Of a DNA stretch of 64,000 nucleotides, positions 1 through 64,000 are shown piece by piece. The notes under the pieces were generated by a model. That model did not search any database. It saw only the letters and a list, made by a program, of their open reading frames with translations, and was not told the DNA's origin. Position 1 is the stretch's first letter; each line of letters starts with the position of its first letter. The translations under genes were made by a program, and so were the position numbers. This DNA is from Bythopirellula sp. (GTDB lineage: Bacteria > Planctomycetota > Planctomycetia > Pirellulales > Lacipirellulaceae): contig OZ244170.1 of NCBI GenBank assembly GCA_965216565.1, forward strand, positions 4,864,001-4,928,000, read 5' to 3'.

Positions 1-50
1 AAACTGGAAGCAACCGCGCTGAATTTCATCAAGTAGTTGCTCATCGTCAT
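1..50 (-). CDS. 5' end of a gene divergent from lacI, running off the window (possible signal peptide)
   Basis: Reverse strand from ATG at 50 (or 44) reads MTMSNYLMKFSAVASS and stays open to the window edge. Too short to confirm. Confidence 0.3.
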   Translation of the reverse strand, partial: MTMSNYLMKFSAVASS

Positions 51-271
51 CACTGAGATCAAGACTTACCGCAGGGGCGTTTGCGGGGCGAAGAATATCA
101 GGTGCCGGTGACAGTGGTTCCTGAGCAGACAGTCGCATAGCGCTGGCAGCCACGAAAACACCTGCGATTAACACATTCGCCGCAACTTGCATCGGACCAA
201 GATCTCCGCTAGGTTGAGCTGGCAGTCGTTGAAAAGTACTGAAAATACAACGCTTAAAAACTGTTCGAAAT

Positions 272-319
272 TTGACAAACACTGCTCACGCAGTCTATTC
301 TAGACTGAAAGCGCTGTCA
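272..319 (+). promoter_or_regulatory. sigma70-like promoter plus LacI-type operator upstream of lacI
   Basis: TTGACA (272-277), 18 nt, TATTCT (296-301), then the near-palindrome TGAAAGCGCTGTCA (306-319). Confidence 0.7.
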
Positions 320-365
320 AAGGTCAGCTCTTGGAAGACTCTGCTCTGTAGCGCTGGGAGGCCTC

Positions 366-1400
366 GTGACCGTATCTATCGAAGACGTAGCCAAGAAGGC
401 TGAAGTTTCCATTAGCACCGTTTCTCGGGTGATCAATCGACGTAACATCGTCAACGAGAAAACGCGCAAACGCGTTGAGAGTGCAATCCAGGAACTTGGT
501 TATCGGCCCAATGTTTTCGCGCGCGGCTTGATGCTCAAGAAGAGCCATATCTTAGCGCTCGTTTTGCCAGATCTTCACGGTGAATTCTATTCAGAGATTA
601 TTCGCGGAGCCAACCAACGTGCTCGCGATTTAGGCTATCAGTTGATGATCTCCTCGGTCCCCACTGGCGACGACGGAAACACGGTACTATCTACAGTGGT
701 TGGCCATAGTTTGGTCGATGGCGTGGCGGTGATGATCTCTGAAGTCGATGCGAAGACACGAGATAAGTTACAGAATATCAAAATCCCGCTCGTCATTATG
801 GACGGCGATGTTGAGGGGGTGCGCCACGATAGCGTGGTAATCGACCAGCGCGATGGTGCCATCAACATGTTCCGCCATCTCATCTACACAAAGAAGGCGG
901 AGCACATCGTTTTTGTAGGTGGTTTGCAAACGAATATTGATACGATCGAGCGACTAGCCGCGTTCCGCGACATGATGCAGGAGGCCGACCTACGGGTAAC
1001 TTCCAATGACATCTTCCACCTGGACTACAGCTACGAAACTGCCTATGAGCTTGGCAAAGAGAAAGTGAAACAGTGGGTCGCGACGGGGGCTAGTATTTTC
1101 TCAGCAAACGACGAAATGGCTGCCGGTATTATCGACGCGGCAATCGAGATGGGAATCTCCGTCCCCGATCAATTACCCGTGGTTGGTTTCGACGATACTC
1201 GAATCGCTCAAATGACCAGACCACGTTTGACGACCGTTCGTGTGCCGATGTCGAATATGGGTGCCAGTGCCATAGAACTTCTCTGCCAGCGGCTCGACGA
1301 TCCGGATCGGCCTTCGACTAAACTTACCCTCCAGTCACAGTTGATGATTCGCGAATCTTGTGGGTATGTTGGCGAAAAACCTCCCATCCTAGATTTATGA
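366..1400 (+). CDS. LacI-family transcriptional regulator
   Basis: N-terminal HTH SIEDVAKKAEVSISTVSRVIN, hinge YRPNVFARGL, sugar-binding domain with VVGFDD and LTTVRVP. SD GGAGG precedes the GTG. Confidence 0.97.
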   Translation: MTVSIEDVAKKAEVSISTVSRVINRRNIVNEKTRKRVESAIQELGYRPNVFARGLMLKKSHILALVLPDLHGEFYSEIIRGANQRARDLGYQLMISSVPTGDDGNTVLSTVVGHSLVDGVAVMISEVDAKTRDKLQNIKIPLVIMDGDVEGVRHDSVVIDQRDGAINMFRHLIYTKKAEHIVFVGGLQTNIDTIERLAAFRDMMQEADLRVTSNDIFHLDYSYETAYELGKEKVKQWVATGASIFSANDEMAAGIIDAAIEMGISVPDQLPVVGFDDTRIAQMTRPRLTTVRVPMSNMGASAIELLCQRLDDPDRPSTKLTLQSQLMIRESCGYVGEKPPILDL

Positions 1401-3137
1401 CTCTCCTCGGCGCTCGGTCAGTAGCTGCTCGATCTCTCGACACCTCTCTTCCGTTAAGGGGTAGCGAAGCGTGAGCAGGATGGAAATGCAACTCAGCACG
1501 AGTGGAATTCCGATTTCAACCAATCGCATGCGGAACAGTGTGGTGGGCGCCTGCCGCCGAAGTGGTTGCGAGCGTTCCAAGAGTTCTTCGATTTGTTGAG
1601 TCAACAGTGTGGGCTGGCCGATCAATTGATCCGCTTCTTTTTGCAGCTGTTTGATCTCCGCCAAAAGCTGGTCGCTTGTGCTTTGCAATTGCGTGGAGTG
1701 AGCCGTTAAGCCCAACTCGGTCGGACTTTGACTGCCAAACAAGGTTCGATACTCTTCCAGCTTCGTAGCGGCAAGTAGCAAATGCTCTTGGAGCGATTCG
1801 TTATTCGCAGGGGCAGCATCCCAATCTTCGACTTCCGTAGCCAGCACCTCCAGCTCACCGCGGAACGCATCGATGAGCACATTTTGCTTCTCATCGAAAC
1901 TTGTGTAGACCAACAGCGCACCGGTTACAAAGCTGGCAAACGCGGTTCCCATCTTGATAAACCACCAGAACACCGAGTAGTAGCTGCCTTCGGATCGAGT
2001 GCCTGTGTGTAGTTCGTCTTCGTCGCAAACGTCAGCCACCATCGATGAGCCGAGAGTGAAGAACATCAACATTCCGGAAGAAAGTAGCACCGTAGGAAAC
2101 AGAATTAAATAGGGGAATTCAGGGCTATAGCAGAAGATTTTGGCAATTTGCGCGCAGCACATCAGGAGAATCGCGAGCAGGAGCGTTTTGTTTTTGCCAA
2201 TGCGTCGGCTAATCCAATTGAGTGGGAACACGGCTAGCATGCCTGTCACTGCCCACACTGTTCCTTTGATGCCAAGGAGTTTTCCTGCGTCGCCCGTATC
2301 GCCTTCAAAGATGTAAAAGATGACAATGTAGTTTTCGAAAATGCTGACAAAGTTGAATCCCATCGCCAAGGTGAAGATGATGATCACTAGGCTAAGGAAT
2401 GTCTTGTTCGTGAGGGTGTAGGTTAGATTTTCGCGCAGACTCGATTTTGCTTGCTGTTTGGCGATTTCGAATCCTGGCTCGCGCAGCACTAGGAACCACC
2501 ACCAAACCATGAGTAAGAGCCAGCCGGCAATAAAAAGAGATACGTACCGCATGCCATCGACTAAGTCTCCCCCCGGCCCACGAAACATTTCAAGATCTGA
2601 AAGCGCTATCAGCCAGGGCGTTCCCATCGCAAAGAGATTTCCGAGGAGACTCTTGGCGCTGAACAGAAGGGTTCGCTCGTGGTAGTCGCTAGAGAGTTCC
2701 ATGCCCAGCGCGCCGTGTGGAATCTCGAAAACAGTACACGCCGTGTAGAAGGCCAAGAGTGCTGCCAAAATAAAACTGAGCTGAAACCAGTTGTAGCTCG
2801 ACTCGGTGGCAAAGAATTCTTGGACGCCGTCTCCCCGAGGGATCCACCACATCAGGACGAAAGTAATTGCTACAGTAATGCCGCCGACAAGAATGTAGGG
2901 TCGGCGGCGACCCCATCGCGAACGGGTGTTGTCGGACATCACACCAACAATGGGATCGGAGACCGCATCCCATAGTCTGGGAATTATCATGATCGTCCCC
3001 AGCCAGAAAGCGCTCAGACCGAGAGATATGTTCCCCAGTAGCGCCATAAGTTGGCCGGCCACATTGAAGAGCGCCACCGGAACGATTCCGCCCATGCCGT
3101 AGGCCAACAGTTGGTCCCAAGAAACGCGGTTTTTCAT
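1395..3137 (-). CDS. GPH/MelB-type MFS sugar:cation symporter with a large insertion before the last TM helix
   Basis: PRLWDAVSDPIVGVMSDNTRSRWGRRRPY and ADVCDEDELHTGTRSEG motifs; about 12 hydrophobic segments. Confidence 0.93.
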   Translation of the reverse strand: MKNRVSWDQLLAYGMGGIVPVALFNVAGQLMALLGNISLGLSAFWLGTIMIIPRLWDAVSDPIVGVMSDNTRSRWGRRRPYILVGGITVAITFVLMWWIPRGDGVQEFFATESSYNWFQLSFILAALLAFYTACTVFEIPHGALGMELSSDYHERTLLFSAKSLLGNLFAMGTPWLIALSDLEMFRGPGGDLVDGMRYVSLFIAGWLLLMVWWWFLVLREPGFEIAKQQAKSSLRENLTYTLTNKTFLSLVIIIFTLAMGFNFVSIFENYIVIFYIFEGDTGDAGKLLGIKGTVWAVTGMLAVFPLNWISRRIGKNKTLLLAILLMCCAQIAKIFCYSPEFPYLILFPTVLLSSGMLMFFTLGSSMVADVCDEDELHTGTRSEGSYYSVFWWFIKMGTAFASFVTGALLVYTSFDEKQNVLIDAFRGELEVLATEVEDWDAAPANNESLQEHLLLAATKLEEYRTLFGSQSPTELGLTAHSTQLQSTSDQLLAEIKQLQKEADQLIGQPTLLTQQIEELLERSQPLRRQAPTTLFRMRLVEIGIPLVLSCISILLTLRYPLTEERCREIEQLLTERRGES

Positions 3138-3494
3138 ATTTTATCCGCCAGGCCTAAGATGCTCACCAGTCTCCCCTGCAGGTCGAATTGATTAGTTGGA
3201 TGCAACGGCCTGTCTTTGTTCGTTTGGCCACCAAATCCGACTTCATCAATTCTTCAGCTGCAAGATACTTGATAAGTTGGGTCCTGCAAAATGGAAGTTT
3301 CCTATTCAGAATTCGATCGCTTCAATTGTCTGACCAGCATATCATCGCCCAGTTCGTCCCCTGTTTCACGGGAATTCCTTGTCGGAGTCGCAGGTCCGAC
3401 CGATTCGGACAAGAATGTGTAAATACTTGCAAATAAGCCTCTTTCTGGCCACACTACTAATAGGAATTTACTTTCAGGAAAGTCTTTTCAACAT

Positions 3495-6400
3495 ATGGCA
3501 TCCCCCCTACTTCGCACAGAATCAGTTCCTGCAGCGACCTATTCGCGCAGTTCTCTCGCAGCTCGCCAACCTCAGATCTGCCTCTTAGGTGATCAGAAGT
3601 TGTCGACGATGGTGACGGCTGCCGGTTCGGGGTACGTGCGATGTTGCGCTCACGCTGTTACTCGATGGGCCGCCGATCGCACGCGCGATGCCGATGGTTA
3701 TTTTTTGTATCTTCGCGATTTAGAAAGCAAAGACTTTTGGTCCGCTGGATTTCAACCCACCTTGGCGGAACCCTCCGAGTACGAGGCAAGTTTTTATCCG
3801 GGCGTGGTGGAAATCATCCGGGTCGACCATGGCGTTCGGTCGCAATTGGAGATTTGTTGCGACCCTGAATTCAGTGTCGACATCAGGCGATACACAATCA
3901 CAAACACAAGCGATCGCACGCGCACGATTGAAATCACTAGCTACGCGGAGGTCGTTCTGCAGCCAGCCGCGATGGACGCCGCGCACCCGGCCTTCTCCAA
4001 ACTGTTCTTGCAAACGCAATTCGACAAACAATCGCAATCGCTCGTCACGGGAAGGCGAAAAAGAAGTTCAGAGGACGAAACCTTCTTCGCTTGCCACTTC
4101 CTCACTAGCAGCGACGGCGCAGGCCCCGATGAATACGAAAGTGATCGCTGTCGATTCATAGGTCGTCGTCAGAGTCTGGTCGCCCCTCAAGCTCTGTCCT
4201 CTTCCGAGGCTCTTTCGGGAACAACCGGCAGCGTGCTAGATCCAATTGCCAGCTTGCGGAAAACTTTTATTTTGCCTCCGAATGCAAGCGCTTGCGTAAC
4301 TTTTTTCTTAGGGGTTTCTGACTCTGCCGAGTTCCAGCCACTCATTGCTAAGTACAGAGACTCCAGCGAGATCGATGCCGCGTTTACCACCTCCCGCCGC
4401 ATAGCTACCGAACAGCTCGAGCAGCAGGGTTTGCATATTCCCGAGTACCTCGAGGCCTTGCGGCTTGGCTCCACAGTGCTTTATGGCAACTGCGAAGGTA
4501 CCCCGGAGGCAGGTCGTCCTAAGATCACTACCGATTTGAATGGGAGCTTGCCAGCGAATATTTCCCCAAGTACGCCGCTCGTAGTCCAAAACGTAGAGAG
4601 CGGAGGCGATCTTGCCTTGGCTAGCAAACTCCTTGGATCGGCAGCCTACCTCGAGCCATACGGACTCGACATGCGAGTCGTATTGCTCAACCACTCGGCC
4701 TTCCGCGATGAGTTAGAAAACCTCATTGCCGAATCCGGGCTCAAAGATAGAGAGACGCAAATCGCAAGCTTGAATTCAATTGACCTGAGCAATGAGCAAC
4801 TGGCTTGGCTGCAGCGTCGAAATGTGTTTCGCTGCAGCGATGCAGAGGTCGATGTGCCGAGGAATGAACCTGAACAAAACGTTTCGCTCTATCGCGTGAC
4901 AGACTCTCAGCCAGAAGTGTGCAACGGTCACATTGAGAAGCTGAAGCTGGCGAATGGACAAGGCGGTTTTTCGACTGATGGTACGGAATACGTTATTCAC
5001 GTTCGACCAGGGGAAGGCAAAGTACCTCCTTTGCCCTGGGCCAATGTGATTGCCAATCCATCCGTGGGGCTCATCGTTACCGAGTCCGGCGCGGGTTACA
5101 CCTGGGTTGGCAATAGTCGTGAAAACCGACTGACTCCATGGTACAACGATCCAGTTACCGATGTGCACAGCGACGCGGTGCTGATTCGTGACGAAAACTC
5201 CGGGGCTTACTGGTCTCCTACCCCAGGTCCATGTGGCGATCATGGGAATTATGAAGTTCGTCACGGCTTTGGTTACACAACGTTTTCACACACCAGCCAC
5301 GAGTTGCAGCAAGAGACGGTGAAATTTGTTCCGCCGGACGCCCCTCTGGCTATTACGAGAGTCACACTCAGAAACACAAGTGACCATCCGCGCAGGATTA
5401 GTCTTTTCAATTACTTGACTTGGGATTTGGGGTCGGGACAGCCGCGGCACTTGCAGAACGTGGAGACGAAGATCGATCGAGAGCGGCGGACAGTATTCGC
5501 CACGAGCCAATTACCCGGAAGCTTTTCCGGTCATGTGGCTTTCGCTACGCTCGTCATCAATGCCGTGGGAGATAGAGTCTCGCTGACGGCAGATCGAACG
5601 GAATTCATCGGACGAAACGGCCACCTGGCTTCGCCGCAGGCATTGCTGCAAGGCAAGTCACTGAGCTTTCGTGAAGGTAGCGGCCTCGATCCCTGCGCTG
5701 CCTCTCAAGCTTATGTGGACTTGGCACCTGGCGAAACTCTGGGATTCGCAGTTCTCGTAGGTCAAACCGAAACCGCTGAAAAGGCAGCGGAACTCATCGA
5801 CAATTATTCTTGTCTTGAAAAAATCGATCAGAGCCTCGAATCCGCCAAAGACAAGTGGCAACGATTGGTAGCGCGGGTCAAGGTGAGCACCCCGGTGCCT
5901 GAATTGGATGTGATGGTCAATGGCTGGCTAGCCTATCAGAATTTATCGTGCCGCATGTGGGGCAGGTCGGCCTACTATCAAGCCGGCGGTGCGTTTGGGT
6001 TCCGCGATCAGCTGCAGGACTCCTCGGCACTACTGTATCACGATCCAGAAATCACACGCCGTCAGATCTTGCTGCATGCCTCGCATCAGTTTCAGGAAGG
6101 CGACGTTCTGCACTGGTGGCATCCACCAGAAAGCTGTGGCATACGCACAGAATTCTCTGACGATCTAATCTGGCTGCCGCTGATCGCTGCGGAATATGTT
6201 GAAGCAACGGGCGACACGGCGCTCTGGAACGAAGAGTGCCGATTTCTTAAATCAGAACCAGTGCCCGACGGTGAGCCGGAACTGTTTGTTCGTCCGGAGG
6301 ACTCTGGCGAGTTGGGAACTGTTTACGAACATTGTTGCCGCGCACTCGATCGATCGTTAACTACGGGCGAACACGGTCTGCCTTTGATCGGATGCGGCGA

Positions 6401-7379
6401 CTGGAATGATGGCATGAATCGAGTCGGCCAAGCTGGCTTCGGCGAAAGCGTCTGGCTAGGGTTCTTTCTCGACTGCGCAATCACTGGCATTCTGCCAGTC
6501 TGTGAGAAATTCGAGGATCAAGAGAGAGTTGCCAAATACACCCAGTACCGAACCGATTTGCGTGTCGCGTTAAACGATACTGGTTGGGATGGCCAATGGT
6601 ACCGTCGAGCTTATTTTGACGATGGAACTCCTTTGGGAACAGTTGATGCGGGCGAATGCCGGATCGATGCGCTGGTGCAAGCTTGGGCAATTCTGTCGGG
6701 CGTTGCTCCCCGAGAGCGGGCAGAAAGTGCGCTAGCCGCTGCCGAGAAGTTTCTGATTGATGAAGAAGTCGGCATGATTCGCCTGCTGACGCCAGCGTTC
6801 GACAGAATGGCATGTGATCCTGGTTACATCAAAGGATATCTGCCGGGTGTTCGTGAGAACGGTGGGCAATACACCCACGGTGTTCTGTGGCTTATCAAAG
6901 CGATTGCCAAGATGGGTCGTGGCTCCCAAGCCACGCGACTGCTTGCGATGCTGTCTCCCGCAAGCCGAACAAATTCTGCGGAAAAAGTAACTGTCTTCAA
7001 GACCGAACCTTACGCAGTCGCGGCAGATGTCTATGGAGTTCCGCCACATCAGGGACGTGGCGGATGGTCGTGGTATACTGGCTCGGCGGGATGGATGTTC
7101 CGAATCGCCTGGGAATCGATCTTTGGCATTACGTTAAAGCAAGGAAAATCCCTGGCAATTGATCCGAGAATTGACTCGCAGTGGACTGAATTCTCGATCG
7201 AGTATTCGCTGCCGGGCAGCAAGACTCGATATGAGATCCACGTATTAAATCCGCAGGGCAAAGAGAGTGGCGTGACATCTGCAACTCTCGACGGACAGAC
7301 TTGCCCGATCGAGGACGGCGGGGCACTTATTCCGATCGTGGACGATCAACAATCGCACACGGTTGTGGTGACTCTTTAG
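3495..7379 (+). CDS. GH94 glycoside phosphorylase resembling the C-terminal region of cyclic beta-1,2-glucan synthase (NdvB/Cgs)
   Basis: Two tandem N-terminal beta-sandwich modules (HPAFSKLF; NSRENRLTPWYNDP), plus YQAGGAFGFRDQLQD, catalytic GDWNDG, PGYIKGYLPGVRENGGQYTH and WYTGSAGW. Confidence 0.92.
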   Translation: MASPLLRTESVPAATYSRSSLAARQPQICLLGDQKLSTMVTAAGSGYVRCCAHAVTRWAADRTRDADGYFLYLRDLESKDFWSAGFQPTLAEPSEYEASFYPGVVEIIRVDHGVRSQLEICCDPEFSVDIRRYTITNTSDRTRTIEITSYAEVVLQPAAMDAAHPAFSKLFLQTQFDKQSQSLVTGRRKRSSEDETFFACHFLTSSDGAGPDEYESDRCRFIGRRQSLVAPQALSSSEALSGTTGSVLDPIASLRKTFILPPNASACVTFFLGVSDSAEFQPLIAKYRDSSEIDAAFTTSRRIATEQLEQQGLHIPEYLEALRLGSTVLYGNCEGTPEAGRPKITTDLNGSLPANISPSTPLVVQNVESGGDLALASKLLGSAAYLEPYGLDMRVVLLNHSAFRDELENLIAESGLKDRETQIASLNSIDLSNEQLAWLQRRNVFRCSDAEVDVPRNEPEQNVSLYRVTDSQPEVCNGHIEKLKLANGQGGFSTDGTEYVIHVRPGEGKVPPLPWANVIANPSVGLIVTESGAGYTWVGNSRENRLTPWYNDPVTDVHSDAVLIRDENSGAYWSPTPGPCGDHGNYEVRHGFGYTTFSHTSHELQQETVKFVPPDAPLAITRVTLRNTSDHPRRISLFNYLTWDLGSGQPRHLQNVETKIDRERRTVFATSQLPGSFSGHVAFATLVINAVGDRVSLTADRTEFIGRNGHLASPQALLQGKSLSFREGSGLDPCAASQAYVDLAPGETLGFAVLVGQTETAEKAAELIDNYSCLEKIDQSLESAKDKWQRLVARVKVSTPVPELDVMVNGWLAYQNLSCRMWGRSAYYQAGGAFGFRDQLQDSSALLYHDPEITRRQILLHASHQFQEGDVLHWWHPPESCGIRTEFSDDLIWLPLIAAEYVEATGDTALWNEECRFLKSEPVPDGEPELFVRPEDSGELGTVYEHCCRALDRSLTTGEHGLPLIGCGDWNDGMNRVGQAGFGESVWLGFFLDCAITGILPVCEKFEDQERVAKYTQYRTDLRVALNDTGWDGQWYRRAYFDDGTPLGTVDAGECRIDALVQAWAILSGVAPRERAESALAAAEKFLIDEEVGMIRLLTPAFDRMACDPGYIKGYLPGVRENGGQYTHGVLWLIKAIAKMGRGSQATRLLAMLSPASRTNSAEKVTVFKTEPYAVAADVYGVPPHQGRGGWSWYTGSAGWMFRIAWESIFGITLKQGKSLAIDPRIDSQWTEFSIEYSLPGSKTRYEIHVLNPQGKESGVTSATLDGQTCPIEDGGALIPIVDDQQSHTVVVTL

Positions 7380-7441
7380 CTCCGCTTCCAACTTGTGCTC
7401 GGACTATTCACTTTGAGTCGGGAGCAATCGAAATTCCCCCC

Positions 7442-9580
7442 TTGAATCACTACTTTCCGAATCTAACAAGAACAACGCTCCTCAGTTTGGGAGTGTTGGC
7501 TGGCGTATTGCTGTTTGGTTGTTCGGAGGTGAATGGGGGCGATCTATCGCTAGTCTCTGTGCTGGATGGTGAACGGCAAAGCTTGCTCAACAATTGGGGC
7601 GGTGAGCTTAACCAAGCGACTGTCGCTGCATTGGAACTCGATACAAATATCGTCCACAGTGGCCAGGCTTCGTACCGAGCCGACTTGGGGACGCTTAATC
7701 CGGGTGAGTTTAAGTTTTTCCAAACCTTCTCCAGCAAACGCACTTCCAACGAGAGCATTCGACAAACACGAGATCTGACTCGATACGACGGATTGGAAGC
7801 GCAGATTTATAACGACACTGGCTCACCATTCAATCTTAAGCTCGAGATCAAAGACTATCGCAATGACTTGGGTCACCAGGCATTTGTGAACTACGCTATT
7901 CCTGCCACGACTGGGTGGACCAAGATCGATGCCTCTTTGGATCTCTTGCAGCCTGAGTGGAATACGATTGGCAGCCCCGACCTCTCCAGAAGCTACGTCA
8001 CCAGTTTTGTGATTACCCCCAGCGGCGGAACTGTGTCGGGAAATATTTATGTCGATGAGTTTAAGCTCTCCGAACCAGGCGGACCGGTGGACATCGCTTC
8101 GGCGCCTCTTGAGCAACTAGTCGAACGACTCGCTCGCCGGCAATTCCAAGGGCTCTTCGACAGCCGGAATCGCAATTCGAGTTTAATCTACAATTCGAAA
8201 AACGAAGTCGATCGAGCGGCGATGAATACAACCGGCGGTACGCTGTGGATGCTGCCCAAAGCCGTAGAACGCGGGTGGGTCTCGCAGGCGGAGGCCGATG
8301 GTTACGCGACGCAGCTAGTCTCTACGCTGAATGCCAATCTTGATCAAACCAGTTATCTCCCGACACGCTTCCTGGATCCAAGCAATGGAGATTTGCCTGG
8401 GGGTGACAACGAAGAATCGAGCATTGATGCTTCGTTTCTGGCTCTAGCGTTGCACCGTTACAAGTCGGCCCCAGGGACGTCGGTAGCCTTAGGCACCGCA
8501 ATGGACTTGGTTCAGAACCGATTCAATCTCGATGCTTTTACCAATTCAGCCGGGTTCCAACTTGCCTACTTGCCTGCGACTGGTTTTTCCGGCAACACCT
8601 ATAACGGATATACGAATGAGGGAAAAGTCATTTCGCTAGCCGCGGAACTCTCCACAAGCCATCATGTACCACTCGAACAGCATTGGAATGCAGATACCAA
8701 TCGCGCACGGGCATTTCTCGTAGATCCCACCAATGCCCATCTTGTCCACTCGAGTTCTAACTTTCGTGCCCCATTTGAACAAGCACTGCTTAACTTGTTT
8801 GTCGAAACAGCGAATCTGGGCGTCGATAATTTTCCCAACCGCACGCTTGCCACCAATCCGTGGCATAACTATCTGCGGTACGAGCAAGAAGTCTCCGACA
8901 AGCTAGAGCTATTAGGACGCGACCATTTTTTTCAACCCGATGCCGCCAGCGGAGCGCCTTTCTCCTCTTACCAACAATACAGCTTGTACAACGACTTCGG
9001 GCAACCTGACTTGTTCATGCCTTGGAGTACCTCGTTGGCTCTTTTGGCCGGTGCCGAGGGTGCAGAGAGTGCACTTCGCGCGCTGCTCGATGTCGATGGC
9101 ATTGCAGGCCCGCTGGGGCTGGCGGATTCGGTGCGTTGGGATCCGAATGATACGTCGCCCTACTTCATTTCCGACAGCGGAGACAACTGGAATACCGTCC
9201 TGTCCACGATGGCACTGTTGGAGCTACTCGACAATCTACACAGCACTCCCTCGGCCAGCGACCAATTTGCCGCTTTGGGTGAGGTGACTGGTGCGCTGGC
9301 GAATGTGTTTGTCGATGGCGATCTCTCGGGTGACGGAACAACCAATGGGTTGGATCTGCAGATTTGGGAAGCCGGCTACGGTCAGAGTTCAGGGGCAACC
9401 CCTGCAGAGGGGGACGCTGACGGAGATGCGGATGTAGATGGCCTAGACTTCCTCCGCTGGCAAATGGGCTTTCAAAGCGGTAATTCCCCGCTGACCACGG
9501 TTCCGGAGTCTAGCTCAGGAGCCTTGTTTCTGCTTGGGATTTTCTACCTGCTAAAATTCCGAATCAAACTGGAAATTTAG
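7442..9580 (+). CDS. Secreted PEP-CTERM protein: CBM-like domain, glucoamylase-like/GH144-like barrel, dockerin-like repeats
   Basis: A signal peptide follows TTG 7442 (ORF track starts at 7301). Motifs SSIDASFL, YNGYTNEG and GPLGLADS recall GH144/PF10091. GDLSGDG and GDADGDADVDGLDF repeats, then VPE + TM + basic tail. Confidence 0.7.
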   Translation: MNHYFPNLTRTTLLSLGVLAGVLLFGCSEVNGGDLSLVSVLDGERQSLLNNWGGELNQATVAALELDTNIVHSGQASYRADLGTLNPGEFKFFQTFSSKRTSNESIRQTRDLTRYDGLEAQIYNDTGSPFNLKLEIKDYRNDLGHQAFVNYAIPATTGWTKIDASLDLLQPEWNTIGSPDLSRSYVTSFVITPSGGTVSGNIYVDEFKLSEPGGPVDIASAPLEQLVERLARRQFQGLFDSRNRNSSLIYNSKNEVDRAAMNTTGGTLWMLPKAVERGWVSQAEADGYATQLVSTLNANLDQTSYLPTRFLDPSNGDLPGGDNEESSIDASFLALALHRYKSAPGTSVALGTAMDLVQNRFNLDAFTNSAGFQLAYLPATGFSGNTYNGYTNEGKVISLAAELSTSHHVPLEQHWNADTNRARAFLVDPTNAHLVHSSSNFRAPFEQALLNLFVETANLGVDNFPNRTLATNPWHNYLRYEQEVSDKLELLGRDHFFQPDAASGAPFSSYQQYSLYNDFGQPDLFMPWSTSLALLAGAEGAESALRALLDVDGIAGPLGLADSVRWDPNDTSPYFISDSGDNWNTVLSTMALLELLDNLHSTPSASDQFAALGEVTGALANVFVDGDLSGDGTTNGLDLQIWEAGYGQSSGATPAEGDADGDADVDGLDFLRWQMGFQSGNSPLTTVPESSSGALFLLGIFYLLKFRIKLEI

Positions 9581-9583
9581 ATA

Positions 9584-9597
9584 TGAAAGCGCTTGCA
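9584..9597. promoter_or_regulatory. LacI-type operator upstream of the DUF1559 gene
   Basis: TGAAAGCGCTTGCA, overlapping a possible -35 (TTGCAT) with TAGAAT at 9615-9620. Confidence 0.75.
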
Positions 9598-9671
9598 TAA
9601 TCTGTGCCCCTGGATAGAATGTGGATAGAGGCACGCGACTACGTGACTATGCGTCTGATTACCGAGGTTCA

Positions 9672-10835
9672 ATGATGGACAAGACGAGTAACCACAGAAC
9701 TAGCGGTTTCACATTAGTAGAGCTGCTGGTGGTGATTGCGATTATCGGGGTGCTCGTGGCCCTGCTACTTCCAGCCGTTCAAGCGGCGCGAGAGGCAGCG
9801 CGCCGCACCCAGTGTAAGAACAATCTGAAGCAGGTTGGTATTGCCACACAAAACTTTGTTGACACGTACAAGCATTTCCCCACGGGGGGAACCAAAAACG
9901 ATCCTAGTTTCGATGCCTACTTCACGGGCGGTAAGCCCAACGGTCCGTTGAGGCAATGCTTGGGATGGGCGTATCAATTACTTCCGTTCCTAGAGCAGTC
10001 GAATGTGAAAGATGCAGCGGCTTCGCTCAATGATGGCACAGCAACCATGAATGCCATGCGCGCTCTCTCCGAGACGCCAATCACCATGTACAACTGCCCT
10101 TCCCGTCGAGGGCCAACAAAAGGCGTAGAGATGGGCGGGGCCTTCTCTGGGTTCAGCTTTTACTTAATGGATTATGCAGCAGCCCTGGCAGGTCCTACAC
10201 GAAATAGCTACGACTCGTCACAATTCTCGGCCAGCTCGTTCGACGCCTTACTTGATGATCCTTCCGGCGACCTGAATGCATTGTGGTGGGGATGCAAATC
10301 TGGATGCAATGGCTCTGCGTATCCCTACGGGTTTACGAAGAGTCTGGTTAACAAATACTCAAATGCTGAGTATCGAGGGATCGTCCAGAGAGTTGATTGG
10401 TCGCAATATGCTCCAAATGATACCAATGCCTGGTCTGTTGGATTCACGCAGAAAGTCTCTTTCAAGAGTATTACTGATGGCTCGAGCAACACGATGTGGG
10501 TGGGCGAAAAGAGGCTTATTCCCAGCCAGTACGATACCGGCAATAGCTGGGACAATCGGGGCTGGTCGGATGGATGGGATTGGGACATCCTGCGATCGAC
10601 ATTCTGGATGATGGGGCCCGATGCAGAGACGCCCGCCTTCAACGATCATAAAAATGGAACGACTGGGCCTATCCGCGGTGGTGGTAGAAGCTTCGGCTCG
10701 CCACACTCCGGTGGCATGAATAGCGTATTCGCTGACGGTTCGGTTCAATTCATCAATTTTGAAGTTGACCGTGAACTTTTCAATCTCATTGGCAACAGAG
10801 CTGATGGCGAAATAGCAAACATCAATGAACTTTAA
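9672..10835 (+). CDS. DUF1559 prepilin-type N-terminal cleavage/methylation protein
   Basis: [40 protein letters not shown] and the H-X9-DG motif (HSGGMNSVFADGSV). SD GAGGT precedes ATG 9672/9675. Confidence 0.95.
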   Translation: MMDKTSNHRTSGFTLVELLVVIAIIGVLVALLLPAVQAAREAARRTQCKNNLKQVGIATQNFVDTYKHFPTGGTKNDPSFDAYFTGGKPNGPLRQCLGWAYQLLPFLEQSNVKDAAASLNDGTATMNAMRALSETPITMYNCPSRRGPTKGVEMGGAFSGFSFYLMDYAAALAGPTRNSYDSSQFSASSFDALLDDPSGDLNALWWGCKSGCNGSAYPYGFTKSLVNKYSNAEYRGIVQRVDWSQYAPNDTNAWSVGFTQKVSFKSITDGSSNTMWVGEKRLIPSQYDTGNSWDNRGWSDGWDWDILRSTFWMMGPDAETPAFNDHKNGTTGPIRGGGRSFGSPHSGGMNSVFADGSVQFINFEVDRELFNLIGNRADGEIANINEL

Positions 10836-10915
10836 CAGACTGCTCAAAGGATTTCGTACGTTCTTTCGACCCTAGCAAACTCAACCTCTGATTCATTCCT
10901 TGTGGGAACTACGTC

Positions 10916-12097
10916 ATGCGAAACAAATCCTATCTTGCCAACGCAATCGTGGCTTTCGGCCTCATTGTGCTCTCGGCTTCACAGCTACTGGCCCAATCAC
11001 ATATCAACAATCACTTGGGCATCAATGGCCTGCACTACCTGCCAAAATCCATATTTAACAATCTCTTGGGTACGACTATCACCCCGGACCCGAACGCTGC
11101 AAACCCGCACGCCATTCCCACTGCGGACTATGTGAATAACAATTCGGTTTCGTTCACCGAAAGCAATGTAGACATTCCTCCTCCCTGCGTATCGAGTCCA
11201 GCTACCTGCTCTTCGGGGGGCGGAAGTCTCTTTGAGTCCAATGGCCACCAGTTCATCTTTTCTGCCGATGGTGGTGCGACACCCTACGCTTTTCAAGAGG
11301 AAAACGCTTTTGACATCAGCTTCAACATGGTTGTGACGTCAAATGACCCACTCAATCGAAAAGGCATCGGTTTTCAGTTAAACTCCGATCCTAACGGTAC
11401 AAACAACGTGACTCAGTTTACCGCTCAAACTACGGATAGTTTGTTTGGAGGTTCGCCCCCGGGCAATCTAGGTGTCTCAGGCTCAACACTGTTGCCCAAC
11501 TTTCCCTTTGGCACCTTGTATACTGATGGCAGTACAATACGTGTGGGGATCATCTATCTCCCCCCCGAGCGAACAGGCGGCGGCGTATTGCTGACACCTG
11601 GCACTTTGGAATATCAGGTTGATTTAGATCCCAACAATGCTGGTGGTGAACTCACAACTGGGCCCTTAGATATTGACTCGAAGACCGTCAACGGACTCAT
11701 GATCGACGGTGGGATCATTGATGGTTCAGCCTTCGGTTTCCGAATTCAGGTTGTAGCAGACAACTCCAGCAACGACTTCTACACGGCTACGTTCTCGGAT
11801 TTCGAAATTCTCAATCCCCTGGAGAATGCTGACTTCAATGAGGATGGATTTGTCGACGGCCTCGACTTCCTCGTTTGGCAGCAAAACGTTGGGTCGATTG
11901 GATCTGGAACACTCGCCACTGGCGATGCCAATGGCGATACAAATGTGAATGGCGCCGATCTCGCGATTTGGGAAAGTCGATATGGTAGTACCTTCTCAGT
12001 AGCGTCGGTATCAGTGGTCCCAGAACCGAGGGCCTTTGTCCTGCTGGCTACAGGATTTGTCGTTCTACCAAGGCTCAAGAGACGCAGAGGCGAGTAG
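10916..12097 (+). CDS. Secreted PEP-CTERM protein with dockerin-like repeats
   Basis: Signal peptide; ADFNEDGFVDGLDFLVWQ and GDANGDTNVNGADL; VPEP + TM + KRRR. Confidence 0.9.
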   Translation: MRNKSYLANAIVAFGLIVLSASQLLAQSHINNHLGINGLHYLPKSIFNNLLGTTITPDPNAANPHAIPTADYVNNNSVSFTESNVDIPPPCVSSPATCSSGGGSLFESNGHQFIFSADGGATPYAFQEENAFDISFNMVVTSNDPLNRKGIGFQLNSDPNGTNNVTQFTAQTTDSLFGGSPPGNLGVSGSTLLPNFPFGTLYTDGSTIRVGIIYLPPERTGGGVLLTPGTLEYQVDLDPNNAGGELTTGPLDIDSKTVNGLMIDGGIIDGSAFGFRIQVVADNSSNDFYTATFSDFEILNPLENADFNEDGFVDGLDFLVWQQNVGSIGSGTLATGDANGDTNVNGADLAIWESRYGSTFSVASVSVVPEPRAFVLLATGFVVLPRLKRRRGE

Positions 12098-12174
12098 TTG
12101 AGGGAGAATTGGAGCCTATAGTGGGCACCGCTGAACTTGTTTCAGTTTCTGAAAACGTTTTTCGTTGTATTTTC

Positions 12175-12230
12175 TTGACTTTTCTAGACCCCGGGATTAA
12201 CGTAAGTGGAGAAACCTGCAAGCGCTTTCA
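12175..12230 (+). promoter_or_regulatory. sigma70-like promoter plus LacI-type operator
   Basis: TTGACT (12175-12180), 17 nt, TAACGT. Operator TGCAAGCGCTTTCA (12217-12230) is the exact reverse complement of the 9584 site. A weaker TGAAAACGTTTTTC lies at 12150-12163. Confidence 0.72.
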
Positions 12231-12350
12231 TGGTTGGCGAGGCTAACTTTGATCGTCGTTTGTGTGAATTGACTTTGTTGGACGAGCAGCGTTGTTTGTC
12301 CTAGCTACTTGTCTTTGTGTTCATTTTTTCCGTTTTGGGAGGTTGATCTA

Positions 12351-13124
12351 ATGAAGAAACTTCTTGCATGCTTCGCTGTGCTCTTAATGGCAACGTCCGT
12401 TGCCTCCGCTCAGCAAAATCTTTTGGACGATGGGTCGTTCGACCTAGCCACACACAATTCAAATGATTCCGTTAGTAATAGCAATTGGGTTCTAGACTTC
12501 AACAAGCCTGATGGCAACGACGCTGCATTCAGAACCCAATCGGGTTTTGCCAATTCAGAGAACACCGGCGCTGGGGGATCGCAAGGATTTCCCAATGGTC
12601 GAGGCCTTTGGTTCCGTGGATTTGAAGGTGACCAGGAAGATACCGATCCTAATGCGTGTGCTGCTGACCCCAATAGCAGCGGATGCGGTGGAGCCGGCGA
12701 TGCACTGGGCCGAGGTTCAGCTACACAGATAGTCTCCGCTCCTCAGAGTGGTGACTACACTTTGTTTTTCCAAGCTGCCAAAGAAGAACACTTTACGGCA
12801 GGCATCTGGGAAGTCTCGATTACTTCGGATGGAACGGGCGGATCTGCTTCGGTCGACTTGCTGACTGCTGCGATCGATCCCCTTGGGAACTACAATGTCA
12901 ACAGTGGCCCTCTCTTCGGTGGAGACAGGTTCACTTTGACTTTGACTGGTGTCACAGCTGGCGACAACCTTACAGTGGTTGGTCGCGCGGTCGATATGGT
13001 CGATGCCAATATTAATCCTCAATCGGCCTTCTTGGATCGCTTTGTCCTGCAAGTTCCAGAACCAGCCAGCGCTTTGCTGATGGGTCTGGCTACCTTGGGA
13101 ATGGCTGTTCGCAGACGTCGATAG
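12351..13124 (+). CDS. Secreted PEP-CTERM protein
   Basis: SD GGAGG before ATG 12351; signal peptide MKKLLACFAVLLMATSVASA; VPEP + TM + RRRR. Confidence 0.92.
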   Translation: MKKLLACFAVLLMATSVASAQQNLLDDGSFDLATHNSNDSVSNSNWVLDFNKPDGNDAAFRTQSGFANSENTGAGGSQGFPNGRGLWFRGFEGDQEDTDPNACAADPNSSGCGGAGDALGRGSATQIVSAPQSGDYTLFFQAAKEEHFTAGIWEVSITSDGTGGSASVDLLTAAIDPLGNYNVNSGPLFGGDRFTLTLTGVTAGDNLTVVGRAVDMVDANINPQSAFLDRFVLQVPEPASALLMGLATLGMAVRRRR

Positions 13125-13181
13125 TTACCCTCCCTTTGCAAGGTTCTAGGTTTCTTGAGCAACCGAACCTTGAGAATTGTC

Positions 13182-13216
13182 GGACGTCCACTCCTATCGA
13201 GTGGGCGTCCTTTTTT
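13182..13216 (+). terminator. Rho-independent terminator
   Basis: GGACGTCCACTC-ctatc-GAGTGGGCGTCC stem followed by TTTTTT. Confidence 0.8.
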
Positions 13217-13219
13217 CTT

Positions 13220-14626
13220 ATGAAATCAACGAATAGCCCACATCAACCAATCTTTCCGCCTGAGTTTATCTTGGGCGCTGGTACCTCTGCCTATCAGATT
13301 GAAGGGGCGGTTTCCACGGCTGGACGTACGGCAAGCATCTGGGATACCTTCTGCCAACAGCCTGGCAAAGTCGCGAATGGAGACACTGGGGACTTCGCGT
13401 GCGATCACTACCACCGTTTTCGCGATGACGTTCAATTGATGAAGCAGTTGGGCTTGCGAGCCTATCGGTTGTCTGTCTCTTGGCCCAGGGTGATTCCCAC
13501 TGACTCAGGCACTGTGAACGGCAATGGCTTGGCATTCTATGACGCACTTATTGACGCCCTGCTAGAAGCCAATATCGAGCCGTGGATCACTCTGTATCAT
13601 TGGGATCTTCCACAATATCTGCAAGACGCTGATGGCTGGCTGAACCCGCAGATCGTCAGCCGGTTTGCGGAATACACGCTCGCGGTCGTCGAGCGGCTCT
13701 CTGATCGGGTGGGGCATTGGATCACAATTAACGAACCGCAATGCTTCCTGAAATTTGGCCTTGGTGATGGCACAAATGCCCCAGGGCTTTGCTTGAGCCT
13801 CAAAGATCAATTGCTTGCCGCCCATCATGTGTTGCTTGCCCATGGTCGAGCGGTGCAAGTGATTCGCGAATCGGCCAAATCTTCGCCTCAGGTTGGATTG
13901 GCCCCCGTTGGTCTAACTGCAGTCCCTGATCGGTCTAACCGCGAAGCCCCTCAAGAAAAAGATATCGAAGCTGCACGCACAGCTTCGATGGAGATCCGCT
14001 CTCCTGATCTGTGGAACAATACTTGGTTTAGTGATCCGGTTTTTCTTGGCAGCTATCCCGAGAGTGGTCTGCAAGTTTACGGAAAGGCCGTGCCAAGCTA
14101 CGAACAGAGCGACTTGGATCTAGTTTCCCAACCTTTGGATTTTCTCGGGTTAAATGTGTACACGGCGGAGCGAGTCGTCGCCGCGGAAGATGGCAACTGG
14201 AAAGAGATCCCTTTAGTGGAAGGGCATGCACGCACAGCCTTTGATTGGCCTGTGATTGAAGACTGTTTGTATTGGTCAGCACGATTTCACTACGAGCGTT
14301 ACTCCGTTCCGATCATCATCACAGAAAACGGGATGGCCAATGTCGATTGGGTTGGGGTAGACGGTATGGTGAGCGACCCTCAGCGGATCGATTATCTAAG
14401 CCGTCATCTAGCTGCCTTAAGCCAATGCGTGTCTGAGGGTCACGATGTGCGTGGCTATTTTCATTGGTCGCTGCTGGACAATTTCGAATGGGCTTATGGC
14501 TATGGCCGTCGCTTCGGGCTGATCTATGTTGATTTTCCCTCTGGCCAGCGGCTGCTGAAAGAATCTGCTCATTGGTATCGAGAATTGATTTCAGCCAACA
14601 ACCGAGTCGCCCTCGAGTGCGATTAG
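13220..14626 (+). CDS. GH1 beta-glucosidase
   Basis: TSAYQIEGA, DHYHRF, TLYHWDLP, acid/base INEP, nucleophile ITENG and DNFEW. The probable start is ATG 13220. Confidence 0.96.
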   Translation: MKSTNSPHQPIFPPEFILGAGTSAYQIEGAVSTAGRTASIWDTFCQQPGKVANGDTGDFACDHYHRFRDDVQLMKQLGLRAYRLSVSWPRVIPTDSGTVNGNGLAFYDALIDALLEANIEPWITLYHWDLPQYLQDADGWLNPQIVSRFAEYTLAVVERLSDRVGHWITINEPQCFLKFGLGDGTNAPGLCLSLKDQLLAAHHVLLAHGRAVQVIRESAKSSPQVGLAPVGLTAVPDRSNREAPQEKDIEAARTASMEIRSPDLWNNTWFSDPVFLGSYPESGLQVYGKAVPSYEQSDLDLVSQPLDFLGLNVYTAERVVAAEDGNWKEIPLVEGHARTAFDWPVIEDCLYWSARFHYERYSVPIIITENGMANVDWVGVDGMVSDPQRIDYLSRHLAALSQCVSEGHDVRGYFHWSLLDNFEWAYGYGRRFGLIYVDFPSGQRLLKESAHWYRELISANNRVALECD

Positions 14627-14851
14627 TTCAACTTGAACCCAGCTTTGGGTCGGGTAAGTAAGTTCGACGCTTGACTAGATTTCGAAAATTCTCAAGCAAG
14701 AGCAAGGATTCCTGATCGGATGGCATCGAGAGCAGGCTTTCCGATCATCGGTTGCATCGTTTACAATCTTGCTGTCCTGTTTCTCACGTCGATCTAGGGG
14801 ATCCCCTCGGCAAGACAAGCCGAGGGCGATATCAAGCATTCGAGATCAGCT

Positions 14852-17164
14852 TTGATGAATTCTTCCGATCCCTTCGAACAGCAGCTTGATGATTTTGACG
14901 CGGCCTGGAATAGCGAGAGTGTGCCTTCGATCGACGACTATTTGCTTGCTGCGACTGAAGCTAATCAGCGCGAAATGCTCGTCGAACTTGTCATGATCGA
15001 TCTGGAGTATCGTTGGCGGCCCACCCAGGATTCGACTAATTTGCAGGACGCGCAAGGTGGCACGTTGCCTTGGTTTCCTTTGTTGAGAGACTACCAGTGT
15101 CTCTATCCTCTGCTGGGATCCTACGATGCGTTACCACTTTCGTTGATTGCTGAAGAATATCGAGTCCGCACTCGATGGGGCGATCGCCCCACTCGGGATC
15201 AATATTTGATGACCTATGGAGATCGCGACGGCGGTATCAGATCTTGCTTAGATAACGTAGACGCCGAGCTGCAGTTGCCCGATTTCGCAAAAACCGAACT
15301 GGCGAGGCAAGATTCAGCGGCAAACACCCCGAGCTTACTGTCAGGAAAAACAAGCCGAGAGCAGCTCCAAGTGGGAGATTTGGTCGACGATTTTCGACTG
15401 CTGAACAAACTAGGTTCCGGCGCGTTTGCCGACGTATTTCTGGCGCAGCAACGATCGATGCACCGCTTAGTTGCCCTGAAAGTTTCGGAGACCTTCAGCT
15501 CCGAGCCAAAAGTACTTTCAGCATTGAATCATCCGAACATAGTACGCGTCTACGACGAACGCCAGGTCCAGGGGTTAAGCCTGCTGTACATGCAGTATGT
15601 GTCGGGAGGGAATCTGAGAGAAATTTTGGACGACATGAAAGTCTCCAAAATGAAAGAATTTTCAGGCCAAGTTTTCTTGGATGCGATTCAAAACGTTTTG
15701 GAAACCAAAGGAGAGATACCTTCGATAAGTCGAATTGTTTCGCCGGTCCAAGATATGGATTGGCCGACAACGGTGGGATGGATCGGCGTCGGGCTGGCTA
15801 GTGCGTTGCAACATGCCCATGAGCAAGAGGTGCATCATAGAGATATCAAGTTTGAAAATATTCTGGTTACCGCAGGAGGTCGGCCAATGCTGGTCGATTT
15901 TAACCTTGGATTCGGAGAATCGCTTGCGTACGACCATGGAGTGTTGTTCGGGGGAAGTCTCGCCTATATGTCTGCCGAACAGTTAGAAGTTTTGCTCCAC
16001 CGCCGCAATCCAAAAGATGTGAGCCCTGAAAGCGACTTCTATTCTTTGTCAATCGTGTTGTGGGAGTTGCTCACGGGAAGTCGACCCTTCGATGGCGATG
16101 CCGATAAGGGGGAGAACACTCTCCAGAAAATGTTGGAACTCCGTCAACAGGGTGCCGACCCATCCGCGTTGCCAACCAAGTGCCCAGGGGGAATGCGAAA
16201 AACGGTGCTCGAGAGCCTGAACCCTTCGCAAGCTGACAATCTCTTGGACGGCTTAACCTATCTCAGACGACTCCAATTGTCGTTGCTACCGGAAGTTGAC
16301 GAGCTACTGTCGCCACCCCCAAACAGCCAGCAGGCGAAGTGGGCCAAACATCCCACTTTTTGGTTACTGTTGTTTGGTATCGTTCCGAACGTCATTGTCT
16401 CATTGATCAATATCTGGGCCAATTCTCGTCTGACCACGCATCATTTTGATCGCCAGTTTTTTTGGGGCCAACAGTTGCCAGTTGTAAATACAATCAATTA
16501 CTCGCTGGGCACCATTTCAATGCTTGGGATCTTGTGGCCTTTGCTTCGAGTTCTCTGGAAGGAAGATGTTGCGAGCTTGCACAAAGAACAGAAGGCCAGT
16601 CTCGGGTATCGTTGCCTCGCAGCACCGGGCTGGATAGCAGCTGTCATTGTGATGCTGTGGATCTTCTCGGGAGTGGTGTTTCCCATGTGGAATCGCGTAG
16701 CACCGGAAAGTTCGGTTGGATTAACCGATTCGTTGGTCTTCTTGAGTTCTCAGATCCTACACGGGATTATTGCAGCGGCCACGACTTTCGTTTTCATCTC
16801 GCTTGTACTTGTGACAGCTCTCTTCCCACTGATGATCGGCGAAAGGGAGGATCCGCAGGGCGTGGTGCGCTTGGCAAGATTCCGTAACCTATTGAATCGT
16901 TCGGTGACTTGCCTGGGTCTTTCACCTCTGTTAGCGATCTTGCTATTAGCCCTAACCGATTGGGGGGATGATCAAGCCGAACAGTCGGTGTTTGTGATGC
17001 TGGCATTGGTCGGATTTGCGGGCCACTGGATTGCCTCTAGAATCATCCCCTTCATTTCCGCCAAGGTTGAAGCCTTGATGCTGGCGCTCGCTCCGACTAC
17101 TGAATTGCCCGGCATGACCGTCGTCGATGCGTTCCGCGGTACAGTGAGCGATAGATCAAGGTAG
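14852..17164 (+). CDS. Membrane Ser/Thr protein kinase with a planctomycete-type N-terminal domain and multiple C-terminal TM helices
   Basis: LGSGAFADV, VALK, HPNIV, HRDIKFEN, DFN, GSLAYMSAEQ; about 6 hydrophobic helices at the C-terminus. Confidence 0.93.
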   Translation: MMNSSDPFEQQLDDFDAAWNSESVPSIDDYLLAATEANQREMLVELVMIDLEYRWRPTQDSTNLQDAQGGTLPWFPLLRDYQCLYPLLGSYDALPLSLIAEEYRVRTRWGDRPTRDQYLMTYGDRDGGIRSCLDNVDAELQLPDFAKTELARQDSAANTPSLLSGKTSREQLQVGDLVDDFRLLNKLGSGAFADVFLAQQRSMHRLVALKVSETFSSEPKVLSALNHPNIVRVYDERQVQGLSLLYMQYVSGGNLREILDDMKVSKMKEFSGQVFLDAIQNVLETKGEIPSISRIVSPVQDMDWPTTVGWIGVGLASALQHAHEQEVHHRDIKFENILVTAGGRPMLVDFNLGFGESLAYDHGVLFGGSLAYMSAEQLEVLLHRRNPKDVSPESDFYSLSIVLWELLTGSRPFDGDADKGENTLQKMLELRQQGADPSALPTKCPGGMRKTVLESLNPSQADNLLDGLTYLRRLQLSLLPEVDELLSPPPNSQQAKWAKHPTFWLLLFGIVPNVIVSLINIWANSRLTTHHFDRQFFWGQQLPVVNTINYSLGTISMLGILWPLLRVLWKEDVASLHKEQKASLGYRCLAAPGWIAAVIVMLWIFSGVVFPMWNRVAPESSVGLTDSLVFLSSQILHGIIAAATTFVFISLVLVTALFPLMIGEREDPQGVVRLARFRNLLNRSVTCLGLSPLLAILLLALTDWGDDQAEQSVFVMLALVGFAGHWIASRIIPFISAKVEALMLALAPTTELPGMTVVDAFRGTVSDRSR

Positions 17165-18706
17165 ACTTGGTATCCCGATGAGTGGATCTTCTGCCCCAAT
17201 GATATCTACGCTTTTTACCAGAGAACGCTCTGCATCAAAATTATCGGTTGCTGCGTCGCCCCCTAGGGTCAGTGTGTGAGCGATTTCTCGTCCCGAGACT
17301 GCATCTTTTGCTCCCACGCTCACTAATCCCTCCGAATCATATTGCATGGTGACTTCGATCGGATAATTGGCTTTAGGCTCTGCAATCGGTCCAAAGGAGA
17401 AGCTGCCCAGGCTAAAGGCGTCAGACGGGTTTCCTTTGGACTGCACTACTTCGATTGTCATCCGTGTTTGGTCATTTCGCGACGTCTTAAAGATCCGCTT
17501 CCCCCGCTCTGGCAGCAGCGAATTCCGCTTGACTAGATTGTAGATGGCTTGCTTACCCGTGCGGGGATTGCGAATCCGAACTCCTAAGTCATAGCCTGCT
17601 ATGGATTGCCGATACGAGGCACCTTCAGGATTGCTGCCCGCTCCGATCTTAGCAGCAAGCATGGCAGCCCCGTAAGCGACCGCGTTTTCTGGGTGGCGCG
17701 ATATGATTTCTACCGGGGCATTGCCTACCAGTTCTTCTATGAATTTTCTGACTGCATGAATTTGCGTCGACCCGCCTACCAAGTAAATCTTATCTAGATC
17801 TCCCAGTTCGAGATTTCCAGACTGCAGACACCTGTGGACGATTTCCCCAGTGCGTTGGAGCATTGGTTGGATCAGCCTCTCAAAGTGAGTTTGTGCAAGC
17901 ACAAACTTGAAGGGCTCGGTGCCAATTATGGTACTGTGCCGCACTTGTGTGTTTTTATTACTGCTAAGGCTGATCTTTGTATCATCCGCTAAGCGACGAA
18001 GCTGGGATTGCACCTCTGGAGATTGAGGGAGACTAGTGTGGCTTCGGCTCTGAAAAGCCTCCTTCATCTGCTGCATAATGAGCTCGTCGATCCAACTACC
18101 GCCAATCTCCGTTTCACCTTCGGAAGCGAGTACGTGTAGCGAATCGCGCGAGCCTCGCAGGACTGAGGCATCGAACGATCCTCCTCCAAGGTCGTAGACC
18201 AGAATAGTTTGATCTTGAATATAGTCTTTAGTAAGAAAAGTAGCCGCAGCGACCGACTCATCAACCAACGAGGGAACCCCAATGTCCGCTAGCTCTGCTG
18301 CGCGACGAACCGCACGGCGCTTCGTGTCGCCAAAATGCGAAGGGACGGCGATGACCGCTCTACTGATTTCTTCAAAGGTAGTTGCCTGCAAATCATAGCG
18401 CAACTTCGAAAGAACTAGTGAGTTGATCGCCGCTGCTGACCAGTCTCGGCCCTGGAAGTCCTGAAATACCGGCAATCGATCTCCCAACTGCAGCTTGCTA
18501 TTCCGCACCGCCTTAATTGCATCTTCGTCAGGCAGAACCTTCACGCTTTCCCCAACGACGCATCCCAGCTCACTTAGATGAACGAGCGAAGGCGTATGGA
18601 ATTCGCTGGCATCGCGGGAGACGGGGACCAGTGTAGGAATCCCCTCTGCGTTCACGTGGGCAATAGTAGAATAAGATGTGCCAAGATCAATACCGACGGG
18701 AATCAT
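17156..18706 (-). CDS. Hsp70-family protein (non-DnaK, lacks the C-terminal lid)
   Basis: VGIDLGTSYS, AVIAVPSHF, VYDLGGGSFD, LVGGSTQI, AVAYGAA, substrate-binding-domain-like TSRNDQT and IEVTMQYD; only 516 aa. Confidence 0.93.
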   Translation of the reverse strand: MIPVGIDLGTSYSTIAHVNAEGIPTLVPVSRDASEFHTPSLVHLSELGCVVGESVKVLPDEDAIKAVRNSKLQLGDRLPVFQDFQGRDWSAAAINSLVLSKLRYDLQATTFEEISRAVIAVPSHFGDTKRRAVRRAAELADIGVPSLVDESVAAATFLTKDYIQDQTILVYDLGGGSFDASVLRGSRDSLHVLASEGETEIGGSWIDELIMQQMKEAFQSRSHTSLPQSPEVQSQLRRLADDTKISLSSNKNTQVRHSTIIGTEPFKFVLAQTHFERLIQPMLQRTGEIVHRCLQSGNLELGDLDKIYLVGGSTQIHAVRKFIEELVGNAPVEIISRHPENAVAYGAAMLAAKIGAGSNPEGASYRQSIAGYDLGVRIRNPRTGKQAIYNLVKRNSLLPERGKRIFKTSRNDQTRMTIEVVQSKGNPSDAFSLGSFSFGPIAEPKANYPIEVTMQYDSEGLVSVGAKDAVSGREIAHTLTLGGDAATDNFDAERSLVKSVDIIGAEDPLIGIPSLP

Positions 18707-18711
18707 AATAG

Positions 18712-20727
18712 CTACTCCTCCGCAGATTCGAGTTGGGGATTTAACTCCTGTTGAGATTCCTTCTTCCGACGGCGAGCTTCGCGTCGTGCCAGCAGGGCCG
18801 AGGACCGCTTCGGTCGAGTCTGCTCCTTGGCGGAAATGGAATCTGATTGCTCACCCGATGCCTGACCCGTCCCTTCCTGACTATTCTGCAGTGCCCTTTC
18901 TCCCTGGCTGCCTAACTCATGCGCTTCAGACTGTCCGGTAGATTGTGAAGCCGCTTGAGCCTCCTGTCGGACTGAATCAGAATCGACAGCAACCTCGCTT
19001 CGATAGAGTTTTGCTTGGGTGTGAATCGTACCAGTGACTGATTGATGCAGTTTTCTTGAGTCTGCCTGGAGCGAGCTGACTTGTTTACCTACGCTAGCCA
19101 AATCACTGATGCGCATTTCCAGCTTGCTTCGAATATCTTCGGCACGCATTGATTCTCGCTTCGCTTGTTCCTTGGATCGGTTCGCATGCTCTTCGACTGC
19201 CCGTTTCAGTTCCCTCTCGAATTTCTTGCTGATGTCCCGAAAATAGTCTCTCAAGTATGTCAACTTACCTTTCTCGACTTGTTCGATAACCTTTGTGCCG
19301 TCGCTGAATAGAGAATCTTTGATCTTTGACATCTCTTTCTCAGATTGCGACTCTTTCTCGCGTCGCCACACAAAGATTGCATTGACCATGCTACCAATGA
19401 GTACCGTTGCCATGAATAATCCGAACCCGGAACGCATCAGCCCACTGGCAAACAGATTGGGTAGACCCATACGTCCCATGAGCGAAACGAACATGATCAA
19501 TATGAAAACTTTCTGTCGCCCGGCAGTCAGTACGTCGAAAAACCCCTTGCGAGCCAATTCGATATGCGATTCCTTGCCGATGGCCATCAGGTTTTCGACT
19601 CTGCGCCAGATCTCCGTCTCTCGGAGAGAAACGTTTTCTAGATGGAATTCTGCGCTGTCGATGCCCGGTAGATTCTCGATAGAAGTCTCAGTTAATTCAG
19701 CTAGCTGATGTTGGATCGTCTTCACATCTTCCGATAACTCTTTCCGTAAGGCAAACTCGATGGCTCGGTTGACCGCGCCCAAATGGCTGCCGTTAATCGA
19801 CAGTTTCGTCAGTGATGGAGACTGATGTTTATCCAGATCTTCAAGCTGTAGTTTCGAAACTTGTTCCCGCATCAGATTGGTGAGATAACCAAGAGGTTGG
19901 GTTGCCCGTTCGCTTTTTAGGCTGATTGATTTCTCTAGCGAGGCCAAACCCTCGTTAAACTGATCGCGCACGTCGACAGCAGATTTGTCATTTTGCAGAC
20001 TTGGTCTAGGTGAATGAGCCGCTGCTTTGCGTGGTTGCCTGCTCTTCCTAGATTCCAGAGTGCCTAGTTCCCGCTGCTGACGTCCAACAAGGAAATCGAA
20101 AGCACCCTGCAATAGCCGAATCGAAGGCTCCATGAAAAGGACCTTTCGAAGGAGTCCCTCTGTTTTAGAAGACAGTAGTGCACTGTCGCCGGAAGCCTTC
20201 TCATCAAGAAACAGAGTTTCCATTCTGCCTTTGTGTGACTGAGCATGTGGCTGATCCCACCAAAGACTTTCGCTTGTGTGTGCTTGCGATCCTGCAACCC
20301 AGGGCCATATTGCAGGGAAGTGGGCGGCCAGCGTATCTAACGAATCTACCTCAGTCTCTCCTGAATGATGTCCCACCTCACCCGCAACGACTAATACATG
20401 GCCGGTTGTGCAAAACTCTTGGTTCAACTGCGAGTCGCTAGTGAGTTCTTCAAGATCCGCCAGTATGAATGTGGTGTGATTGTTCTCAACTTTTCTGAGC
20501 ATGTTTGCTGCGATCCAACGTTCCACAGACGCTCGAGCTTTGTCACTCAGGCAAAGTACCGAAACGACGAACGGTCCCTGACCATTGGAAAGAATCTTTT
20601 CAAAGGCACGTTTCGAGGGACTCTCGGCCTGGCCTCGCTCAAGTTTCTCGCTTACTTCTGCGCCCTGGGTGGCCAACAGAGTGAAATCTGCATTTAGCTT
20701 CTCAAGAATCTCAGAGTCTTGGTTCAT
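18712..20727 (-). CDS. Coiled-coil membrane protein with dynamin/mitofusin-like architecture and degenerate GTPase motifs
   Basis: Probable start is ATG 20727 (MNQDSEIL). An alpha/beta N-domain is followed by a long helical region, a hydrophobic hairpin (VFILIMFVSLMG...FGLFMATVLIGSMVNAIFVW), a helical C-arm and a disordered tail. It ends 5 nt before hsp70. Confidence 0.6.
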   Translation of the reverse strand: MNQDSEILEKLNADFTLLATQGAEVSEKLERGQAESPSKRAFEKILSNGQGPFVVSVLCLSDKARASVERWIAANMLRKVENNHTTFILADLEELTSDSQLNQEFCTTGHVLVVAGEVGHHSGETEVDSLDTLAAHFPAIWPWVAGSQAHTSESLWWDQPHAQSHKGRMETLFLDEKASGDSALLSSKTEGLLRKVLFMEPSIRLLQGAFDFLVGRQQRELGTLESRKSRQPRKAAAHSPRPSLQNDKSAVDVRDQFNEGLASLEKSISLKSERATQPLGYLTNLMREQVSKLQLEDLDKHQSPSLTKLSINGSHLGAVNRAIEFALRKELSEDVKTIQHQLAELTETSIENLPGIDSAEFHLENVSLRETEIWRRVENLMAIGKESHIELARKGFFDVLTAGRQKVFILIMFVSLMGRMGLPNLFASGLMRSGFGLFMATVLIGSMVNAIFVWRREKESQSEKEMSKIKDSLFSDGTKVIEQVEKGKLTYLRDYFRDISKKFERELKRAVEEHANRSKEQAKRESMRAEDIRSKLEMRISDLASVGKQVSSLQADSRKLHQSVTGTIHTQAKLYRSEVAVDSDSVRQEAQAASQSTGQSEAHELGSQGERALQNSQEGTGQASGEQSDSISAKEQTRPKRSSALLARREARRRKKESQQELNPQLESAEE

Positions 20728-20832
20728 TTGTCTATCTGCCTGGTGTTTTCCGCTATTTCTGTAAGTACTGGCCTTCACGCTATTTAGAGCTGCAATGCGG
20801 CTATTTGCTGCTTCACAATTCCCCGCTGTAAT

Positions 20833-20862
20833 GGAATTGCCATCGCGGGTTGATTCCGGACA
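20833..20862 (-). promoter_or_regulatory. Putative ECF promoter (copy 1) for the dynamin-like/hsp70 operon
   Basis: Minus strand reads TGTCCG-N14-TGGCAATTCC. Confidence 0.75.
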
Positions 20863-20974
20863 CCTCATGACGAAAATTCCCTGCTCGCAAGCAGTTAGCA
20901 TTCGGGGTACCATCAACAAAGGGCATGAACTGACCGCAGTTTCAATCTCTGAATCTCTCTCGGACGGTCTTGCA

Positions 20975-21613
20975 GTGAGCGACACTGAACAATTTGAGCC
21001 TGATGCCGAATGGAACAGCTTTGTAAAAGGCTTGGTCTCAGGAGATCAAATCGCCTACAACGAATTCTGGGACAAGTATGGCAACCGTCTTAGTGCTGTG
21101 GCGAGGAACAACTTTCCTCGTGGCCTAAACAGACGCCTGGCCCCCGAAGACATCGTTCAATCTACCTGTCGGAGCTTTTTCCATCGGGTCACGACGGGGC
21201 GATTAGAGCTTTCCGATAGCGAAGCACTGTGGCGATTGCTGTGTGCCATCACTCTTAACAAAACTCGAATGAAGCATAGGTTTCATCTGGCCCAAAGGCG
21301 AGCTGCAAACCGCGAACAATCTGCTGAAGTGGAGAGTCCCGACGGTTCCACGTTCCGTGATGAAGTGGTCGACAAAGAGCAAATGCCAGACGAAGCACTC
21401 ATGTTCGCAGAACAATTAGAGGGCATTATGGAACTGCTGGACGACACCGAGCGCCGAATCTTGCAGTTGAAGCTCGAAGACCACACGAATGACGAGATTG
21501 CTGAGCTAGTTGAGCGTTCCGAGCGAACCGTGCGCCGGGTATTGAAACGGCTCCAAGAGAAACTTGAAGCTACGCTGCCAGAAGGCACAATCACATCCGA
21601 TGCAAGCGAATAA
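20975..21613 (+). CDS. ECF-type RNA polymerase sigma factor (planctomycete kinase-associated type)
   Basis: Region 2 GDQIAYNEFW..APEDIVQS..LWRLLCAIT; region 4 LKLEDHTNDEIAELVERSERTVRR. The probable start is GTG 20975. Confidence 0.92.
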   Translation: MSDTEQFEPDAEWNSFVKGLVSGDQIAYNEFWDKYGNRLSAVARNNFPRGLNRRLAPEDIVQSTCRSFFHRVTTGRLELSDSEALWRLLCAITLNKTRMKHRFHLAQRRAANREQSAEVESPDGSTFRDEVVDKEQMPDEALMFAEQLEGIMELLDDTERRILQLKLEDHTNDEIAELVERSERTVRRVLKRLQEKLEATLPEGTITSDASE

Positions 21614-21647
21614 GCCAGCAGCGCCGATCCCCAACGACGCCGCTGGC
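21614..21647 (-). terminator. Terminator hairpin between the convergent ECF gene and the helical-protein operon
   Basis: Minus strand GCCAGCGGCGTCG-loop-CGGCGCTGCTGGC (13 bp including 2 G-U), followed by TTATT. Confidence 0.6.
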
Positions 21648-21658
21648 CTTGCGAGTGA

Positions 21659-22558
21659 CTATCGCGAAGCTGCCTTGCGTAGCACCTCGGCCACGTCGAC
21701 TGCTTTTTTGTCGAACTTCTCGTAGACCTTTTCGCTATTTCGCATCTCATCATTCAAGTCGGTGAGTGCCTTTGTATATTTGGCACTAAGGTCGGCGACG
21801 GCGGATTCGCCATAAGTTTCGGCCATCGTATCGATGTGTTCTTGCAGCTTTTCCCATCCGTCGTCCTGATATTCGGCAACATTTTCTGGGGTCTGGCGTA
21901 CCATCGACTGCATCAGGTCGTTGTATTCGTGAACAGCTACCTTCCATACATCGAAGTTGTCCATCAACTTCTCTGAGACGTCGGTCATACTCTGCTTTAG
22001 CTGAGCGGATCCGCGTTGTTCGACAAACTGGCCGAAAGTGTCAATCTCTTTCTCTAAAGTTTCCTCGATCTCCTTCAATCCCTTGGCACTATCCTCAATG
22101 CGTTGCTCTGTTTTGGTAAAAACACCGGCTAGTGCCTCGTTCGATTCGTCAAGTGCATCTCGTGTTCCATCGATATCGAACACGAGCTGATCAATGACCG
22201 TCCTGGTCTCGTCTACCTTCTCTTCGATTTGTGAATCGTAAGATTTGATCTTCGTCTCGCGAAGTTCCATCGTAGATTGTGCAGAGTCACGTAGCTCAGC
22301 AACTCGAGTCGTGAGCTCGCCGAGCTTCTCCTTCAGTTCGGCGACCCTTGCCCGGCTTCCCGAAGTGGCGGCAGTTACCTTTTCATTCAGCGTGGACAGT
22401 CCTGAGGTCAACGAGGCGGTCAGTTCGCGGTACTCGTTGGCCATGATGTCTAGTTCGGGAGTCTTGTCCACGTAGTCAGTTCCTACGGTTCCGTTCAATG
22501 CTCGGATTTCTTCCAACGTGGTAACAGCTGCGTTAGCAGTGGTTTCGAAGTCGGCCAT
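21659..22558 (-). CDS. Acidic helical/coiled-coil protein D' (paralogue of 25636-26535)
   Basis: 299 aa; starts MADFETTA; SD AAGGA; no signal peptide. Confidence 0.9.
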   Translation of the reverse strand: MADFETTANAAVTTLEEIRALNGTVGTDYVDKTPELDIMANEYRELTASLTSGLSTLNEKVTAATSGSRARVAELKEKLGELTTRVAELRDSAQSTMELRETKIKSYDSQIEEKVDETRTVIDQLVFDIDGTRDALDESNEALAGVFTKTEQRIEDSAKGLKEIEETLEKEIDTFGQFVEQRGSAQLKQSMTDVSEKLMDNFDVWKVAVHEYNDLMQSMVRQTPENVAEYQDDGWEKLQEHIDTMAETYGESAVADLSAKYTKALTDLNDEMRNSEKVYEKFDKKAVDVAEVLRKAASR

Positions 22559-22625
22559 GGTTTGGTTTCCTTAAACTAAAAACTGGGGGGATACTATTAA
22601 GGCACGGGTGACTGATGATGAACAA

Positions 22626-23555
22626 CTAGAAAGAACCGCCAAAATCGCGTGCGAGATCTTGCATTGTTCTGGCTCTTTCCTCGATTTCTGCAACAAGCTC
22701 TTTGAGTTCTTCCAGACGGGGCTGAGCCCACTGCCTGACTTCGCTCGTTTCGTCGCAGAGAGTGTCAACTGTTGATTTGAGCGTATCGAATCGCTCGTGA
22801 GTTGTGCTAAGCACCTCCTTCAACTTGGTCGTCAGCTCTTCTTCGAGCTTGGCACGATTTTGCTCGGCGTACTCGATCATTTTGCCGGCTGATTCTTCAT
22901 AGGCGGCAGCCACGTCCTCCACGGCACTCTCGTTTGGAGCCTTCAGGAGTAGACCATGATTCACGATATCGATGTCGAGAGTCGGTTTCAGGTCCATGGC
23001 GGCATAGCCAAACTCAGACGCCTTTTCGGCTATTTGCTGTTCGAATGCCTCCAGCTTCTGATCGACTTCGCCGTACTCGGCGTACATCCCTTCAAATTCC
23101 TGTTCAAGCGACGGCAGTCGCGACGAAATCTGAGCGTCGGTCTCTTCGTGGACTCTGGCCAGGCTTTGGAGCGACGTCGTCACTCTTTCTGCTTCACCAC
23201 TGATTACGGTCGAAAACTCTTCTACTTCTCGAGTCAGGTTCCCAAGCTCTAGCTGGATGCGTCCTGAACCTTCCGTGACATCCTCAGCCACATCACCCAG
23301 CATTTCGACTACTTCTTCCAACTGCTCTTCGAGGTGGTCGTAGTCGCTATCGACTTCTTTGATAAACTCTTCAATCAAGAATTCGACGTTTTCGAACATG
23401 CCTTCAAAATCCATGGGAAGGCCCGTCTTGGACACATCGAAGGCTGCCTCGAGTACTTTCTGTGCCGAGGCCAATTTCTCGACCATAGTGTTTGCTTCTT
23501 CGGGAACCCAATAAGCGGTTGAGCCCAATGCCTTTAGTTTGTCGTCGTTACTCAT
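22626..23555 (-). CDS. Acidic helical protein C' (paralogue of 26575-27513)
   Basis: 309 aa; starts MSNDDKLKALG..VPE. Confidence 0.9.
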   Translation of the reverse strand: MSNDDKLKALGSTAYWVPEEANTMVEKLASAQKVLEAAFDVSKTGLPMDFEGMFENVEFLIEEFIKEVDSDYDHLEEQLEEVVEMLGDVAEDVTEGSGRIQLELGNLTREVEEFSTVISGEAERVTTSLQSLARVHEETDAQISSRLPSLEQEFEGMYAEYGEVDQKLEAFEQQIAEKASEFGYAAMDLKPTLDIDIVNHGLLLKAPNESAVEDVAAAYEESAGKMIEYAEQNRAKLEEELTTKLKEVLSTTHERFDTLKSTVDTLCDETSEVRQWAQPRLEELKELVAEIEERARTMQDLARDFGGSF

Positions 23556-23616
23556 CGTATTTGCCTTTCTCTAGGGCGGTAGTTGGTCTAGTTCTGTTCA
23601 AGGGAAACTGAGCGAT

Positions 23617-24585
23617 TTAGAGAGCTGTGTTCATCGTGTCGGCTGTCTGATTTGCCGCTTGAACCTTGTCGGGAAGCCCCGCGATTTCTTCGGCAAAAGT
23701 AGTGGCCGTTTGCGAGACGGCCCGTGTTTCCAATGCTTCGTTAGTGGCACGCTCGGAAACGTAGCTGCCGAACCCTCGCACTGCTTCGGTGGCTTCGTTG
23801 CCAGCTGTTTCCACCTCGCTTGCCAATTGTTCGTATTCCGGTGTGATTTTTTGCAAGTATTCTTGCAGCATGGCATCTGCGTCTTTCTCGGTGTCATTCA
23901 CTAATGCGATGAACTCGTCGCGGGCTTCGTCCACCGCCTTCGAGGCTCCCTCTTTGAAGGATGTCCCCATGGCTTGCCACAATTCGAGGCCATCGACAAA
24001 TTCGGAATCGATGATGGGAATATCCGATTCAATGAGTTTGGCGATCTTGGTCTTGAGAGGCGGATGTAGTTCGTTATGCTGATCGATTCGCGTGTTCATC
24101 TGTTGGATTAGTTGATCCCGAGTGCCAGTGAAGCCTTCCTTGCTCTTCTGCAAGGTGTCGAGCAATGAGCGAGCCGATTCCTTGATCGTGCCGAATTTCT
24201 GATCGGAAGTTTCGATGACTCCCGAGAGTGACGCAGTGCCTTGCTGAACGTCGTTTTCAACCGATTCCCGTGCAGCCTCAAGTTTTGTAGTCACGGTGTC
24301 AGCCTGGCCTGTGAAGTCGTCCAGCCGTTTGTCGGCTTGGCTCCACGCCTCCTCGACTTGCTGTTCGAGCTTGCCATAGCTGGTCTCAAACTTTTGCACC
24401 AGGTCGCGTTCGCGTTGCACCCAGTCGGCAATGGTTTCCAAGCTGCCTTTCCAGCCGATTGCTTCCGAATTGAGACGCTCCACGAGGTCACTCGACTGCT
24501 GGGTACCCTGATAGATGTGGGGCAGGTTTTCGTTAAGCTTCTGTTGGACTTCTTCTACGGTGGAACCAAAGTCAGCGATAGACAT
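23617..24585 (-). CDS. Acidic helical protein B' (paralogue of 27564-28535)
   Basis: 322 aa; starts MSIADFGSTVEEVQQKLNE; SD GGAG. Confidence 0.9.
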   Translation of the reverse strand: MSIADFGSTVEEVQQKLNENLPHIYQGTQQSSDLVERLNSEAIGWKGSLETIADWVQRERDLVQKFETSYGKLEQQVEEAWSQADKRLDDFTGQADTVTTKLEAARESVENDVQQGTASLSGVIETSDQKFGTIKESARSLLDTLQKSKEGFTGTRDQLIQQMNTRIDQHNELHPPLKTKIAKLIESDIPIIDSEFVDGLELWQAMGTSFKEGASKAVDEARDEFIALVNDTEKDADAMLQEYLQKITPEYEQLASEVETAGNEATEAVRGFGSYVSERATNEALETRAVSQTATTFAEEIAGLPDKVQAANQTADTMNTAL

Positions 24586-24634
24586 AATGTTTCTCCAAAT
24601 ATCATCTAGAGTTTATGGTTGAGGCTAGGGACTT

Positions 24635-25528
24635 TTACAATTGCTCGTCGACGTCTTGAACGGCGGCGTCCGTTTTTTGGATATCTCCCAGCGTATTCTG
24701 GGCGTAGTCAACTGCATTTTCGACTTGCTGCTGCATTTCTTCGAATGCTTCCTTATAAGCGGTGTCGATGGCGACGAGTCTCGTCACTGCTGCTTCCGCA
24801 CCGCCGTCGACTGTTCGGATGATTTGAGAAGCATGTTGGCCGGTGACGGTTTGATAGGTCAGGCGGGCTTCGCTTTCTAGCTTCTCAATACCCGCATCGA
24901 TTTCGCTGCGGGTTTCGGTCATGATTCCTTCCACTTCTGCTTTCATCGCATCCAGCTTGCTGCCTTGTTCCTCTTCAATCTTGTCTAGCGCGGTGACGAT
25001 TTCTTGTCGCATGGCCTCAAGTTCCTGGAATGCACTTCCCACGGGCTGGAGGTAGCCATCGGAACTCTTTACCGCGGCGTCTTTCTTCTCGTCGATTTGC
25101 GTTGAGAACTGCTCAGCCAGTTGCTTGATTTGATTCAGTTCGCTGTTGAGCAGTTCGTTGTTCGACTCCACCGAGCGAAAGACGTTGTCGCTTTGGGTAT
25201 CTAGTTCGTCGAACACTTTCTCCGCGACTTGTTCAGTTTCGCCTACTTTATCCGTTAGGGTTGTTATGTTCTGTGTGAGGGACGAGAGCTTCTGCTCTGC
25301 TTCGCCCGCAGCCTTATCGAATAATGCATCAAAGCGAGGAAGCAGATCGTTCAAGCTATTCATATGTTCCAAGGCCGATTCCACGGAAGGGATCGTTGTT
25401 TCGGTGATCTCTTCATCCAACGGCACTAGATAATTGGTGATTGCTGTATGCAGCTTTTCACTCGTTTGTTGTAGTTCTTGGGCAGTGCCTAGGTTTTCTT
25501 CGAGTAGATCTTCAATGGTCGATGCCAT
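24635..25528 (-). CDS. Acidic helical protein A' (paralogue of 28585-29475)
   Basis: 297 aa; starts MASTIEDLLEENLGTAQEL; SD GAGGT. Confidence 0.9.
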   Translation of the reverse strand: MASTIEDLLEENLGTAQELQQTSEKLHTAITNYLVPLDEEITETTIPSVESALEHMNSLNDLLPRFDALFDKAAGEAEQKLSSLTQNITTLTDKVGETEQVAEKVFDELDTQSDNVFRSVESNNELLNSELNQIKQLAEQFSTQIDEKKDAAVKSSDGYLQPVGSAFQELEAMRQEIVTALDKIEEEQGSKLDAMKAEVEGIMTETRSEIDAGIEKLESEARLTYQTVTGQHASQIIRTVDGGAEAAVTRLVAIDTAYKEAFEEMQQQVENAVDYAQNTLGDIQKTDAAVQDVDEQL

Positions 25529-25582
25529 GGTTCACCTCGGATTGTTTGATTTTGTTCTTAGGGCCTGGTTGCCCGCTGAATG

Positions 25583-25612
25583 GGAATTGTCATTGCCCGC
25601 CTGTAGCGGACA
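25583..25612 (-). promoter_or_regulatory. Putative ECF promoter (copy 2) ahead of the second cassette
   Basis: Minus strand reads TGTCCG-N14-TGACAATTCC. Confidence 0.75.
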
Positions 25613-25635
25613 CTTTTGGGCGAAAATTCTCGAAA

Positions 25636-26535
25636 TCAGGAGATTTTCTCGAGGATTTCCTTGATGTCGTGCAAAATGCCGATCACGGATTTCAGCCCCA
25701 CGGCGGTGGTATCCATCGCGGTGGTCATGGCTTCTTTGGCCGTGTCCATTGTCTCGCCGGCAGCCGTAGCATTCTCTGCCATGGCGGTGACATCGCCCGA
25801 AAACGATGAAACTCTCTCGGTGACGTTGCTAAGTACCTTCTCCTGCTCCGTTGCAGCCTGTTGCATCGTTTCTTCGGTAGATCGACTCAGCTCTGTGTGA
25901 ACCTCGGTTAGTTTGGTGTCGAATTCCGTTTGCAGGGCATCTAGATGCTGCCGGACTTCGATTCCTTTTTCTTCAAGCTGCGGAATGATGGAGTCGCTAA
26001 CATGGGCGATAAACTCGTCATTCTTCGTGCGAATTGCCGTGGCTTGCTCAGTGACGCCCGTGTTGGTCTCGTCTAGCTTGCTTTGCACGGTGGCAAACGT
26101 GGTTTCGGTTTGCGCGTTCGTTTGCTCGAGAGCCCCTTTGGCCTGCTCACAGCCTGACGTCAGTTCAACAACTTTTGCTTCTACTTGCTGCTGAGCGGTC
26201 TGGACCTGCTGATCCAACTGATTAACCATCTGCGTGACCTCTGCCGATTTATTGATCGAGTCCTCCCGTGAGGAGTTAGCCTGCTCTTTGGTGGCCACCA
26301 GGTGCTGCCGAAGCTGTTGGGCCTTAGCACTTTGCTGCTGGCGTGCGGCTTGGATTTGCTGGGAAATGGCTTCTACGACAGCCAGCATCTCCCCAGAAAG
26401 AGCAGCGTAGTCTTGTCCCGATTGCTCGAGCTTTTCCTGTGCTGCAGAGTACTTCGGTTGCGCGGCATCGATCATCTGATCGACTTCTTGAAGTTTAGAA
26501 ACGGCATCGACAGCGGTGGATTCGAAATCGGCCAT
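25636..26535 (-). CDS. Acidic helical protein D
   Basis: 299 aa; starts MADFESTA; SD AAGGA. Confidence 0.9.
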   Translation of the reverse strand: MADFESTAVDAVSKLQEVDQMIDAAQPKYSAAQEKLEQSGQDYAALSGEMLAVVEAISQQIQAARQQQSAKAQQLRQHLVATKEQANSSREDSINKSAEVTQMVNQLDQQVQTAQQQVEAKVVELTSGCEQAKGALEQTNAQTETTFATVQSKLDETNTGVTEQATAIRTKNDEFIAHVSDSIIPQLEEKGIEVRQHLDALQTEFDTKLTEVHTELSRSTEETMQQAATEQEKVLSNVTERVSSFSGDVTAMAENATAAGETMDTAKEAMTTAMDTTAVGLKSVIGILHDIKEILEKIS

Positions 26536-26574
26536 GATATTTGTCCTTATGGTCTAGGAGTTTGAGTGATTGAG

Positions 26575-27513
26575 CTAGAAGATGCTTGCCACCGTGCCGA
26601 ACACGCTGCCTACGGCTTTCGCGGCGTCGACCAGGCTTTCCAGTGGCTTGATTAAGTTGTCGAGTTCGTCAATGAGGGGGGAGATTGCTTCGCGAATTGC
26701 TTTGGTTTCGCCGTCGGCATTGGTCAGTTTGTCAGTAAGTTCCTTCAGCATGTCAGAGATCTTGGAGAGCAATTCGCGGATCATCTCCTTGGCTTCGCTC
26801 TCCAAAGCATTCACAGCCGCTTCGACCATGCCATCGACACCGCGGGTGAGCACATTCAGATGAATGTCAGTGACGGCATCTTCGAATCGTTCCACAAAGG
26901 AACCGACTTCTTTGGCTAGATCTAGGATGCGGTCACCTAATTCTTCCTGCTGGGCAGTGACTTTCTCGCCTAATGCAACAACCGTTTGTTCGCTTGCCGT
27001 TTTTACTTCGGCCAATGCTGTCTCGAATGAGCCCATCGACCCGTCGAGCGTTTCAAACCCAGTCGACGCTTGCTCTTTGCTAGAGTTGAGCCTCTGTTCG
27101 AGTTGCTGCTCTGCGTTCTGAACTTCGCCGACCATGGCAACGACACGCTCACCCGCCTCAGTAGCTGCGTTATCGAGCTGATCGATCTGGCCGCGGGTTT
27201 GTTCGATGTTAGTAACCATCTCATCGGTGTCGTCAGCCCACTGCGTAGCGGCAGCGCTAAGAGATTCTTCGACGCTCTCTGCATCAAGGGCAAGTTCCGA
27301 CTGCAATTGGCGACTTTCACCCAAATACTCGCGAAGTTCTTGGGCCACCTCCTCCACTCTACTCCGGAGTTGTGAATGGATGCTCTCGAACTCATTCTTT
27401 TGCTGTACTGCCAGCGTGTTGAATTCGGCGACTTGCTGATACATCGTTCCGATGCGTTCGGGGACGTCGACGGCGATTTGGCCCAGTATTTTTAGTTTGT
27501 CGTTGTTATCCAT
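26575..27513 (-). CDS. Acidic helical protein C
   Basis: Start moved to ATG 27513 (MDNNDKLKILG..VPE) by alignment with C', giving 312 aa; hydrophobic C-terminus. Confidence 0.9.
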   Translation of the reverse strand: MDNNDKLKILGQIAVDVPERIGTMYQQVAEFNTLAVQQKNEFESIHSQLRSRVEEVAQELREYLGESRQLQSELALDAESVEESLSAAATQWADDTDEMVTNIEQTRGQIDQLDNAATEAGERVVAMVGEVQNAEQQLEQRLNSSKEQASTGFETLDGSMGSFETALAEVKTASEQTVVALGEKVTAQQEELGDRILDLAKEVGSFVERFEDAVTDIHLNVLTRGVDGMVEAAVNALESEAKEMIRELLSKISDMLKELTDKLTNADGETKAIREAISPLIDELDNLIKPLESLVDAAKAVGSVFGTVASIF

Positions 27514-27563
27514 GATTTGGTACTTTCGTAGGTAGGTCACGCTCTGTGGGTGGGGGAATTTGG

Positions 27564-28535
27564 TTACAGGACGGCGTTAATGGCTCCAGTGATTTTCTTG
27601 GCAATAATCAACTCTGGGATCAACGGCGAGAGCATTCCGGTCGTGGCAACGCCCGCTTGGGTAGTAACGACGCTGGCAATCATCTCAGCGGCCAATGCTT
27701 CGACTACTTCCTTGCCAAGAGTTTCCAGTGCGTCTTCGACTAGATTTCCGAATTCGTTCTCGGTGTAATCCTGCAAATCGACAAAAATCTCTTTGCTCTT
27801 ACTCTTGAATTCCTCGATAAGATTGTCGGCGTCGGTATCGAACGCAGCAAAAAACTCATTGAGACTCGATTCGTGGTCCGTCGCCAGGGTGACAACGTTG
27901 GTCACGGCTTCCACGGTGCTATCGTTGAGACCATCAAATTGCTTGGCAACTTCGTCCTTATGTGACTGCGCGACAGTTGCGGTAAGCGTATCCAACGAAC
28001 CTTTGGAAGTTGCGCTGTCGGCTTCCCATTGTGTTGTGAAGTTCGAAACTTCTTCGCTCAATTCGCCGAACCCAGACTCAGTGTTCTCTCGTAAGGAAAC
28101 GACCATGGTTATCATCTCGGCCGCTCTCTGCTCCATCCTTTCGAGCTGAGTCGTTGTGTTACTGGAGGAATTGTCTAGTTCACTTGTGGCCTCATTGATA
28201 CGCAGTTCTGCCTGCTCTCCGGTCTGCACGATTCTTTCCAGGGCTTCTTCCGTTTTGTGCTGTACATCGGCTAGCTCCACGCCCAACTCATTCACCCCGG
28301 TCTCCAATTCGGACTGAGCCGCGTCGACTTCGCCGTCCATTGCATCAGCAGTTTCCTGCATCGCGTCAATCGATTGATCGAGTTCCGCGAAAGCACTCTG
28401 GTATTGAGTCAGTTCACCCTCCATCTGCTGATGGAGCTCCTTGGCACGCGCTGCGCCCGTGTCCATTAAGGGGAGAATCTCGTTGAGTTTCCGTTGAACT
28501 TCTTCTACGGTCGATCCGAATGCGGTAACAGACAT
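27564..28535 (-). CDS. Acidic helical protein B
   Basis: 323 aa; starts MSVTAFGSTVEEVQRKLNE; hydrophobic C-terminal ~40 aa. Confidence 0.9.
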   Translation of the reverse strand: MSVTAFGSTVEEVQRKLNEILPLMDTGAARAKELHQQMEGELTQYQSAFAELDQSIDAMQETADAMDGEVDAAQSELETGVNELGVELADVQHKTEEALERIVQTGEQAELRINEATSELDNSSSNTTTQLERMEQRAAEMITMVVSLRENTESGFGELSEEVSNFTTQWEADSATSKGSLDTLTATVAQSHKDEVAKQFDGLNDSTVEAVTNVVTLATDHESSLNEFFAAFDTDADNLIEEFKSKSKEIFVDLQDYTENEFGNLVEDALETLGKEVVEALAAEMIASVVTTQAGVATTGMLSPLIPELIIAKKITGAINAVL

Positions 28536-28584
28536 AATTAGATTCCGATAGCAAGTATTTCTAGTAGTTAAGGAAGGGGTAGAG

Positions 28585-29475
28585 TTACATCAGCTCGTCG
28601 ACGAGTTTCAGCACAGGTTTAATCCGCTGCACGAGCGCGACGATTTCTTCGATGTTGTCGATCACACCGTCCAGAGAATCGCCAAAATCGAGACCTAGTT
28701 TTTCGGTGGTGTCGGTGAGGATATCGAGGGCTTTTGCAAAGTCGTCAAAGTCAGAGAGCACGGACTGCAATCCATCGTCGGCCACTTTGCTACGTGCCTT
28801 TTGGCTGGAGCTTTCCGCAACCTGCTTGGCTGTAGCGAGCGTCGAATCGGCCCGTTGCTGGGTTTCGTCCACGCCTTTCTCCATGGCTTGTATTAGCGTT
28901 TGGAGATTCTGGTCAGCATTGGCCCGCAGGGTGTCGTACTCGCTGTTGATCGATTCCTTTTTTGCCTCAAGCTCGGACAAAGAAGACGTCAGCTTGGCGA
29001 CAAAATCTTCAGCCGTATGCTGAGTCTGTTGACCGCTCGATTCGACTAGCTCGCTGTAAGCGGTGGAAGCGTCGTACAGCTCTTGAAGTTGGCTCTCGGT
29101 TGACCTAAGGCGAGATTCAAGATCTGAATCTGCGGCGGTCACCCGGCTCCTGGCAGTGGCCAAGTGCTGACTGATCTCGTCAGCCACTGTGGCGGACCGT
29201 TGTTCGGTTTCTGCTGCTTGCTGAAGTGTGATGTCGAATTTAGCGATTGCCTCTTGTTCGGCTTGATCGAATGTAGTTTGCAGGGAAGTGATCTTGTCTT
29301 GCAGGTTCCGCATACTCTGCTCTGCCGCTGCGCTACTGGTCTCGAACTGCTCTTCAATATGGTCGCCGAGTTCGGTAAGGGCCTGCATATCGCGGTGGGC
29401 TGACTCGCTGGCTTCAAGTAATTCTTGTGCCTTGCCCAGGTTCTCTTCTAGAAGGGCTTCAATGGTAACTGCCAT
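28585..29475 (-). CDS. Acidic helical protein A
   Basis: 296 aa; starts MAVTIEALLEENLGKAQEL; SD GGAG. Confidence 0.9.
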   Translation of the reverse strand: MAVTIEALLEENLGKAQELLEASESAHRDMQALTELGDHIEEQFETSSAAAEQSMRNLQDKITSLQTTFDQAEQEAIAKFDITLQQAAETEQRSATVADEISQHLATARSRVTAADSDLESRLRSTESQLQELYDASTAYSELVESSGQQTQHTAEDFVAKLTSSLSELEAKKESINSEYDTLRANADQNLQTLIQAMEKGVDETQQRADSTLATAKQVAESSSQKARSKVADDGLQSVLSDFDDFAKALDILTDTTEKLGLDFGDSLDGVIDNIEEIVALVQRIKPVLKLVDELM

Positions 29476-29553
29476 GAGTTACTCCATCTTGCTTTGTGGG
29501 TTAACGGGGACTGCCAGAACGTGAAGCACAGCTCCAATCGCTGGCGGTATTTG

Positions 29554-29583
29554 GGAATTGCCAATCTGCGAGCGAACCGGACA
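29554..29583 (-). promoter_or_regulatory. Putative ECF promoter (copy 3) ahead of the first cassette
   Basis: Minus strand reads TGTCCG-N14-TGGCAATTCC. Confidence 0.75.
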
Positions 29584-29615
29584 TGAATGGCAAAATTTTA
29601 TTTTTTGACGTCCGC

Positions 29616-29643
29616 TGTCCGCTTTTTCCGCTAGCTGGCAACT
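29616..29643 (+). promoter_or_regulatory. Putative ECF promoter (copy 4) ahead of the Ig-domain kinase
   Basis: Plus strand reads TGTCCG-N14-TGGCAACT. Confidence 0.68.
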
Positions 29644-29726
29644 AACCCTAAGAGCCCGGCACGCGAATGCAGCCGAGAGCCCCCATCCCCCCTCCTAATG
29701 TCACAAGTTTTGAAACAGGTGTAAAA

Positions 29727-32702
29727 ATGGCTTCCATCGAATGCGAATGCGGCGAACGAATTGAACTCAATCACGATGCCGGCGAAATTAACTGCCCCAG
29801 CTGCGGCAAGCGTTACACCATGAGTGTTAGTGCGGCAGAAGGTTCCGACACTGCGAAGGGCAATTCGTCCAAACCAGAAATTCGGAATACGCCACTCAGC
29901 GCAACCATGATGCAGGATTTACCTGCAGTCACGCAATTTGAGCGTCCGCATGGAGAATCAATCGTAGAGATGGCGTCCCGGCTCGCTCCGGCGGTTGCTG
30001 CCGCTGGTGCTATGGGGGTTGCTGATCCTAGCCAAGACATGCCAGCGCAGGGCGAGCAGCCACGGCGGAACTTTTTTTCCTCGCAGCCCTATCACCTGAC
30101 ACCCGGCCAGCGGAATGACGACGACACAGTCCCCAATGCAAGTGCCCAGACTGAGTTAAATACTGGATTGCGTCTGTTGGACCGCTACGAAGTACAACGA
30201 AAAATCGGCCAAGGTGGCATGAGTACCGTGTACGAAGCTTACGATGAAGTGCGCGGCGAGAATGTTGCGTTAAAGGTATTGCTGCCTACTCTCGCGGCCA
30301 ATCCTGTTTTGCAGGAGCGTTTCTTGCAAGAAGGTCGGCTGTCGAGCAATTTTTCTCATCCCAACATCGCCCGTGTCTATGATCTGCACCAAACTCCCAA
30401 TGGTGTTTTCCTGAGCATGGAGTTGCTACAAGGCTCTACGCTCCGGCACGATATGAACCGCCGGCACGATCAACGCCAATCCTTCAAGCCAACGGAAGTG
30501 TTGCAATTGATGGAGAAGATCTGCGCCGCGTTGGAAGTTGTTCATGCCGAGGAAGTCATCCACCGCGACTTGAAACCGGAGAACCTCTGGCTGGGTATCG
30601 ATGGTTCCTTGAAGGTGATGGACTTTGGTATCGCTCGCGAAGCAGCCCGCACCGCCTACACGTCCGGCGGACGAGGATCAGGGACACCGTATTACATCGC
30701 TCCCGAGCAACTTGCAGCCAGTCCAACGATCGATGGTCGAGCTGACCAGTATTCTGTCGCCATCATGATGTACGAGCTTCTTACCGGAGAATTACCTCAA
30801 GGTGCTTTCGTCGCTCCCCATGAAAAGAACCCTGAGATTCCCAAGAAAATGTCTCAGGCCATTTTCCGTGCTTTGGATGCCGATCCAGCTAACAGGTTCG
30901 ACAACATGCAGGAGTTTTACGAAGCTGCCCAATTCGATGCGCCTAAGCCCCTTAAGTTCAAAGTGTTAAATATGCTTGCCCAACTGAGTCTGATTGCTTT
31001 AGGAGCATTTGTGTTCTTTCGCTGGGGCATTCCTTTACTGGAATCTAAGGACATTCCTGTCTGGGCAACGGTGGGACCAAAGACCGTGGTAGAAAAAAAC
31101 GAATTGAAATTCAATCTACGGAATCCGCAGACTTCGGAACTCGAAGGAAAGCTAACTTACCGACTACTTTCCGACGCACCGATAGGTGCCGTTATTGATG
31201 CGAGCTCGGGTGAGTTTTCCTGGACGCCCACCGAAGCGCAAGGTCCCGGAGAGTATTCCTTTACAGTCATGGCAGTCACCGAGGAAGACGGAGATTCCCC
31301 AATGATTGAAGAACGAGAACTTCAGATCTCGGTCACCGAGAACATTGATCTCCCCGTCATTTCGAAGCCCAAAACCATCGATGCGAAAGAGCATGAGCCG
31401 CTGGTCGTCTCAATAGAGGCTACGGACGAAAACGTTCCGCAAATCGGACTCCGATATGAATTGCAGAGCCCACCGAGTGGGATGAGCATCGATAGCCGCA
31501 CAGGCGAGCTAACCTGGACTCCCAGTGAAAAACTTGGTGGCAATACGGTCCAGGTTCCCTTGCGTGTTTATCTCGAAGGCGACGACAACGATTCAAAATA
31601 CTCAGAGAGTATGGTTCGTTTTCGCGTCGATGAGACCATTGATGCCCCGGTAGTCACTTCGCCTGATCGCATCCATGGAGTCGTCGATCAGCCCTCCAAC
31701 TTCCGCGTGACAGTGTTGGACTCGAATGTTCCAGAGATAGACGACTATTTCCGTCTAAAAGGCGGCGATAAGATCGGCATGAGCGTGGACCCCAGAACAG
31801 GCGAGATCTTTTGGACACCTACCGCCCAACAAATGGAAGAAGACCTTGAGGTCATTCTGCAGGTTGTGTTGGACCAGGGGCAAAAGTCTGAGGTACTCTC
31901 AGAGCAATTGATCACCGTCTCCGCAAGTGGATCTATTGATGAAGATCAGCTCGGTTCCACGGAAGACACACCTCCATTGATTTCCGATACCATTGGGGGT
32001 GGTGGTTTCGGCGGCGGAAGCGGGGGTGTGATCGTCCAACGCCCTACCGGCAGCAATCATGGCACAGGCCACGGTTCCGCCCCAGTGCACGGTAGTCCAT
32101 TTCCCAGTAACAACAAACCCAACCGCCCCGGTGGTGGCAACAATCGACCTGGTGGTAGCAATAACCGACCCAACAATGGGCAGGGGGGACGCCAGGACCG
32201 CGACGAGAAGATCAAGCAAATTGTTGACTTAGTGAAGAAGTACAAAGAGAAAAAGAAGCAGAAGGACTTGCAAGATCTGATCAACAGCGGCGGACACTTA
32301 CGAGACAAGCTTAAGCAAACGTCCGGGCAGCAGGCCAAACCCTCGACCAGACCGTTCCCCGTGCAGGGCATTCAACTGCAAGATCTAAAGCGAAAAACCC
32401 AGAATAAGAGCGGCTGGAGCACCCTTCAAAAGAAGTCGAGTTCCAGTAGTTCCAATCAGAGCACTACGAATCGATCCAACTCAAGAGGTACTAGCGCTAG
32501 CAAGTCCAACAATTCCTGGTCGAGGGTGAACAACAACGTTCAGCAATGGTCTTCTCGGAATCGAAGTTCCAATTCCAGGAGTCAATCCTCCCAGTCCAAC
32601 TCTCGCAACAAGAGCAGGAATGGGCAGAACAATAACTCGAAGAGCAGTTCAGACAAGTGGAAGGATCTTAAGCAATTACAATCCTCGTTCCGCAATCGAT
32701 AG
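29727..32702 (+). CDS. Ser/Thr protein kinase: N-terminal Zn-ribbon, kinase, one TM, three Ig/cadherin-like (He_PIG-type) repeats, low-complexity tail
   Basis: CECG..CPSCG; IGQGGMSTVY, HRDLKPEN, DFG, GTPYYIAPEQ; three repeats of [IV]DxxxGExxWTP; S/N/R/K-rich C-terminus. Confidence 0.93.
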   Translation: MASIECECGERIELNHDAGEINCPSCGKRYTMSVSAAEGSDTAKGNSSKPEIRNTPLSATMMQDLPAVTQFERPHGESIVEMASRLAPAVAAAGAMGVADPSQDMPAQGEQPRRNFFSSQPYHLTPGQRNDDDTVPNASAQTELNTGLRLLDRYEVQRKIGQGGMSTVYEAYDEVRGENVALKVLLPTLAANPVLQERFLQEGRLSSNFSHPNIARVYDLHQTPNGVFLSMELLQGSTLRHDMNRRHDQRQSFKPTEVLQLMEKICAALEVVHAEEVIHRDLKPENLWLGIDGSLKVMDFGIAREAARTAYTSGGRGSGTPYYIAPEQLAASPTIDGRADQYSVAIMMYELLTGELPQGAFVAPHEKNPEIPKKMSQAIFRALDADPANRFDNMQEFYEAAQFDAPKPLKFKVLNMLAQLSLIALGAFVFFRWGIPLLESKDIPVWATVGPKTVVEKNELKFNLRNPQTSELEGKLTYRLLSDAPIGAVIDASSGEFSWTPTEAQGPGEYSFTVMAVTEEDGDSPMIEERELQISVTENIDLPVISKPKTIDAKEHEPLVVSIEATDENVPQIGLRYELQSPPSGMSIDSRTGELTWTPSEKLGGNTVQVPLRVYLEGDDNDSKYSESMVRFRVDETIDAPVVTSPDRIHGVVDQPSNFRVTVLDSNVPEIDDYFRLKGGDKIGMSVDPRTGEIFWTPTAQQMEEDLEVILQVVLDQGQKSEVLSEQLITVSASGSIDEDQLGSTEDTPPLISDTIGGGGFGGGSGGVIVQRPTGSNHGTGHGSAPVHGSPFPSNNKPNRPGGGNNRPGGSNNRPNNGQGGRQDRDEKIKQIVDLVKKYKEKKKQKDLQDLINSGGHLRDKLKQTSGQQAKPSTRPFPVQGIQLQDLKRKTQNKSGWSTLQKKSSSSSSNQSTTNRSNSRGTSASKSNNSWSRVNNNVQQWSSRNRSSNSRSQSSQSNSRNKSRNGQNNNSKSSSDKWKDLKQLQSSFRNR

Positions 32703-32782
32703 TGGCAAAGCTTCCGGCTGCAACCTACAATCCACCCTACCTCATACTAGGGGCTATTGAATGCCCCAGAACGGAGCGTGCC

Positions 32783-33169
32783 ATGGACTTCACCGTCCTC
32801 TTTTGCAAAGTCGTCGGCCCCGTGCTGATCTTACGTGCAATTTCCATCTACATCGATCGAACGCACTTTGACGAAATGCTCGATGGTCTACAGCGAGAAG
32901 TCAAAACGGTAAGCTTTTCCTTCTTTCCCATTGCACTCCTGATGACCTGCATCGCGATTGCGGTCACGCACTCGGATACCTCCAGCCCGGCGGGTTGGTT
33001 GATCTACGTCATCGCGTGGGGAGGGATCGTGAAAGGAACCTTACTGATGCTATTTCCGCATTTGATAGTCACAAAAGCCAAGCAGCTTTATCAGCATGGC
33101 TTATTGAATGTGGTGCTTAGCACTTGCCTAGTCCTAGGAGCCTATTTCACCTGGTTTGGCTACTGCTGA
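32783..33169 (+). CDS. Small four-TM membrane protein
   Basis: SD GGAG before ATG 32783; four hydrophobic segments. Confidence 0.75.
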   Translation: MDFTVLFCKVVGPVLILRAISIYIDRTHFDEMLDGLQREVKTVSFSFFPIALLMTCIAIAVTHSDTSSPAGWLIYVIAWGGIVKGTLLMLFPHLIVTKAKQLYQHGLLNVVLSTCLVLGAYFTWFGYC

Positions 33170-33301
33170 GGTGAACCACTCTGTTCCGAGAAACTCAGCA
33201 AGACGCTGAACAGGAAATCGAGATCGCACCTTGGAGATTCCGCCTGACTTGGTAATCTATCAAAGTGTGCCTTCACTATCTTTAGTCCCAGGTATTATCC
33301 A

Positions 33302-33736
33302 ATGGCGTTAACACCGTTTCACATAGCCGTTCAGGTCAGAGACATCTCTGAGGCCAGAAATTTCTATGGCGAGGTTCTAGGTTGTGGCGAAGGACGCAGC
33401 GACTCGAGCTGGGTCGATTTCAATCTCTTCGGACATCAGTACGTTTGCCACTTGAATCCTGATCTAGGGCAGGAAGGCAAGCTGGAATCGCACTATAACC
33501 CGGTGGATGGACATGGCGTACCAGTCCCACATTACGGAGTGGTACTCACCATGCCCCAGTGGGAACAGCTTGCCGATCGGCTCCGGGGCCACAAGGTCGA
33601 CTTTCTCATCGAGCCCTACACTCGATTTGAGGGTGAGCCGGGTGAACAAGCCACAATGTTCCTTTACGATCCGTCAGGCAACGCGCTGGAATTCAAAGCC
33701 TTTGCCGACATCGAGCGTCAGCTCTTCGAGCAATAA
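33302..33736 (+). CDS. VOC/glyoxalase-family protein
   Basis: [40 protein letters not shown]. Confidence 0.92.
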
Positions 33737-33783
33737 ACTTCCAGCCACGTTGCACCTTGGATCGGGCCATGAGGCCAACCAAA

Positions 33784-36732
33784 CTAGCGTCTGCGCTTGC
33801 AGAGAACGCCTACGCAAGCCAATCCCAGTAGACTTAGGGAAGTCGGTTCTGGAACAGCAGAAACGGCAGCCGTTACGGGACTACTTCCATATTGGATCTG
33901 CCACTCAGCCAAGTCGGCGGAGCCCACGACTCCATCGCCATTAGCATCGCCATTGCTATTGTCGGTTTGTCCCGCCTGACCGACGTTTTGTTGCCAAATG
34001 AGGAAGTCCAAACCGCTGACGAATCCATCTCCATCGAAGTCTGCGTCGGTGGTGACAAACTCAACTTCTCCGGTAACAACGGCCCCCGAAACGGCATCGC
34101 GGTATTGGAACACGATAGCATTTGGGTCTGTGGCAGTATTGAAGATGTTTCCCAGAGCTTCTGAGCGACCATTAGTGAAGCTTGAGCTGCCTAGCAGGAA
34201 CGATTCTGCCAGAACATCGTTGTCAGAGCCCAATGCTTCGTCCCAAGTTTCGCCGACGCCGTCGCCAACCACCGAACCGGGATCGGGTCCATCCGTCGGA
34301 TCCAAGTTCTGATCACTAAAGCTCAACCAATTACTGGACTGATAGAGCGAAGCGACTGTGCTGCTCGAAAGTCGGTAAGAATTGATATCGAAGGTCGTAG
34401 TCGTGTTGTTCACAATCGCCGTACTGCCCGAATTGAGATTCACTTGCAGGGTCAGCAGGTCTGGGTCAACGCTGATAGGATTTTCGTCGGTGACGTAAAT
34501 TCGATCGATATCGAAGAATTCCGATCCGATGTTGAACCCGTTGTTTGCCACGAAACGCACCGAGTTTCCATCTCGTCCGGCTACGTGTGGGGCCGTTCCC
34601 AATAATACGAACGGATCGGTGTCGTCCTTGTAGTAAACAGAATAGTTCTCTGAGTCTTCATCGATTTCGAGAACCACTGTAAACGGATCAGTACGAGAGT
34701 GCGTCAAAGCGAACGGGCCAAATTCTGGAGCTCCAGTGGTCAGTCTTCCGACTAGCTCAATGTCGTCGGAAGTGTTTCGTTGAATTTGCCATTGGCCCGT
34801 AATGGTACTACCGCTGCTGCCGGTATCGTTATTGAGATACGACATGCGAACCTGTTCAGCTTCTTCCGCACCGCTCAATGTAGTTGTGAAGTTCCAGCCA
34901 GCAATTTCTGTAACGATCCATGATTTGCCGGATGTTACGTTAGCAATATCGAGGTAATTCGTACCGAAACCTTCGTTGTCTTTCTGGATACGATAAACTC
35001 CGTTGAGAACTTGCGAACCTAACATGTCGGTTGTGTCCTCGTCCCAATCATCCCCGCCCACTACGCTGTTCGTAGTACTTTCCAGGAGTGTTCCATTGGA
35101 ATCGTTGAATTCAAAATCTTGTGTGATACCAGCAGAAGTCTCCTGAGACACAAGAACGCACAGTGCCAGGGGCAGAAGCAGCAGCAAGTTGAAAGGTTTC
35201 ATCGCAGTTCTCTTAGAAGGCTTGTTCACGGATGTGTTTGTCATGGAATGAGAAGAGTTGTTAACGGCCTGTCGTTGCCGTCGTCCAACCAGAGTCACTA
35301 GACCGAGGCCGAAAAGTGCAATCGCGGAAGGCTCGGGAACGCTGGCTAACATCGCTTGAAACGATCCTAGGCCGTTAGCGGCATCGAAAGCTGTTTCGAA
35401 GATGCTAAAGTCAAAGATGTTGTTTTCACCATCATTGTTTAGATCGCCCATCTGGTAAGCTTGAGCCTCAGACAATGCCGACAAGTCTTGCTCAGCACCC
35501 GCAATAAAGACGGTCCAGTCGTCGACAGTAATCGAGCCATCGAAGTCTAAATCTCCGGGAGTTATACGCTCGCCTCCATTGCCGACGAAATTAACATTTG
35601 CTCTGCGAGTCACTCCGCCCGCAAACGTCAAAACGGCTTCCAGATCCTCGGTAGGATTCTGAATCCAAGGCCCACTATTTGGGTCGCTGCCTAGCAAAAC
35701 TTCTTGGGCAATACTCAAGTCTCCGCCGTCACCGGAGATCACCGATTCACTTAAGAGACTTGTCGTTGCCGAGAGAATCTGCCAATCGTCGTCCAAGTCA
35801 ACTGAACCGTCGCCGGGACCGGCTTGATTATCATAGTTGTCGGTAATCGAATTCCACTCCGAGGAGTCCAGTGCTCCTGACGAGGAACTGATGGCTACTG
35901 ATTCCAGACCGCTCAAGGCGGACCCTGTGGAGTTGACTAGCTTCATGCTGCCAGAGTTTCGGTCAATCTCTAGCGTTACCAGGTCAGTCAGCGGGTTTGT
36001 ATCGGCCACAGCTACCCGATTGATCCTGATATTCTCGTCGATGTCGAAACCAAAGTTGTTGTCAACCAGGAACCGAATGGAGTTTCCGTCTCTCGATGGT
36101 GCTACCTCGCCGATGCCTAGAGACTGAGAGGGGTTAGAGCCGTCTTTATAAAACAATTCATAGGTATTCGAAGTCTTATTTAGCTCTAGCACCATTGTGA
36201 CAGTCGAAGATTGAACCAGCCCGAAAGTGGCGGTCGTCGAGAGGTCGCTGGAACCAACACCAATCGCATCACCTTCAATCTGCATCTCTGTGGCAGATGT
36301 GCGGGCGATTCGCATCTGTGCGGTAATTGTGCTTCCACTGGTGCCGGTGTCGTTGTCCAGGAATGCGAATCGAACGCTCTCTAGATTGGCTGCGTCGAAG
36401 TCGCGAATATCCCAACCAGCAACTTCAACGCTGATGAATCGGCTCCCAACCGTATTGGGGTCGATATTGGCGATTTGAAGGTAGCTCGGAGCTGCTTCAT
36501 CGTTGAACTTATTGATCCGGAAGTTTCCAGCGCCGTCCATTTCCGATTCCGTGAGATTTCCGCTTGTGTCCGACCAGTTGTTTCCCCCATTGGAACTATT
36601 AACCGCCGAACCCAAGGGTGTGAACTGAGCTTCGTTAAACTCAAACGTTTCGAATTCCACTGCCGAGGCTTGGGGACCAATCCCGACAACGATGAGACAA
36701 GTAATAATGCACAAACCGAAAACTCTAAGCAT
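33784..36732 (-). CDS. Secreted protein made of two PEP-CTERM units fused in frame
   Basis: Signal peptide, domain, dockerin-like repeats, internal VPEP-TM-RRQR, a second signal-like segment (MKPFNLLLLLPLALCVLV), a paralogous domain, dockerin-like repeats and a terminal VPEP-TM-KRRR. Confidence 0.85.
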   Translation of the reverse strand: MLRVFGLCIITCLIVVGIGPQASAVEFETFEFNEAQFTPLGSAVNSSNGGNNWSDTSGNLTESEMDGAGNFRINKFNDEAAPSYLQIANIDPNTVGSRFISVEVAGWDIRDFDAANLESVRFAFLDNDTGTSGSTITAQMRIARTSATEMQIEGDAIGVGSSDLSTTATFGLVQSSTVTMVLELNKTSNTYELFYKDGSNPSQSLGIGEVAPSRDGNSIRFLVDNNFGFDIDENIRINRVAVADTNPLTDLVTLEIDRNSGSMKLVNSTGSALSGLESVAISSSSGALDSSEWNSITDNYDNQAGPGDGSVDLDDDWQILSATTSLLSESVISGDGGDLSIAQEVLLGSDPNSGPWIQNPTEDLEAVLTFAGGVTRRANVNFVGNGGERITPGDLDFDGSITVDDWTVFIAGAEQDLSALSEAQAYQMGDLNNDGENNIFDFSIFETAFDAANGLGSFQAMLASVPEPSAIALFGLGLVTLVGRRQRQAVNNSSHSMTNTSVNKPSKRTAMKPFNLLLLLPLALCVLVSQETSAGITQDFEFNDSNGTLLESTTNSVVGGDDWDEDTTDMLGSQVLNGVYRIQKDNEGFGTNYLDIANVTSGKSWIVTEIAGWNFTTTLSGAEEAEQVRMSYLNNDTGSSGSTITGQWQIQRNTSDDIELVGRLTTGAPEFGPFALTHSRTDPFTVVLEIDEDSENYSVYYKDDTDPFVLLGTAPHVAGRDGNSVRFVANNGFNIGSEFFDIDRIYVTDENPISVDPDLLTLQVNLNSGSTAIVNNTTTTFDINSYRLSSSTVASLYQSSNWLSFSDQNLDPTDGPDPGSVVGDGVGETWDEALGSDNDVLAESFLLGSSSFTNGRSEALGNIFNTATDPNAIVFQYRDAVSGAVVTGEVEFVTTDADFDGDGFVSGLDFLIWQQNVGQAGQTDNSNGDANGDGVVGSADLAEWQIQYGSSPVTAAVSAVPEPTSLSLLGLACVGVLCKRRR

Positions 36733-36761
36733 CAGACTACCCTCCGAATGATCGCAAACAA

Positions 36762-38294
36762 TTAATTGAATAAGCGAAACCTGCCAATGTTTAAAACCAA
36801 TATACCGAGCCCGCTCAAAAGTAATCCCAGGCCTGCCGGTTCAGGGACTGCAAAAAGTGCTTGAAAGCCACCTAGCCCGTGTTCTGCAATATAGGCCTCC
36901 TGGAACAATCCAAAGTCCAGAATGCTATTCTCTCCATCCCCATCCAAATCGCCTCTTTCGTAAGCCTCCACCGGACTCAATCCACTCAGGTCCGTTTCTG
37001 CGCCGGCTATAAAAAGTAGCCAATCCTGTTCGTCGAGTGACTGATCGAAGTTGAGGTCGGCAAAAACCCGCAGTGTCTGTTCAAAAGCGAGACCAAAATT
37101 CTTGCCTAGATCCTGGAAACGATCGATGTTTTCCCCAGGAATAAACTGGGTTTCGAACGTCATGGTAAATTCGGCGTTGAGTTCGTCACGTCCAAACTTC
37201 TGCCCAGTAAAGTTGACGAGCGAAGCGTTGCTGGTGGTGACCGTTGGCTCAAGCTGCTGAACCGTCAACCAAAAAGGGTCTGCTTGGTAGTCGGGATGGA
37301 CAAACCCAAAGTGGCCATCCTTCCCCGATACCGTTGAGTGGAAATCAATAAAGTAATCCACGTCGCCCGCTGTGTCGGCCAACAATGCATCGCCGACAAC
37401 TTCGACATCGTCGAGGCCACCGTAATTCGGTGATATCCAGAAACGGTTCGGGTCGAGTGTTGAGTTCTGTACCGTGCTACGGTTGTAGCCGGCAAACCGT
37501 CCGTCAGGGTTCACCATGGGATAGATATAGAATTCCGCGTACTGCCGCAGTCGGCCTGCTTCTAAGTCATCGCTCAGCAAGAAGTCGACCAACCCTTCCA
37601 GTGTAAAGTTAGCCACAGTCTCGTTGGCATGGATGCCAGCCATGAGTCCTATTTTCTTTTTTGGACTAGTCGAGTTGGGATCGGTGATCTTGTAGCCATA
37701 AATATCAGTTGGTGTGATCGTGCGCCCGAGGTCGTCGACGCCGCCCGGGGATTGGCCGATGACCAACGACGAATTGCCGCTGAGCGTAGGAGTTGTCCAG
37801 GGGCTCGCCGCAACGGTCGCGGTGTGAGAGACCACCCGGCCGTTTGAATAGGGCAGTCCATAGGCAACGTAAACTTGGTTTTGAGTGAACGTGCTATTGT
37901 TGGAGAACGTGTAGGTGTCCTGTGCCGCATTGCGAGCGTTGTTGTCGAAGAACTGCCAGGTTTGTTGGTCGTAGCTGTAAACCATCTCGTGGTCATTGAG
38001 ATTGCTGTCGCCAGATGCGAAGTTATCGTCGATTTGAAACGTAGGCTGCAGACCATTGACATTGTCCGCAGAGAAATAGAGCCATTTCCAATCACCAGGA
38101 TTGAAGTTGTCGCGGCCGGCCAGATTCACCATGCTCCCGACGACCGAAGAATTGGCTTCATCCAGACTACCGTGGTCGAAATCGGCGTCGAGCGTGATTT
38201 GCCCCCAGGCACTGCTATTGCACAACAAAGCGACGCAAACGCAGGCGCAGAAAAAAGCAGATCCAAATCGGTGAGTGTTTTGTAGGCTTTGCAT
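36762..38294 (-). CDS. Secreted M14 zinc carboxypeptidase with dockerin-like repeats and PEP-CTERM
   Basis: GIHANE, PMVNPDG, DPNRFW, IDFHS and TFE; VPEP-TM. Start uncertain (38294 or 38321). Confidence 0.88.
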   Translation of the reverse strand: MQSLQNTHRFGSAFFCACVCVALLCNSSAWGQITLDADFDHGSLDEANSSVVGSMVNLAGRDNFNPGDWKWLYFSADNVNGLQPTFQIDDNFASGDSNLNDHEMVYSYDQQTWQFFDNNARNAAQDTYTFSNNSTFTQNQVYVAYGLPYSNGRVVSHTATVAASPWTTPTLSGNSSLVIGQSPGGVDDLGRTITPTDIYGYKITDPNSTSPKKKIGLMAGIHANETVANFTLEGLVDFLLSDDLEAGRLRQYAEFYIYPMVNPDGRFAGYNRSTVQNSTLDPNRFWISPNYGGLDDVEVVGDALLADTAGDVDYFIDFHSTVSGKDGHFGFVHPDYQADPFWLTVQQLEPTVTTSNASLVNFTGQKFGRDELNAEFTMTFETQFIPGENIDRFQDLGKNFGLAFEQTLRVFADLNFDQSLDEQDWLLFIAGAETDLSGLSPVEAYERGDLDGDGENSILDFGLFQEAYIAEHGLGGFQALFAVPEPAGLGLLLSGLGILVLNIGRFRLFN

Positions 38295-38304
38295 CTTAAA
38301 CGGA

Positions 38305-39999
38305 TTATTCTCCTGCGGCAAAGTTGGTGCGACGGGGGTCGGCTACGCCCACGAGCTTTCCATCCTCGCGGATGTGAGCGGCGTTTCCTCCACCAAAATA
38401 ATGACCATCGCGGGGCTTCTTCTTGAGCTGCCAACCACGAGACTCCAGTTGCTTCACCCAACTAGCATCTGCATCTTCTTCGTAGTCAATCACATTGGCT
38501 GCCTCAGCGGCTCGCAAAGGTCGACGCAAATGGAATCGCGATGCTCCAAAGGCATCGGCGAGCGAATCGCCTCGGTCCATCAGCCGCCACAGCAATTGAA
38601 GCGTTGTGGTCGGAATTCGCTGACCTCCTGGAATACCCAGCGTAAGCCACGGCTTGCCATCTTTCAAAGCAATAATAGGGGCGATGGTGCTCCGCGCTCG
38701 CTTTCCCGAATCGACGTGATTGACCGCTCCGCGATTGTGCGTCGCAAAGTTGCTGAGGCTATCGTTAAGGACGATCCCGGTACCAGGGGGAACAACACTT
38801 GCTCCGAAGTGGAGACTCAGCGATTGCGTGAGGCTGACCATGTTTCCTTGGCTATCTGCGACCACCAGATGGGAAGTGCTTGCCGATGGACTTGCTTCCA
38901 AAGTTGTTTCCGTCTCTTTCAACTTGCCTCGCTTGTCGTAAGGCTGTTCTGGATTGAGGCCTTTGGCGAGCTCGGAGTATTTGCGGACACTATTGTCGTC
39001 CATGAGAAACTCGCAAGCGTTACGCGCGAGAAACACGTCGGCTACGGTATCTCGAATCGCAGGATAGTAGCATTGCAGTGCGCGGCACATTCCATCAGTG
39101 AATGCAGCATGATCTTGGATGCTCTCAGAGTGCATTGCTTCCAGGCACTTCAAAACCGAGAGCACTGTCACCCCACCCGTTAGCGGCGGCGGACACGAAT
39201 AGATCTTGAAACCGCGATAGTCGATCTCCAGAGGCTGGCCGTATTCTGCTCGATAACTTTGGAAATCTTCCCTGCTGAGGTCCGAACCATTCTTGCGAGC
39301 AGCAGACACTATTAGCTCGGCAATCTCGCCTTGGTAAAATGCATCGGCACCACCGGCAGCTATTTTGTTTAAGGTGTCTGCAAGATCGGCATTCTTCATG
39401 ACAGCACCCACCGGCGGCGCCTTGCCATTCGCTAGGTAGAGGCTTGCTGCCTGTTCGTCCCGTTTTAGGTATTTCACTTTCGGGAGAATATTGCCGCGCA
39501 TGACGGCGTTGATTTCTACGCCTTCCTCAGCTAGTTTTGCTGCCGGCTTCACCAAGTCCGACCAGGGTAAGGACCCCCATCGCCGGAAGGCTTCGTCCAA
39601 CCCTGCCACCAACCCCGGCACGCCTACAGCTTTGTATCCGTACTTTCGTTCGCTGGACGAAAGCTGAATGAACTCCAAATCGTCTAGCTCGGCAGGCGAA
39701 GTACACAGGGCGACAATCGAATGGACTTCACCCGTCGCTCCATCGCGATAGAGCATGATGAGCTTGCCGCCTAGTCCGGAACCGTACGGTTCCGCCACGC
39801 CTAGTGCGAAGGAAGTGGCAATGGCCGCGTCGATGACGTTGCCACCGTCACGTAACACCTGCAGGCCAATCTCTGAGGCTTCGCGATGGCCACTGGCAAC
39901 TACGAACTTCTCTGCCACTACCGATTGCTGACCGATAGCCGGTCGGGCAGAGATACACCCTGCGGCAAAGATTGCAAACAGAAAAAGAAGACGATACAT
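38305..39999 (-). CDS. ggt: Gamma-glutamyltransferase-family protein (secreted)
   Basis: GGNVIDAAIA, EPYGSGLGG, VGVPG, nucleophile TSHLVVAD, FGASVV..GIVLND, DPRR. Signal peptide from ATG 39999. Confidence 0.92.
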   Translation of the reverse strand: MYRLLFLFAIFAAGCISARPAIGQQSVVAEKFVVASGHREASEIGLQVLRDGGNVIDAAIATSFALGVAEPYGSGLGGKLIMLYRDGATGEVHSIVALCTSPAELDDLEFIQLSSSERKYGYKAVGVPGLVAGLDEAFRRWGSLPWSDLVKPAAKLAEEGVEINAVMRGNILPKVKYLKRDEQAASLYLANGKAPPVGAVMKNADLADTLNKIAAGGADAFYQGEIAELIVSAARKNGSDLSREDFQSYRAEYGQPLEIDYRGFKIYSCPPPLTGGVTVLSVLKCLEAMHSESIQDHAAFTDGMCRALQCYYPAIRDTVADVFLARNACEFLMDDNSVRKYSELAKGLNPEQPYDKRGKLKETETTLEASPSASTSHLVVADSQGNMVSLTQSLSLHFGASVVPPGTGIVLNDSLSNFATHNRGAVNHVDSGKRARSTIAPIIALKDGKPWLTLGIPGGQRIPTTTLQLLWRLMDRGDSLADAFGASRFHLRRPLRAAEAANVIDYEEDADASWVKQLESRGWQLKKKPRDGHYFGGGNAAHIREDGKLVGVADPRRTNFAAGE

Positions 40000-40112
40000 A
40001 GCCAATTCTCTAGCGGCCCTGAACAGAGAACCGGGGCTCATGCACTAAATGCACGAGCCCCGGATAGAAAGCAAGTGTGTCTCGGTAATTAGGTCTAACT
40101 ACCGAGCAATTC

Positions 40113-40928
40113 TCACGAGCGTCGTCTCGAAGCGATGAAGCCGAGAAAGCCCAGCGTCGACAAAAGCATGGTCGCGGGTTCTGGGACCTTTGCGAGGTAC
40201 ACGCGATCAATTAGTACATTGTCATCAGCAAGGTTGTTATTGAGAACCATGCGAAAACCTCTAATTGTGTCTCGCCCAGGAGCAATCACCCCTCCCCCAA
40301 GCGTCGTGAAATTGCTACCACCATCTGTCGAAAAGTGGACTTCGAAACTCTCGTTTGACAAGTCAGCGTCGACGACACCGATGAATGTAGTGCTTTGAGT
40401 CAAGCTGAGATTCGCCGACGCCGTGTCACTGGACCCCGAGCCAACTCCATTACCGAAGATCGTGACAGTATTATCGTCTTCGCGCTGGATCTCGAACTCT
40501 GCAACAACAAAAGAACTGCGTGGATCATTTTGCATCAGCGAGATGCGTAGTTCTTCGTTCTCGGAAGTATCAAGCGCATTAGGATCAAAATCCCAAGTCA
40601 CTTCCATCACGCCAAAAACGCGCTGGCCAGGATTGGCAAAAATATCTGCATTGTTGACGTAGTTAGTGCCAAATCCATCATTGTTCTTTAGTGAGGCGTT
40701 CAGTTGACCTGAACCATTCGTTGCAACGTCGAGCGTATCAGAATCCTCGTCCCACGGGTTGCTGGTCACGTTGTTGGCGACCGCTGTCAGAACCGTACCA
40801 TTCGGATCGCCGAATAAGAATTCTTCCAAGATTACCGCGTTTCCTAAATCGGTAATAATATCCGCGTTTGAGGCTTGTACACCTAACACGGTGAGTACAA
40901 TCGCTGCAGAAAAAATGTAACGGCTCAT
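40113..40928 (-). CDS. Secreted PEP-CTERM protein sharing its domain with both halves of 33784-36732
   Basis: SD GAGGGGAG before ATG 40928; WDEDSD..KNNDGFGTNY matches WDEDTT..KDNEGFGTNY; VPEP-TM-RRRS. Confidence 0.9.
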   Translation of the reverse strand: MSRYIFSAAIVLTVLGVQASNADIITDLGNAVILEEFLFGDPNGTVLTAVANNVTSNPWDEDSDTLDVATNGSGQLNASLKNNDGFGTNYVNNADIFANPGQRVFGVMEVTWDFDPNALDTSENEELRISLMQNDPRSSFVVAEFEIQREDDNTVTIFGNGVGSGSSDTASANLSLTQSTTFIGVVDADLSNESFEVHFSTDGGSNFTTLGGGVIAPGRDTIRGFRMVLNNNLADDNVLIDRVYLAKVPEPATMLLSTLGFLGFIASRRRS

Positions 40929-41451
40929 TAACATCTCCCCTCGATAAAGAGTTTCTAGAAAAGTAGGTGGCAATGCCGCTTGCGGATTGCAGGTAGTGCA
41001 GGCCCACTTTACGGATTGTGTTTTCCAATAGATATGGCCCTAGTATAGCGACCTGCTTCGTAATCGTTGAACAGAAACCGACAATTTCGGTTTTGGGCTC
41101 ATACTGGCATCGCGAAAATATGTTACATCAAATTGACTGTATGAAGTTAGAGAAACCTAGCAGGGAATAGCTAAATGATTATTCTCCAACCACTTGCAGC
41201 GATCGGCCCGGCTTCACGCTGAGGCTAGGCTCAGAAGTTGCCCAACTTCAGCCTCTCTACTCTGTACCAAGACAAACGCCCAGCTTCTTGCTACTTTTCG
41301 AGCCAGCATCTGTATCCCGGTATCCTCCGGCAATGCTACAATCAGTGCAGGGCACAGAGGAACAGGCAACGCTCTATCCCCCATCAAGCAATTGACGACA
41401 ACGTTCGTTGTTTGAAGTGGGTCCGTCAATTCTCCTTAGAAGCGAGCACGA

Positions 41452-42600
41452 ATGATGCTATCTCTGTCTACGCCCAGGCGTCGTGGTTTTACGCTTGTCG
41501 AGTTATTAGTTGTCATCGCCATCATCGGTGTTCTGGTGGCACTATTACTCCCCGCGGTGCAAGCCGCTCGCGAGGCGGCACGTCGCACGCAGTGCATCAA
41601 CAACTTGCACAACTTGGGTCTCTCGGTGCAAAACTACGAAAGCACCCACAAGACCATCCCGCCTTCGGAAGTCCGGGAAGGCCTTGATGCAACCAGCTTC
41701 GAGGATGGTACCGGTGCCAGCAGCCGACGAGTTAAAACCCTATTCAGCTGGGTGACCTTATTGATGCCTTACATTGAAGAGGCCAATACATTCAACGTCA
41801 CCGATTGGCGAGTTCGGCTGGAAGAACGAAACCGCAACGACGATACTTCTCATCACATCGTGCTGAGTGTTTTTTCCTGTCCGTCGGAAGCCAACCAAGC
41901 ATCCGAGATTGGTGTCGTTAACGACTTTTACGGTGCCCGCGGCAACTATGTAGCGAATTCCGGGCGAGGGTACTACTACGCCAAAGACCTCACGCCGCAG
42001 CAGGCAATTGGGAATTGGGAAGACTCGGTTAGGTCGAACCCCAACCTCAACCCTTTATCAGTACGTCCGGCGATAGGCAGAGTTCACATGACCGGATTAG
42101 GGGCCTTTGTGGTTTCGGGACTAGTTTCCCAACCAAATGCAAATGCCGACGACCCGGTTACGGGCCGCGCAAAAGGCAGAAAGCTAAGCGAATTCACCGA
42201 CGGCACAAGTAACACGGCAGCAATCAGCGAACTAAGCTTGGTGCCGGACAGAGATACCCGAGGAGCCATGCATTTCGGTCCCGGCGCACTGTACATGCAC
42301 GATTGGCCGCCTAATGCCGCCATCGGTCAACGCAACCAATATAATGGCTTGCAGATTCAAGACTGGACACGGTACTGTGCCAATGATGTTGCCGAGAGCT
42401 TTGCTCCCTGTCGGGCAACTTCGGCAGGCGACTGGAGCGGACTTTGGCATCAGCTTGCCCGTAGTTACCACACCGGCGGCGTCGTCGTAGCCATGGCAGA
42501 CGCTTCCACTCAATTCGTTTCCGACGATATTGATGTCTTTGCCTGGCACGCACTGGCAAGTCCCAACGGCGAGGAACTCGTCGACGCAAGCCAGTTCTGA
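41452..42600 (+). CDS. DUF1559 prepilin-type protein
   Basis: [43 protein letters not shown]. Confidence 0.95.
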
Positions 42601-42698
42601 TCACCTCGGTTTCAATGGGCCACCTTCAAAGCCGAATTGTGTCGGACACCGTCTGATGCGTATCAGGTTTCTCACTTTTGGAAAAAGGCAAATCACAA

Positions 42699-43133
42699 GT
42701 GATACGGATAGTTGCTTGCTTCTTTATTCTCTTCACCTGCGGGTGCGGTCCTAGCGGCCCCGAACAGTTTGCCATTAGCGGCCAGGTAACCTACGACGGC
42801 CAACCCGTCGACAATGGCGACATTGGTTTCATACCCGGCGATGGTTCCGCGGCGAAAACGGTTGGTGCAGACTTGGTCGATGGCCGATACGAAGTGCCCG
42901 CGTACGAAGGCCCGCAAGCCGGCAAATACAAGGTAGTGATCTTCGCCGAACGGCCCAATGGTCGCAGAGTCCAAGCCGACGAAGGAAGCGACGAAATGAT
43001 CGACCAAATGGAGCAGTACATACCGGACCAATACAACGCGAAGTCCACACTCTCGGTAGAGATATCCAGCAACCGAGAAGACCTCGACTTCCAACTAGAA
43101 AAGCCAAAACGAGGCAAACGAAACCGTCGCTAA
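42699..43133 (+). CDS. Putative lipoprotein of the type that commonly follows DUF1559 genes
   Basis: Lipobox-like FTCGCG, ISGQVTYDGQPV, GKYKVVI, IPDQYNAKSTL. Confidence 0.85.
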   Translation: MIRIVACFFILFTCGCGPSGPEQFAISGQVTYDGQPVDNGDIGFIPGDGSAAKTVGADLVDGRYEVPAYEGPQAGKYKVVIFAERPNGRRVQADEGSDEMIDQMEQYIPDQYNAKSTLSVEISSNREDLDFQLEKPKRGKRNRR

Positions 43134-43163
43134 AAAGAGCTGCCACAGTAGCATGAGAAGAAG

Positions 43164-43236
43164 TGCTCCCTCTAGGACTCGAACCTAGAACCTATTGATT
43201 AAGAGTCAATTGCTCTGCCAATTGAGCTAAGGGAGC
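43164..43236 (-). tRNA. tRNA-Lys (anticodon CTT)
   Basis: GCTCCCT acceptor stem, D arm AGCTCAATTGGCAGAGC, anticodon arm ATTGA-CTCTTAA-TCAAT, T loop GTTCGAGTC. CCA is not encoded. Confidence 0.96.
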
Positions 43237-43542
43237 TGCCGATGTCTTGGGCATTGTAACCGACTGCCCCGATCGGCTTCTAGCCCCCGTTTCTACAGGT
43301 TCTTTGGTCCCTCGCCGCGAGGCTCGGGACCCTTTGCGGTGCTTCTTTGCTTGCTTCCCGGTGCGCTTCGTCAATTCGCCTTCTGCCTTGATGGCCAGCG
43401 CGTGGACTTGTCGGGACTAGCCTCGGTTCTAGAGTACGTGCTGTAGGGAATGCGACTAATGGTGTTTCTAATCAAATTGGCTGTGTAGCCTAGCGACAGT
43501 TTTAACGATAAGCGAAACCCAATCTGCGGATTTGGACAATCT

Positions 43543-44142
43543 ATGAGCAAGAAAAAGATGTCAACCATTATCGTCTTCGGCTTTGCCTTCCTCTTGATCT
43601 ATCTGGCTTGGAAGAACTTTACCAGGCAGGGTTACGAGTCGGCAGAGTACAGTGTCGTCGAATCGGCAGGGGCTTTCGAGATTCGTAAGTACCCGGACTT
43701 AGTGCTTGTCAAAACCAAAATGAAACCATCTAGCCAGGGCGATGATGGCGGATTTATGAAGCTATTCGGATATATCAGCGGTGAAAACGAAGCAGAAGAA
43801 AAGATCGCAATGACTACCCCGGTTTTTATGGAGCAACCCTCAGAAAACAGTGCGGGGTCGATGGGGTTTGTAATGCCGAGCAGTCAAGCAGATTCTGTAC
43901 CCAAGCCTACCAATGAGGACGTCCGTGTTGGTCGACGCGAAGGGGGCCTGTTCGCCGTTTATCGGTTTGCAGGGGAAATGGACGACGCGTCGCTGGCCTC
44001 TGCTGAGCAAAAATTGAGAGAATGGATCAAGAGTAAAGATCTTCGGCCAGTTGGCAACGCAGAACGGGCGGGTTACGATCCGCCATTCACGCCCGGTTTT
44101 CTACGACGTAATGAAATACTGGTCCGCCTGGAACAGAAGTGA
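43543..44142 (+). CDS. SOUL/heme-binding family protein
   Basis: FEIRKYP, GFMKLFGYISGEN, KIAMTTPV, YDPPFTPGFLRRNEI. Confidence 0.92.
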   Translation: MSKKKMSTIIVFGFAFLLIYLAWKNFTRQGYESAEYSVVESAGAFEIRKYPDLVLVKTKMKPSSQGDDGGFMKLFGYISGENEAEEKIAMTTPVFMEQPSENSAGSMGFVMPSSQADSVPKPTNEDVRVGRREGGLFAVYRFAGEMDDASLASAEQKLREWIKSKDLRPVGNAERAGYDPPFTPGFLRRNEILVRLEQK

Positions 44143-44164
44143 GAGCTCGCTTGTAGCAAATGGC

Positions 44165-44298
44165 TAGAAGCAGTTTCAAAAACCGAATACAGTTCTATGT
44201 GAGCCGAACGCGCTAGCGTCGGGTAGCACTAGAACAACACTTAGAATACGCTACCCGCGGCTAGCGCCGCCGGCTCATTGATTTGTAAACTGCTTTTA
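44165..44298. repeat. REP-like palindromic element between convergent genes
   Basis: Outer inverted repeat AAGCAGTTT/AAACTGCTT; inner arms TGAGCCG..CGCTAGC..GGGTAGC / GCTACCCGCGGCTAGCGCCGCCGGCTCA. Confidence 0.75.
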
Positions 44299-45453
44299 GT
44301 CGATGCGCGACATGCGGCGGACGAAGTCGTCTCGGAGAGCCTCGTAATCGTCGCCGAAGTGTTTCTGAAAATCGGCAAGACGTGTTTGGGGTTTATCCAC
44401 GGCTAGCTGAGGTTTTTCGCTTATCGTCTTGAGATAGGCCACGTACTTTTCCGGGTGCCATTTGATTAAGAAATAAGTCCACGCCCAGGCCTCGGCATAG
44501 GCATCCACCGCGGTGCGCGAGGTTGAGATCCGCTCGTCGTTGGCGATCAGACTACGGAGATCGCCCGCTTTTCCGTTATTCGCGTTCTGGCGGAATCGAT
44601 CCCACCGGGAATAGTTCACTTTGCCAATGCCCGTCCAACTGCGGTTGCTCTTGAGGTCGGGCGTTTCGAAGAACACGGCCAAACCTTCGCTCAACCAGGC
44701 CGGGTTGTCTGCCAGGCGTTTTTGCAATCCGCTGTTGTACGAAATCTGATGGGTGGCTTCGTGGACGATCGTTGCGACCAACGGCTCGGCAGCCCGTTGG
44801 GATAAGAGCCGCGAGATATCGTGCATCGATCCACGTCGGCTGTTTTGCTTGCGGAGTTGCTGCATGCCGGTGAGATCGTACATGGCGATGCGATTTGTCA
44901 GAATACTGTAATAGCCGATGGCGTTGCCGAGCCCGGTACCGAGCTCCGCTTTCGCATAGCGTTCGTACGATTGGCGATCGCTAAACACGAGTACCACCAA
45001 GGGCTCTTCGGGCTCGTGAACGTCGCAACCTTTTTTCTTCCAGTAGGCGATGAATGCTTTCTGCAGACGTTCTAAGAGAGAGCTGCACCACTTGGCATAG
45101 GTGCGGGTGGTGTTGTACGCGATCACGTAGTGCTTAGATTCATGGATTTGAAACCCGGTGCCAAATTCATCGAGCAGCCGCTCGGCAAGCTGCTCCTTGT
45201 CGAGCCGCTCGAATGGTTCGGAGTCGCTCGTGCGTTTCTTCAGGTCGTGGACGTGGATCGGCCATAGACCTCCTTCGTCGGACTCTAGCAGCACACTGCC
45301 GGCCGAATCTTCTACAAGCACTTTGCCCTTGAGTTCGAGCTGATGACCACGAACGTTGGCCAACACATGTTCAACGGCGCGAACCGAGACGCAGGGCCCG
45401 AGCACGATGCCGACACTCACTAAGCCGAGAAGGACTAGGTTTCCAAACTTCAT
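44296..45453 (-). CDS. DUF1570-like putative zinc peptidase, secreted
   Basis: Signal peptide; HEATHQ..WLSEGLA..AYAEAWA. Start is 45453 or 45474. Confidence 0.85.
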   Translation of the reverse strand: MKFGNLVLLGLVSVGIVLGPCVSVRAVEHVLANVRGHQLELKGKVLVEDSAGSVLLESDEGGLWPIHVHDLKKRTSDSEPFERLDKEQLAERLLDEFGTGFQIHESKHYVIAYNTTRTYAKWCSSLLERLQKAFIAYWKKKGCDVHEPEEPLVVLVFSDRQSYERYAKAELGTGLGNAIGYYSILTNRIAMYDLTGMQQLRKQNSRRGSMHDISRLLSQRAAEPLVATIVHEATHQISYNSGLQKRLADNPAWLSEGLAVFFETPDLKSNRSWTGIGKVNYSRWDRFRQNANNGKAGDLRSLIANDERISTSRTAVDAYAEAWAWTYFLIKWHPEKYVAYLKTISEKPQLAVDKPQTRLADFQKHFGDDYEALRDDFVRRMSRID

Positions 45454-45470
45454 GCCACGATCGGGAGGAA

Positions 45471-46595
45471 TCAATAGTCGGAGTCAGATAGTGGAGGCTG
45501 GGTGAAGAATTGATTCATAACATCATTCTGCGCAGAAGTTTGTCCATGATACTGCGCTTTACGACCATTCGGCGTCATCAGTTGCTGGTACACGCGGTAT
45601 TCGATTCCATTAGAAATCGATTTCACATTGCCACCGGCAAACGCGGCATTGAACAAGTCGTTGTGCTCACTAGCCGGCCTCGCGAAGACTTGACCCAACG
45701 CTGTGTATCCATTTCGAGGCTCTTCCGTGACTCGACCAATCCGTTCTTGGATACGTGCGCTAGGATCGTTGGGGCTATTGGGTGCGTAAACCCAAACCAT
45801 TCCGAAGGGCTGCTCTGTCTGTTGTGCAACTTCTCGGGTCACTGAGCCCTGGTAGAACGCAGAGGACCGAAGCCAAGATATGTTGACGATGTCAAAACCT
45901 ACTTCGTCTTTGTTAGAATTCTCAGAGATCATCAGTGTGTTGGCAGCTCCGTCTTTGACGTCCGCGGTGCGAACTTTTGGGCCCTTCATGTCTTGAGGGT
46001 TGCTGTCCTGAGTCAACTGATTGTGGCACAGCCCATTGGTGGAGTAATCGCTAGCGGGAACATTGGAACTGGGCGCCCAATCTGGGATGCCTGAATTCAC
46101 TACATAGTGCAACGCAGCCGAGTCGGCTTGCGCTGACCGATTACTGGGACAAAGGTAAACGTCTAATTGCGGCAATCCTACGTCAGGCCCGGTGCCGGCA
46201 TCTGTTTGCAGCTGTAACTCGCCTGCCAGCAAGGAGTCCCAAAGGGTCTGGTTGTCCATTTGAGGAAGCAAGCGTGCAGCCCAGCTAATGTCGACGTCAC
46301 GAACATTGGATGTCAGCGGATAGAGGTCAGCGGAGTTGGAATCGATTCTACGAGTTTGCAGCATAGCGGGATAAACGCCATCACCACTCGAGGTAAAGCT
46401 GACCATCGCCTTGGCCATTTGGCTCAAGTTGTTAGCACATTGATTTTGCCAGGCTCGTTCTCGTGCTGCGTTCACCGCCGGCAACAACAGTCCCATGAGT
46501 AGCCCGATGATGGTGATGACCACCAGCAATTCGACGAGCGTGAAACCTGCTCTGCTCTTGGGAATCGAAGTTTGATGATTGAGGGAGTGCGTCAT
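45471..46595 (-). CDS. DUF1559 prepilin-type protein (divergent variant)
   Basis: [59 protein letters not shown]. Confidence 0.9.
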
Positions 46596-46911
46596 CGAAA
46601 AGACCTCCTCGCGAAAAGCGAATGTTCTGTTCCACCACCTAGATCAAGCCTCGTCAGAACCGATAGTGAAAACCGGTAGAGCTAGGTGTCATTTGTTCTA
46701 CCTCCAATTATCACCGAAAACAGGCAAAAATACCAGCATCGGTCCAGAGAGACTGTAGACTTCGAGGCTTAGGGACTTTGAGGGTGGGTGTTGACAGCGG
46801 AATCTAGTGCAAACCGTTTTCTCGAGCTTTTGCGACTCCTCGTCTGAAAAGCGAGGAATCAATGCCTTGTGCCCCTCGTAGCCTCAAAGCCTCCGGTCTC
46901 GAACCCCGCTA

Positions 46912-48495
46912 TTAATGTCTGAAATGCCGTTGCCCGGTGAAGATCATGGGCAGGCCATGCTTGTTGCAAGCAGCGATCACTTCGTCGTCGCGACGCGAGC
47001 CACCGGGCTGAATCACTGCCACGATACCGGCCTCGGCCGCCAGGTGAATGGAATCGTCAAAGGGGAAGAAGGCATCGGAGGCAAGCACGGCCCCCTGGGT
47101 ACGCTCGCCCGCTTTCTCGATTGCAATATTCACCGCATCGACTCGGCTCATTTGTCCAGCTCCTACGCCAACCAAGGCACAGTCGCTGGCGAGCACGATG
47201 GCATTCGACTTCACATGGCGACATGCAGCCCAGGCAAATTCTAGGTCGGCCGACAGCGTGTCGGAAGGCTTGGCCTCGGTGACTACTTGCCAGTCACCGC
47301 GGTCCTCGTCTTTGTCGTCGGCCGATTGGCACAACATGCCCCCGTCGATTTGGCGGTACTGGTTCGTCCCTTGGCCGGGCGAAAGCTGCCCAACCCGCAG
47401 CAGCCGGACGTTCGCTTTCCACTTGGGTTTTGTGGTGAGAACTTCCAGGCCCTCGGGCGTGAAGTCGGGGGCCACGATGGCCTCGACAAATCGGCCTGGT
47501 TCGGCCAATAGCTCGGCAAGCGGACCATCCACAGGTACGTTGACGCCGAGGACCGAGCCGAACGCACTTACCGGGTCGCCCTCCCAAGCCTTGCGACCTG
47601 CTTCGACCAAAGTGTCGGCCGTGGCGGCTCCGCAAGGATTATTGTGTTTCAAGACAGCCACTGCCGGCGAGGGCAACGAACGGGCGATGGCCAAAGCAGC
47701 ATCGAGATCAAGCAGATTATTGTAAGACAGTTCTTTGCCATTAAGCTGCTCGGCGTGAACCAAACTTTTAGAATCGGCATCGGCAAACGTGTACAGAGCT
47801 GCCGCTTGGTGAGGATTCTCTCCATACCTTAGGGTAGACTTCCGCTCCAGTTGGAGAGAAATCGCAGCGGGAAACTCATCACCCTTAGTCGCGGCATCGG
47901 CGTTCACATGCTGTGTGAAATAGCGGGCGATGGCGGCATCGTACTCCGCAGTGCGACGAAAGGCGGCTCCTGCCAATTGTTTTCTAGTGGTGAGTGTCGT
48001 CGCGCCTTCGGCCTCGATTTCAGCTTGGACTTGTTCGTATTGCGAAGGATCGGTAACGATCGTAACGAATTCGTGATTCTTCGCCGCAGAGCGAACCATC
48101 GAGGGGCCGCCAATGTCGATTTGCTCGATCGCCTCGGGAATTGTGACCTCCGGCTGGGCCACTGTCTCTTCGAACGGATAGAGATTTACCACCACGAGGT
48201 CGAGCATCTCGATACCATGCTCTTCTGCGGACGCCGTGTGCTGCGGATTGTCGCGTCGGCAGAGTAGCCCGCCATGCACTTTCGGATGCAGCGTCTTCAC
48301 GCGACCATCCATCATCTCTGGGAAACCGGTGTAGTCGGCAATATCGCAGACCTCGATGCCCGCTTGTTGAAGATGCTTGCTGGTGCCACCGGTGCTGTAG
48401 ATGGTGATGCCAGCGGTGGCCAGGGCTTTGCCAAATTCAGCCAGCCCCGACTTATCACTGACGCTGATTAAGGCTCGTTTGATTGTGGTAGGCAA
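46912..48495 (-). CDS. purH: Bifunctional AICAR transformylase/IMP cyclohydrolase
   Basis: [45 protein letters not shown]. Confidence 0.98.
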
Positions 48496-48599
48496 GGTAC
48501 TTTTTCATAGGTGGGTAGCGGAAAGACGAACTCCTTCCAGCAACGATAACAAGTCTGCTAAGTACTGGGAATGAGTGAGTGTCATCGAACGCAATTATC

Positions 48600-48757
48600 T
48601 GAACCGTCGGCGCTAGCCAAGGGTTACTTCTAAGACCGTCCACACGAAAACGCTCCGTTCAAATGTGGCAGTGTCGGCGGGCAGATCGAGGCGGCGTCGG
48701 ATAACTAAGTTGCAATAATCGAGCCCGAATTACCCGCGGCTAGCGCCGTCGGCTCAC
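48600..48757. repeat. Second REP-like inverted pair of the same family as 44165-44298
   Basis: TGAACCGTCGGCGCTAGCCAAGGGT ... TACCCGCGGCTAGCGCCGTCGGCTCAC. Confidence 0.72.
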
Positions 48758-49240
48758 AGATTAAGCCTGTTTTTTCGCGCTGAATACGAACTCAAAATTG
48801 ATTCTTGCGTATAATACTGTTAAGTGCCCGGAACTACGATTTCCTGGGCTTATCAGCAGGATGCTCTCCTCCTCGAATCACTTGGTCTGGCTACCCGCTT
48901 CATGTGGCACAGCTACGACCACCGGAACAGTCGATACGAACGATTTTCGCGCTGGATCCGATCGAAAACTTGCGACCGATTCCCGAGGCTAATCATAGCG
49001 CCGGATGTGACGATCGCAGGGGCCCCCTCTACAAAACTAGAGGAAAACACCCCAGCAAGTTTTTTGACGGGTCCCAAATGGTGTCCTATATTCAATTTGG
49101 GTAGCAAAACAGACCCCGTTTGCTCCCAGTACGCACCAGGCGCGGTGACCCCTCGGCTCCCGGTGCGTATTCTCGCCGCTTTAAGCAGGCGCCACCAGCG
49201 CAAGCGACTCGAACCTCCCCACATACGTAGCGAGCATCAG

Positions 49241-50938
49241 ATGCAATCACGGGTCTCCGCGCGTCCTATTAAAACGTCGAGTCAAGCCGGCGCCCTCGTG
49301 GCTTGCCTGACGCTAGCGATGTTGTTTGGTCAGCTGACTAAACAGGCACATGCGCAATTCACCTCCGCGCCTTCAACCGAACAGGTTTCGATCTTTCCCG
49401 AACCTGCTGCCTTCGATGGCATCGACGACGTCTTGGCGAAGGGGCTGCAGCTTGAAACCAATAAGCGCTGGGGCGAAGCACTCACCCATTACGAAGACGC
49501 GCTCCGATTGCACCGTGAAAACGATTCCATCCGCAAGCGTCACGACATGGCTAAGCTGCACTACAGCTTAGAGCGACGCTACCACGACCGCAGTTTCCTG
49601 CGTTCGGTCTCTGCCCTGAACAAGCGGCAAGCGATGTCCCTGCTTTCTGAATTGTTACAGAAGACCAATAGCCACTACGTCAATACACCACCTTGGCGGC
49701 AGCTTGCAGTGCGGGGTGTTAATGCCATCGACGTGGCACTAAGAGACAGAGAGTTTATCTCCGCCAATCGGATTTCCGCTGCCTCGGGTCAAGTCGAGCA
49801 GATGCGGCGTCAAATGTCTCAGCTTTTGAGCCAACGACCCATTAAGAGTTCACGCGAACTTGTGCAGCTTGCCGACGATATTTCGCGGATCGGCGAGCAA
49901 CGCGTCAACCTGAAACCCGTGGCTACCTTGCTCGAGTTCATCACCGCTGCCGCCAATGGCTTGGACAACTATTCCTCGTATCTAACTTCCGATCAACTGC
50001 GAGAAGTTTATTCTCAAATTGAAGGCAACTTTGTTGGCTTGGGAGTGGAACTCAAAGCAGACAACGGAGCTTTGCTGATCGTTCACGTGATCCCGGGTAG
50101 CCCTGCCGAACGGGCAGGCATCCTATCCAAAGATCGAATCGTTGCCGTCGACGGCAACAGCACCGCGAAGATGTCGACCGATGAAGCCGCTTCCATGCTG
50201 ACCGGCGCGGAAGGCACTTGGGTGCGGGTCTCGGTTTACACCCCAGGCGAGCATCCGCGAGTACTCAACGTACGCCGCGAGCATGTAGAAGTACCGAGCT
50301 TGGAGAACGTGAAAATCGTTGACGAAGATTTTGGCATCGCCTACGTCCGCGTCCCTACATTCCAGAAAACTACCAGTCGCGATTTGGAAGCGGCCCTGTG
50401 GGACCTCCATCGCAAGGGCATGAAATCGCTGATCCTGGATTTACGCGGCAATCCGGGCGGCTTGTTGACTTCGTCTGTCGAAGTTGCAGACAAGTTTCTC
50501 ACTCAAGGAAATATTGTCTCCACGCGGGGCCGGAGCCCTCAGGAAGACTTTAACTACCAGGCACACTACGGCGGCACCTGGCGTGTTCCCTTGGTGGTAC
50601 TGATTGACAAAGATAGTGCCAGTGCCAGCGAGATCTTCGCTGCCGCCATCAAAGAGAATCATCGCGGCCAGATTGTTGGCGAAACCTCCTTCGGCAAGGG
50701 CTCAGTTCAAGGTATTTTCCCCCTTGGCTTTGCAGGGGCCGGCATCCGTCTGACCACTGCCAAGTTCTATTCACCGCACGGCAATCCGATTAGCAATCAC
50801 GGTGTTGATCCCGACGAGCAGCGTCACGTGGTTGCCCGACCCGTGGGGGCGAATGTCGCAAATCTCTCCAATGATGCAGACGACGACATCCTGCAACGCG
50901 GTATTGAGGCTGCTCGCAGCCGAATTGCAGCCCGCTAA
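49241..50938 (+). CDS. S41 carboxy-terminal processing protease with PDZ domain
   Basis: GLGVE..GSPAERAG (PDZ), DLRGNPGG, SASASEI, GETSFGKGSVQ. The probable start is ATG 49241. Confidence 0.93.
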   Translation: MQSRVSARPIKTSSQAGALVACLTLAMLFGQLTKQAHAQFTSAPSTEQVSIFPEPAAFDGIDDVLAKGLQLETNKRWGEALTHYEDALRLHRENDSIRKRHDMAKLHYSLERRYHDRSFLRSVSALNKRQAMSLLSELLQKTNSHYVNTPPWRQLAVRGVNAIDVALRDREFISANRISAASGQVEQMRRQMSQLLSQRPIKSSRELVQLADDISRIGEQRVNLKPVATLLEFITAAANGLDNYSSYLTSDQLREVYSQIEGNFVGLGVELKADNGALLIVHVIPGSPAERAGILSKDRIVAVDGNSTAKMSTDEAASMLTGAEGTWVRVSVYTPGEHPRVLNVRREHVEVPSLENVKIVDEDFGIAYVRVPTFQKTTSRDLEAALWDLHRKGMKSLILDLRGNPGGLLTSSVEVADKFLTQGNIVSTRGRSPQEDFNYQAHYGGTWRVPLVVLIDKDSASASEIFAAAIKENHRGQIVGETSFGKGSVQGIFPLGFAGAGIRLTTAKFYSPHGNPISNHGVDPDEQRHVVARPVGANVANLSNDADDDILQRGIEAARSRIAAR

Positions 50939-51109
50939 TTAGGTGCTTTGGCCTCCCGTTGACGAGCCAGTTGGGAACGTCGATACTAGGGGCCTAGGCT
51001 TTTCAGCTTCATCGAAGCCTGAAAGCCTGATTCTCTCCCTGGGGGCGTGGTCTCCCAGATTCCGCTGCTATTGTCTGCCTCAACGAGTGAGGCGCGAACG
51101 GGAGGCCCC

Positions 51110-51586
51110 ATGGCCTACGACGAAGAAGAAGATTTATTTGACCAAGAGTTCGACTTTGTGGACGATGACGATTCCGATTTGGAAGACGGCGAGACTGCCG
51201 ATGCCAACGACGATTCGTCCGACATAGAACCCGAACCTGAAGTCGAGCCCAAGAAGCGTCCCCCCCGTAAGAAACGTGGCGGTTCGAAATCTAAATCGGA
51301 AAACCGCAACAGCAAGCGCAAGCCTAAGCCTGCGGCTTCAGAAGACGAGTCTGAGTCTAGCGAGGAATCCTCTGAAGAAGAGGAGAAACCCGCCAAAGAT
51401 CCCGGTCCGCCTGCCGACCACGTAGTTTTCGTCTATGAGCATGGCGACTACAAGCGTACTATCCAGCGCGAATTTACTGACGAAGACGCAATCAAGTTTT
51501 CCGAGGAATACAATCGCACCGCCAAGGCCCACGGCCGGCGTGCCGTTCCCGCTGAGCGCGACGAAGAGCCTGAGCCGCATTTGTAG
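51110..51586 (+). CDS. Hypothetical acidic/basic low-complexity protein with a small folded C-terminal domain
   Basis: SD GGAGG before ATG 51110; D/E blocks alternate with a K/R block. Confidence 0.8.
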   Translation: MAYDEEEDLFDQEFDFVDDDDSDLEDGETADANDDSSDIEPEPEVEPKKRPPRKKRGGSKSKSENRNSKRKPKPAASEDESESSEESSEEEEKPAKDPGPPADHVVFVYEHGDYKRTIQREFTDEDAIKFSEEYNRTAKAHGRRAVPAERDEEPEPHL

Positions 51587-52006
51587 GGATGACTCTAACA
51601 GCGACGCCTACCTTGTGCCTGGGCCTCCTGGTCACAGATGGCGCCCCCTTCTTCTGAACATCCATCGGGTCCTTGCCTGGTTCCTGCTGCATTTTGCAGT
51701 GGCCGCGTGGAACCAATTTGCCAATAAAACCGTCTCAACCTGTATAATGCCGTGGTGAGAGAGGGACCTCGAAGATTGAGTTTTTTTTGGCTGGAAGTCG
51801 CGACTGGCAAGGCCGTCGCAATCGGCCCGCATGACTAAGAAAACCCGCGGGATAAGGGCCGATGATACTTTTCTGCGCGCTGTACGTGGTACGTTCCTAA
51901 TGGCCTCTTTGAGGTACACAATTACGGTATCCAACATTCAGCGGCCAGCTCGGCCGACTTCCTGACCGAACAGACTCGTGACGACGAGCCATTTCGAGGT
52001 GACATA

Positions 52007-53533
52007 ATGCGTAGCATGAAATTCTTTCCCGCCCTCATTCTCAGCCTGCTCTGTCTGTCTCTTCTTCAGACTACCAGCCAGGGACAGGTGACCCGAGATC
52101 CTGCAGTGCAAGCAGCCTACGATGAAGGAATGCAACTGCTGGAGGCTGAGGAATACGAAGCGGCCATTGAGAAATTCAACGAAGCCACGCAGATCGACGA
52201 TACCTTTGCCGAAGCGTACTTAGGTGCCGGCGATGCACTCCGAGCGTTGGAAGATTACCAAGCGGCGCTCCAATCCTACACCAAGGCCCGTGACCGGAAT
52301 CAGCAATTGGCTCGCGTCCACTTTGGACTGGGCATGTGTCATAAGGAACTAGGCCAATACGACCTGGCAGTGAACGACTTTTCCAACGCGGTCGACTTGG
52401 ATCGTCGCGATCCCGAGATTTTGGCTGAATTTGGGAAGATCTACTTGGAAGTCGGAAACCCTAGCAGCGCACTTAAGACGCTGGAGAATGCCGTCGAGCT
52501 AGATGACACCAATGCCGAGGCGTTCCGCGACCTTGGCTGGGCTCACACTCAGTTGGGGCAAACTGACGAAGCAATTGTGCAATTCGAGAAGTCGATTGAA
52601 CTCGATCCGAAGGATCACGAAACACACTATCGCCTGGCCAATTTAAGAATCTATTTGGAAGAGTATCCTGAGGCCATTGAGGCACTTACCGATACGATCG
52701 AGAGTTACGAGCCTGAAGAGCCCTCGGATCCCAACGATTTTATTAGTGGCTATCTAATCCGAGCCGATACCCGCCTAAGACTGGCTGGGGAAGAGGACAC
52801 TTCTGCGGAAGAGCGGGAGCAACTCTTCGAAAAAGTGCTGGAAGATACAGCCTTCATTCTTGATGAATATTCGGATCGAGATGCTGAAGTCGGCAATGCC
52901 CTGTACTTTCAAGGGACGGCATTGCGAATGCTGATGCGGTATGGTGAAGCGATCAAAGCACTAACCGAGGCAATTCAAATCGCCCCGGGCGGTTCAGCCG
53001 CTTACGTGGGCGAGGCTTTTCTGAAGCGAGGCATCTGCTGGTTGAAGCAGGGAGAACCCGATCTAGCGCGGCGAGATTTTGAACAAGCCGCGGCACTGAA
53101 CTACGAAGATCCGCTTCCTTACCTCTGGATTGGCTTCACGCACGCCTACGAAGAAGACTATCGAAAAGCGATCGAGAGCTATGGCGAGGCCGTGGCGAAA
53201 AACTCGCGGCAGACTTCAGCTTTTGTGAACCGTGGACTGGCCTACATGCAGGAGGAAGGATACAAGAAAGCGGTCGAAAACTTCAACGAAGCGATTCGTT
53301 TGGAGCCCAACGAAAGCGAACATTTCTACAAGCGTGGAATCGCCTACATGTGGCTAGAGGATTACGAAAAGGCATTCAGCTCATTCGAACTGGCCGTGCT
53401 GTATGACGACAAGAGCGAAAAGGCATTCCGAGCTGGCGCGCGTGCGTTGCGAGCATTAGATCGCGGAAGTCTTGCTGACGAATACGAAAGCCGCGCCAGC
53501 AGCCTGGAATCGCAGCCAGAATCCTCTTCCTAG
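52007..53533 (+). CDS. Secreted tetratricopeptide-repeat protein
   Basis: Signal peptide followed by repeated ~34-aa TPR patterns. Confidence 0.92.
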   Translation: MRSMKFFPALILSLLCLSLLQTTSQGQVTRDPAVQAAYDEGMQLLEAEEYEAAIEKFNEATQIDDTFAEAYLGAGDALRALEDYQAALQSYTKARDRNQQLARVHFGLGMCHKELGQYDLAVNDFSNAVDLDRRDPEILAEFGKIYLEVGNPSSALKTLENAVELDDTNAEAFRDLGWAHTQLGQTDEAIVQFEKSIELDPKDHETHYRLANLRIYLEEYPEAIEALTDTIESYEPEEPSDPNDFISGYLIRADTRLRLAGEEDTSAEEREQLFEKVLEDTAFILDEYSDRDAEVGNALYFQGTALRMLMRYGEAIKALTEAIQIAPGGSAAYVGEAFLKRGICWLKQGEPDLARRDFEQAAALNYEDPLPYLWIGFTHAYEEDYRKAIESYGEAVAKNSRQTSAFVNRGLAYMQEEGYKKAVENFNEAIRLEPNESEHFYKRGIAYMWLEDYEKAFSSFELAVLYDDKSEKAFRAGARALRALDRGSLADEYESRASSLESQPESSS

Positions 53534-53689
53534 TAGTTCTACTGCGGATCGAATCAATAAGGCTGATGTTTTGCACTGTGCAAACATCAGCCTTTTTACG
53601 TTGGCCAGCTGCGGAAAGAGGACGCCACCGCTCGCCCGGTTGATCCGCGCATGGTATCCTAGGGCGATTCTATATTGGAGGATTGAGCC

Positions 53690-54175
53690 ACGAGTAAAAA
53701 GAACAAACCTAAGGCCGACGAAGATAAGAACGAACGCGTGATTGCCAACAATCGCAAGGCGCGTCACGATTATCACGTGCTGGAAACGCTCGAGTGTGGG
53801 ATTGTGCTCACCGGTAGCGAGGTGAAGAGCCTGCGCAATGGATTGCTCTCGATGGAAGAGGCCTATGCACGCGTCCAAGAAGACGAAGTGTGGCTCCTAG
53901 GGTGCAATATTCAGGAGTATTCTCACGCTCATCAGTTGAACCACGTCCCCAAAAGGCGACGGAAACTATTGCTGCACCGCCGCGAGATTCGCAAGTTTGC
54001 CGCGCAGGCCTACGAGAAGAATTTAACCCTCGTCCCGCTCAAGATGTATTTCAAGCGAGGCAGGGCGAAAGTTCTTTTAGGAGTTTGCAAGGGCAAGAAA
54101 CAATACGACAAGCGAGAGTCGCTGAAGAAGAAAGATATGCAACGCGACATCGATCGTGCTGTCAGGCGAGGATAG
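53690..54175 (+). CDS. smpB: SsrA-binding protein SmpB (apparent ACG start at 53690; first canonical start is GTG 53738)
   Basis: IANNRKARHDY, GIVLTGSEVKSLR, RKLLLHRREI, GKKQYDKRE. Confidence 0.96.
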   Translation, partial: TSKKNKPKADEDKNERVIANNRKARHDYHVLETLECGIVLTGSEVKSLRNGLLSMEEAYARVQEDEVWLLGCNIQEYSHAHQLNHVPKRRRKLLLHRREIRKFAAQAYEKNLTLVPLKMYFKRGRAKVLLGVCKGKKQYDKRESLKKKDMQRDIDRAVRRG

Positions 54176-54180
54176 CTGAG

Positions 54181-55440
54181 TTAAGCGTCCGCACTCACCA
54201 TGAGGGCTACTGATTGCCCCGTAATCTTTTGGCTCAATCCCAAGATGGCGGGTGAGCGGGCAATTTGGTTGGAGGTAACGACGTTCACGGGGCACTCCGG
54301 ATCGGGTTCCGAATAGTTTAGCGTTGCGGGTACCAGGTTTTTCTCCATAGCCAGCATGCTGATCGCCAATTCTACGGCACCGCCGGCCGCCCCAATATTG
54401 CCTACCAGGCTCTTGGGGGCGGTGACTGGTACATCGCCGAGGATTTGGTTGATTGCCTGGGCCTCGACGGCATCTTCCAGTTTGGTTCCTATGCCGTGTG
54501 CATTAACATGGCCCAGTTCCGCGTCCGAGACATGGCTCATTCGCAGTGCCGTTTCAATAGCGTTGCGCGTTGCCTGTCCAGTTGGTTTTCGAGAAACCGC
54601 CGCGCTTTCAGCACTTCTGCCGTATCCTAAGACCCGCCCCAGAATCTTAGCACCTCGACTCTCGGCGTGAGATCGACTCTCGAGAACGAATGTCGCCGCC
54701 CCCTCGCTGTTTGCCGAACCGTCACGTCGCGCGTCAAATGGTCGACATGCCTCGGCAGGGTTGTCGATGTTCTTCGAAATTCTCGAACCCTGATGCCACA
54801 TCAGATCGATCCAGGAGAGCATCGTGCTCGAGGCACCGGTGAGCATCACATCGGCGTGCCCGCGATTGATGACATCCGTCGCTTCGATCATCGCCAGCAA
54901 TCCAGAAACGTCTCCCTCAATGATGGAGTTATTTGGGCCCCGCGCATCTTTGTAGATTCCAACATGGCAGGCGGCCATGTTGGGTAGATACTTGAGCATC
55001 CACAGTGGATAGAGCTCCCGCATTCCATCTCCCCAACGGGAGAAATCAAATTTGCCTTTCGGGCTCGCCTTTTGATAGAGGGGGCTCAGTTCATTGAGAT
55101 CCGAGCGATAGACATTGGCACCTGCCACCACACCCAGCCGCTCGGGGTCGACCGAGTTGTCCTCCAAAACAGCATCCTGCCAAGCCAATTCTGCGCTGGC
55201 AAAGGCCAGCTGAATTTCACGGGTCATCACCTTCAGGCTTTTCCGCGGCTTCACAAACTGCTTGGGCTCAAAGTTGGGGATTTCTCCGCCAAACGGGTAG
55301 GGGTAGCCCGCCTCTTCTAACCAGGGGATTCTGCGAATTCCGCTGTCCCCTCTGTCGATCGCCGTGCATACAGCCTCGCGGCCCACTCCCAGTGGGCAGA
55401 CGATTCCAATCCCAGTGATAACCACTTCTTGCACAGCCAC
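54181..55440 (-). CDS. Beta-ketoacyl synthase (FabF-like) homologue lacking the catalytic Cys
   Basis: VVITGIG, PNMAACH, RPFDARRDG, NAHGIGT; the Cys site reads EGDVSG and the second His site reads KSLVGN. Confidence 0.9.
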   Translation of the reverse strand: MAVQEVVITGIGIVCPLGVGREAVCTAIDRGDSGIRRIPWLEEAGYPYPFGGEIPNFEPKQFVKPRKSLKVMTREIQLAFASAELAWQDAVLEDNSVDPERLGVVAGANVYRSDLNELSPLYQKASPKGKFDFSRWGDGMRELYPLWMLKYLPNMAACHVGIYKDARGPNNSIIEGDVSGLLAMIEATDVINRGHADVMLTGASSTMLSWIDLMWHQGSRISKNIDNPAEACRPFDARRDGSANSEGAATFVLESRSHAESRGAKILGRVLGYGRSAESAAVSRKPTGQATRNAIETALRMSHVSDAELGHVNAHGIGTKLEDAVEAQAINQILGDVPVTAPKSLVGNIGAAGGAVELAISMLAMEKNLVPATLNYSEPDPECPVNVVTSNQIARSPAILGLSQKITGQSVALMVSADA

Positions 55441-55720
55441 TATCCACTCAGATAGGAGGACCCAGGGATTCCGATGAACGATTCGCCCGGGCGGTAGTTT
55501 GCGGATGACTTAATGTCGAAGAACCTCAGTTTATCTCGCCAATAGCAGAGCAACAAGCAGCGACCTCGAGACTCGGTGACCTAGCCTCACATACGTGACC
55601 GAGATACACTTAAGGTTCCCAGAAACACCAACTCCGAACCCACCGATACAGTTTGCCGAAATCTCAAAGTCGGTCTCTCTCATCGAGCCTCGAGATTCGA
55701 ATACTGTAGCGAGAAATCCC

Positions 55721-56839
55721 GTGTCGCAAGTCGCAGAAGATATCACAGAAGCACAGGAAGCAGCCGCCGGGGGCTTTTCTCTTTCAGAAGCCCGGACGAT
55801 CGTGGGCAACTTTTTCCGTCCCAATCCTTGGATCTACTGGACCGACTTTCTTACCAGTTGGACGGTTGGCGTCGCCACATTCGGCCTGGCCGCTTCGCCC
55901 CATGTGCTCACCACAGTCAGCGCCTGGCACTGGCCGATCCGGATTGTCTGCTTCGTTGTCTCATCGCTCCTTTATTATCGATGTTCTTTATTTATCCACG
56001 AACTGGTTCATATTCGCGCAGGTGAATTTCGCGCATTCAGATTTGTGTGGAACATGCTCTGCGGGATTCCATTCCTAGTACCCTCCTTTGTGTATTACAC
56101 GCACCTCGACCATCATCGACGCAAGCACTACGGCACCGAAGGGGATGGCGAATATATCCCGCTGGCCAATCTGCCCGCGTGGCAAATTCTAGTTTACCTC
56201 TCTCAAATATTAGTGATCCCAATTGTGGCTGTGGTCCGTTTCGGAGTGCTCACGCCGCTCAGTTGGGTGAGCGGAACGGTCCGCGACTGGGTCCACAAAC
56301 ATGTCTCGTCCATGATTATGGACCCCATGTATGTGCGGCCTTTACCGACCAAACGCACGCGGCAAATTATGCGACTGCAGGAGTTCTTCTGCTTTCTATG
56401 GATTTGGTTTATCGCCATCAGGCTGACAACTTCCTTTGGGCTGTTTTTCAAAGAACCCATGCCGCTGACGTTTCTGTTGCATGCTTATCTCACTGGGGTG
56501 TTCATTTTGACGATCAATGCGATCCGCACGCTGGGAGCCCATCGCTGGACCAATCCCGATGGCGAGCAAATGACGTTTGTCGAGCAAATGCTCGATTCGG
56601 TCAACTATCCAAAGAATCCTTTTATTGGGGGTCTGTGGGCACCAGTGGGATTGCGTTTCCATGCCCTACACCACATCTTCCCGACGATGCCCTACCATGC
56701 CCTGGCAACAGCTCATCGGCGGCTGATGCGCGAGTTGCCAGCAGACTCGCCCTATCGTCGCTGCAACGCGGATTCCTTGGCCGATGTGATTGGAACCCTG
56801 TGGCGCCGTGCCCGAGCTAGTGGATCCCGATCCGATTAG
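55721..56839 (+). CDS. Membrane fatty acid desaturase-family protein
   Basis: His boxes HELVH, HLDHH and HALHH with TM segments. The probable start is GTG 55721. Confidence 0.9.
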   Translation: MSQVAEDITEAQEAAAGGFSLSEARTIVGNFFRPNPWIYWTDFLTSWTVGVATFGLAASPHVLTTVSAWHWPIRIVCFVVSSLLYYRCSLFIHELVHIRAGEFRAFRFVWNMLCGIPFLVPSFVYYTHLDHHRRKHYGTEGDGEYIPLANLPAWQILVYLSQILVIPIVAVVRFGVLTPLSWVSGTVRDWVHKHVSSMIMDPMYVRPLPTKRTRQIMRLQEFFCFLWIWFIAIRLTTSFGLFFKEPMPLTFLLHAYLTGVFILTINAIRTLGAHRWTNPDGEQMTFVEQMLDSVNYPKNPFIGGLWAPVGLRFHALHHIFPTMPYHALATAHRRLMRELPADSPYRRCNADSLADVIGTLWRRARASGSRSD

Positions 56840-56957
56840 TTGTACACCAAGAATTTGCCGACCCTTGGCAGCCCGACATGTAGTTCTATACTGAACGCTT
56901 TAGATGTTAGGTGACGCGCCTAGCCAATAACTCCCGTGTTTCGAAGGATATTCTCAC

Positions 56958-57785
56958 GTGGATCACGCATCGCAACCGTTCTTGGTTCGCCACGATTTTC
57001 TCATACGTCGCCTGCACTCTCTCTCTGGCCTGATCCCTGTGGGGGCTTATATGGTGGTGCATCTGACGGTGAATGCCAGCGTCGTCGAAAGCCCCGCGAC
57101 GTTTCAGAAGAACGTTTACCAAATCCATAGTCTAGGGGGACTACTGCCACTGGTGGAGTGGGCGTTTATCTTCCTGCCGATATTATTTCACGCCATTGTT
57201 GGCATGGTGATTGTTGCCGGCGGAATGCCGAATTCCAATCAATACCGCTACGGCCCCAACTATCGCTACACGCTCCAGCGGGCCACGGGCATGATCGCGT
57301 TTGTCTTCATCGTGTTACATGTGTTTCATATGCACGGTTGGTTTCATGCCGACGTGTGGCTGGAGAACGTGGTTCGGCCACTCGGCGGCGGCAAATTCAA
57401 GGCATTCAGCGCTGCCTCAACGGCTGGGGAAGCGTTGCAAGACATTACAATTCTGGCCTTCTACATCATCGGCATCTTGTCTTGCGTCTACCATCTCGCC
57501 AATGGCATGTGGACGATGGGAATCACCTGGGGTGTTTGGACAAGTCCCAAAGCGCAAGCATGGGCTTCGAAGTTTTGCACCGGCTTTGGCCTATTGTTAG
57601 CCGTCGTTAGCATGACCGCCCTGTTTGGCATGCGAGCCGTGGGCCAAGGCGACGCCCTCCAGCAGGCGATCGAAGTAGAAGATCAAATGTACGAACACAA
57701 AACCGCTTCCGGAGAACTATCCCCGAACGATCACAAACGGCGTGGGTCAAACCACGGCAATACAGAGGACAAAACGGACGAATAG
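56958..57785 (+). CDS. sdhC: Succinate dehydrogenase cytochrome b558 subunit (Bacillus-type)
   Basis: RRLHSLSGLIPVG, LQRATG, YHLANG..TWG; first gene of the sdh operon. Confidence 0.93.
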   Translation: MDHASQPFLVRHDFLIRRLHSLSGLIPVGAYMVVHLTVNASVVESPATFQKNVYQIHSLGGLLPLVEWAFIFLPILFHAIVGMVIVAGGMPNSNQYRYGPNYRYTLQRATGMIAFVFIVLHVFHMHGWFHADVWLENVVRPLGGGKFKAFSAASTAGEALQDITILAFYIIGILSCVYHLANGMWTMGITWGVWTSPKAQAWASKFCTGFGLLLAVVSMTALFGMRAVGQGDALQQAIEVEDQMYEHKTASGELSPNDHKRRGSNHGNTEDKTDE

Positions 57786-57854
57786 GACAAGATCGCAGCG
57801 TTCCTCTGCGTCTTTGCGCCTCTGCGAGAACCCCCAATCGAAAGCACGAAATAA

Positions 57855-59861
57855 ATGAGCAAGCAACGCGTATTGGTTGTCGGTGGTGGCCTGGCAGGGT
57901 TGGCGGCGACTATGAAGTTGGCCGAACAGGGAATTCATGTCGACTGCATGAGTCTCACGCCCGTCAAGCGATCGCATAGCGTCTGCGCCCAGGGTGGCAT
58001 CAACAGCGTCAATGAACTCACCCGCCAACAGGGCGACAACGAGTGGCTGCACTTCGACGACACGGTGTACGGCGGGGACTTCCTGCAGCATCAGCCGCCG
58101 GTGAAAGAGATGGCCGATTGGGCTCCGCGGATTATCGACCTCATGGACCGTCTGGGTGTGCCCTTCAACCGCACGCCTGAGGGCTTCCGAGACCAACGCC
58201 GCTTTGGAGGCACACTCTTCAAGCGTACGGCTTTTGCCGGAGCTACTACGGGGCAGCAGCTACTCTATGCACTCGACGAACAAGTCCGCCGCTGGCACAA
58301 CAGCGACATGGTGGACATGTACGAGGGCTGGGACTTTTTGAGCCCTGTACTGGACGACGATGGGCGTTGCCGTGGAGCGATCGCTCAGAACCTAGTCACC
58401 ATGGAAATCCGAGCATTCCCCGCCGATGCGGTTATCCTAGCCACCGGTGGCTGCGGGCTGATTTACGGCCGTAGCACGATGTCTATGGCCTGCACGGGGA
58501 GTGCCGTCAGTCGAGCGGCCCGAGCCGGTGCCAAATATGGCAATGGCGAGTTCATCCAGGTGCATCCTACGGCGATCCCCGGAGCGGACAAACTACGCCT
58601 AATGAGCGAGAGCGCGCGTGGCGAAGGGGGCCGAGTTTGGGTGCCCAGAAAACCACACGACTCGCGTGAGCCGGGTGAAATTCCAGAATCGGAGCGTTAC
58701 TACTTCTTAGAAGAACGCTACCCCGAGTATGGCAACCTGGTTCCTCGCGATATTGCGACGCGAGAGATATTTAACGTCTGTGTGAATGAAGGCTTGAGTG
58801 TCGAGACCGACCGTCAATGCGTGTACCTCGACCTGACTCACATTTCTCGCGCCGAGCTCGATCGCAAGCTCGGTGGCATCCTGCACATTTACGAAAAGTT
58901 CCAAGGTGTCGACCCTCGTGATGAACCAATGAAGATTTTTCCCGCGGTTCATTATTCGATGGGCGGTTTGTGGGCCGGCTACGAACGCACCGCGGCTGGT
59001 GGATTGCAGGCGGGTTCGGTGGCCAATCATCAAACGAATATCCCCGGCCTGTTTGCCATCGGCGAGTGCGACTACCAGTATCATGGTGCCAATCGTTTGG
59101 GGGCCAACTCGCTGCTGTCTTGTATCTTTACAGGATTGTTCGTCGCACCCGGCATCGAGAACATGCTGAAGTCGCTACCCGACTCGGCCCATGACGAGAA
59201 GTACGACACCCTGCACCGTGGCCAGCGAGCTGTCAAACAATTGGAGCACGACGATTTGCTCAAACGTACCGGTGGCCGTGAGAATCCCTACCTAATTCAT
59301 CAAGAGTTGGGCAACGAGATGACCAAAGCGGCAACCGTGGTCCGCGACAACGATCAACTCACTGCCGCTGTGGATAAGGTGAACGAACTGTCCGAACGGG
59401 TAACGCAGTGCTCGCTATCCGACACAGGGCAATGGACCAACCAGAATGTGATGTTCACCAAGGCCCTTCGCGATATGTTCCCCATCGCCAAGTCAATCCT
59501 CAAAGGAGCATTGGCTCGCGACGAGTGCCGTGGCGCGCACTTCAAACCTGCGTTTGCCATGCCAGGAATCGACGCCGAGGAGCCCGCCGAAAAGCGTCGC
59601 CAAGCTGAACAATGGTGCGATGCATTCGAAAAGAAGAACCAGAAATGGCTTAAGTCGACGATTTCAGAAATCGACAAGCAGGGCGAACCCACACTTAGCT
59701 ACGAGGACGTCGACACATCGCTCATTCCACCCCGGCCTCGATTATACGGGCTAGTGGGAGCCGAAGTGATTGAAGAAGTTTGGAAGGAGAGACAGGCCGC
59801 CCAGAGCGGTGCTACCAATGGGGCAGCAGCAAAAGCAACAGGAACTGTCTCGGCAAGCTAA
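57855..59861 (+). CDS. sdhA: Succinate dehydrogenase flavoprotein subunit
   Basis: VGGGLAG, RSHSVCAQGG, QVHPT, SESARGEGG, HYSMGG, HGANRLGANSL. Confidence 0.97.
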   Translation: MSKQRVLVVGGGLAGLAATMKLAEQGIHVDCMSLTPVKRSHSVCAQGGINSVNELTRQQGDNEWLHFDDTVYGGDFLQHQPPVKEMADWAPRIIDLMDRLGVPFNRTPEGFRDQRRFGGTLFKRTAFAGATTGQQLLYALDEQVRRWHNSDMVDMYEGWDFLSPVLDDDGRCRGAIAQNLVTMEIRAFPADAVILATGGCGLIYGRSTMSMACTGSAVSRAARAGAKYGNGEFIQVHPTAIPGADKLRLMSESARGEGGRVWVPRKPHDSREPGEIPESERYYFLEERYPEYGNLVPRDIATREIFNVCVNEGLSVETDRQCVYLDLTHISRAELDRKLGGILHIYEKFQGVDPRDEPMKIFPAVHYSMGGLWAGYERTAAGGLQAGSVANHQTNIPGLFAIGECDYQYHGANRLGANSLLSCIFTGLFVAPGIENMLKSLPDSAHDEKYDTLHRGQRAVKQLEHDDLLKRTGGRENPYLIHQELGNEMTKAATVVRDNDQLTAAVDKVNELSERVTQCSLSDTGQWTNQNVMFTKALRDMFPIAKSILKGALARDECRGAHFKPAFAMPGIDAEEPAEKRRQAEQWCDAFEKKNQKWLKSTISEIDKQGEPTLSYEDVDTSLIPPRPRLYGLVGAEVIEEVWKERQAAQSGATNGAAAKATGTVSAS

Positions 59862-60068
59862 GGCATCAAGGAAGATAATACTTCTCCTTGATCCCTCGCC
59901 CCTTTGGAGAGAGGCCAGGCAACGAAGGATGGGCTAGAGCGAAGCGGCAGCCCCTCGATTTAGCTAAACGGACGTCAAATCGATCTGGGCAAGAGCCCAC
60001 TGTTTCCTATGATACCAATGTTAAACTAACTTTCCGCACACGAGATTCTGCAAGGAATTCCAACCACG

Positions 60069-60911
60069 ATGATTGCACACGCCAAGAAGCCATCTTCCTT
60101 TGAAGTTCGCATTCTCCGCCAGGACGGACCGGGCGAGTCCAATTATTGGGAACGGCACCGGATCACCTACGAACCCAATCTGAACGTGATTAGCGTCCTA
60201 CAGAAAGTCGCTGCCCAGGCGACTACCTCCGAGGGCAAGATGACGGCTCCGGTCGCGTGGGATTGCAATTGCCTAGAGGAAGTTTGCGGTGCCTGCACGA
60301 TGCTGGTCAATGGCCAAACGCGGCAGGCTTGTTCGGCTTTGGTCGATAAATTGCTTGCCGATCAGCCTGGCAGTATTGAGCTTCAGCCTATGTCTAAGTT
60401 CCCCGTACTGCGTGACCTAGTTGTCGATCGTAGCCGGATGTATCGAGCACTGGAACGTGTGAAGGCTTGGATCCCCGTGGATGGCTACGGCGACCGAGGT
60501 CCCGGTCCCCGCGAATCTCAAGAATCGCAACACATCCGTTATCCGTTATCGGAGTGTATGACCTGTGGTTGCTGCGTCGAGGCTTGCCCGCAGTATTCCA
60601 AGGTGGAACTCACCCAACGGACCGGCGAGACCGACGAAGAGTTCGAAGCACGCCAGAACGCGGCTTACGACGAAGGCTTTGTCGGAGCCGCTGCGATCAG
60701 CCAGGCGATTCTCTTCAACGAACATCCCACAGGCCACATGCAAGCCGGCGAGCGTCTCAATGCCTTGATGGGCCCTGGTGGTATCCAAGAATGTGGCAAC
60801 GCACAGAACTGTGTCGCGGTGTGCCCCAAGGAGATTCCGCTGACCACCTCGATCGCCAAGGCCGGACGTCAGACTACGCTGCACATGATCAAGCGTTGGT
60901 TTGATCGGTGA
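60069..60911 (+). CDS. sdhB: Succinate dehydrogenase iron-sulfur subunit
   Basis: CLEEVCGAC, CMTCGCCVEACP, CGNAQNCVAVCP. Confidence 0.97.
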   Translation: MIAHAKKPSSFEVRILRQDGPGESNYWERHRITYEPNLNVISVLQKVAAQATTSEGKMTAPVAWDCNCLEEVCGACTMLVNGQTRQACSALVDKLLADQPGSIELQPMSKFPVLRDLVVDRSRMYRALERVKAWIPVDGYGDRGPGPRESQESQHIRYPLSECMTCGCCVEACPQYSKVELTQRTGETDEEFEARQNAAYDEGFVGAAAISQAILFNEHPTGHMQAGERLNALMGPGGIQECGNAQNCVAVCPKEIPLTTSIAKAGRQTTLHMIKRWFDR

Positions 60912-61093
60912 GGCTGGGAGGCTTTGAGGCTGGTGAATTTGAGGCAATCTTTGGGGCGTCCGCTTTAGTTGGGATGTTTCGCCTTCCGCCCTGCTCTCTT
61001 GCCCGTTTCTCACCGAGTGCTGGACCGTTTCGTGGGGAATCCCCTACAATAATTTGTGGGGATACATCCGTCAGCGGAGATAAGGAACCAGCG

Positions 61094-61342
61094 ATGAAGA
61101 AACTATTTCTCTTGGCCGCCCTGTGTTGTCTGGCTTTTGCTACCGAAGCCCAAGCGCAGTATTACTACTCCAACTCGCCGTACTACTACGCGCCCCGTTA
61201 CCAATACCGCGGACCGATTTTCTACAACGCGGATATGTATCTCAACGAATCGATGTACAACACGCGTCGTTTCTACAACTTCAACGGAGCCCGTGCGTTT
61301 ACTAGCGGAGGCAGCTACAACCTGGGCTACTACGGGTACTGA
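61094..61342 (+). CDS. Small secreted Tyr-rich protein
   Basis: SD AAGGA; signal peptide ending AQA; mature part rich in Y/G/N. Confidence 0.8.
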   Translation: MKKLFLLAALCCLAFATEAQAQYYYSNSPYYYAPRYQYRGPIFYNADMYLNESMYNTRRFYNFNGARAFTSGGSYNLGYYGY

Positions 61343-61512
61343 TCCAATTGCTGGGTTGCCCCTGTCGATTAACCTAGCCGCCTGCGTTCGCGTACCGCCA
61401 TGAGGTTAGCGGTGTCTGCCAAGACTCTGTGAAAGTTCTATGATGCTTCGGAACACCAACAAGGGCCGAGACCGACCGTGCATAGCTCGGCGGAGATAAT
61501 CGTTATTGTCAG

Positions 61513-62145
61513 TCACGCTTCAGTCAATAAGTACATCAACTGAGAGTTCTGGTGTTTCTTAGCAAGTGTAGCAATTGGGCCGATAAAACTTAATGCTTCG
61601 TCAATAGTCAAATCATCCTTAATTCGATCGCCACTGGTTGCATGGGTGAAGTTCGGTGTAGACATTTCCGTCGCCCATATTTTCGCAATTTTGTTGAGGG
61701 TCAATTCGTCAGTTGATTTCAAGCGATCAACAAACTCATTGGGCAACTCCTGGATTCCAGCCCCTACAGATGGGTGGGCATAGAGGGCGGTTTCGAGATT
61801 CTTTTTTTCGGAACCGGTTGTAGCAGCGACAAGTGGTTCGAGTTCAACCGATGTGATGTTTTTCGCACACCAATGAGGCATCGATCGAACAAACTGGGGA
61901 ATCCGGTTCTCAAGGTAAGTGTCGTAATCGTCTTCAATAGGGACGACACCGACTTCCGGCTTTGCGAAATCATCGGGGTCTATGTCGTCCCAATCTGGTT
62001 CGCGTGTTTCCACAGTCATTTCTTCTTGGGTGAAAGGATTAATATGCGTCTGACTAACGGCTTTGGGTAGGGGGAGCTTCCATCCGGGAAAAGCAATAGG
62101 TAGTTGATTAGATTCACAAAGAAAGAGAGTTGTGTAGATGGCCAT
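61513..62145 (-). CDS. Hypothetical protein in AT-richer DNA
   Basis: 210-aa ORF with GAAGG SD; no recognised family. Confidence 0.75.
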   Translation of the reverse strand: MAIYTTLFLCESNQLPIAFPGWKLPLPKAVSQTHINPFTQEEMTVETREPDWDDIDPDDFAKPEVGVVPIEDDYDTYLENRIPQFVRSMPHWCAKNITSVELEPLVAATTGSEKKNLETALYAHPSVGAGIQELPNEFVDRLKSTDELTLNKIAKIWATEMSTPNFTHATSGDRIKDDLTIDEALSFIGPIATLAKKHQNSQLMYLLTEA

Positions 62146-62451
62146 TGTGACCTTCCCGGAGTCGTCTACTCCGCTTTAGATTTAGATGCTGACTAGTCCG
62201 CTATGAACTATGCGGCGTCTCGCACAGAATATAGACGTTCTCATTCACAGTAGCGAGTTATTCTGGTGATTTATCTTGTCCAGAGGCGGGATTTTCAAAG
62301 CCGCCCCGCTCAAAATGGCTGATGTAGATCTGGCAAAAGTACATTGGCTGTGCCTGAGCGGATAGACGACGAATTGCGTTCTCGCTTGACGAGATCCGAA
62401 CCCATGAGCCTAACGGAGGCAGCCTACGAAAATCTCGCCCTGCCCTACCTT

Positions 62452-63507
62452 TTACTCCTGCGGAGCAAGAATACGCAGCGTCCCCGCGTCGGCGTCGACT
62501 TCCACCATGCCACCCATCGGCATCGTGGCGTTCATTTTGTGATGGCCGACGGGGTAGTTCATTAATACGGGAATACCGAGAGGCTCGAAGTACTGCTTGA
62601 GCACGCCTTCCACGCTGAAGCGTTTGTCGTCGGTGAGCTGATCTTTTTCCCGGTCGTAGTTTTTAGTGAATTGCCCGAGGACCGCACCGCGCAGTGTTTG
62701 CAGTTTCCCTGCAAGTCGAAGCTGACACAACATCCGGTCGAGTCGGTAGGGGGCTTCGCGGGTGTCTTCGATCATCAAGATGGCATCCGTGGTATCAATC
62801 TCATAGGGCGTCCCGGTGAGCGCTGCGACGAGGGAGAGGTTTCCGCCGGTGAGCCGACCACGGGCTTTACCCGACCCCCAGGCAATCGGTTGCGGCACAT
62901 CGTCGCCTGTGGTTTCGATCGTGTAACTAGTGAGATGATCGTCCTGTTTCTCGACCGCTCGGAAGAGATACTTTTCTGTAAAGGGCTGCATGTAATCTTT
63001 GCTTCCCAAGCCGTACATCGGAACTGGGGAATGAAGCGTGACGAGCCCTGCATGGCGATTAATAGCTATGTGCAGCGCCGTAATATCACTAAAACCGATC
63101 AATAGTTTAGGGTTAGCACGGATGACGTCGTAATCGAGCGCATCGAGAATACGCATTGTCCCGTAGCCCCCTGTGCCGGGGAACACGGCGTCGACATTCG
63201 GGTCGGCAAACGCCTGCATCAGTTCCTCGCAACGCCGCTCGTCGGTGCCGGCCAAGTAGCCTTCTTCCGCGAAGAGATCGTCACGCTGCTTGATGTGATA
63301 GCCACGCTCTTCCAGCCGCTGTTTGGCACGAGCCATCCGATTGGGGTCGAGATCGCCTGCCGGGGCGACAAACATGATGGTATCGCCCGGTTCGATTTGC
63401 TGAGGCCAAATCATGGATAGCTCAGACTCAATATCCGCGGCCTGGGTGGCCCGGAGCGGAGTTGCCAAACAATAAACCGAAAAAACTACGGAAACGAGTG
63501 TTCTCAT
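62452..63507 (-). CDS. S66 LD-carboxypeptidase with signal peptide
   Basis: PGDTI..VAPA, GGYG, GFSDIT, GGNL, IED, PVGH. The probable start is ATG 63507. Confidence 0.92.
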   Translation of the reverse strand: MRTLVSVVFSVYCLATPLRATQAADIESELSMIWPQQIEPGDTIMFVAPAGDLDPNRMARAKQRLEERGYHIKQRDDLFAEEGYLAGTDERRCEELMQAFADPNVDAVFPGTGGYGTMRILDALDYDVIRANPKLLIGFSDITALHIAINRHAGLVTLHSPVPMYGLGSKDYMQPFTEKYLFRAVEKQDDHLTSYTIETTGDDVPQPIAWGSGKARGRLTGGNLSLVAALTGTPYEIDTTDAILMIEDTREAPYRLDRMLCQLRLAGKLQTLRGAVLGQFTKNYDREKDQLTDDKRFSVEGVLKQYFEPLGIPVLMNYPVGHHKMNATMPMGGMVEVDADAGTLRILAPQE

Positions 63508-63619
63508 TCGGAAATTACCTTTTGACTTTGTGTTGAGTTGCAAAATTGATTCTTACACTGAAATTCCCCTCCTTGAGTCCCTTCCCGAAAACAGGGGAAG
63601 TGAATTTTGGGGTTGGCAC

Positions 63620-64000
63620 TCAGCTCTTCGCTGCCGGGTCGATGCCATCGACCCAATCGCCTTCCAGTTGTTGGAAATCTTTCGGATACAACACGCTCCC
63701 CTTGTCGCCTGCCGACCAACCGGCAACGTGCCTCGCCGCAGTTCTGTTCTCTGACATCGATTCCCACTGATCGGCCCAGTCAGGGTTTCCTTCGCTGACG
63801 GTCAGGGTAGCCGGATCGAAATGGAAGACCTTGCCCTGGCGATAACTTTGCGAACCTAGCTTGACGATCACCATGGCCGCGGCCCCCAGTTCGGGATCGC
63901 ACTTCACCTGGTCTGGCTGACCGGCGATTGCTGCCTGACAGAAGTTTTCGAAGTGGGTGAAATGGGTGTCTTCGATTTTGTCGACCTTGATCTCCTCATT
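63620..64000 (-). CDS. 3' end of a gene entering from outside the window, probably a Gfo/Idh/MocA oxidoreductase
   Basis: Frame open to the edge: ..HFENFCQAAIAGQPDQVKCDPELGAAAMVIVKLGSQSYRQGK.., typical of this family's C-terminus. Confidence 0.6.
   Translation of the reverse strand, partial: NEEIKVDKIEDTHFTHFENFCQAAIAGQPDQVKCDPELGAAAMVIVKLGSQSYRQGKVFHFDPATLTVSEGNPDWADQWESMSENRTAARHVAGWSAGDKGSVLYPKDFQQLEGDWVDGIDPAAKS

Follow-up and report, generated by a model that had tools for sequence, protein, structure and literature searches.

Two diverged copies of a predicted four-gene set of long helical proteins linked to a P-loop-less dynamin-like protein in Bythopirellula

Described relatives in form and the proteins of the locus

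The pore formers of the ClyA family (Nhe, Hbl and Mak) are encoded in operons of paralogous helical proteins of 300-400 aa with differing hydrophobic segments. Apolipoproteins A1, A4 and E carry proline-punctuated 22-residue repeats with a period of 11/3, and WXG100 or type VII substrates are hairpins of ~100 aa with a central WXG, found with a secretion ATPase in the genome. The proteins PspA, Vipp1 and ESCRT-III lack enzymatic activity, are helical and have a membrane-binding segment at one end, and their hallmark is a hairpin of helix 1 with helices 2/3 (PMC8281802). Hsp70 or Vps4 acts as their disassembler, and VIPP1 in particular is described as disassembled by Hsp70 (PMC12798727).

We analysed a 64,000-nt stretch of DNA from Bythopirellula sp. 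(the window), in which eight genes appear, from their sequences, to represent an undescribed set of four genes, A-D, for long helical proteins, present in two diverged copies. No description of the module was found in a literature search outside which lay most subscription papers and all supplements. A-D share with PspA, Vipp1 and ESCRT-III a non-enzymatic helical character, a terminal membrane-binding segment (predicted for A-D) and an Hsp70, known here from its gene. They differ in comprising four different chains of ~300 aa whose hydrophobic end is C-terminal rather than an N-terminal helix 0, and in the model of B there is no α1-α2/3 hairpin but one 180-residue helix. Neither a PspA_IM30 nor a Snf7 profile was listed for the eight proteins in Pfam at E<=0.01, or among the 25 families listed of 102 matched by 110 B proteins.

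Like the ClyA family, A-D form an operon of helical paralogues with differing hydrophobic segments; unlike it, they are cytoplasmic, are linked to a pseudo-dynamin and an Hsp70, and match its profiles far below cut-off, while the model of B is extended and not a compact bundle, at a pTM (0.37) that makes global shape unreliable. Exchangeable apolipoproteins (PF01442, the commonest weak Pfam match) are likewise acidic amphipathic helices, but A-D fall under the cut-off, have a main period of 25/7 and lack proline-punctuated 22-mers. D2 weakly matches the WXG100 profile TIGR03930 (20.8 bits against a cut-off of 44.85); A-D proteins are ~300 aa long. Neighbouring coiled-coil proteins are also found in ZicK and ZacK, and A-D may similarly assemble only together; compared by description, ZicK/ZacK differ in that two chains are involved, which are well conserved and occur widely in filamentous cyanobacteria, with no hydrophobic tip reported (10.1101/553073).

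Two cassettes of fixed length with a period near 25/7

All eight genes lie on the minus strand, in the order A1 B1 C1 D1 A2 B2 C2 D2. A1 (28585..29475) encodes a predicted helical rod of 296 aa with an amphipathic hydrophobic tip, and B1 (27564..28535) a protein of 323 aa with a helix at 10-188, a hinge and a helix at 193-322; its last 45 aa (27567-27701, minus strand) form the most hydrophobic of the tips. C1 (26575..27513) has 312 aa counted from the ATG at 27513, which agrees with the orthologues (an in-frame GTG lies upstream at 27540), and D1 (25636..26535) has 299 aa. The second copy consists of A2 (24635..25528, 297 aa), B2 (23617..24585, 322 aa), C2 (22626..23555, 309 aa) and D2 (21659..22558, 299 aa), all with polar tips. 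Order and coordinates agree with the initial annotation, which had proposed a tandem duplication. This proved real: the eight ORFs keep their order, cognate pairs align above shuffles (z 8.9-11.7, global alignment against 200 shuffles), and the 5' ends of cognate genes have 41-72-nt DNA repeats in common, 3947-3977 nt apart. An assembly artefact is an unlikely origin of the duplication, since positions 17000-31000 are present in one piece with zero differences in two assembled runs of one sample, possibly the source of the window.

Across all 28 pairings of the eight proteins, z ranged from 2.2 to 11.7 by the same procedure, and the non-cognate C1/D1 (9.1) exceeded the cognate D1/D2 (8.9); the shuffles therefore give no control for shared helical periodicity. 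The proposed pairing of A/A', B/B', C/C' and D/D' rests on N-terminal identity, order and length, joined for B only by a tree, in which B2 falls in its own, older clade (support 100/98). A single clade of B1 and B2 from the two loci was rejected (p-AU 2e-7), and with it a recent in-place duplication for B. Comparing the profiles of the four families with one another gave probabilities of 95-98% (for C/D over 35 columns only), all of which periodicity could explain; common ancestry of the four is likely on these sequences. Cognate lengths stay within 3 aa (296/297, 323/322, 312/309 and 299/299), and all eight proteins are acidic (net charge -25 to -45) and proline-poor (0.3-1.9% Pro), with no hydrophobic N-terminal stretch that could be a signal peptide, all as annotated. 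Obvious identity had also been said to be confined to the first ~20 residues; similarity extends beyond them, and cognate z is still 4.8-7.9 after removal of the first 30. Conservation confined to the N-terminus is a fair description of the two copies compared with each other, but not of the family, in which both ends are conserved and the C-terminal tip most.

The suggested selection on helical length and register is supported by the orthologues. Copy-1 proteins align with those of single-cassette genomes with 0-8 gap positions at ~20-30% identity, each family keeps its length (A 296, B 322-323, C 312, D 299), and all eight proteins align without gaps to their L004 orthologues. The N-terminal segment, predicted to be under selection, is indeed conserved (in copy 1, 12-20 of 30 residues are identical, and in copy 2, 10-19 of 30). 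The periodicity is neither of those proposed for checking (7 or 11/22), but ~25/7 over the first 190 residues. Over residues 11-190 all four families have a period of 3.56-3.58, with a power of 33-56, where the 95th percentile of shuffles is 6-7; in the same region the power at 3.67 is 1.3-3.0 and heptad power is near zero. Beyond the hinge the period is 3.65-3.76. The architecture of every chain is a first helix of ~180 residues with a period of 3.57 (25/7), then a hinge and another helix. The monomer model, made for B of the four families, shows two naked long helices, which indicates that partners are needed; helix 10-188 has a pLDDT of mostly 86-96. Fold comparison of this model by VIA returned generic long helices only (best Z 9.3 at rmsd 206), and Foldseek gave no match. 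A complex prediction from the last 250 residues of A1, C1, D1 and B1 scored 0.01 against a mark of 0.32 and is no evidence either way.

Among orthologues, the C-terminal hydrophobic tip is at least as well conserved as the N-terminus and is the most strongly conserved part of the family; in B, column conservation peaks at residues 281-320 (0.45-0.53, against 0.19-0.34 elsewhere). Tip hydropathy is +0.14 to +1.14 in proteins with a hydrophobic tip and -0.44 to -0.90 in second-copy proteins; it is positive in 19/19 copy-1 or single-cassette proteins and negative in 8/8 from copy 2, whose bodies are similar. The tip has thus been lost in parallel in all four second-copy genes. Tip-less copy 2 is under purifying selection: its pN of 0.14-0.16 against a pS of 0.68-0.73 is as in copy 1, and its proteins are 72-75% identical to those of L004, ungapped, with synonymous sites near saturation. 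This pattern of tip loss points to a possible regulated membrane-binding assembly. The A and D tips show only mild hydrophobicity, and instead of anchoring in a membrane they could form an assembly core. As the two cassettes are a natural tip-on/tip-off pair, tip function can be tested without engineering.

A dynamin-like neighbour, an Hsp70 and possible regulators

The cassettes are linked to genes for a P-loop-less dynamin-like protein, a lidless Hsp70, an ECF sigma factor and two kinases. E (18712..20727, minus strand, 671 aa) is predicted to be a bacterial dynamin-like protein with a reduced G domain. In its AlphaFold2 model (pLDDT 78) a G domain is inserted in a helical bundle and followed by a trunk and a membrane paddle, where two hydrophobic helices lie at residues 407-453. 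Foldseek matched BDLP (2j69, E 1.5e-7) and LeoA (E 1.3e-6), and the seven best rows were all bacterial dynamins (E 1.5e-7 to 4.6e-5). VIA gave Z 10-12 for Fzo1, MFN2 and dynamins, Z 11.1 for 5owv_A (428 aligned, rmsd 9.8), and, for the G-type domain, Z 9.1 for EngA (131 aligned, rmsd 3.3); TM-scores are low (~0.2) because of hinge differences. With the comparators BDLP (2j69/2j68), LeoA (4aur), the Campylobacter DLP pair (5owv) and IniA (6j72), E has a domain order in common: N-terminal helix, α/β G-type domain, helical trunk, hydrophobic paddle and return helix.

GTP binding by such domains uses a G1 P-loop of pattern GxxxxGK[ST]. No Walker A or P-loop pattern occurs in any of 25 aligned E homologues, Pfam found no Dynamin_N match and PADLOC no dynamin match, so that E is a dynamin-derived pseudo-GTPase rather than a canonical member, apparently inactive as a GTPase. 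It further differs from bacterial dynamin-like proteins in that the G domain has shrunk to ~150 residues and that E is single, its neighbours being the Hsp70 and four helical paralogues and not a second dynamin. DynA is described as fusing membranes without GTP hydrolysis and LeoA as having no GTPase activity (PMC9950537).

The Hsp70 gene (17156..18706, minus strand, 516 aa) begins 5 nt after E. The actin-like ATPase domain and the substrate-binding β domain are present (Pfam HSP70, 254 bits, E 3e-75) and the phosphate and adenine motifs are retained, but alignment with the genome's DnaK (631 aa) shows that the C-terminal lid is absent, and the protein fails the NCBIfam DnaK equivalog cut-off (233 against 648 bits). 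In G461 and G462 the Hsp70 motifs have degenerated, as they have in part in G459, which weakens a role in ATP-driven disassembly. No HPD motif was found in the four neighbour genes checked. The ECF sigma factor (20795..21613, plus strand; Pfam Sigma70_ECF, TIGR02937 over cut-off) is convergent with D2 and divergent from E, and its true start is probably further downstream; it occupies an equivalent place in L004, L006 and L058 and adjoins E in L007. A receptor-type Ser/Thr kinase (29667..32702, plus strand; Pfam Pkinase and He_PIG), with one TM helix (433-451) and Ig-like repeats, is divergent from A1 and equivalently placed in L004 and G459. The second Ser/Thr kinase (14852..17164, plus strand), which has four C-terminal hydrophobic helices and is convergent with the Hsp70, has equivalently placed counterparts in L005 and L007. 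Scans for promoters and terminators did not stand out from chance (4 against 7.7 and 18 against 14.5).

Possible functions and distribution of the module

We tentatively favour the reading that ABCD forms a membrane-engaging hetero-oligomeric rod, handled by E and the Hsp70 and modulated by the tip-less copy. The four old paralogues would co-assemble in register, set by their N-terminal segments, into a long, nearly straight helical rod or tube, and the C-terminal hydrophobic tips would engage the inner membrane. E, with its paddle in the membrane, would be an anchor or scaffold, and the dedicated Hsp70 may build or dismantle the polymer, by analogy with VIPP1. Under envelope stress, the ECF factor and the two membrane kinases could activate the module. 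The second cassette would supply subunits that keep their assembly surfaces but cannot engage the membrane, and so would damp, cap or extend the rod. A bolder proposal, which we consider somewhat unlikely, is an undescribed, cross-phylum class of membrane machine: a ~45-nm four-rod hetero-oligomer with a membrane-inserting tip, in which a GTPase-dead dynamin and an Hsp70 replace ESCRT-III/Vps4 and the tip-less antagonist set has multiple origins. Such a machine would recur in planctomycetes, cyanobacteria and Ca. Elarobacter. Few partners of bacterial dynamins are known, and some of these proteins work without GTP hydrolysis; the locus would offer a P-loop-less dynamin and candidate partners in one expressible, reconstitutable module.

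Relatives carry either number of cassettes, the survey of which had been proposed: one ABCD in four related genomes and two on one metagenome contig. In G462, E, Hsp70, B, C and D share one orientation, and six B homologues are each paired with an E homologue by identical longest-contig size. In G461 ABCD lies on a different contig from ECF-E-Hsp70-kinase, so adjacency to E is not obligatory. B has 324 relatives at E<=0.001. Outside its own genome the module occurs in 1/400 other genomes of the order; close relatives have three separate lesions and have lost both cassettes by deletion. Among 61 relatives two matched, the genome itself and one SMC-like coiled coil, and around G462 only G462 did (1/301). 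At phylum level 34/401 genomes matched at E<=1e-8; the other 33 matches are partial (E>=3e-13) and end before the tip motif, and the one inspected (G333) contained no cassette. These large surveys scored 5-7 candidates per genome, and the neighbourhoods inspected were those of a few planctomycete-like loci. Plasmid searches with P0052, P0061, P0203 and E, a phage search with P0046, and viral contigs searched with the close B alignment gave no match.

Rarity and loss by deletion are more in keeping with a conflict system than with housekeeping repair. ABCD would then be a multi-component membrane-damaging effector, like a tripartite α-pore-forming toxin or an abortive anti-phage pore, which the pseudo-dynamin and the Hsp70 would restrain, and the copy without tips would serve as a decoy or immunity set. 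We judge this unlikely. The paralogue operon with hydrophobic tips fits it, as does the Wadjet operon adjoining ABCD in G461, which is, however, the one defence neighbour among the inspected loci. In PADLOC, A1-D1 had nothing beyond weak coiled-coil matches, and E and the Hsp70 had none. C1 faintly matches NheA (E 7.5e-4) and C2 MakE (E 8.1e-4), at 18.5 bits each where the cut-offs are 500 and 360, amid many unrelated coiled-coil matches; A-D have no signal peptides, and the model of B is not a ClyA-type bundle. A Bacillus dynamin-like protein confers phage resistance, according to a title cited in PMC9950537.

An intermediate-filament-like cytoskeletal heteropolymer, anchored to the membrane by E, is improbable. 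Long non-enzymatic helices in a fixed set, a B homologue in Stenomitos and Atlas look-alikes of 297-310 aa that are mostly cyanobacterial (scores 0.79-0.88, leads only) speak for it; ABCD is sporadic and dispensable, and the near-absence of heptad power over residues 11-190 argues against it. ZicK and ZacK are described as polymerising only together, but they are ~55% conserved, lack a TM segment and are found in roughly half of cyanobacteria (10.1101/553073).

We place equally little weight on lipid carriage, by apolipoprotein-like amphipathic belts or an MCE/PqiB-needle-like helical tunnel, towards or away from sites that E bends. Pfam Apolipoprotein is matched by 73/110 B proteins at E<=0.001, apolipoprotein A-IV is the best PDB sequence match (E 1e-20) and the period beyond the hinge is near 3.67. 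Against this, the eight window proteins reach <=36 bits against a Pfam cut-off of 90, proline content is 1.1% and the main helix has a period of 3.57, and myosin, tape measures and designed bundles match nearly equally well.

A last possibility, that copy 2 is superfluous or degenerating and has no role of its own, is very improbable, and the pattern of selection already largely refutes it. One cassette suffices in four genomes and close relatives have neither, but identity to L004 has been kept despite near-saturated synonymous sites, all four tips changed in parallel, and B2 has its separate clade.

A-D belong to a family without curation, whose hundreds of distant members carry the mistaken database labels MlaD, SMC, gas vesicle or phage-infection protein.

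The duplicated cassette and its helical proteins

All eight ORFs of the tandem cassettes (A1 to D1 and A2 to D2, minus strand, 21659..29475) were found as the initial annotation described them, in a region that is unbroken in two assemblies of one sample, from which this DNA may itself derive. The nearest relatives with names (Bythopirellula, Aureliella, Pirellulaceae) suggest a planctomycete host. The same eight genes occur on an independent metagenome contig, L004, at 69-76% identity with zero gaps and 220-233 identical residues per protein; the feature is real and extends beyond what was first seen. Cognate pairs (A1/A2, B1/B2, C1/C2, D1/D2) scored z 8.9-11.7 against shuffles and still 4.8-7.9 without the first 30 residues, so that similarity continues past the first ~20 residues, to which obvious identity had been said to be confined. 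All 28 pairs of the eight proteins exceed z 2, with C1/D1 at 9.1, indicating that the periodicity they have in common inflates scores against shuffles. Alignment z alone does not sustain the proposed pairing of A to D with their counterparts, but it is upheld by N-terminal identity, gene order, length and 5' DNA repeats between cognate genes, spaced by about 3.95 kb.

Period analysis used alignments of 7 rows for A, C and D and 110 for B. Hydrophobicity along residues 11-190 of A-D recurs every 3.56-3.58 residues (power 33-56, against a 95th percentile of 6-7 in shuffles). Power at 3.5 or 3.67 is close to nil, and neither the 7- nor the 11/22-residue repeat considered earlier applies. In coiled-coil geometry a 25/7 period produces a nearly straight bundle. 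Beyond a hinge near residue 190 the period is 3.65-3.76, and an AlphaFold2 model of B1 (pLDDT 80, pTM 0.37) places helices at 10-188 and 193-322. If extended, 300 residues at 1.5 Å would span about 45 nm.

No curated family in Pfam, NCBIfam or PADLOC fits the eight proteins. Apolipoprotein, the commonest Pfam match, is far below its cut-off. Three other generic helical models barely exceed theirs for single proteins, including Sec10_N (C1) and DLP_helical (B2), whereas IFT57 and others fall short; NCBIfam and PADLOC returned weak coiled-coil matches only. A B profile search retrieved 324 representatives at E<=0.001 (75 at 1e-10), the named members being from Stenomitos rutilans and Ca. Elarobacter. 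Among the 149 listed matches examined, 108 are of 280-360 aa, 24 are shorter and 17 exceed 500 aa; the 108, with six close homologues added and four apparently partial sequences removed, formed the 110-sequence alignment. Their mean length of 324 (SD 11), with 90/110 within 12 of it, is partly circular given the length filter. Column conservation is highest at the tip, the hydrophobic C-terminal 45 residues.

Single cassettes and the divergence of copy 2

Among the loci read, one cassette is commoner than two. A-B-C-D is contiguous in G461; in the related genomes G459 and G460, the set A, B, C, D is divided between two contigs per genome, ending at the ECF sigma factor gene, with no further match in either genome. 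G462 carries a dynamin-like gene, Hsp70, then B, C and D (tblastn, on a frameshifted contig), A being recognised only by eye in three-frame translation. Its heavily frameshifted record (L008) is titled uncultured beta proteobacterium and the module resembles planctomycete ones; either mislabelling or transfer of the module could account for this. A third locus with two cassettes probably exists: the B1 protein P0007 and the B2-clade P0066 both come from a 24,581-base JGI contig, matched by equal length only.

Orthologue lengths are not variable: three intact single-cassette genomes have A 296, B 322, C 312 and D 299, with 0-8 gap positions against copy 1. Copy 1 matches these orthologues at 12-20/30 N-terminal and 16-26/45 C-terminal residues around a middle of 14-26% identity, whereas copy 2 keeps the N-terminus (10-19/30) and only 4-11/45 of the C-terminus. 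Over their last 45 residues, 19/19 proteins of copy 1 or a single cassette average a hydropathy of +0.04 to +1.14, against -0.44 to -0.90 for 8/8 copy-2 proteins, whose bodies are similar to copy 1. Copy 2 is specialised as a set. Comparison of the window with L004 gives pN 0.12-0.17 and pS 0.65-0.73 for both copies, for a dN/dS of about 0.05-0.12 that is rough with synonymous sites near saturation.

In a B tree of 22 rows with the tip left out, B2 clusters with P0066 and P0058 (100/98), separate from the B1 clade (100/99), and a single group of B1 and B2 from the two loci was rejected (p-AU 2e-7), so either the duplication is old or copy 2 came from elsewhere. The tips of P0066 and P0058 are intermediate or intact (+0.26, +0.80), implying gradual tip loss. 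Four distant B homologues, chosen after tip values were known, have weak or polar tips (P0113, P0163, P0169 and P0174; +0.08 to -0.75), which suggests that the tip was lost more than once; P0113 and P0163 pair elsewhere in the tree, and P0169 and P0174 sit on long, unsure branches.

The linked dynamin-like protein, Hsp70 and kinases

Downstream of the cassettes lies an ECF sigma factor gene on the opposite strand (20795..21613, +), and beyond it E (18712..20727, -), an Hsp70 gene (17156..18706, -) and a membrane kinase. Upstream and divergent is a receptor kinase (29667-32702, +), which has a Cys-pair zinc-ribbon-like start and a long Ser/Asn/Gly/Arg-rich low-complexity tail, also seen in L004. 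The order kinase, cassettes, ECF, E is the same in L004, where the stretch read stops short of the Hsp70 position, and G459 and G460 agree up to their contig ends. G461 has the ECF-E-Hsp70-kinase block and ABCD on different contigs. Six B homologues lie on contigs of equal size to that of an E homologue (557586, 12521, 19635, 69322, 16053, 5705).

Pfam gave zero matches for E. The best matches to the predicted structure of E are bacterial dynamins: BDLP (E 1.5e-7), LeoA, the Campylobacter pair and IniA. Structure comparison with VIA placed Fzo1, mitofusin and dynamins at Z 10-12, with a designed bundle on top at 12.5. A P-loop was found in 0/25 E homologues. Elsewhere in the genome, two adjacent ORFs (G000:C1:3426172-3427870) exceed the Pfam Dynamin_N cut-off; they may encode a pair of active dynamins, or related GTPases, that could partner E. 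The module's Hsp70 has no lid and, DnaK apart, is the only one in the genome. Its motifs, intact in the window, are partly altered in G459 and have been lost in both G461 and G462, with degenerate nucleotide-binding motifs at L007:11420-12982, L008:12379-13251 and L005:1397-2842; both module enzymes thus tend towards pseudo-enzymes.

A putative membrane role and module loss

We tentatively read the locus as a membrane module associated with a dynamin, with an uncurated protein family at its core; our search found no description of it in the literature. A-D could form a hetero-oligomeric rod with N-termini capped in register, whose tips would engage the membrane next to the pseudo-dynamin E; Hsp70 may control rod assembly and copy 2 may act as a membrane-blind modulator, a scheme that seems possible, at somewhat less than even odds. 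Analogies are the Hsp70-driven disassembly of VIPP1 (PMC12798727) and GTP-independent action of bacterial dynamins (PMC9950537). A-D do not appear to belong to ESCRT-III, as the hairpin named as its hallmark in PMC8281802 is absent from the predicted B model.

The chief alternative is a conflict system that damages membranes and includes decoys; we consider it rather unlikely. It is favoured by the complete Wadjet (JetABCD) operon, divergent, that adjoins the single ABCD cassette of G461 (L057:1777-8462), and by rarity and loss: the cassette is present in 1/400 other genomes of the order, and contigs of close relatives (runs X5 and X6, from two other studies) carry a breakpoint at 29141, inside A1, and a 3,211-base deletion (25192 to 28404) that joins the first 44 residues of B1 to A2 from residue 113 onward, creating the chimeric protein P0008. 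In one relative a further 6,835-base deletion reaches from Hsp70 into B2 (17432-24268), and loss of one base in A2 (24673) causes a frameshift. The module is accessory and has decayed as a whole in those relatives. A filament (compare 10.1101/553073) and a lipid carrier both seem improbable.

Just past the downstream kinase lies a family 1 glycoside hydrolase (13136-14626, +). On the other side, two secreted-looking proteins (33784-36732 and 36762-38321, -) end in VPEP motifs and hydrophobic tails, PEP-CTERM-like by eye, and the first has an apparent internal duplication with a second VPEP mid-protein.
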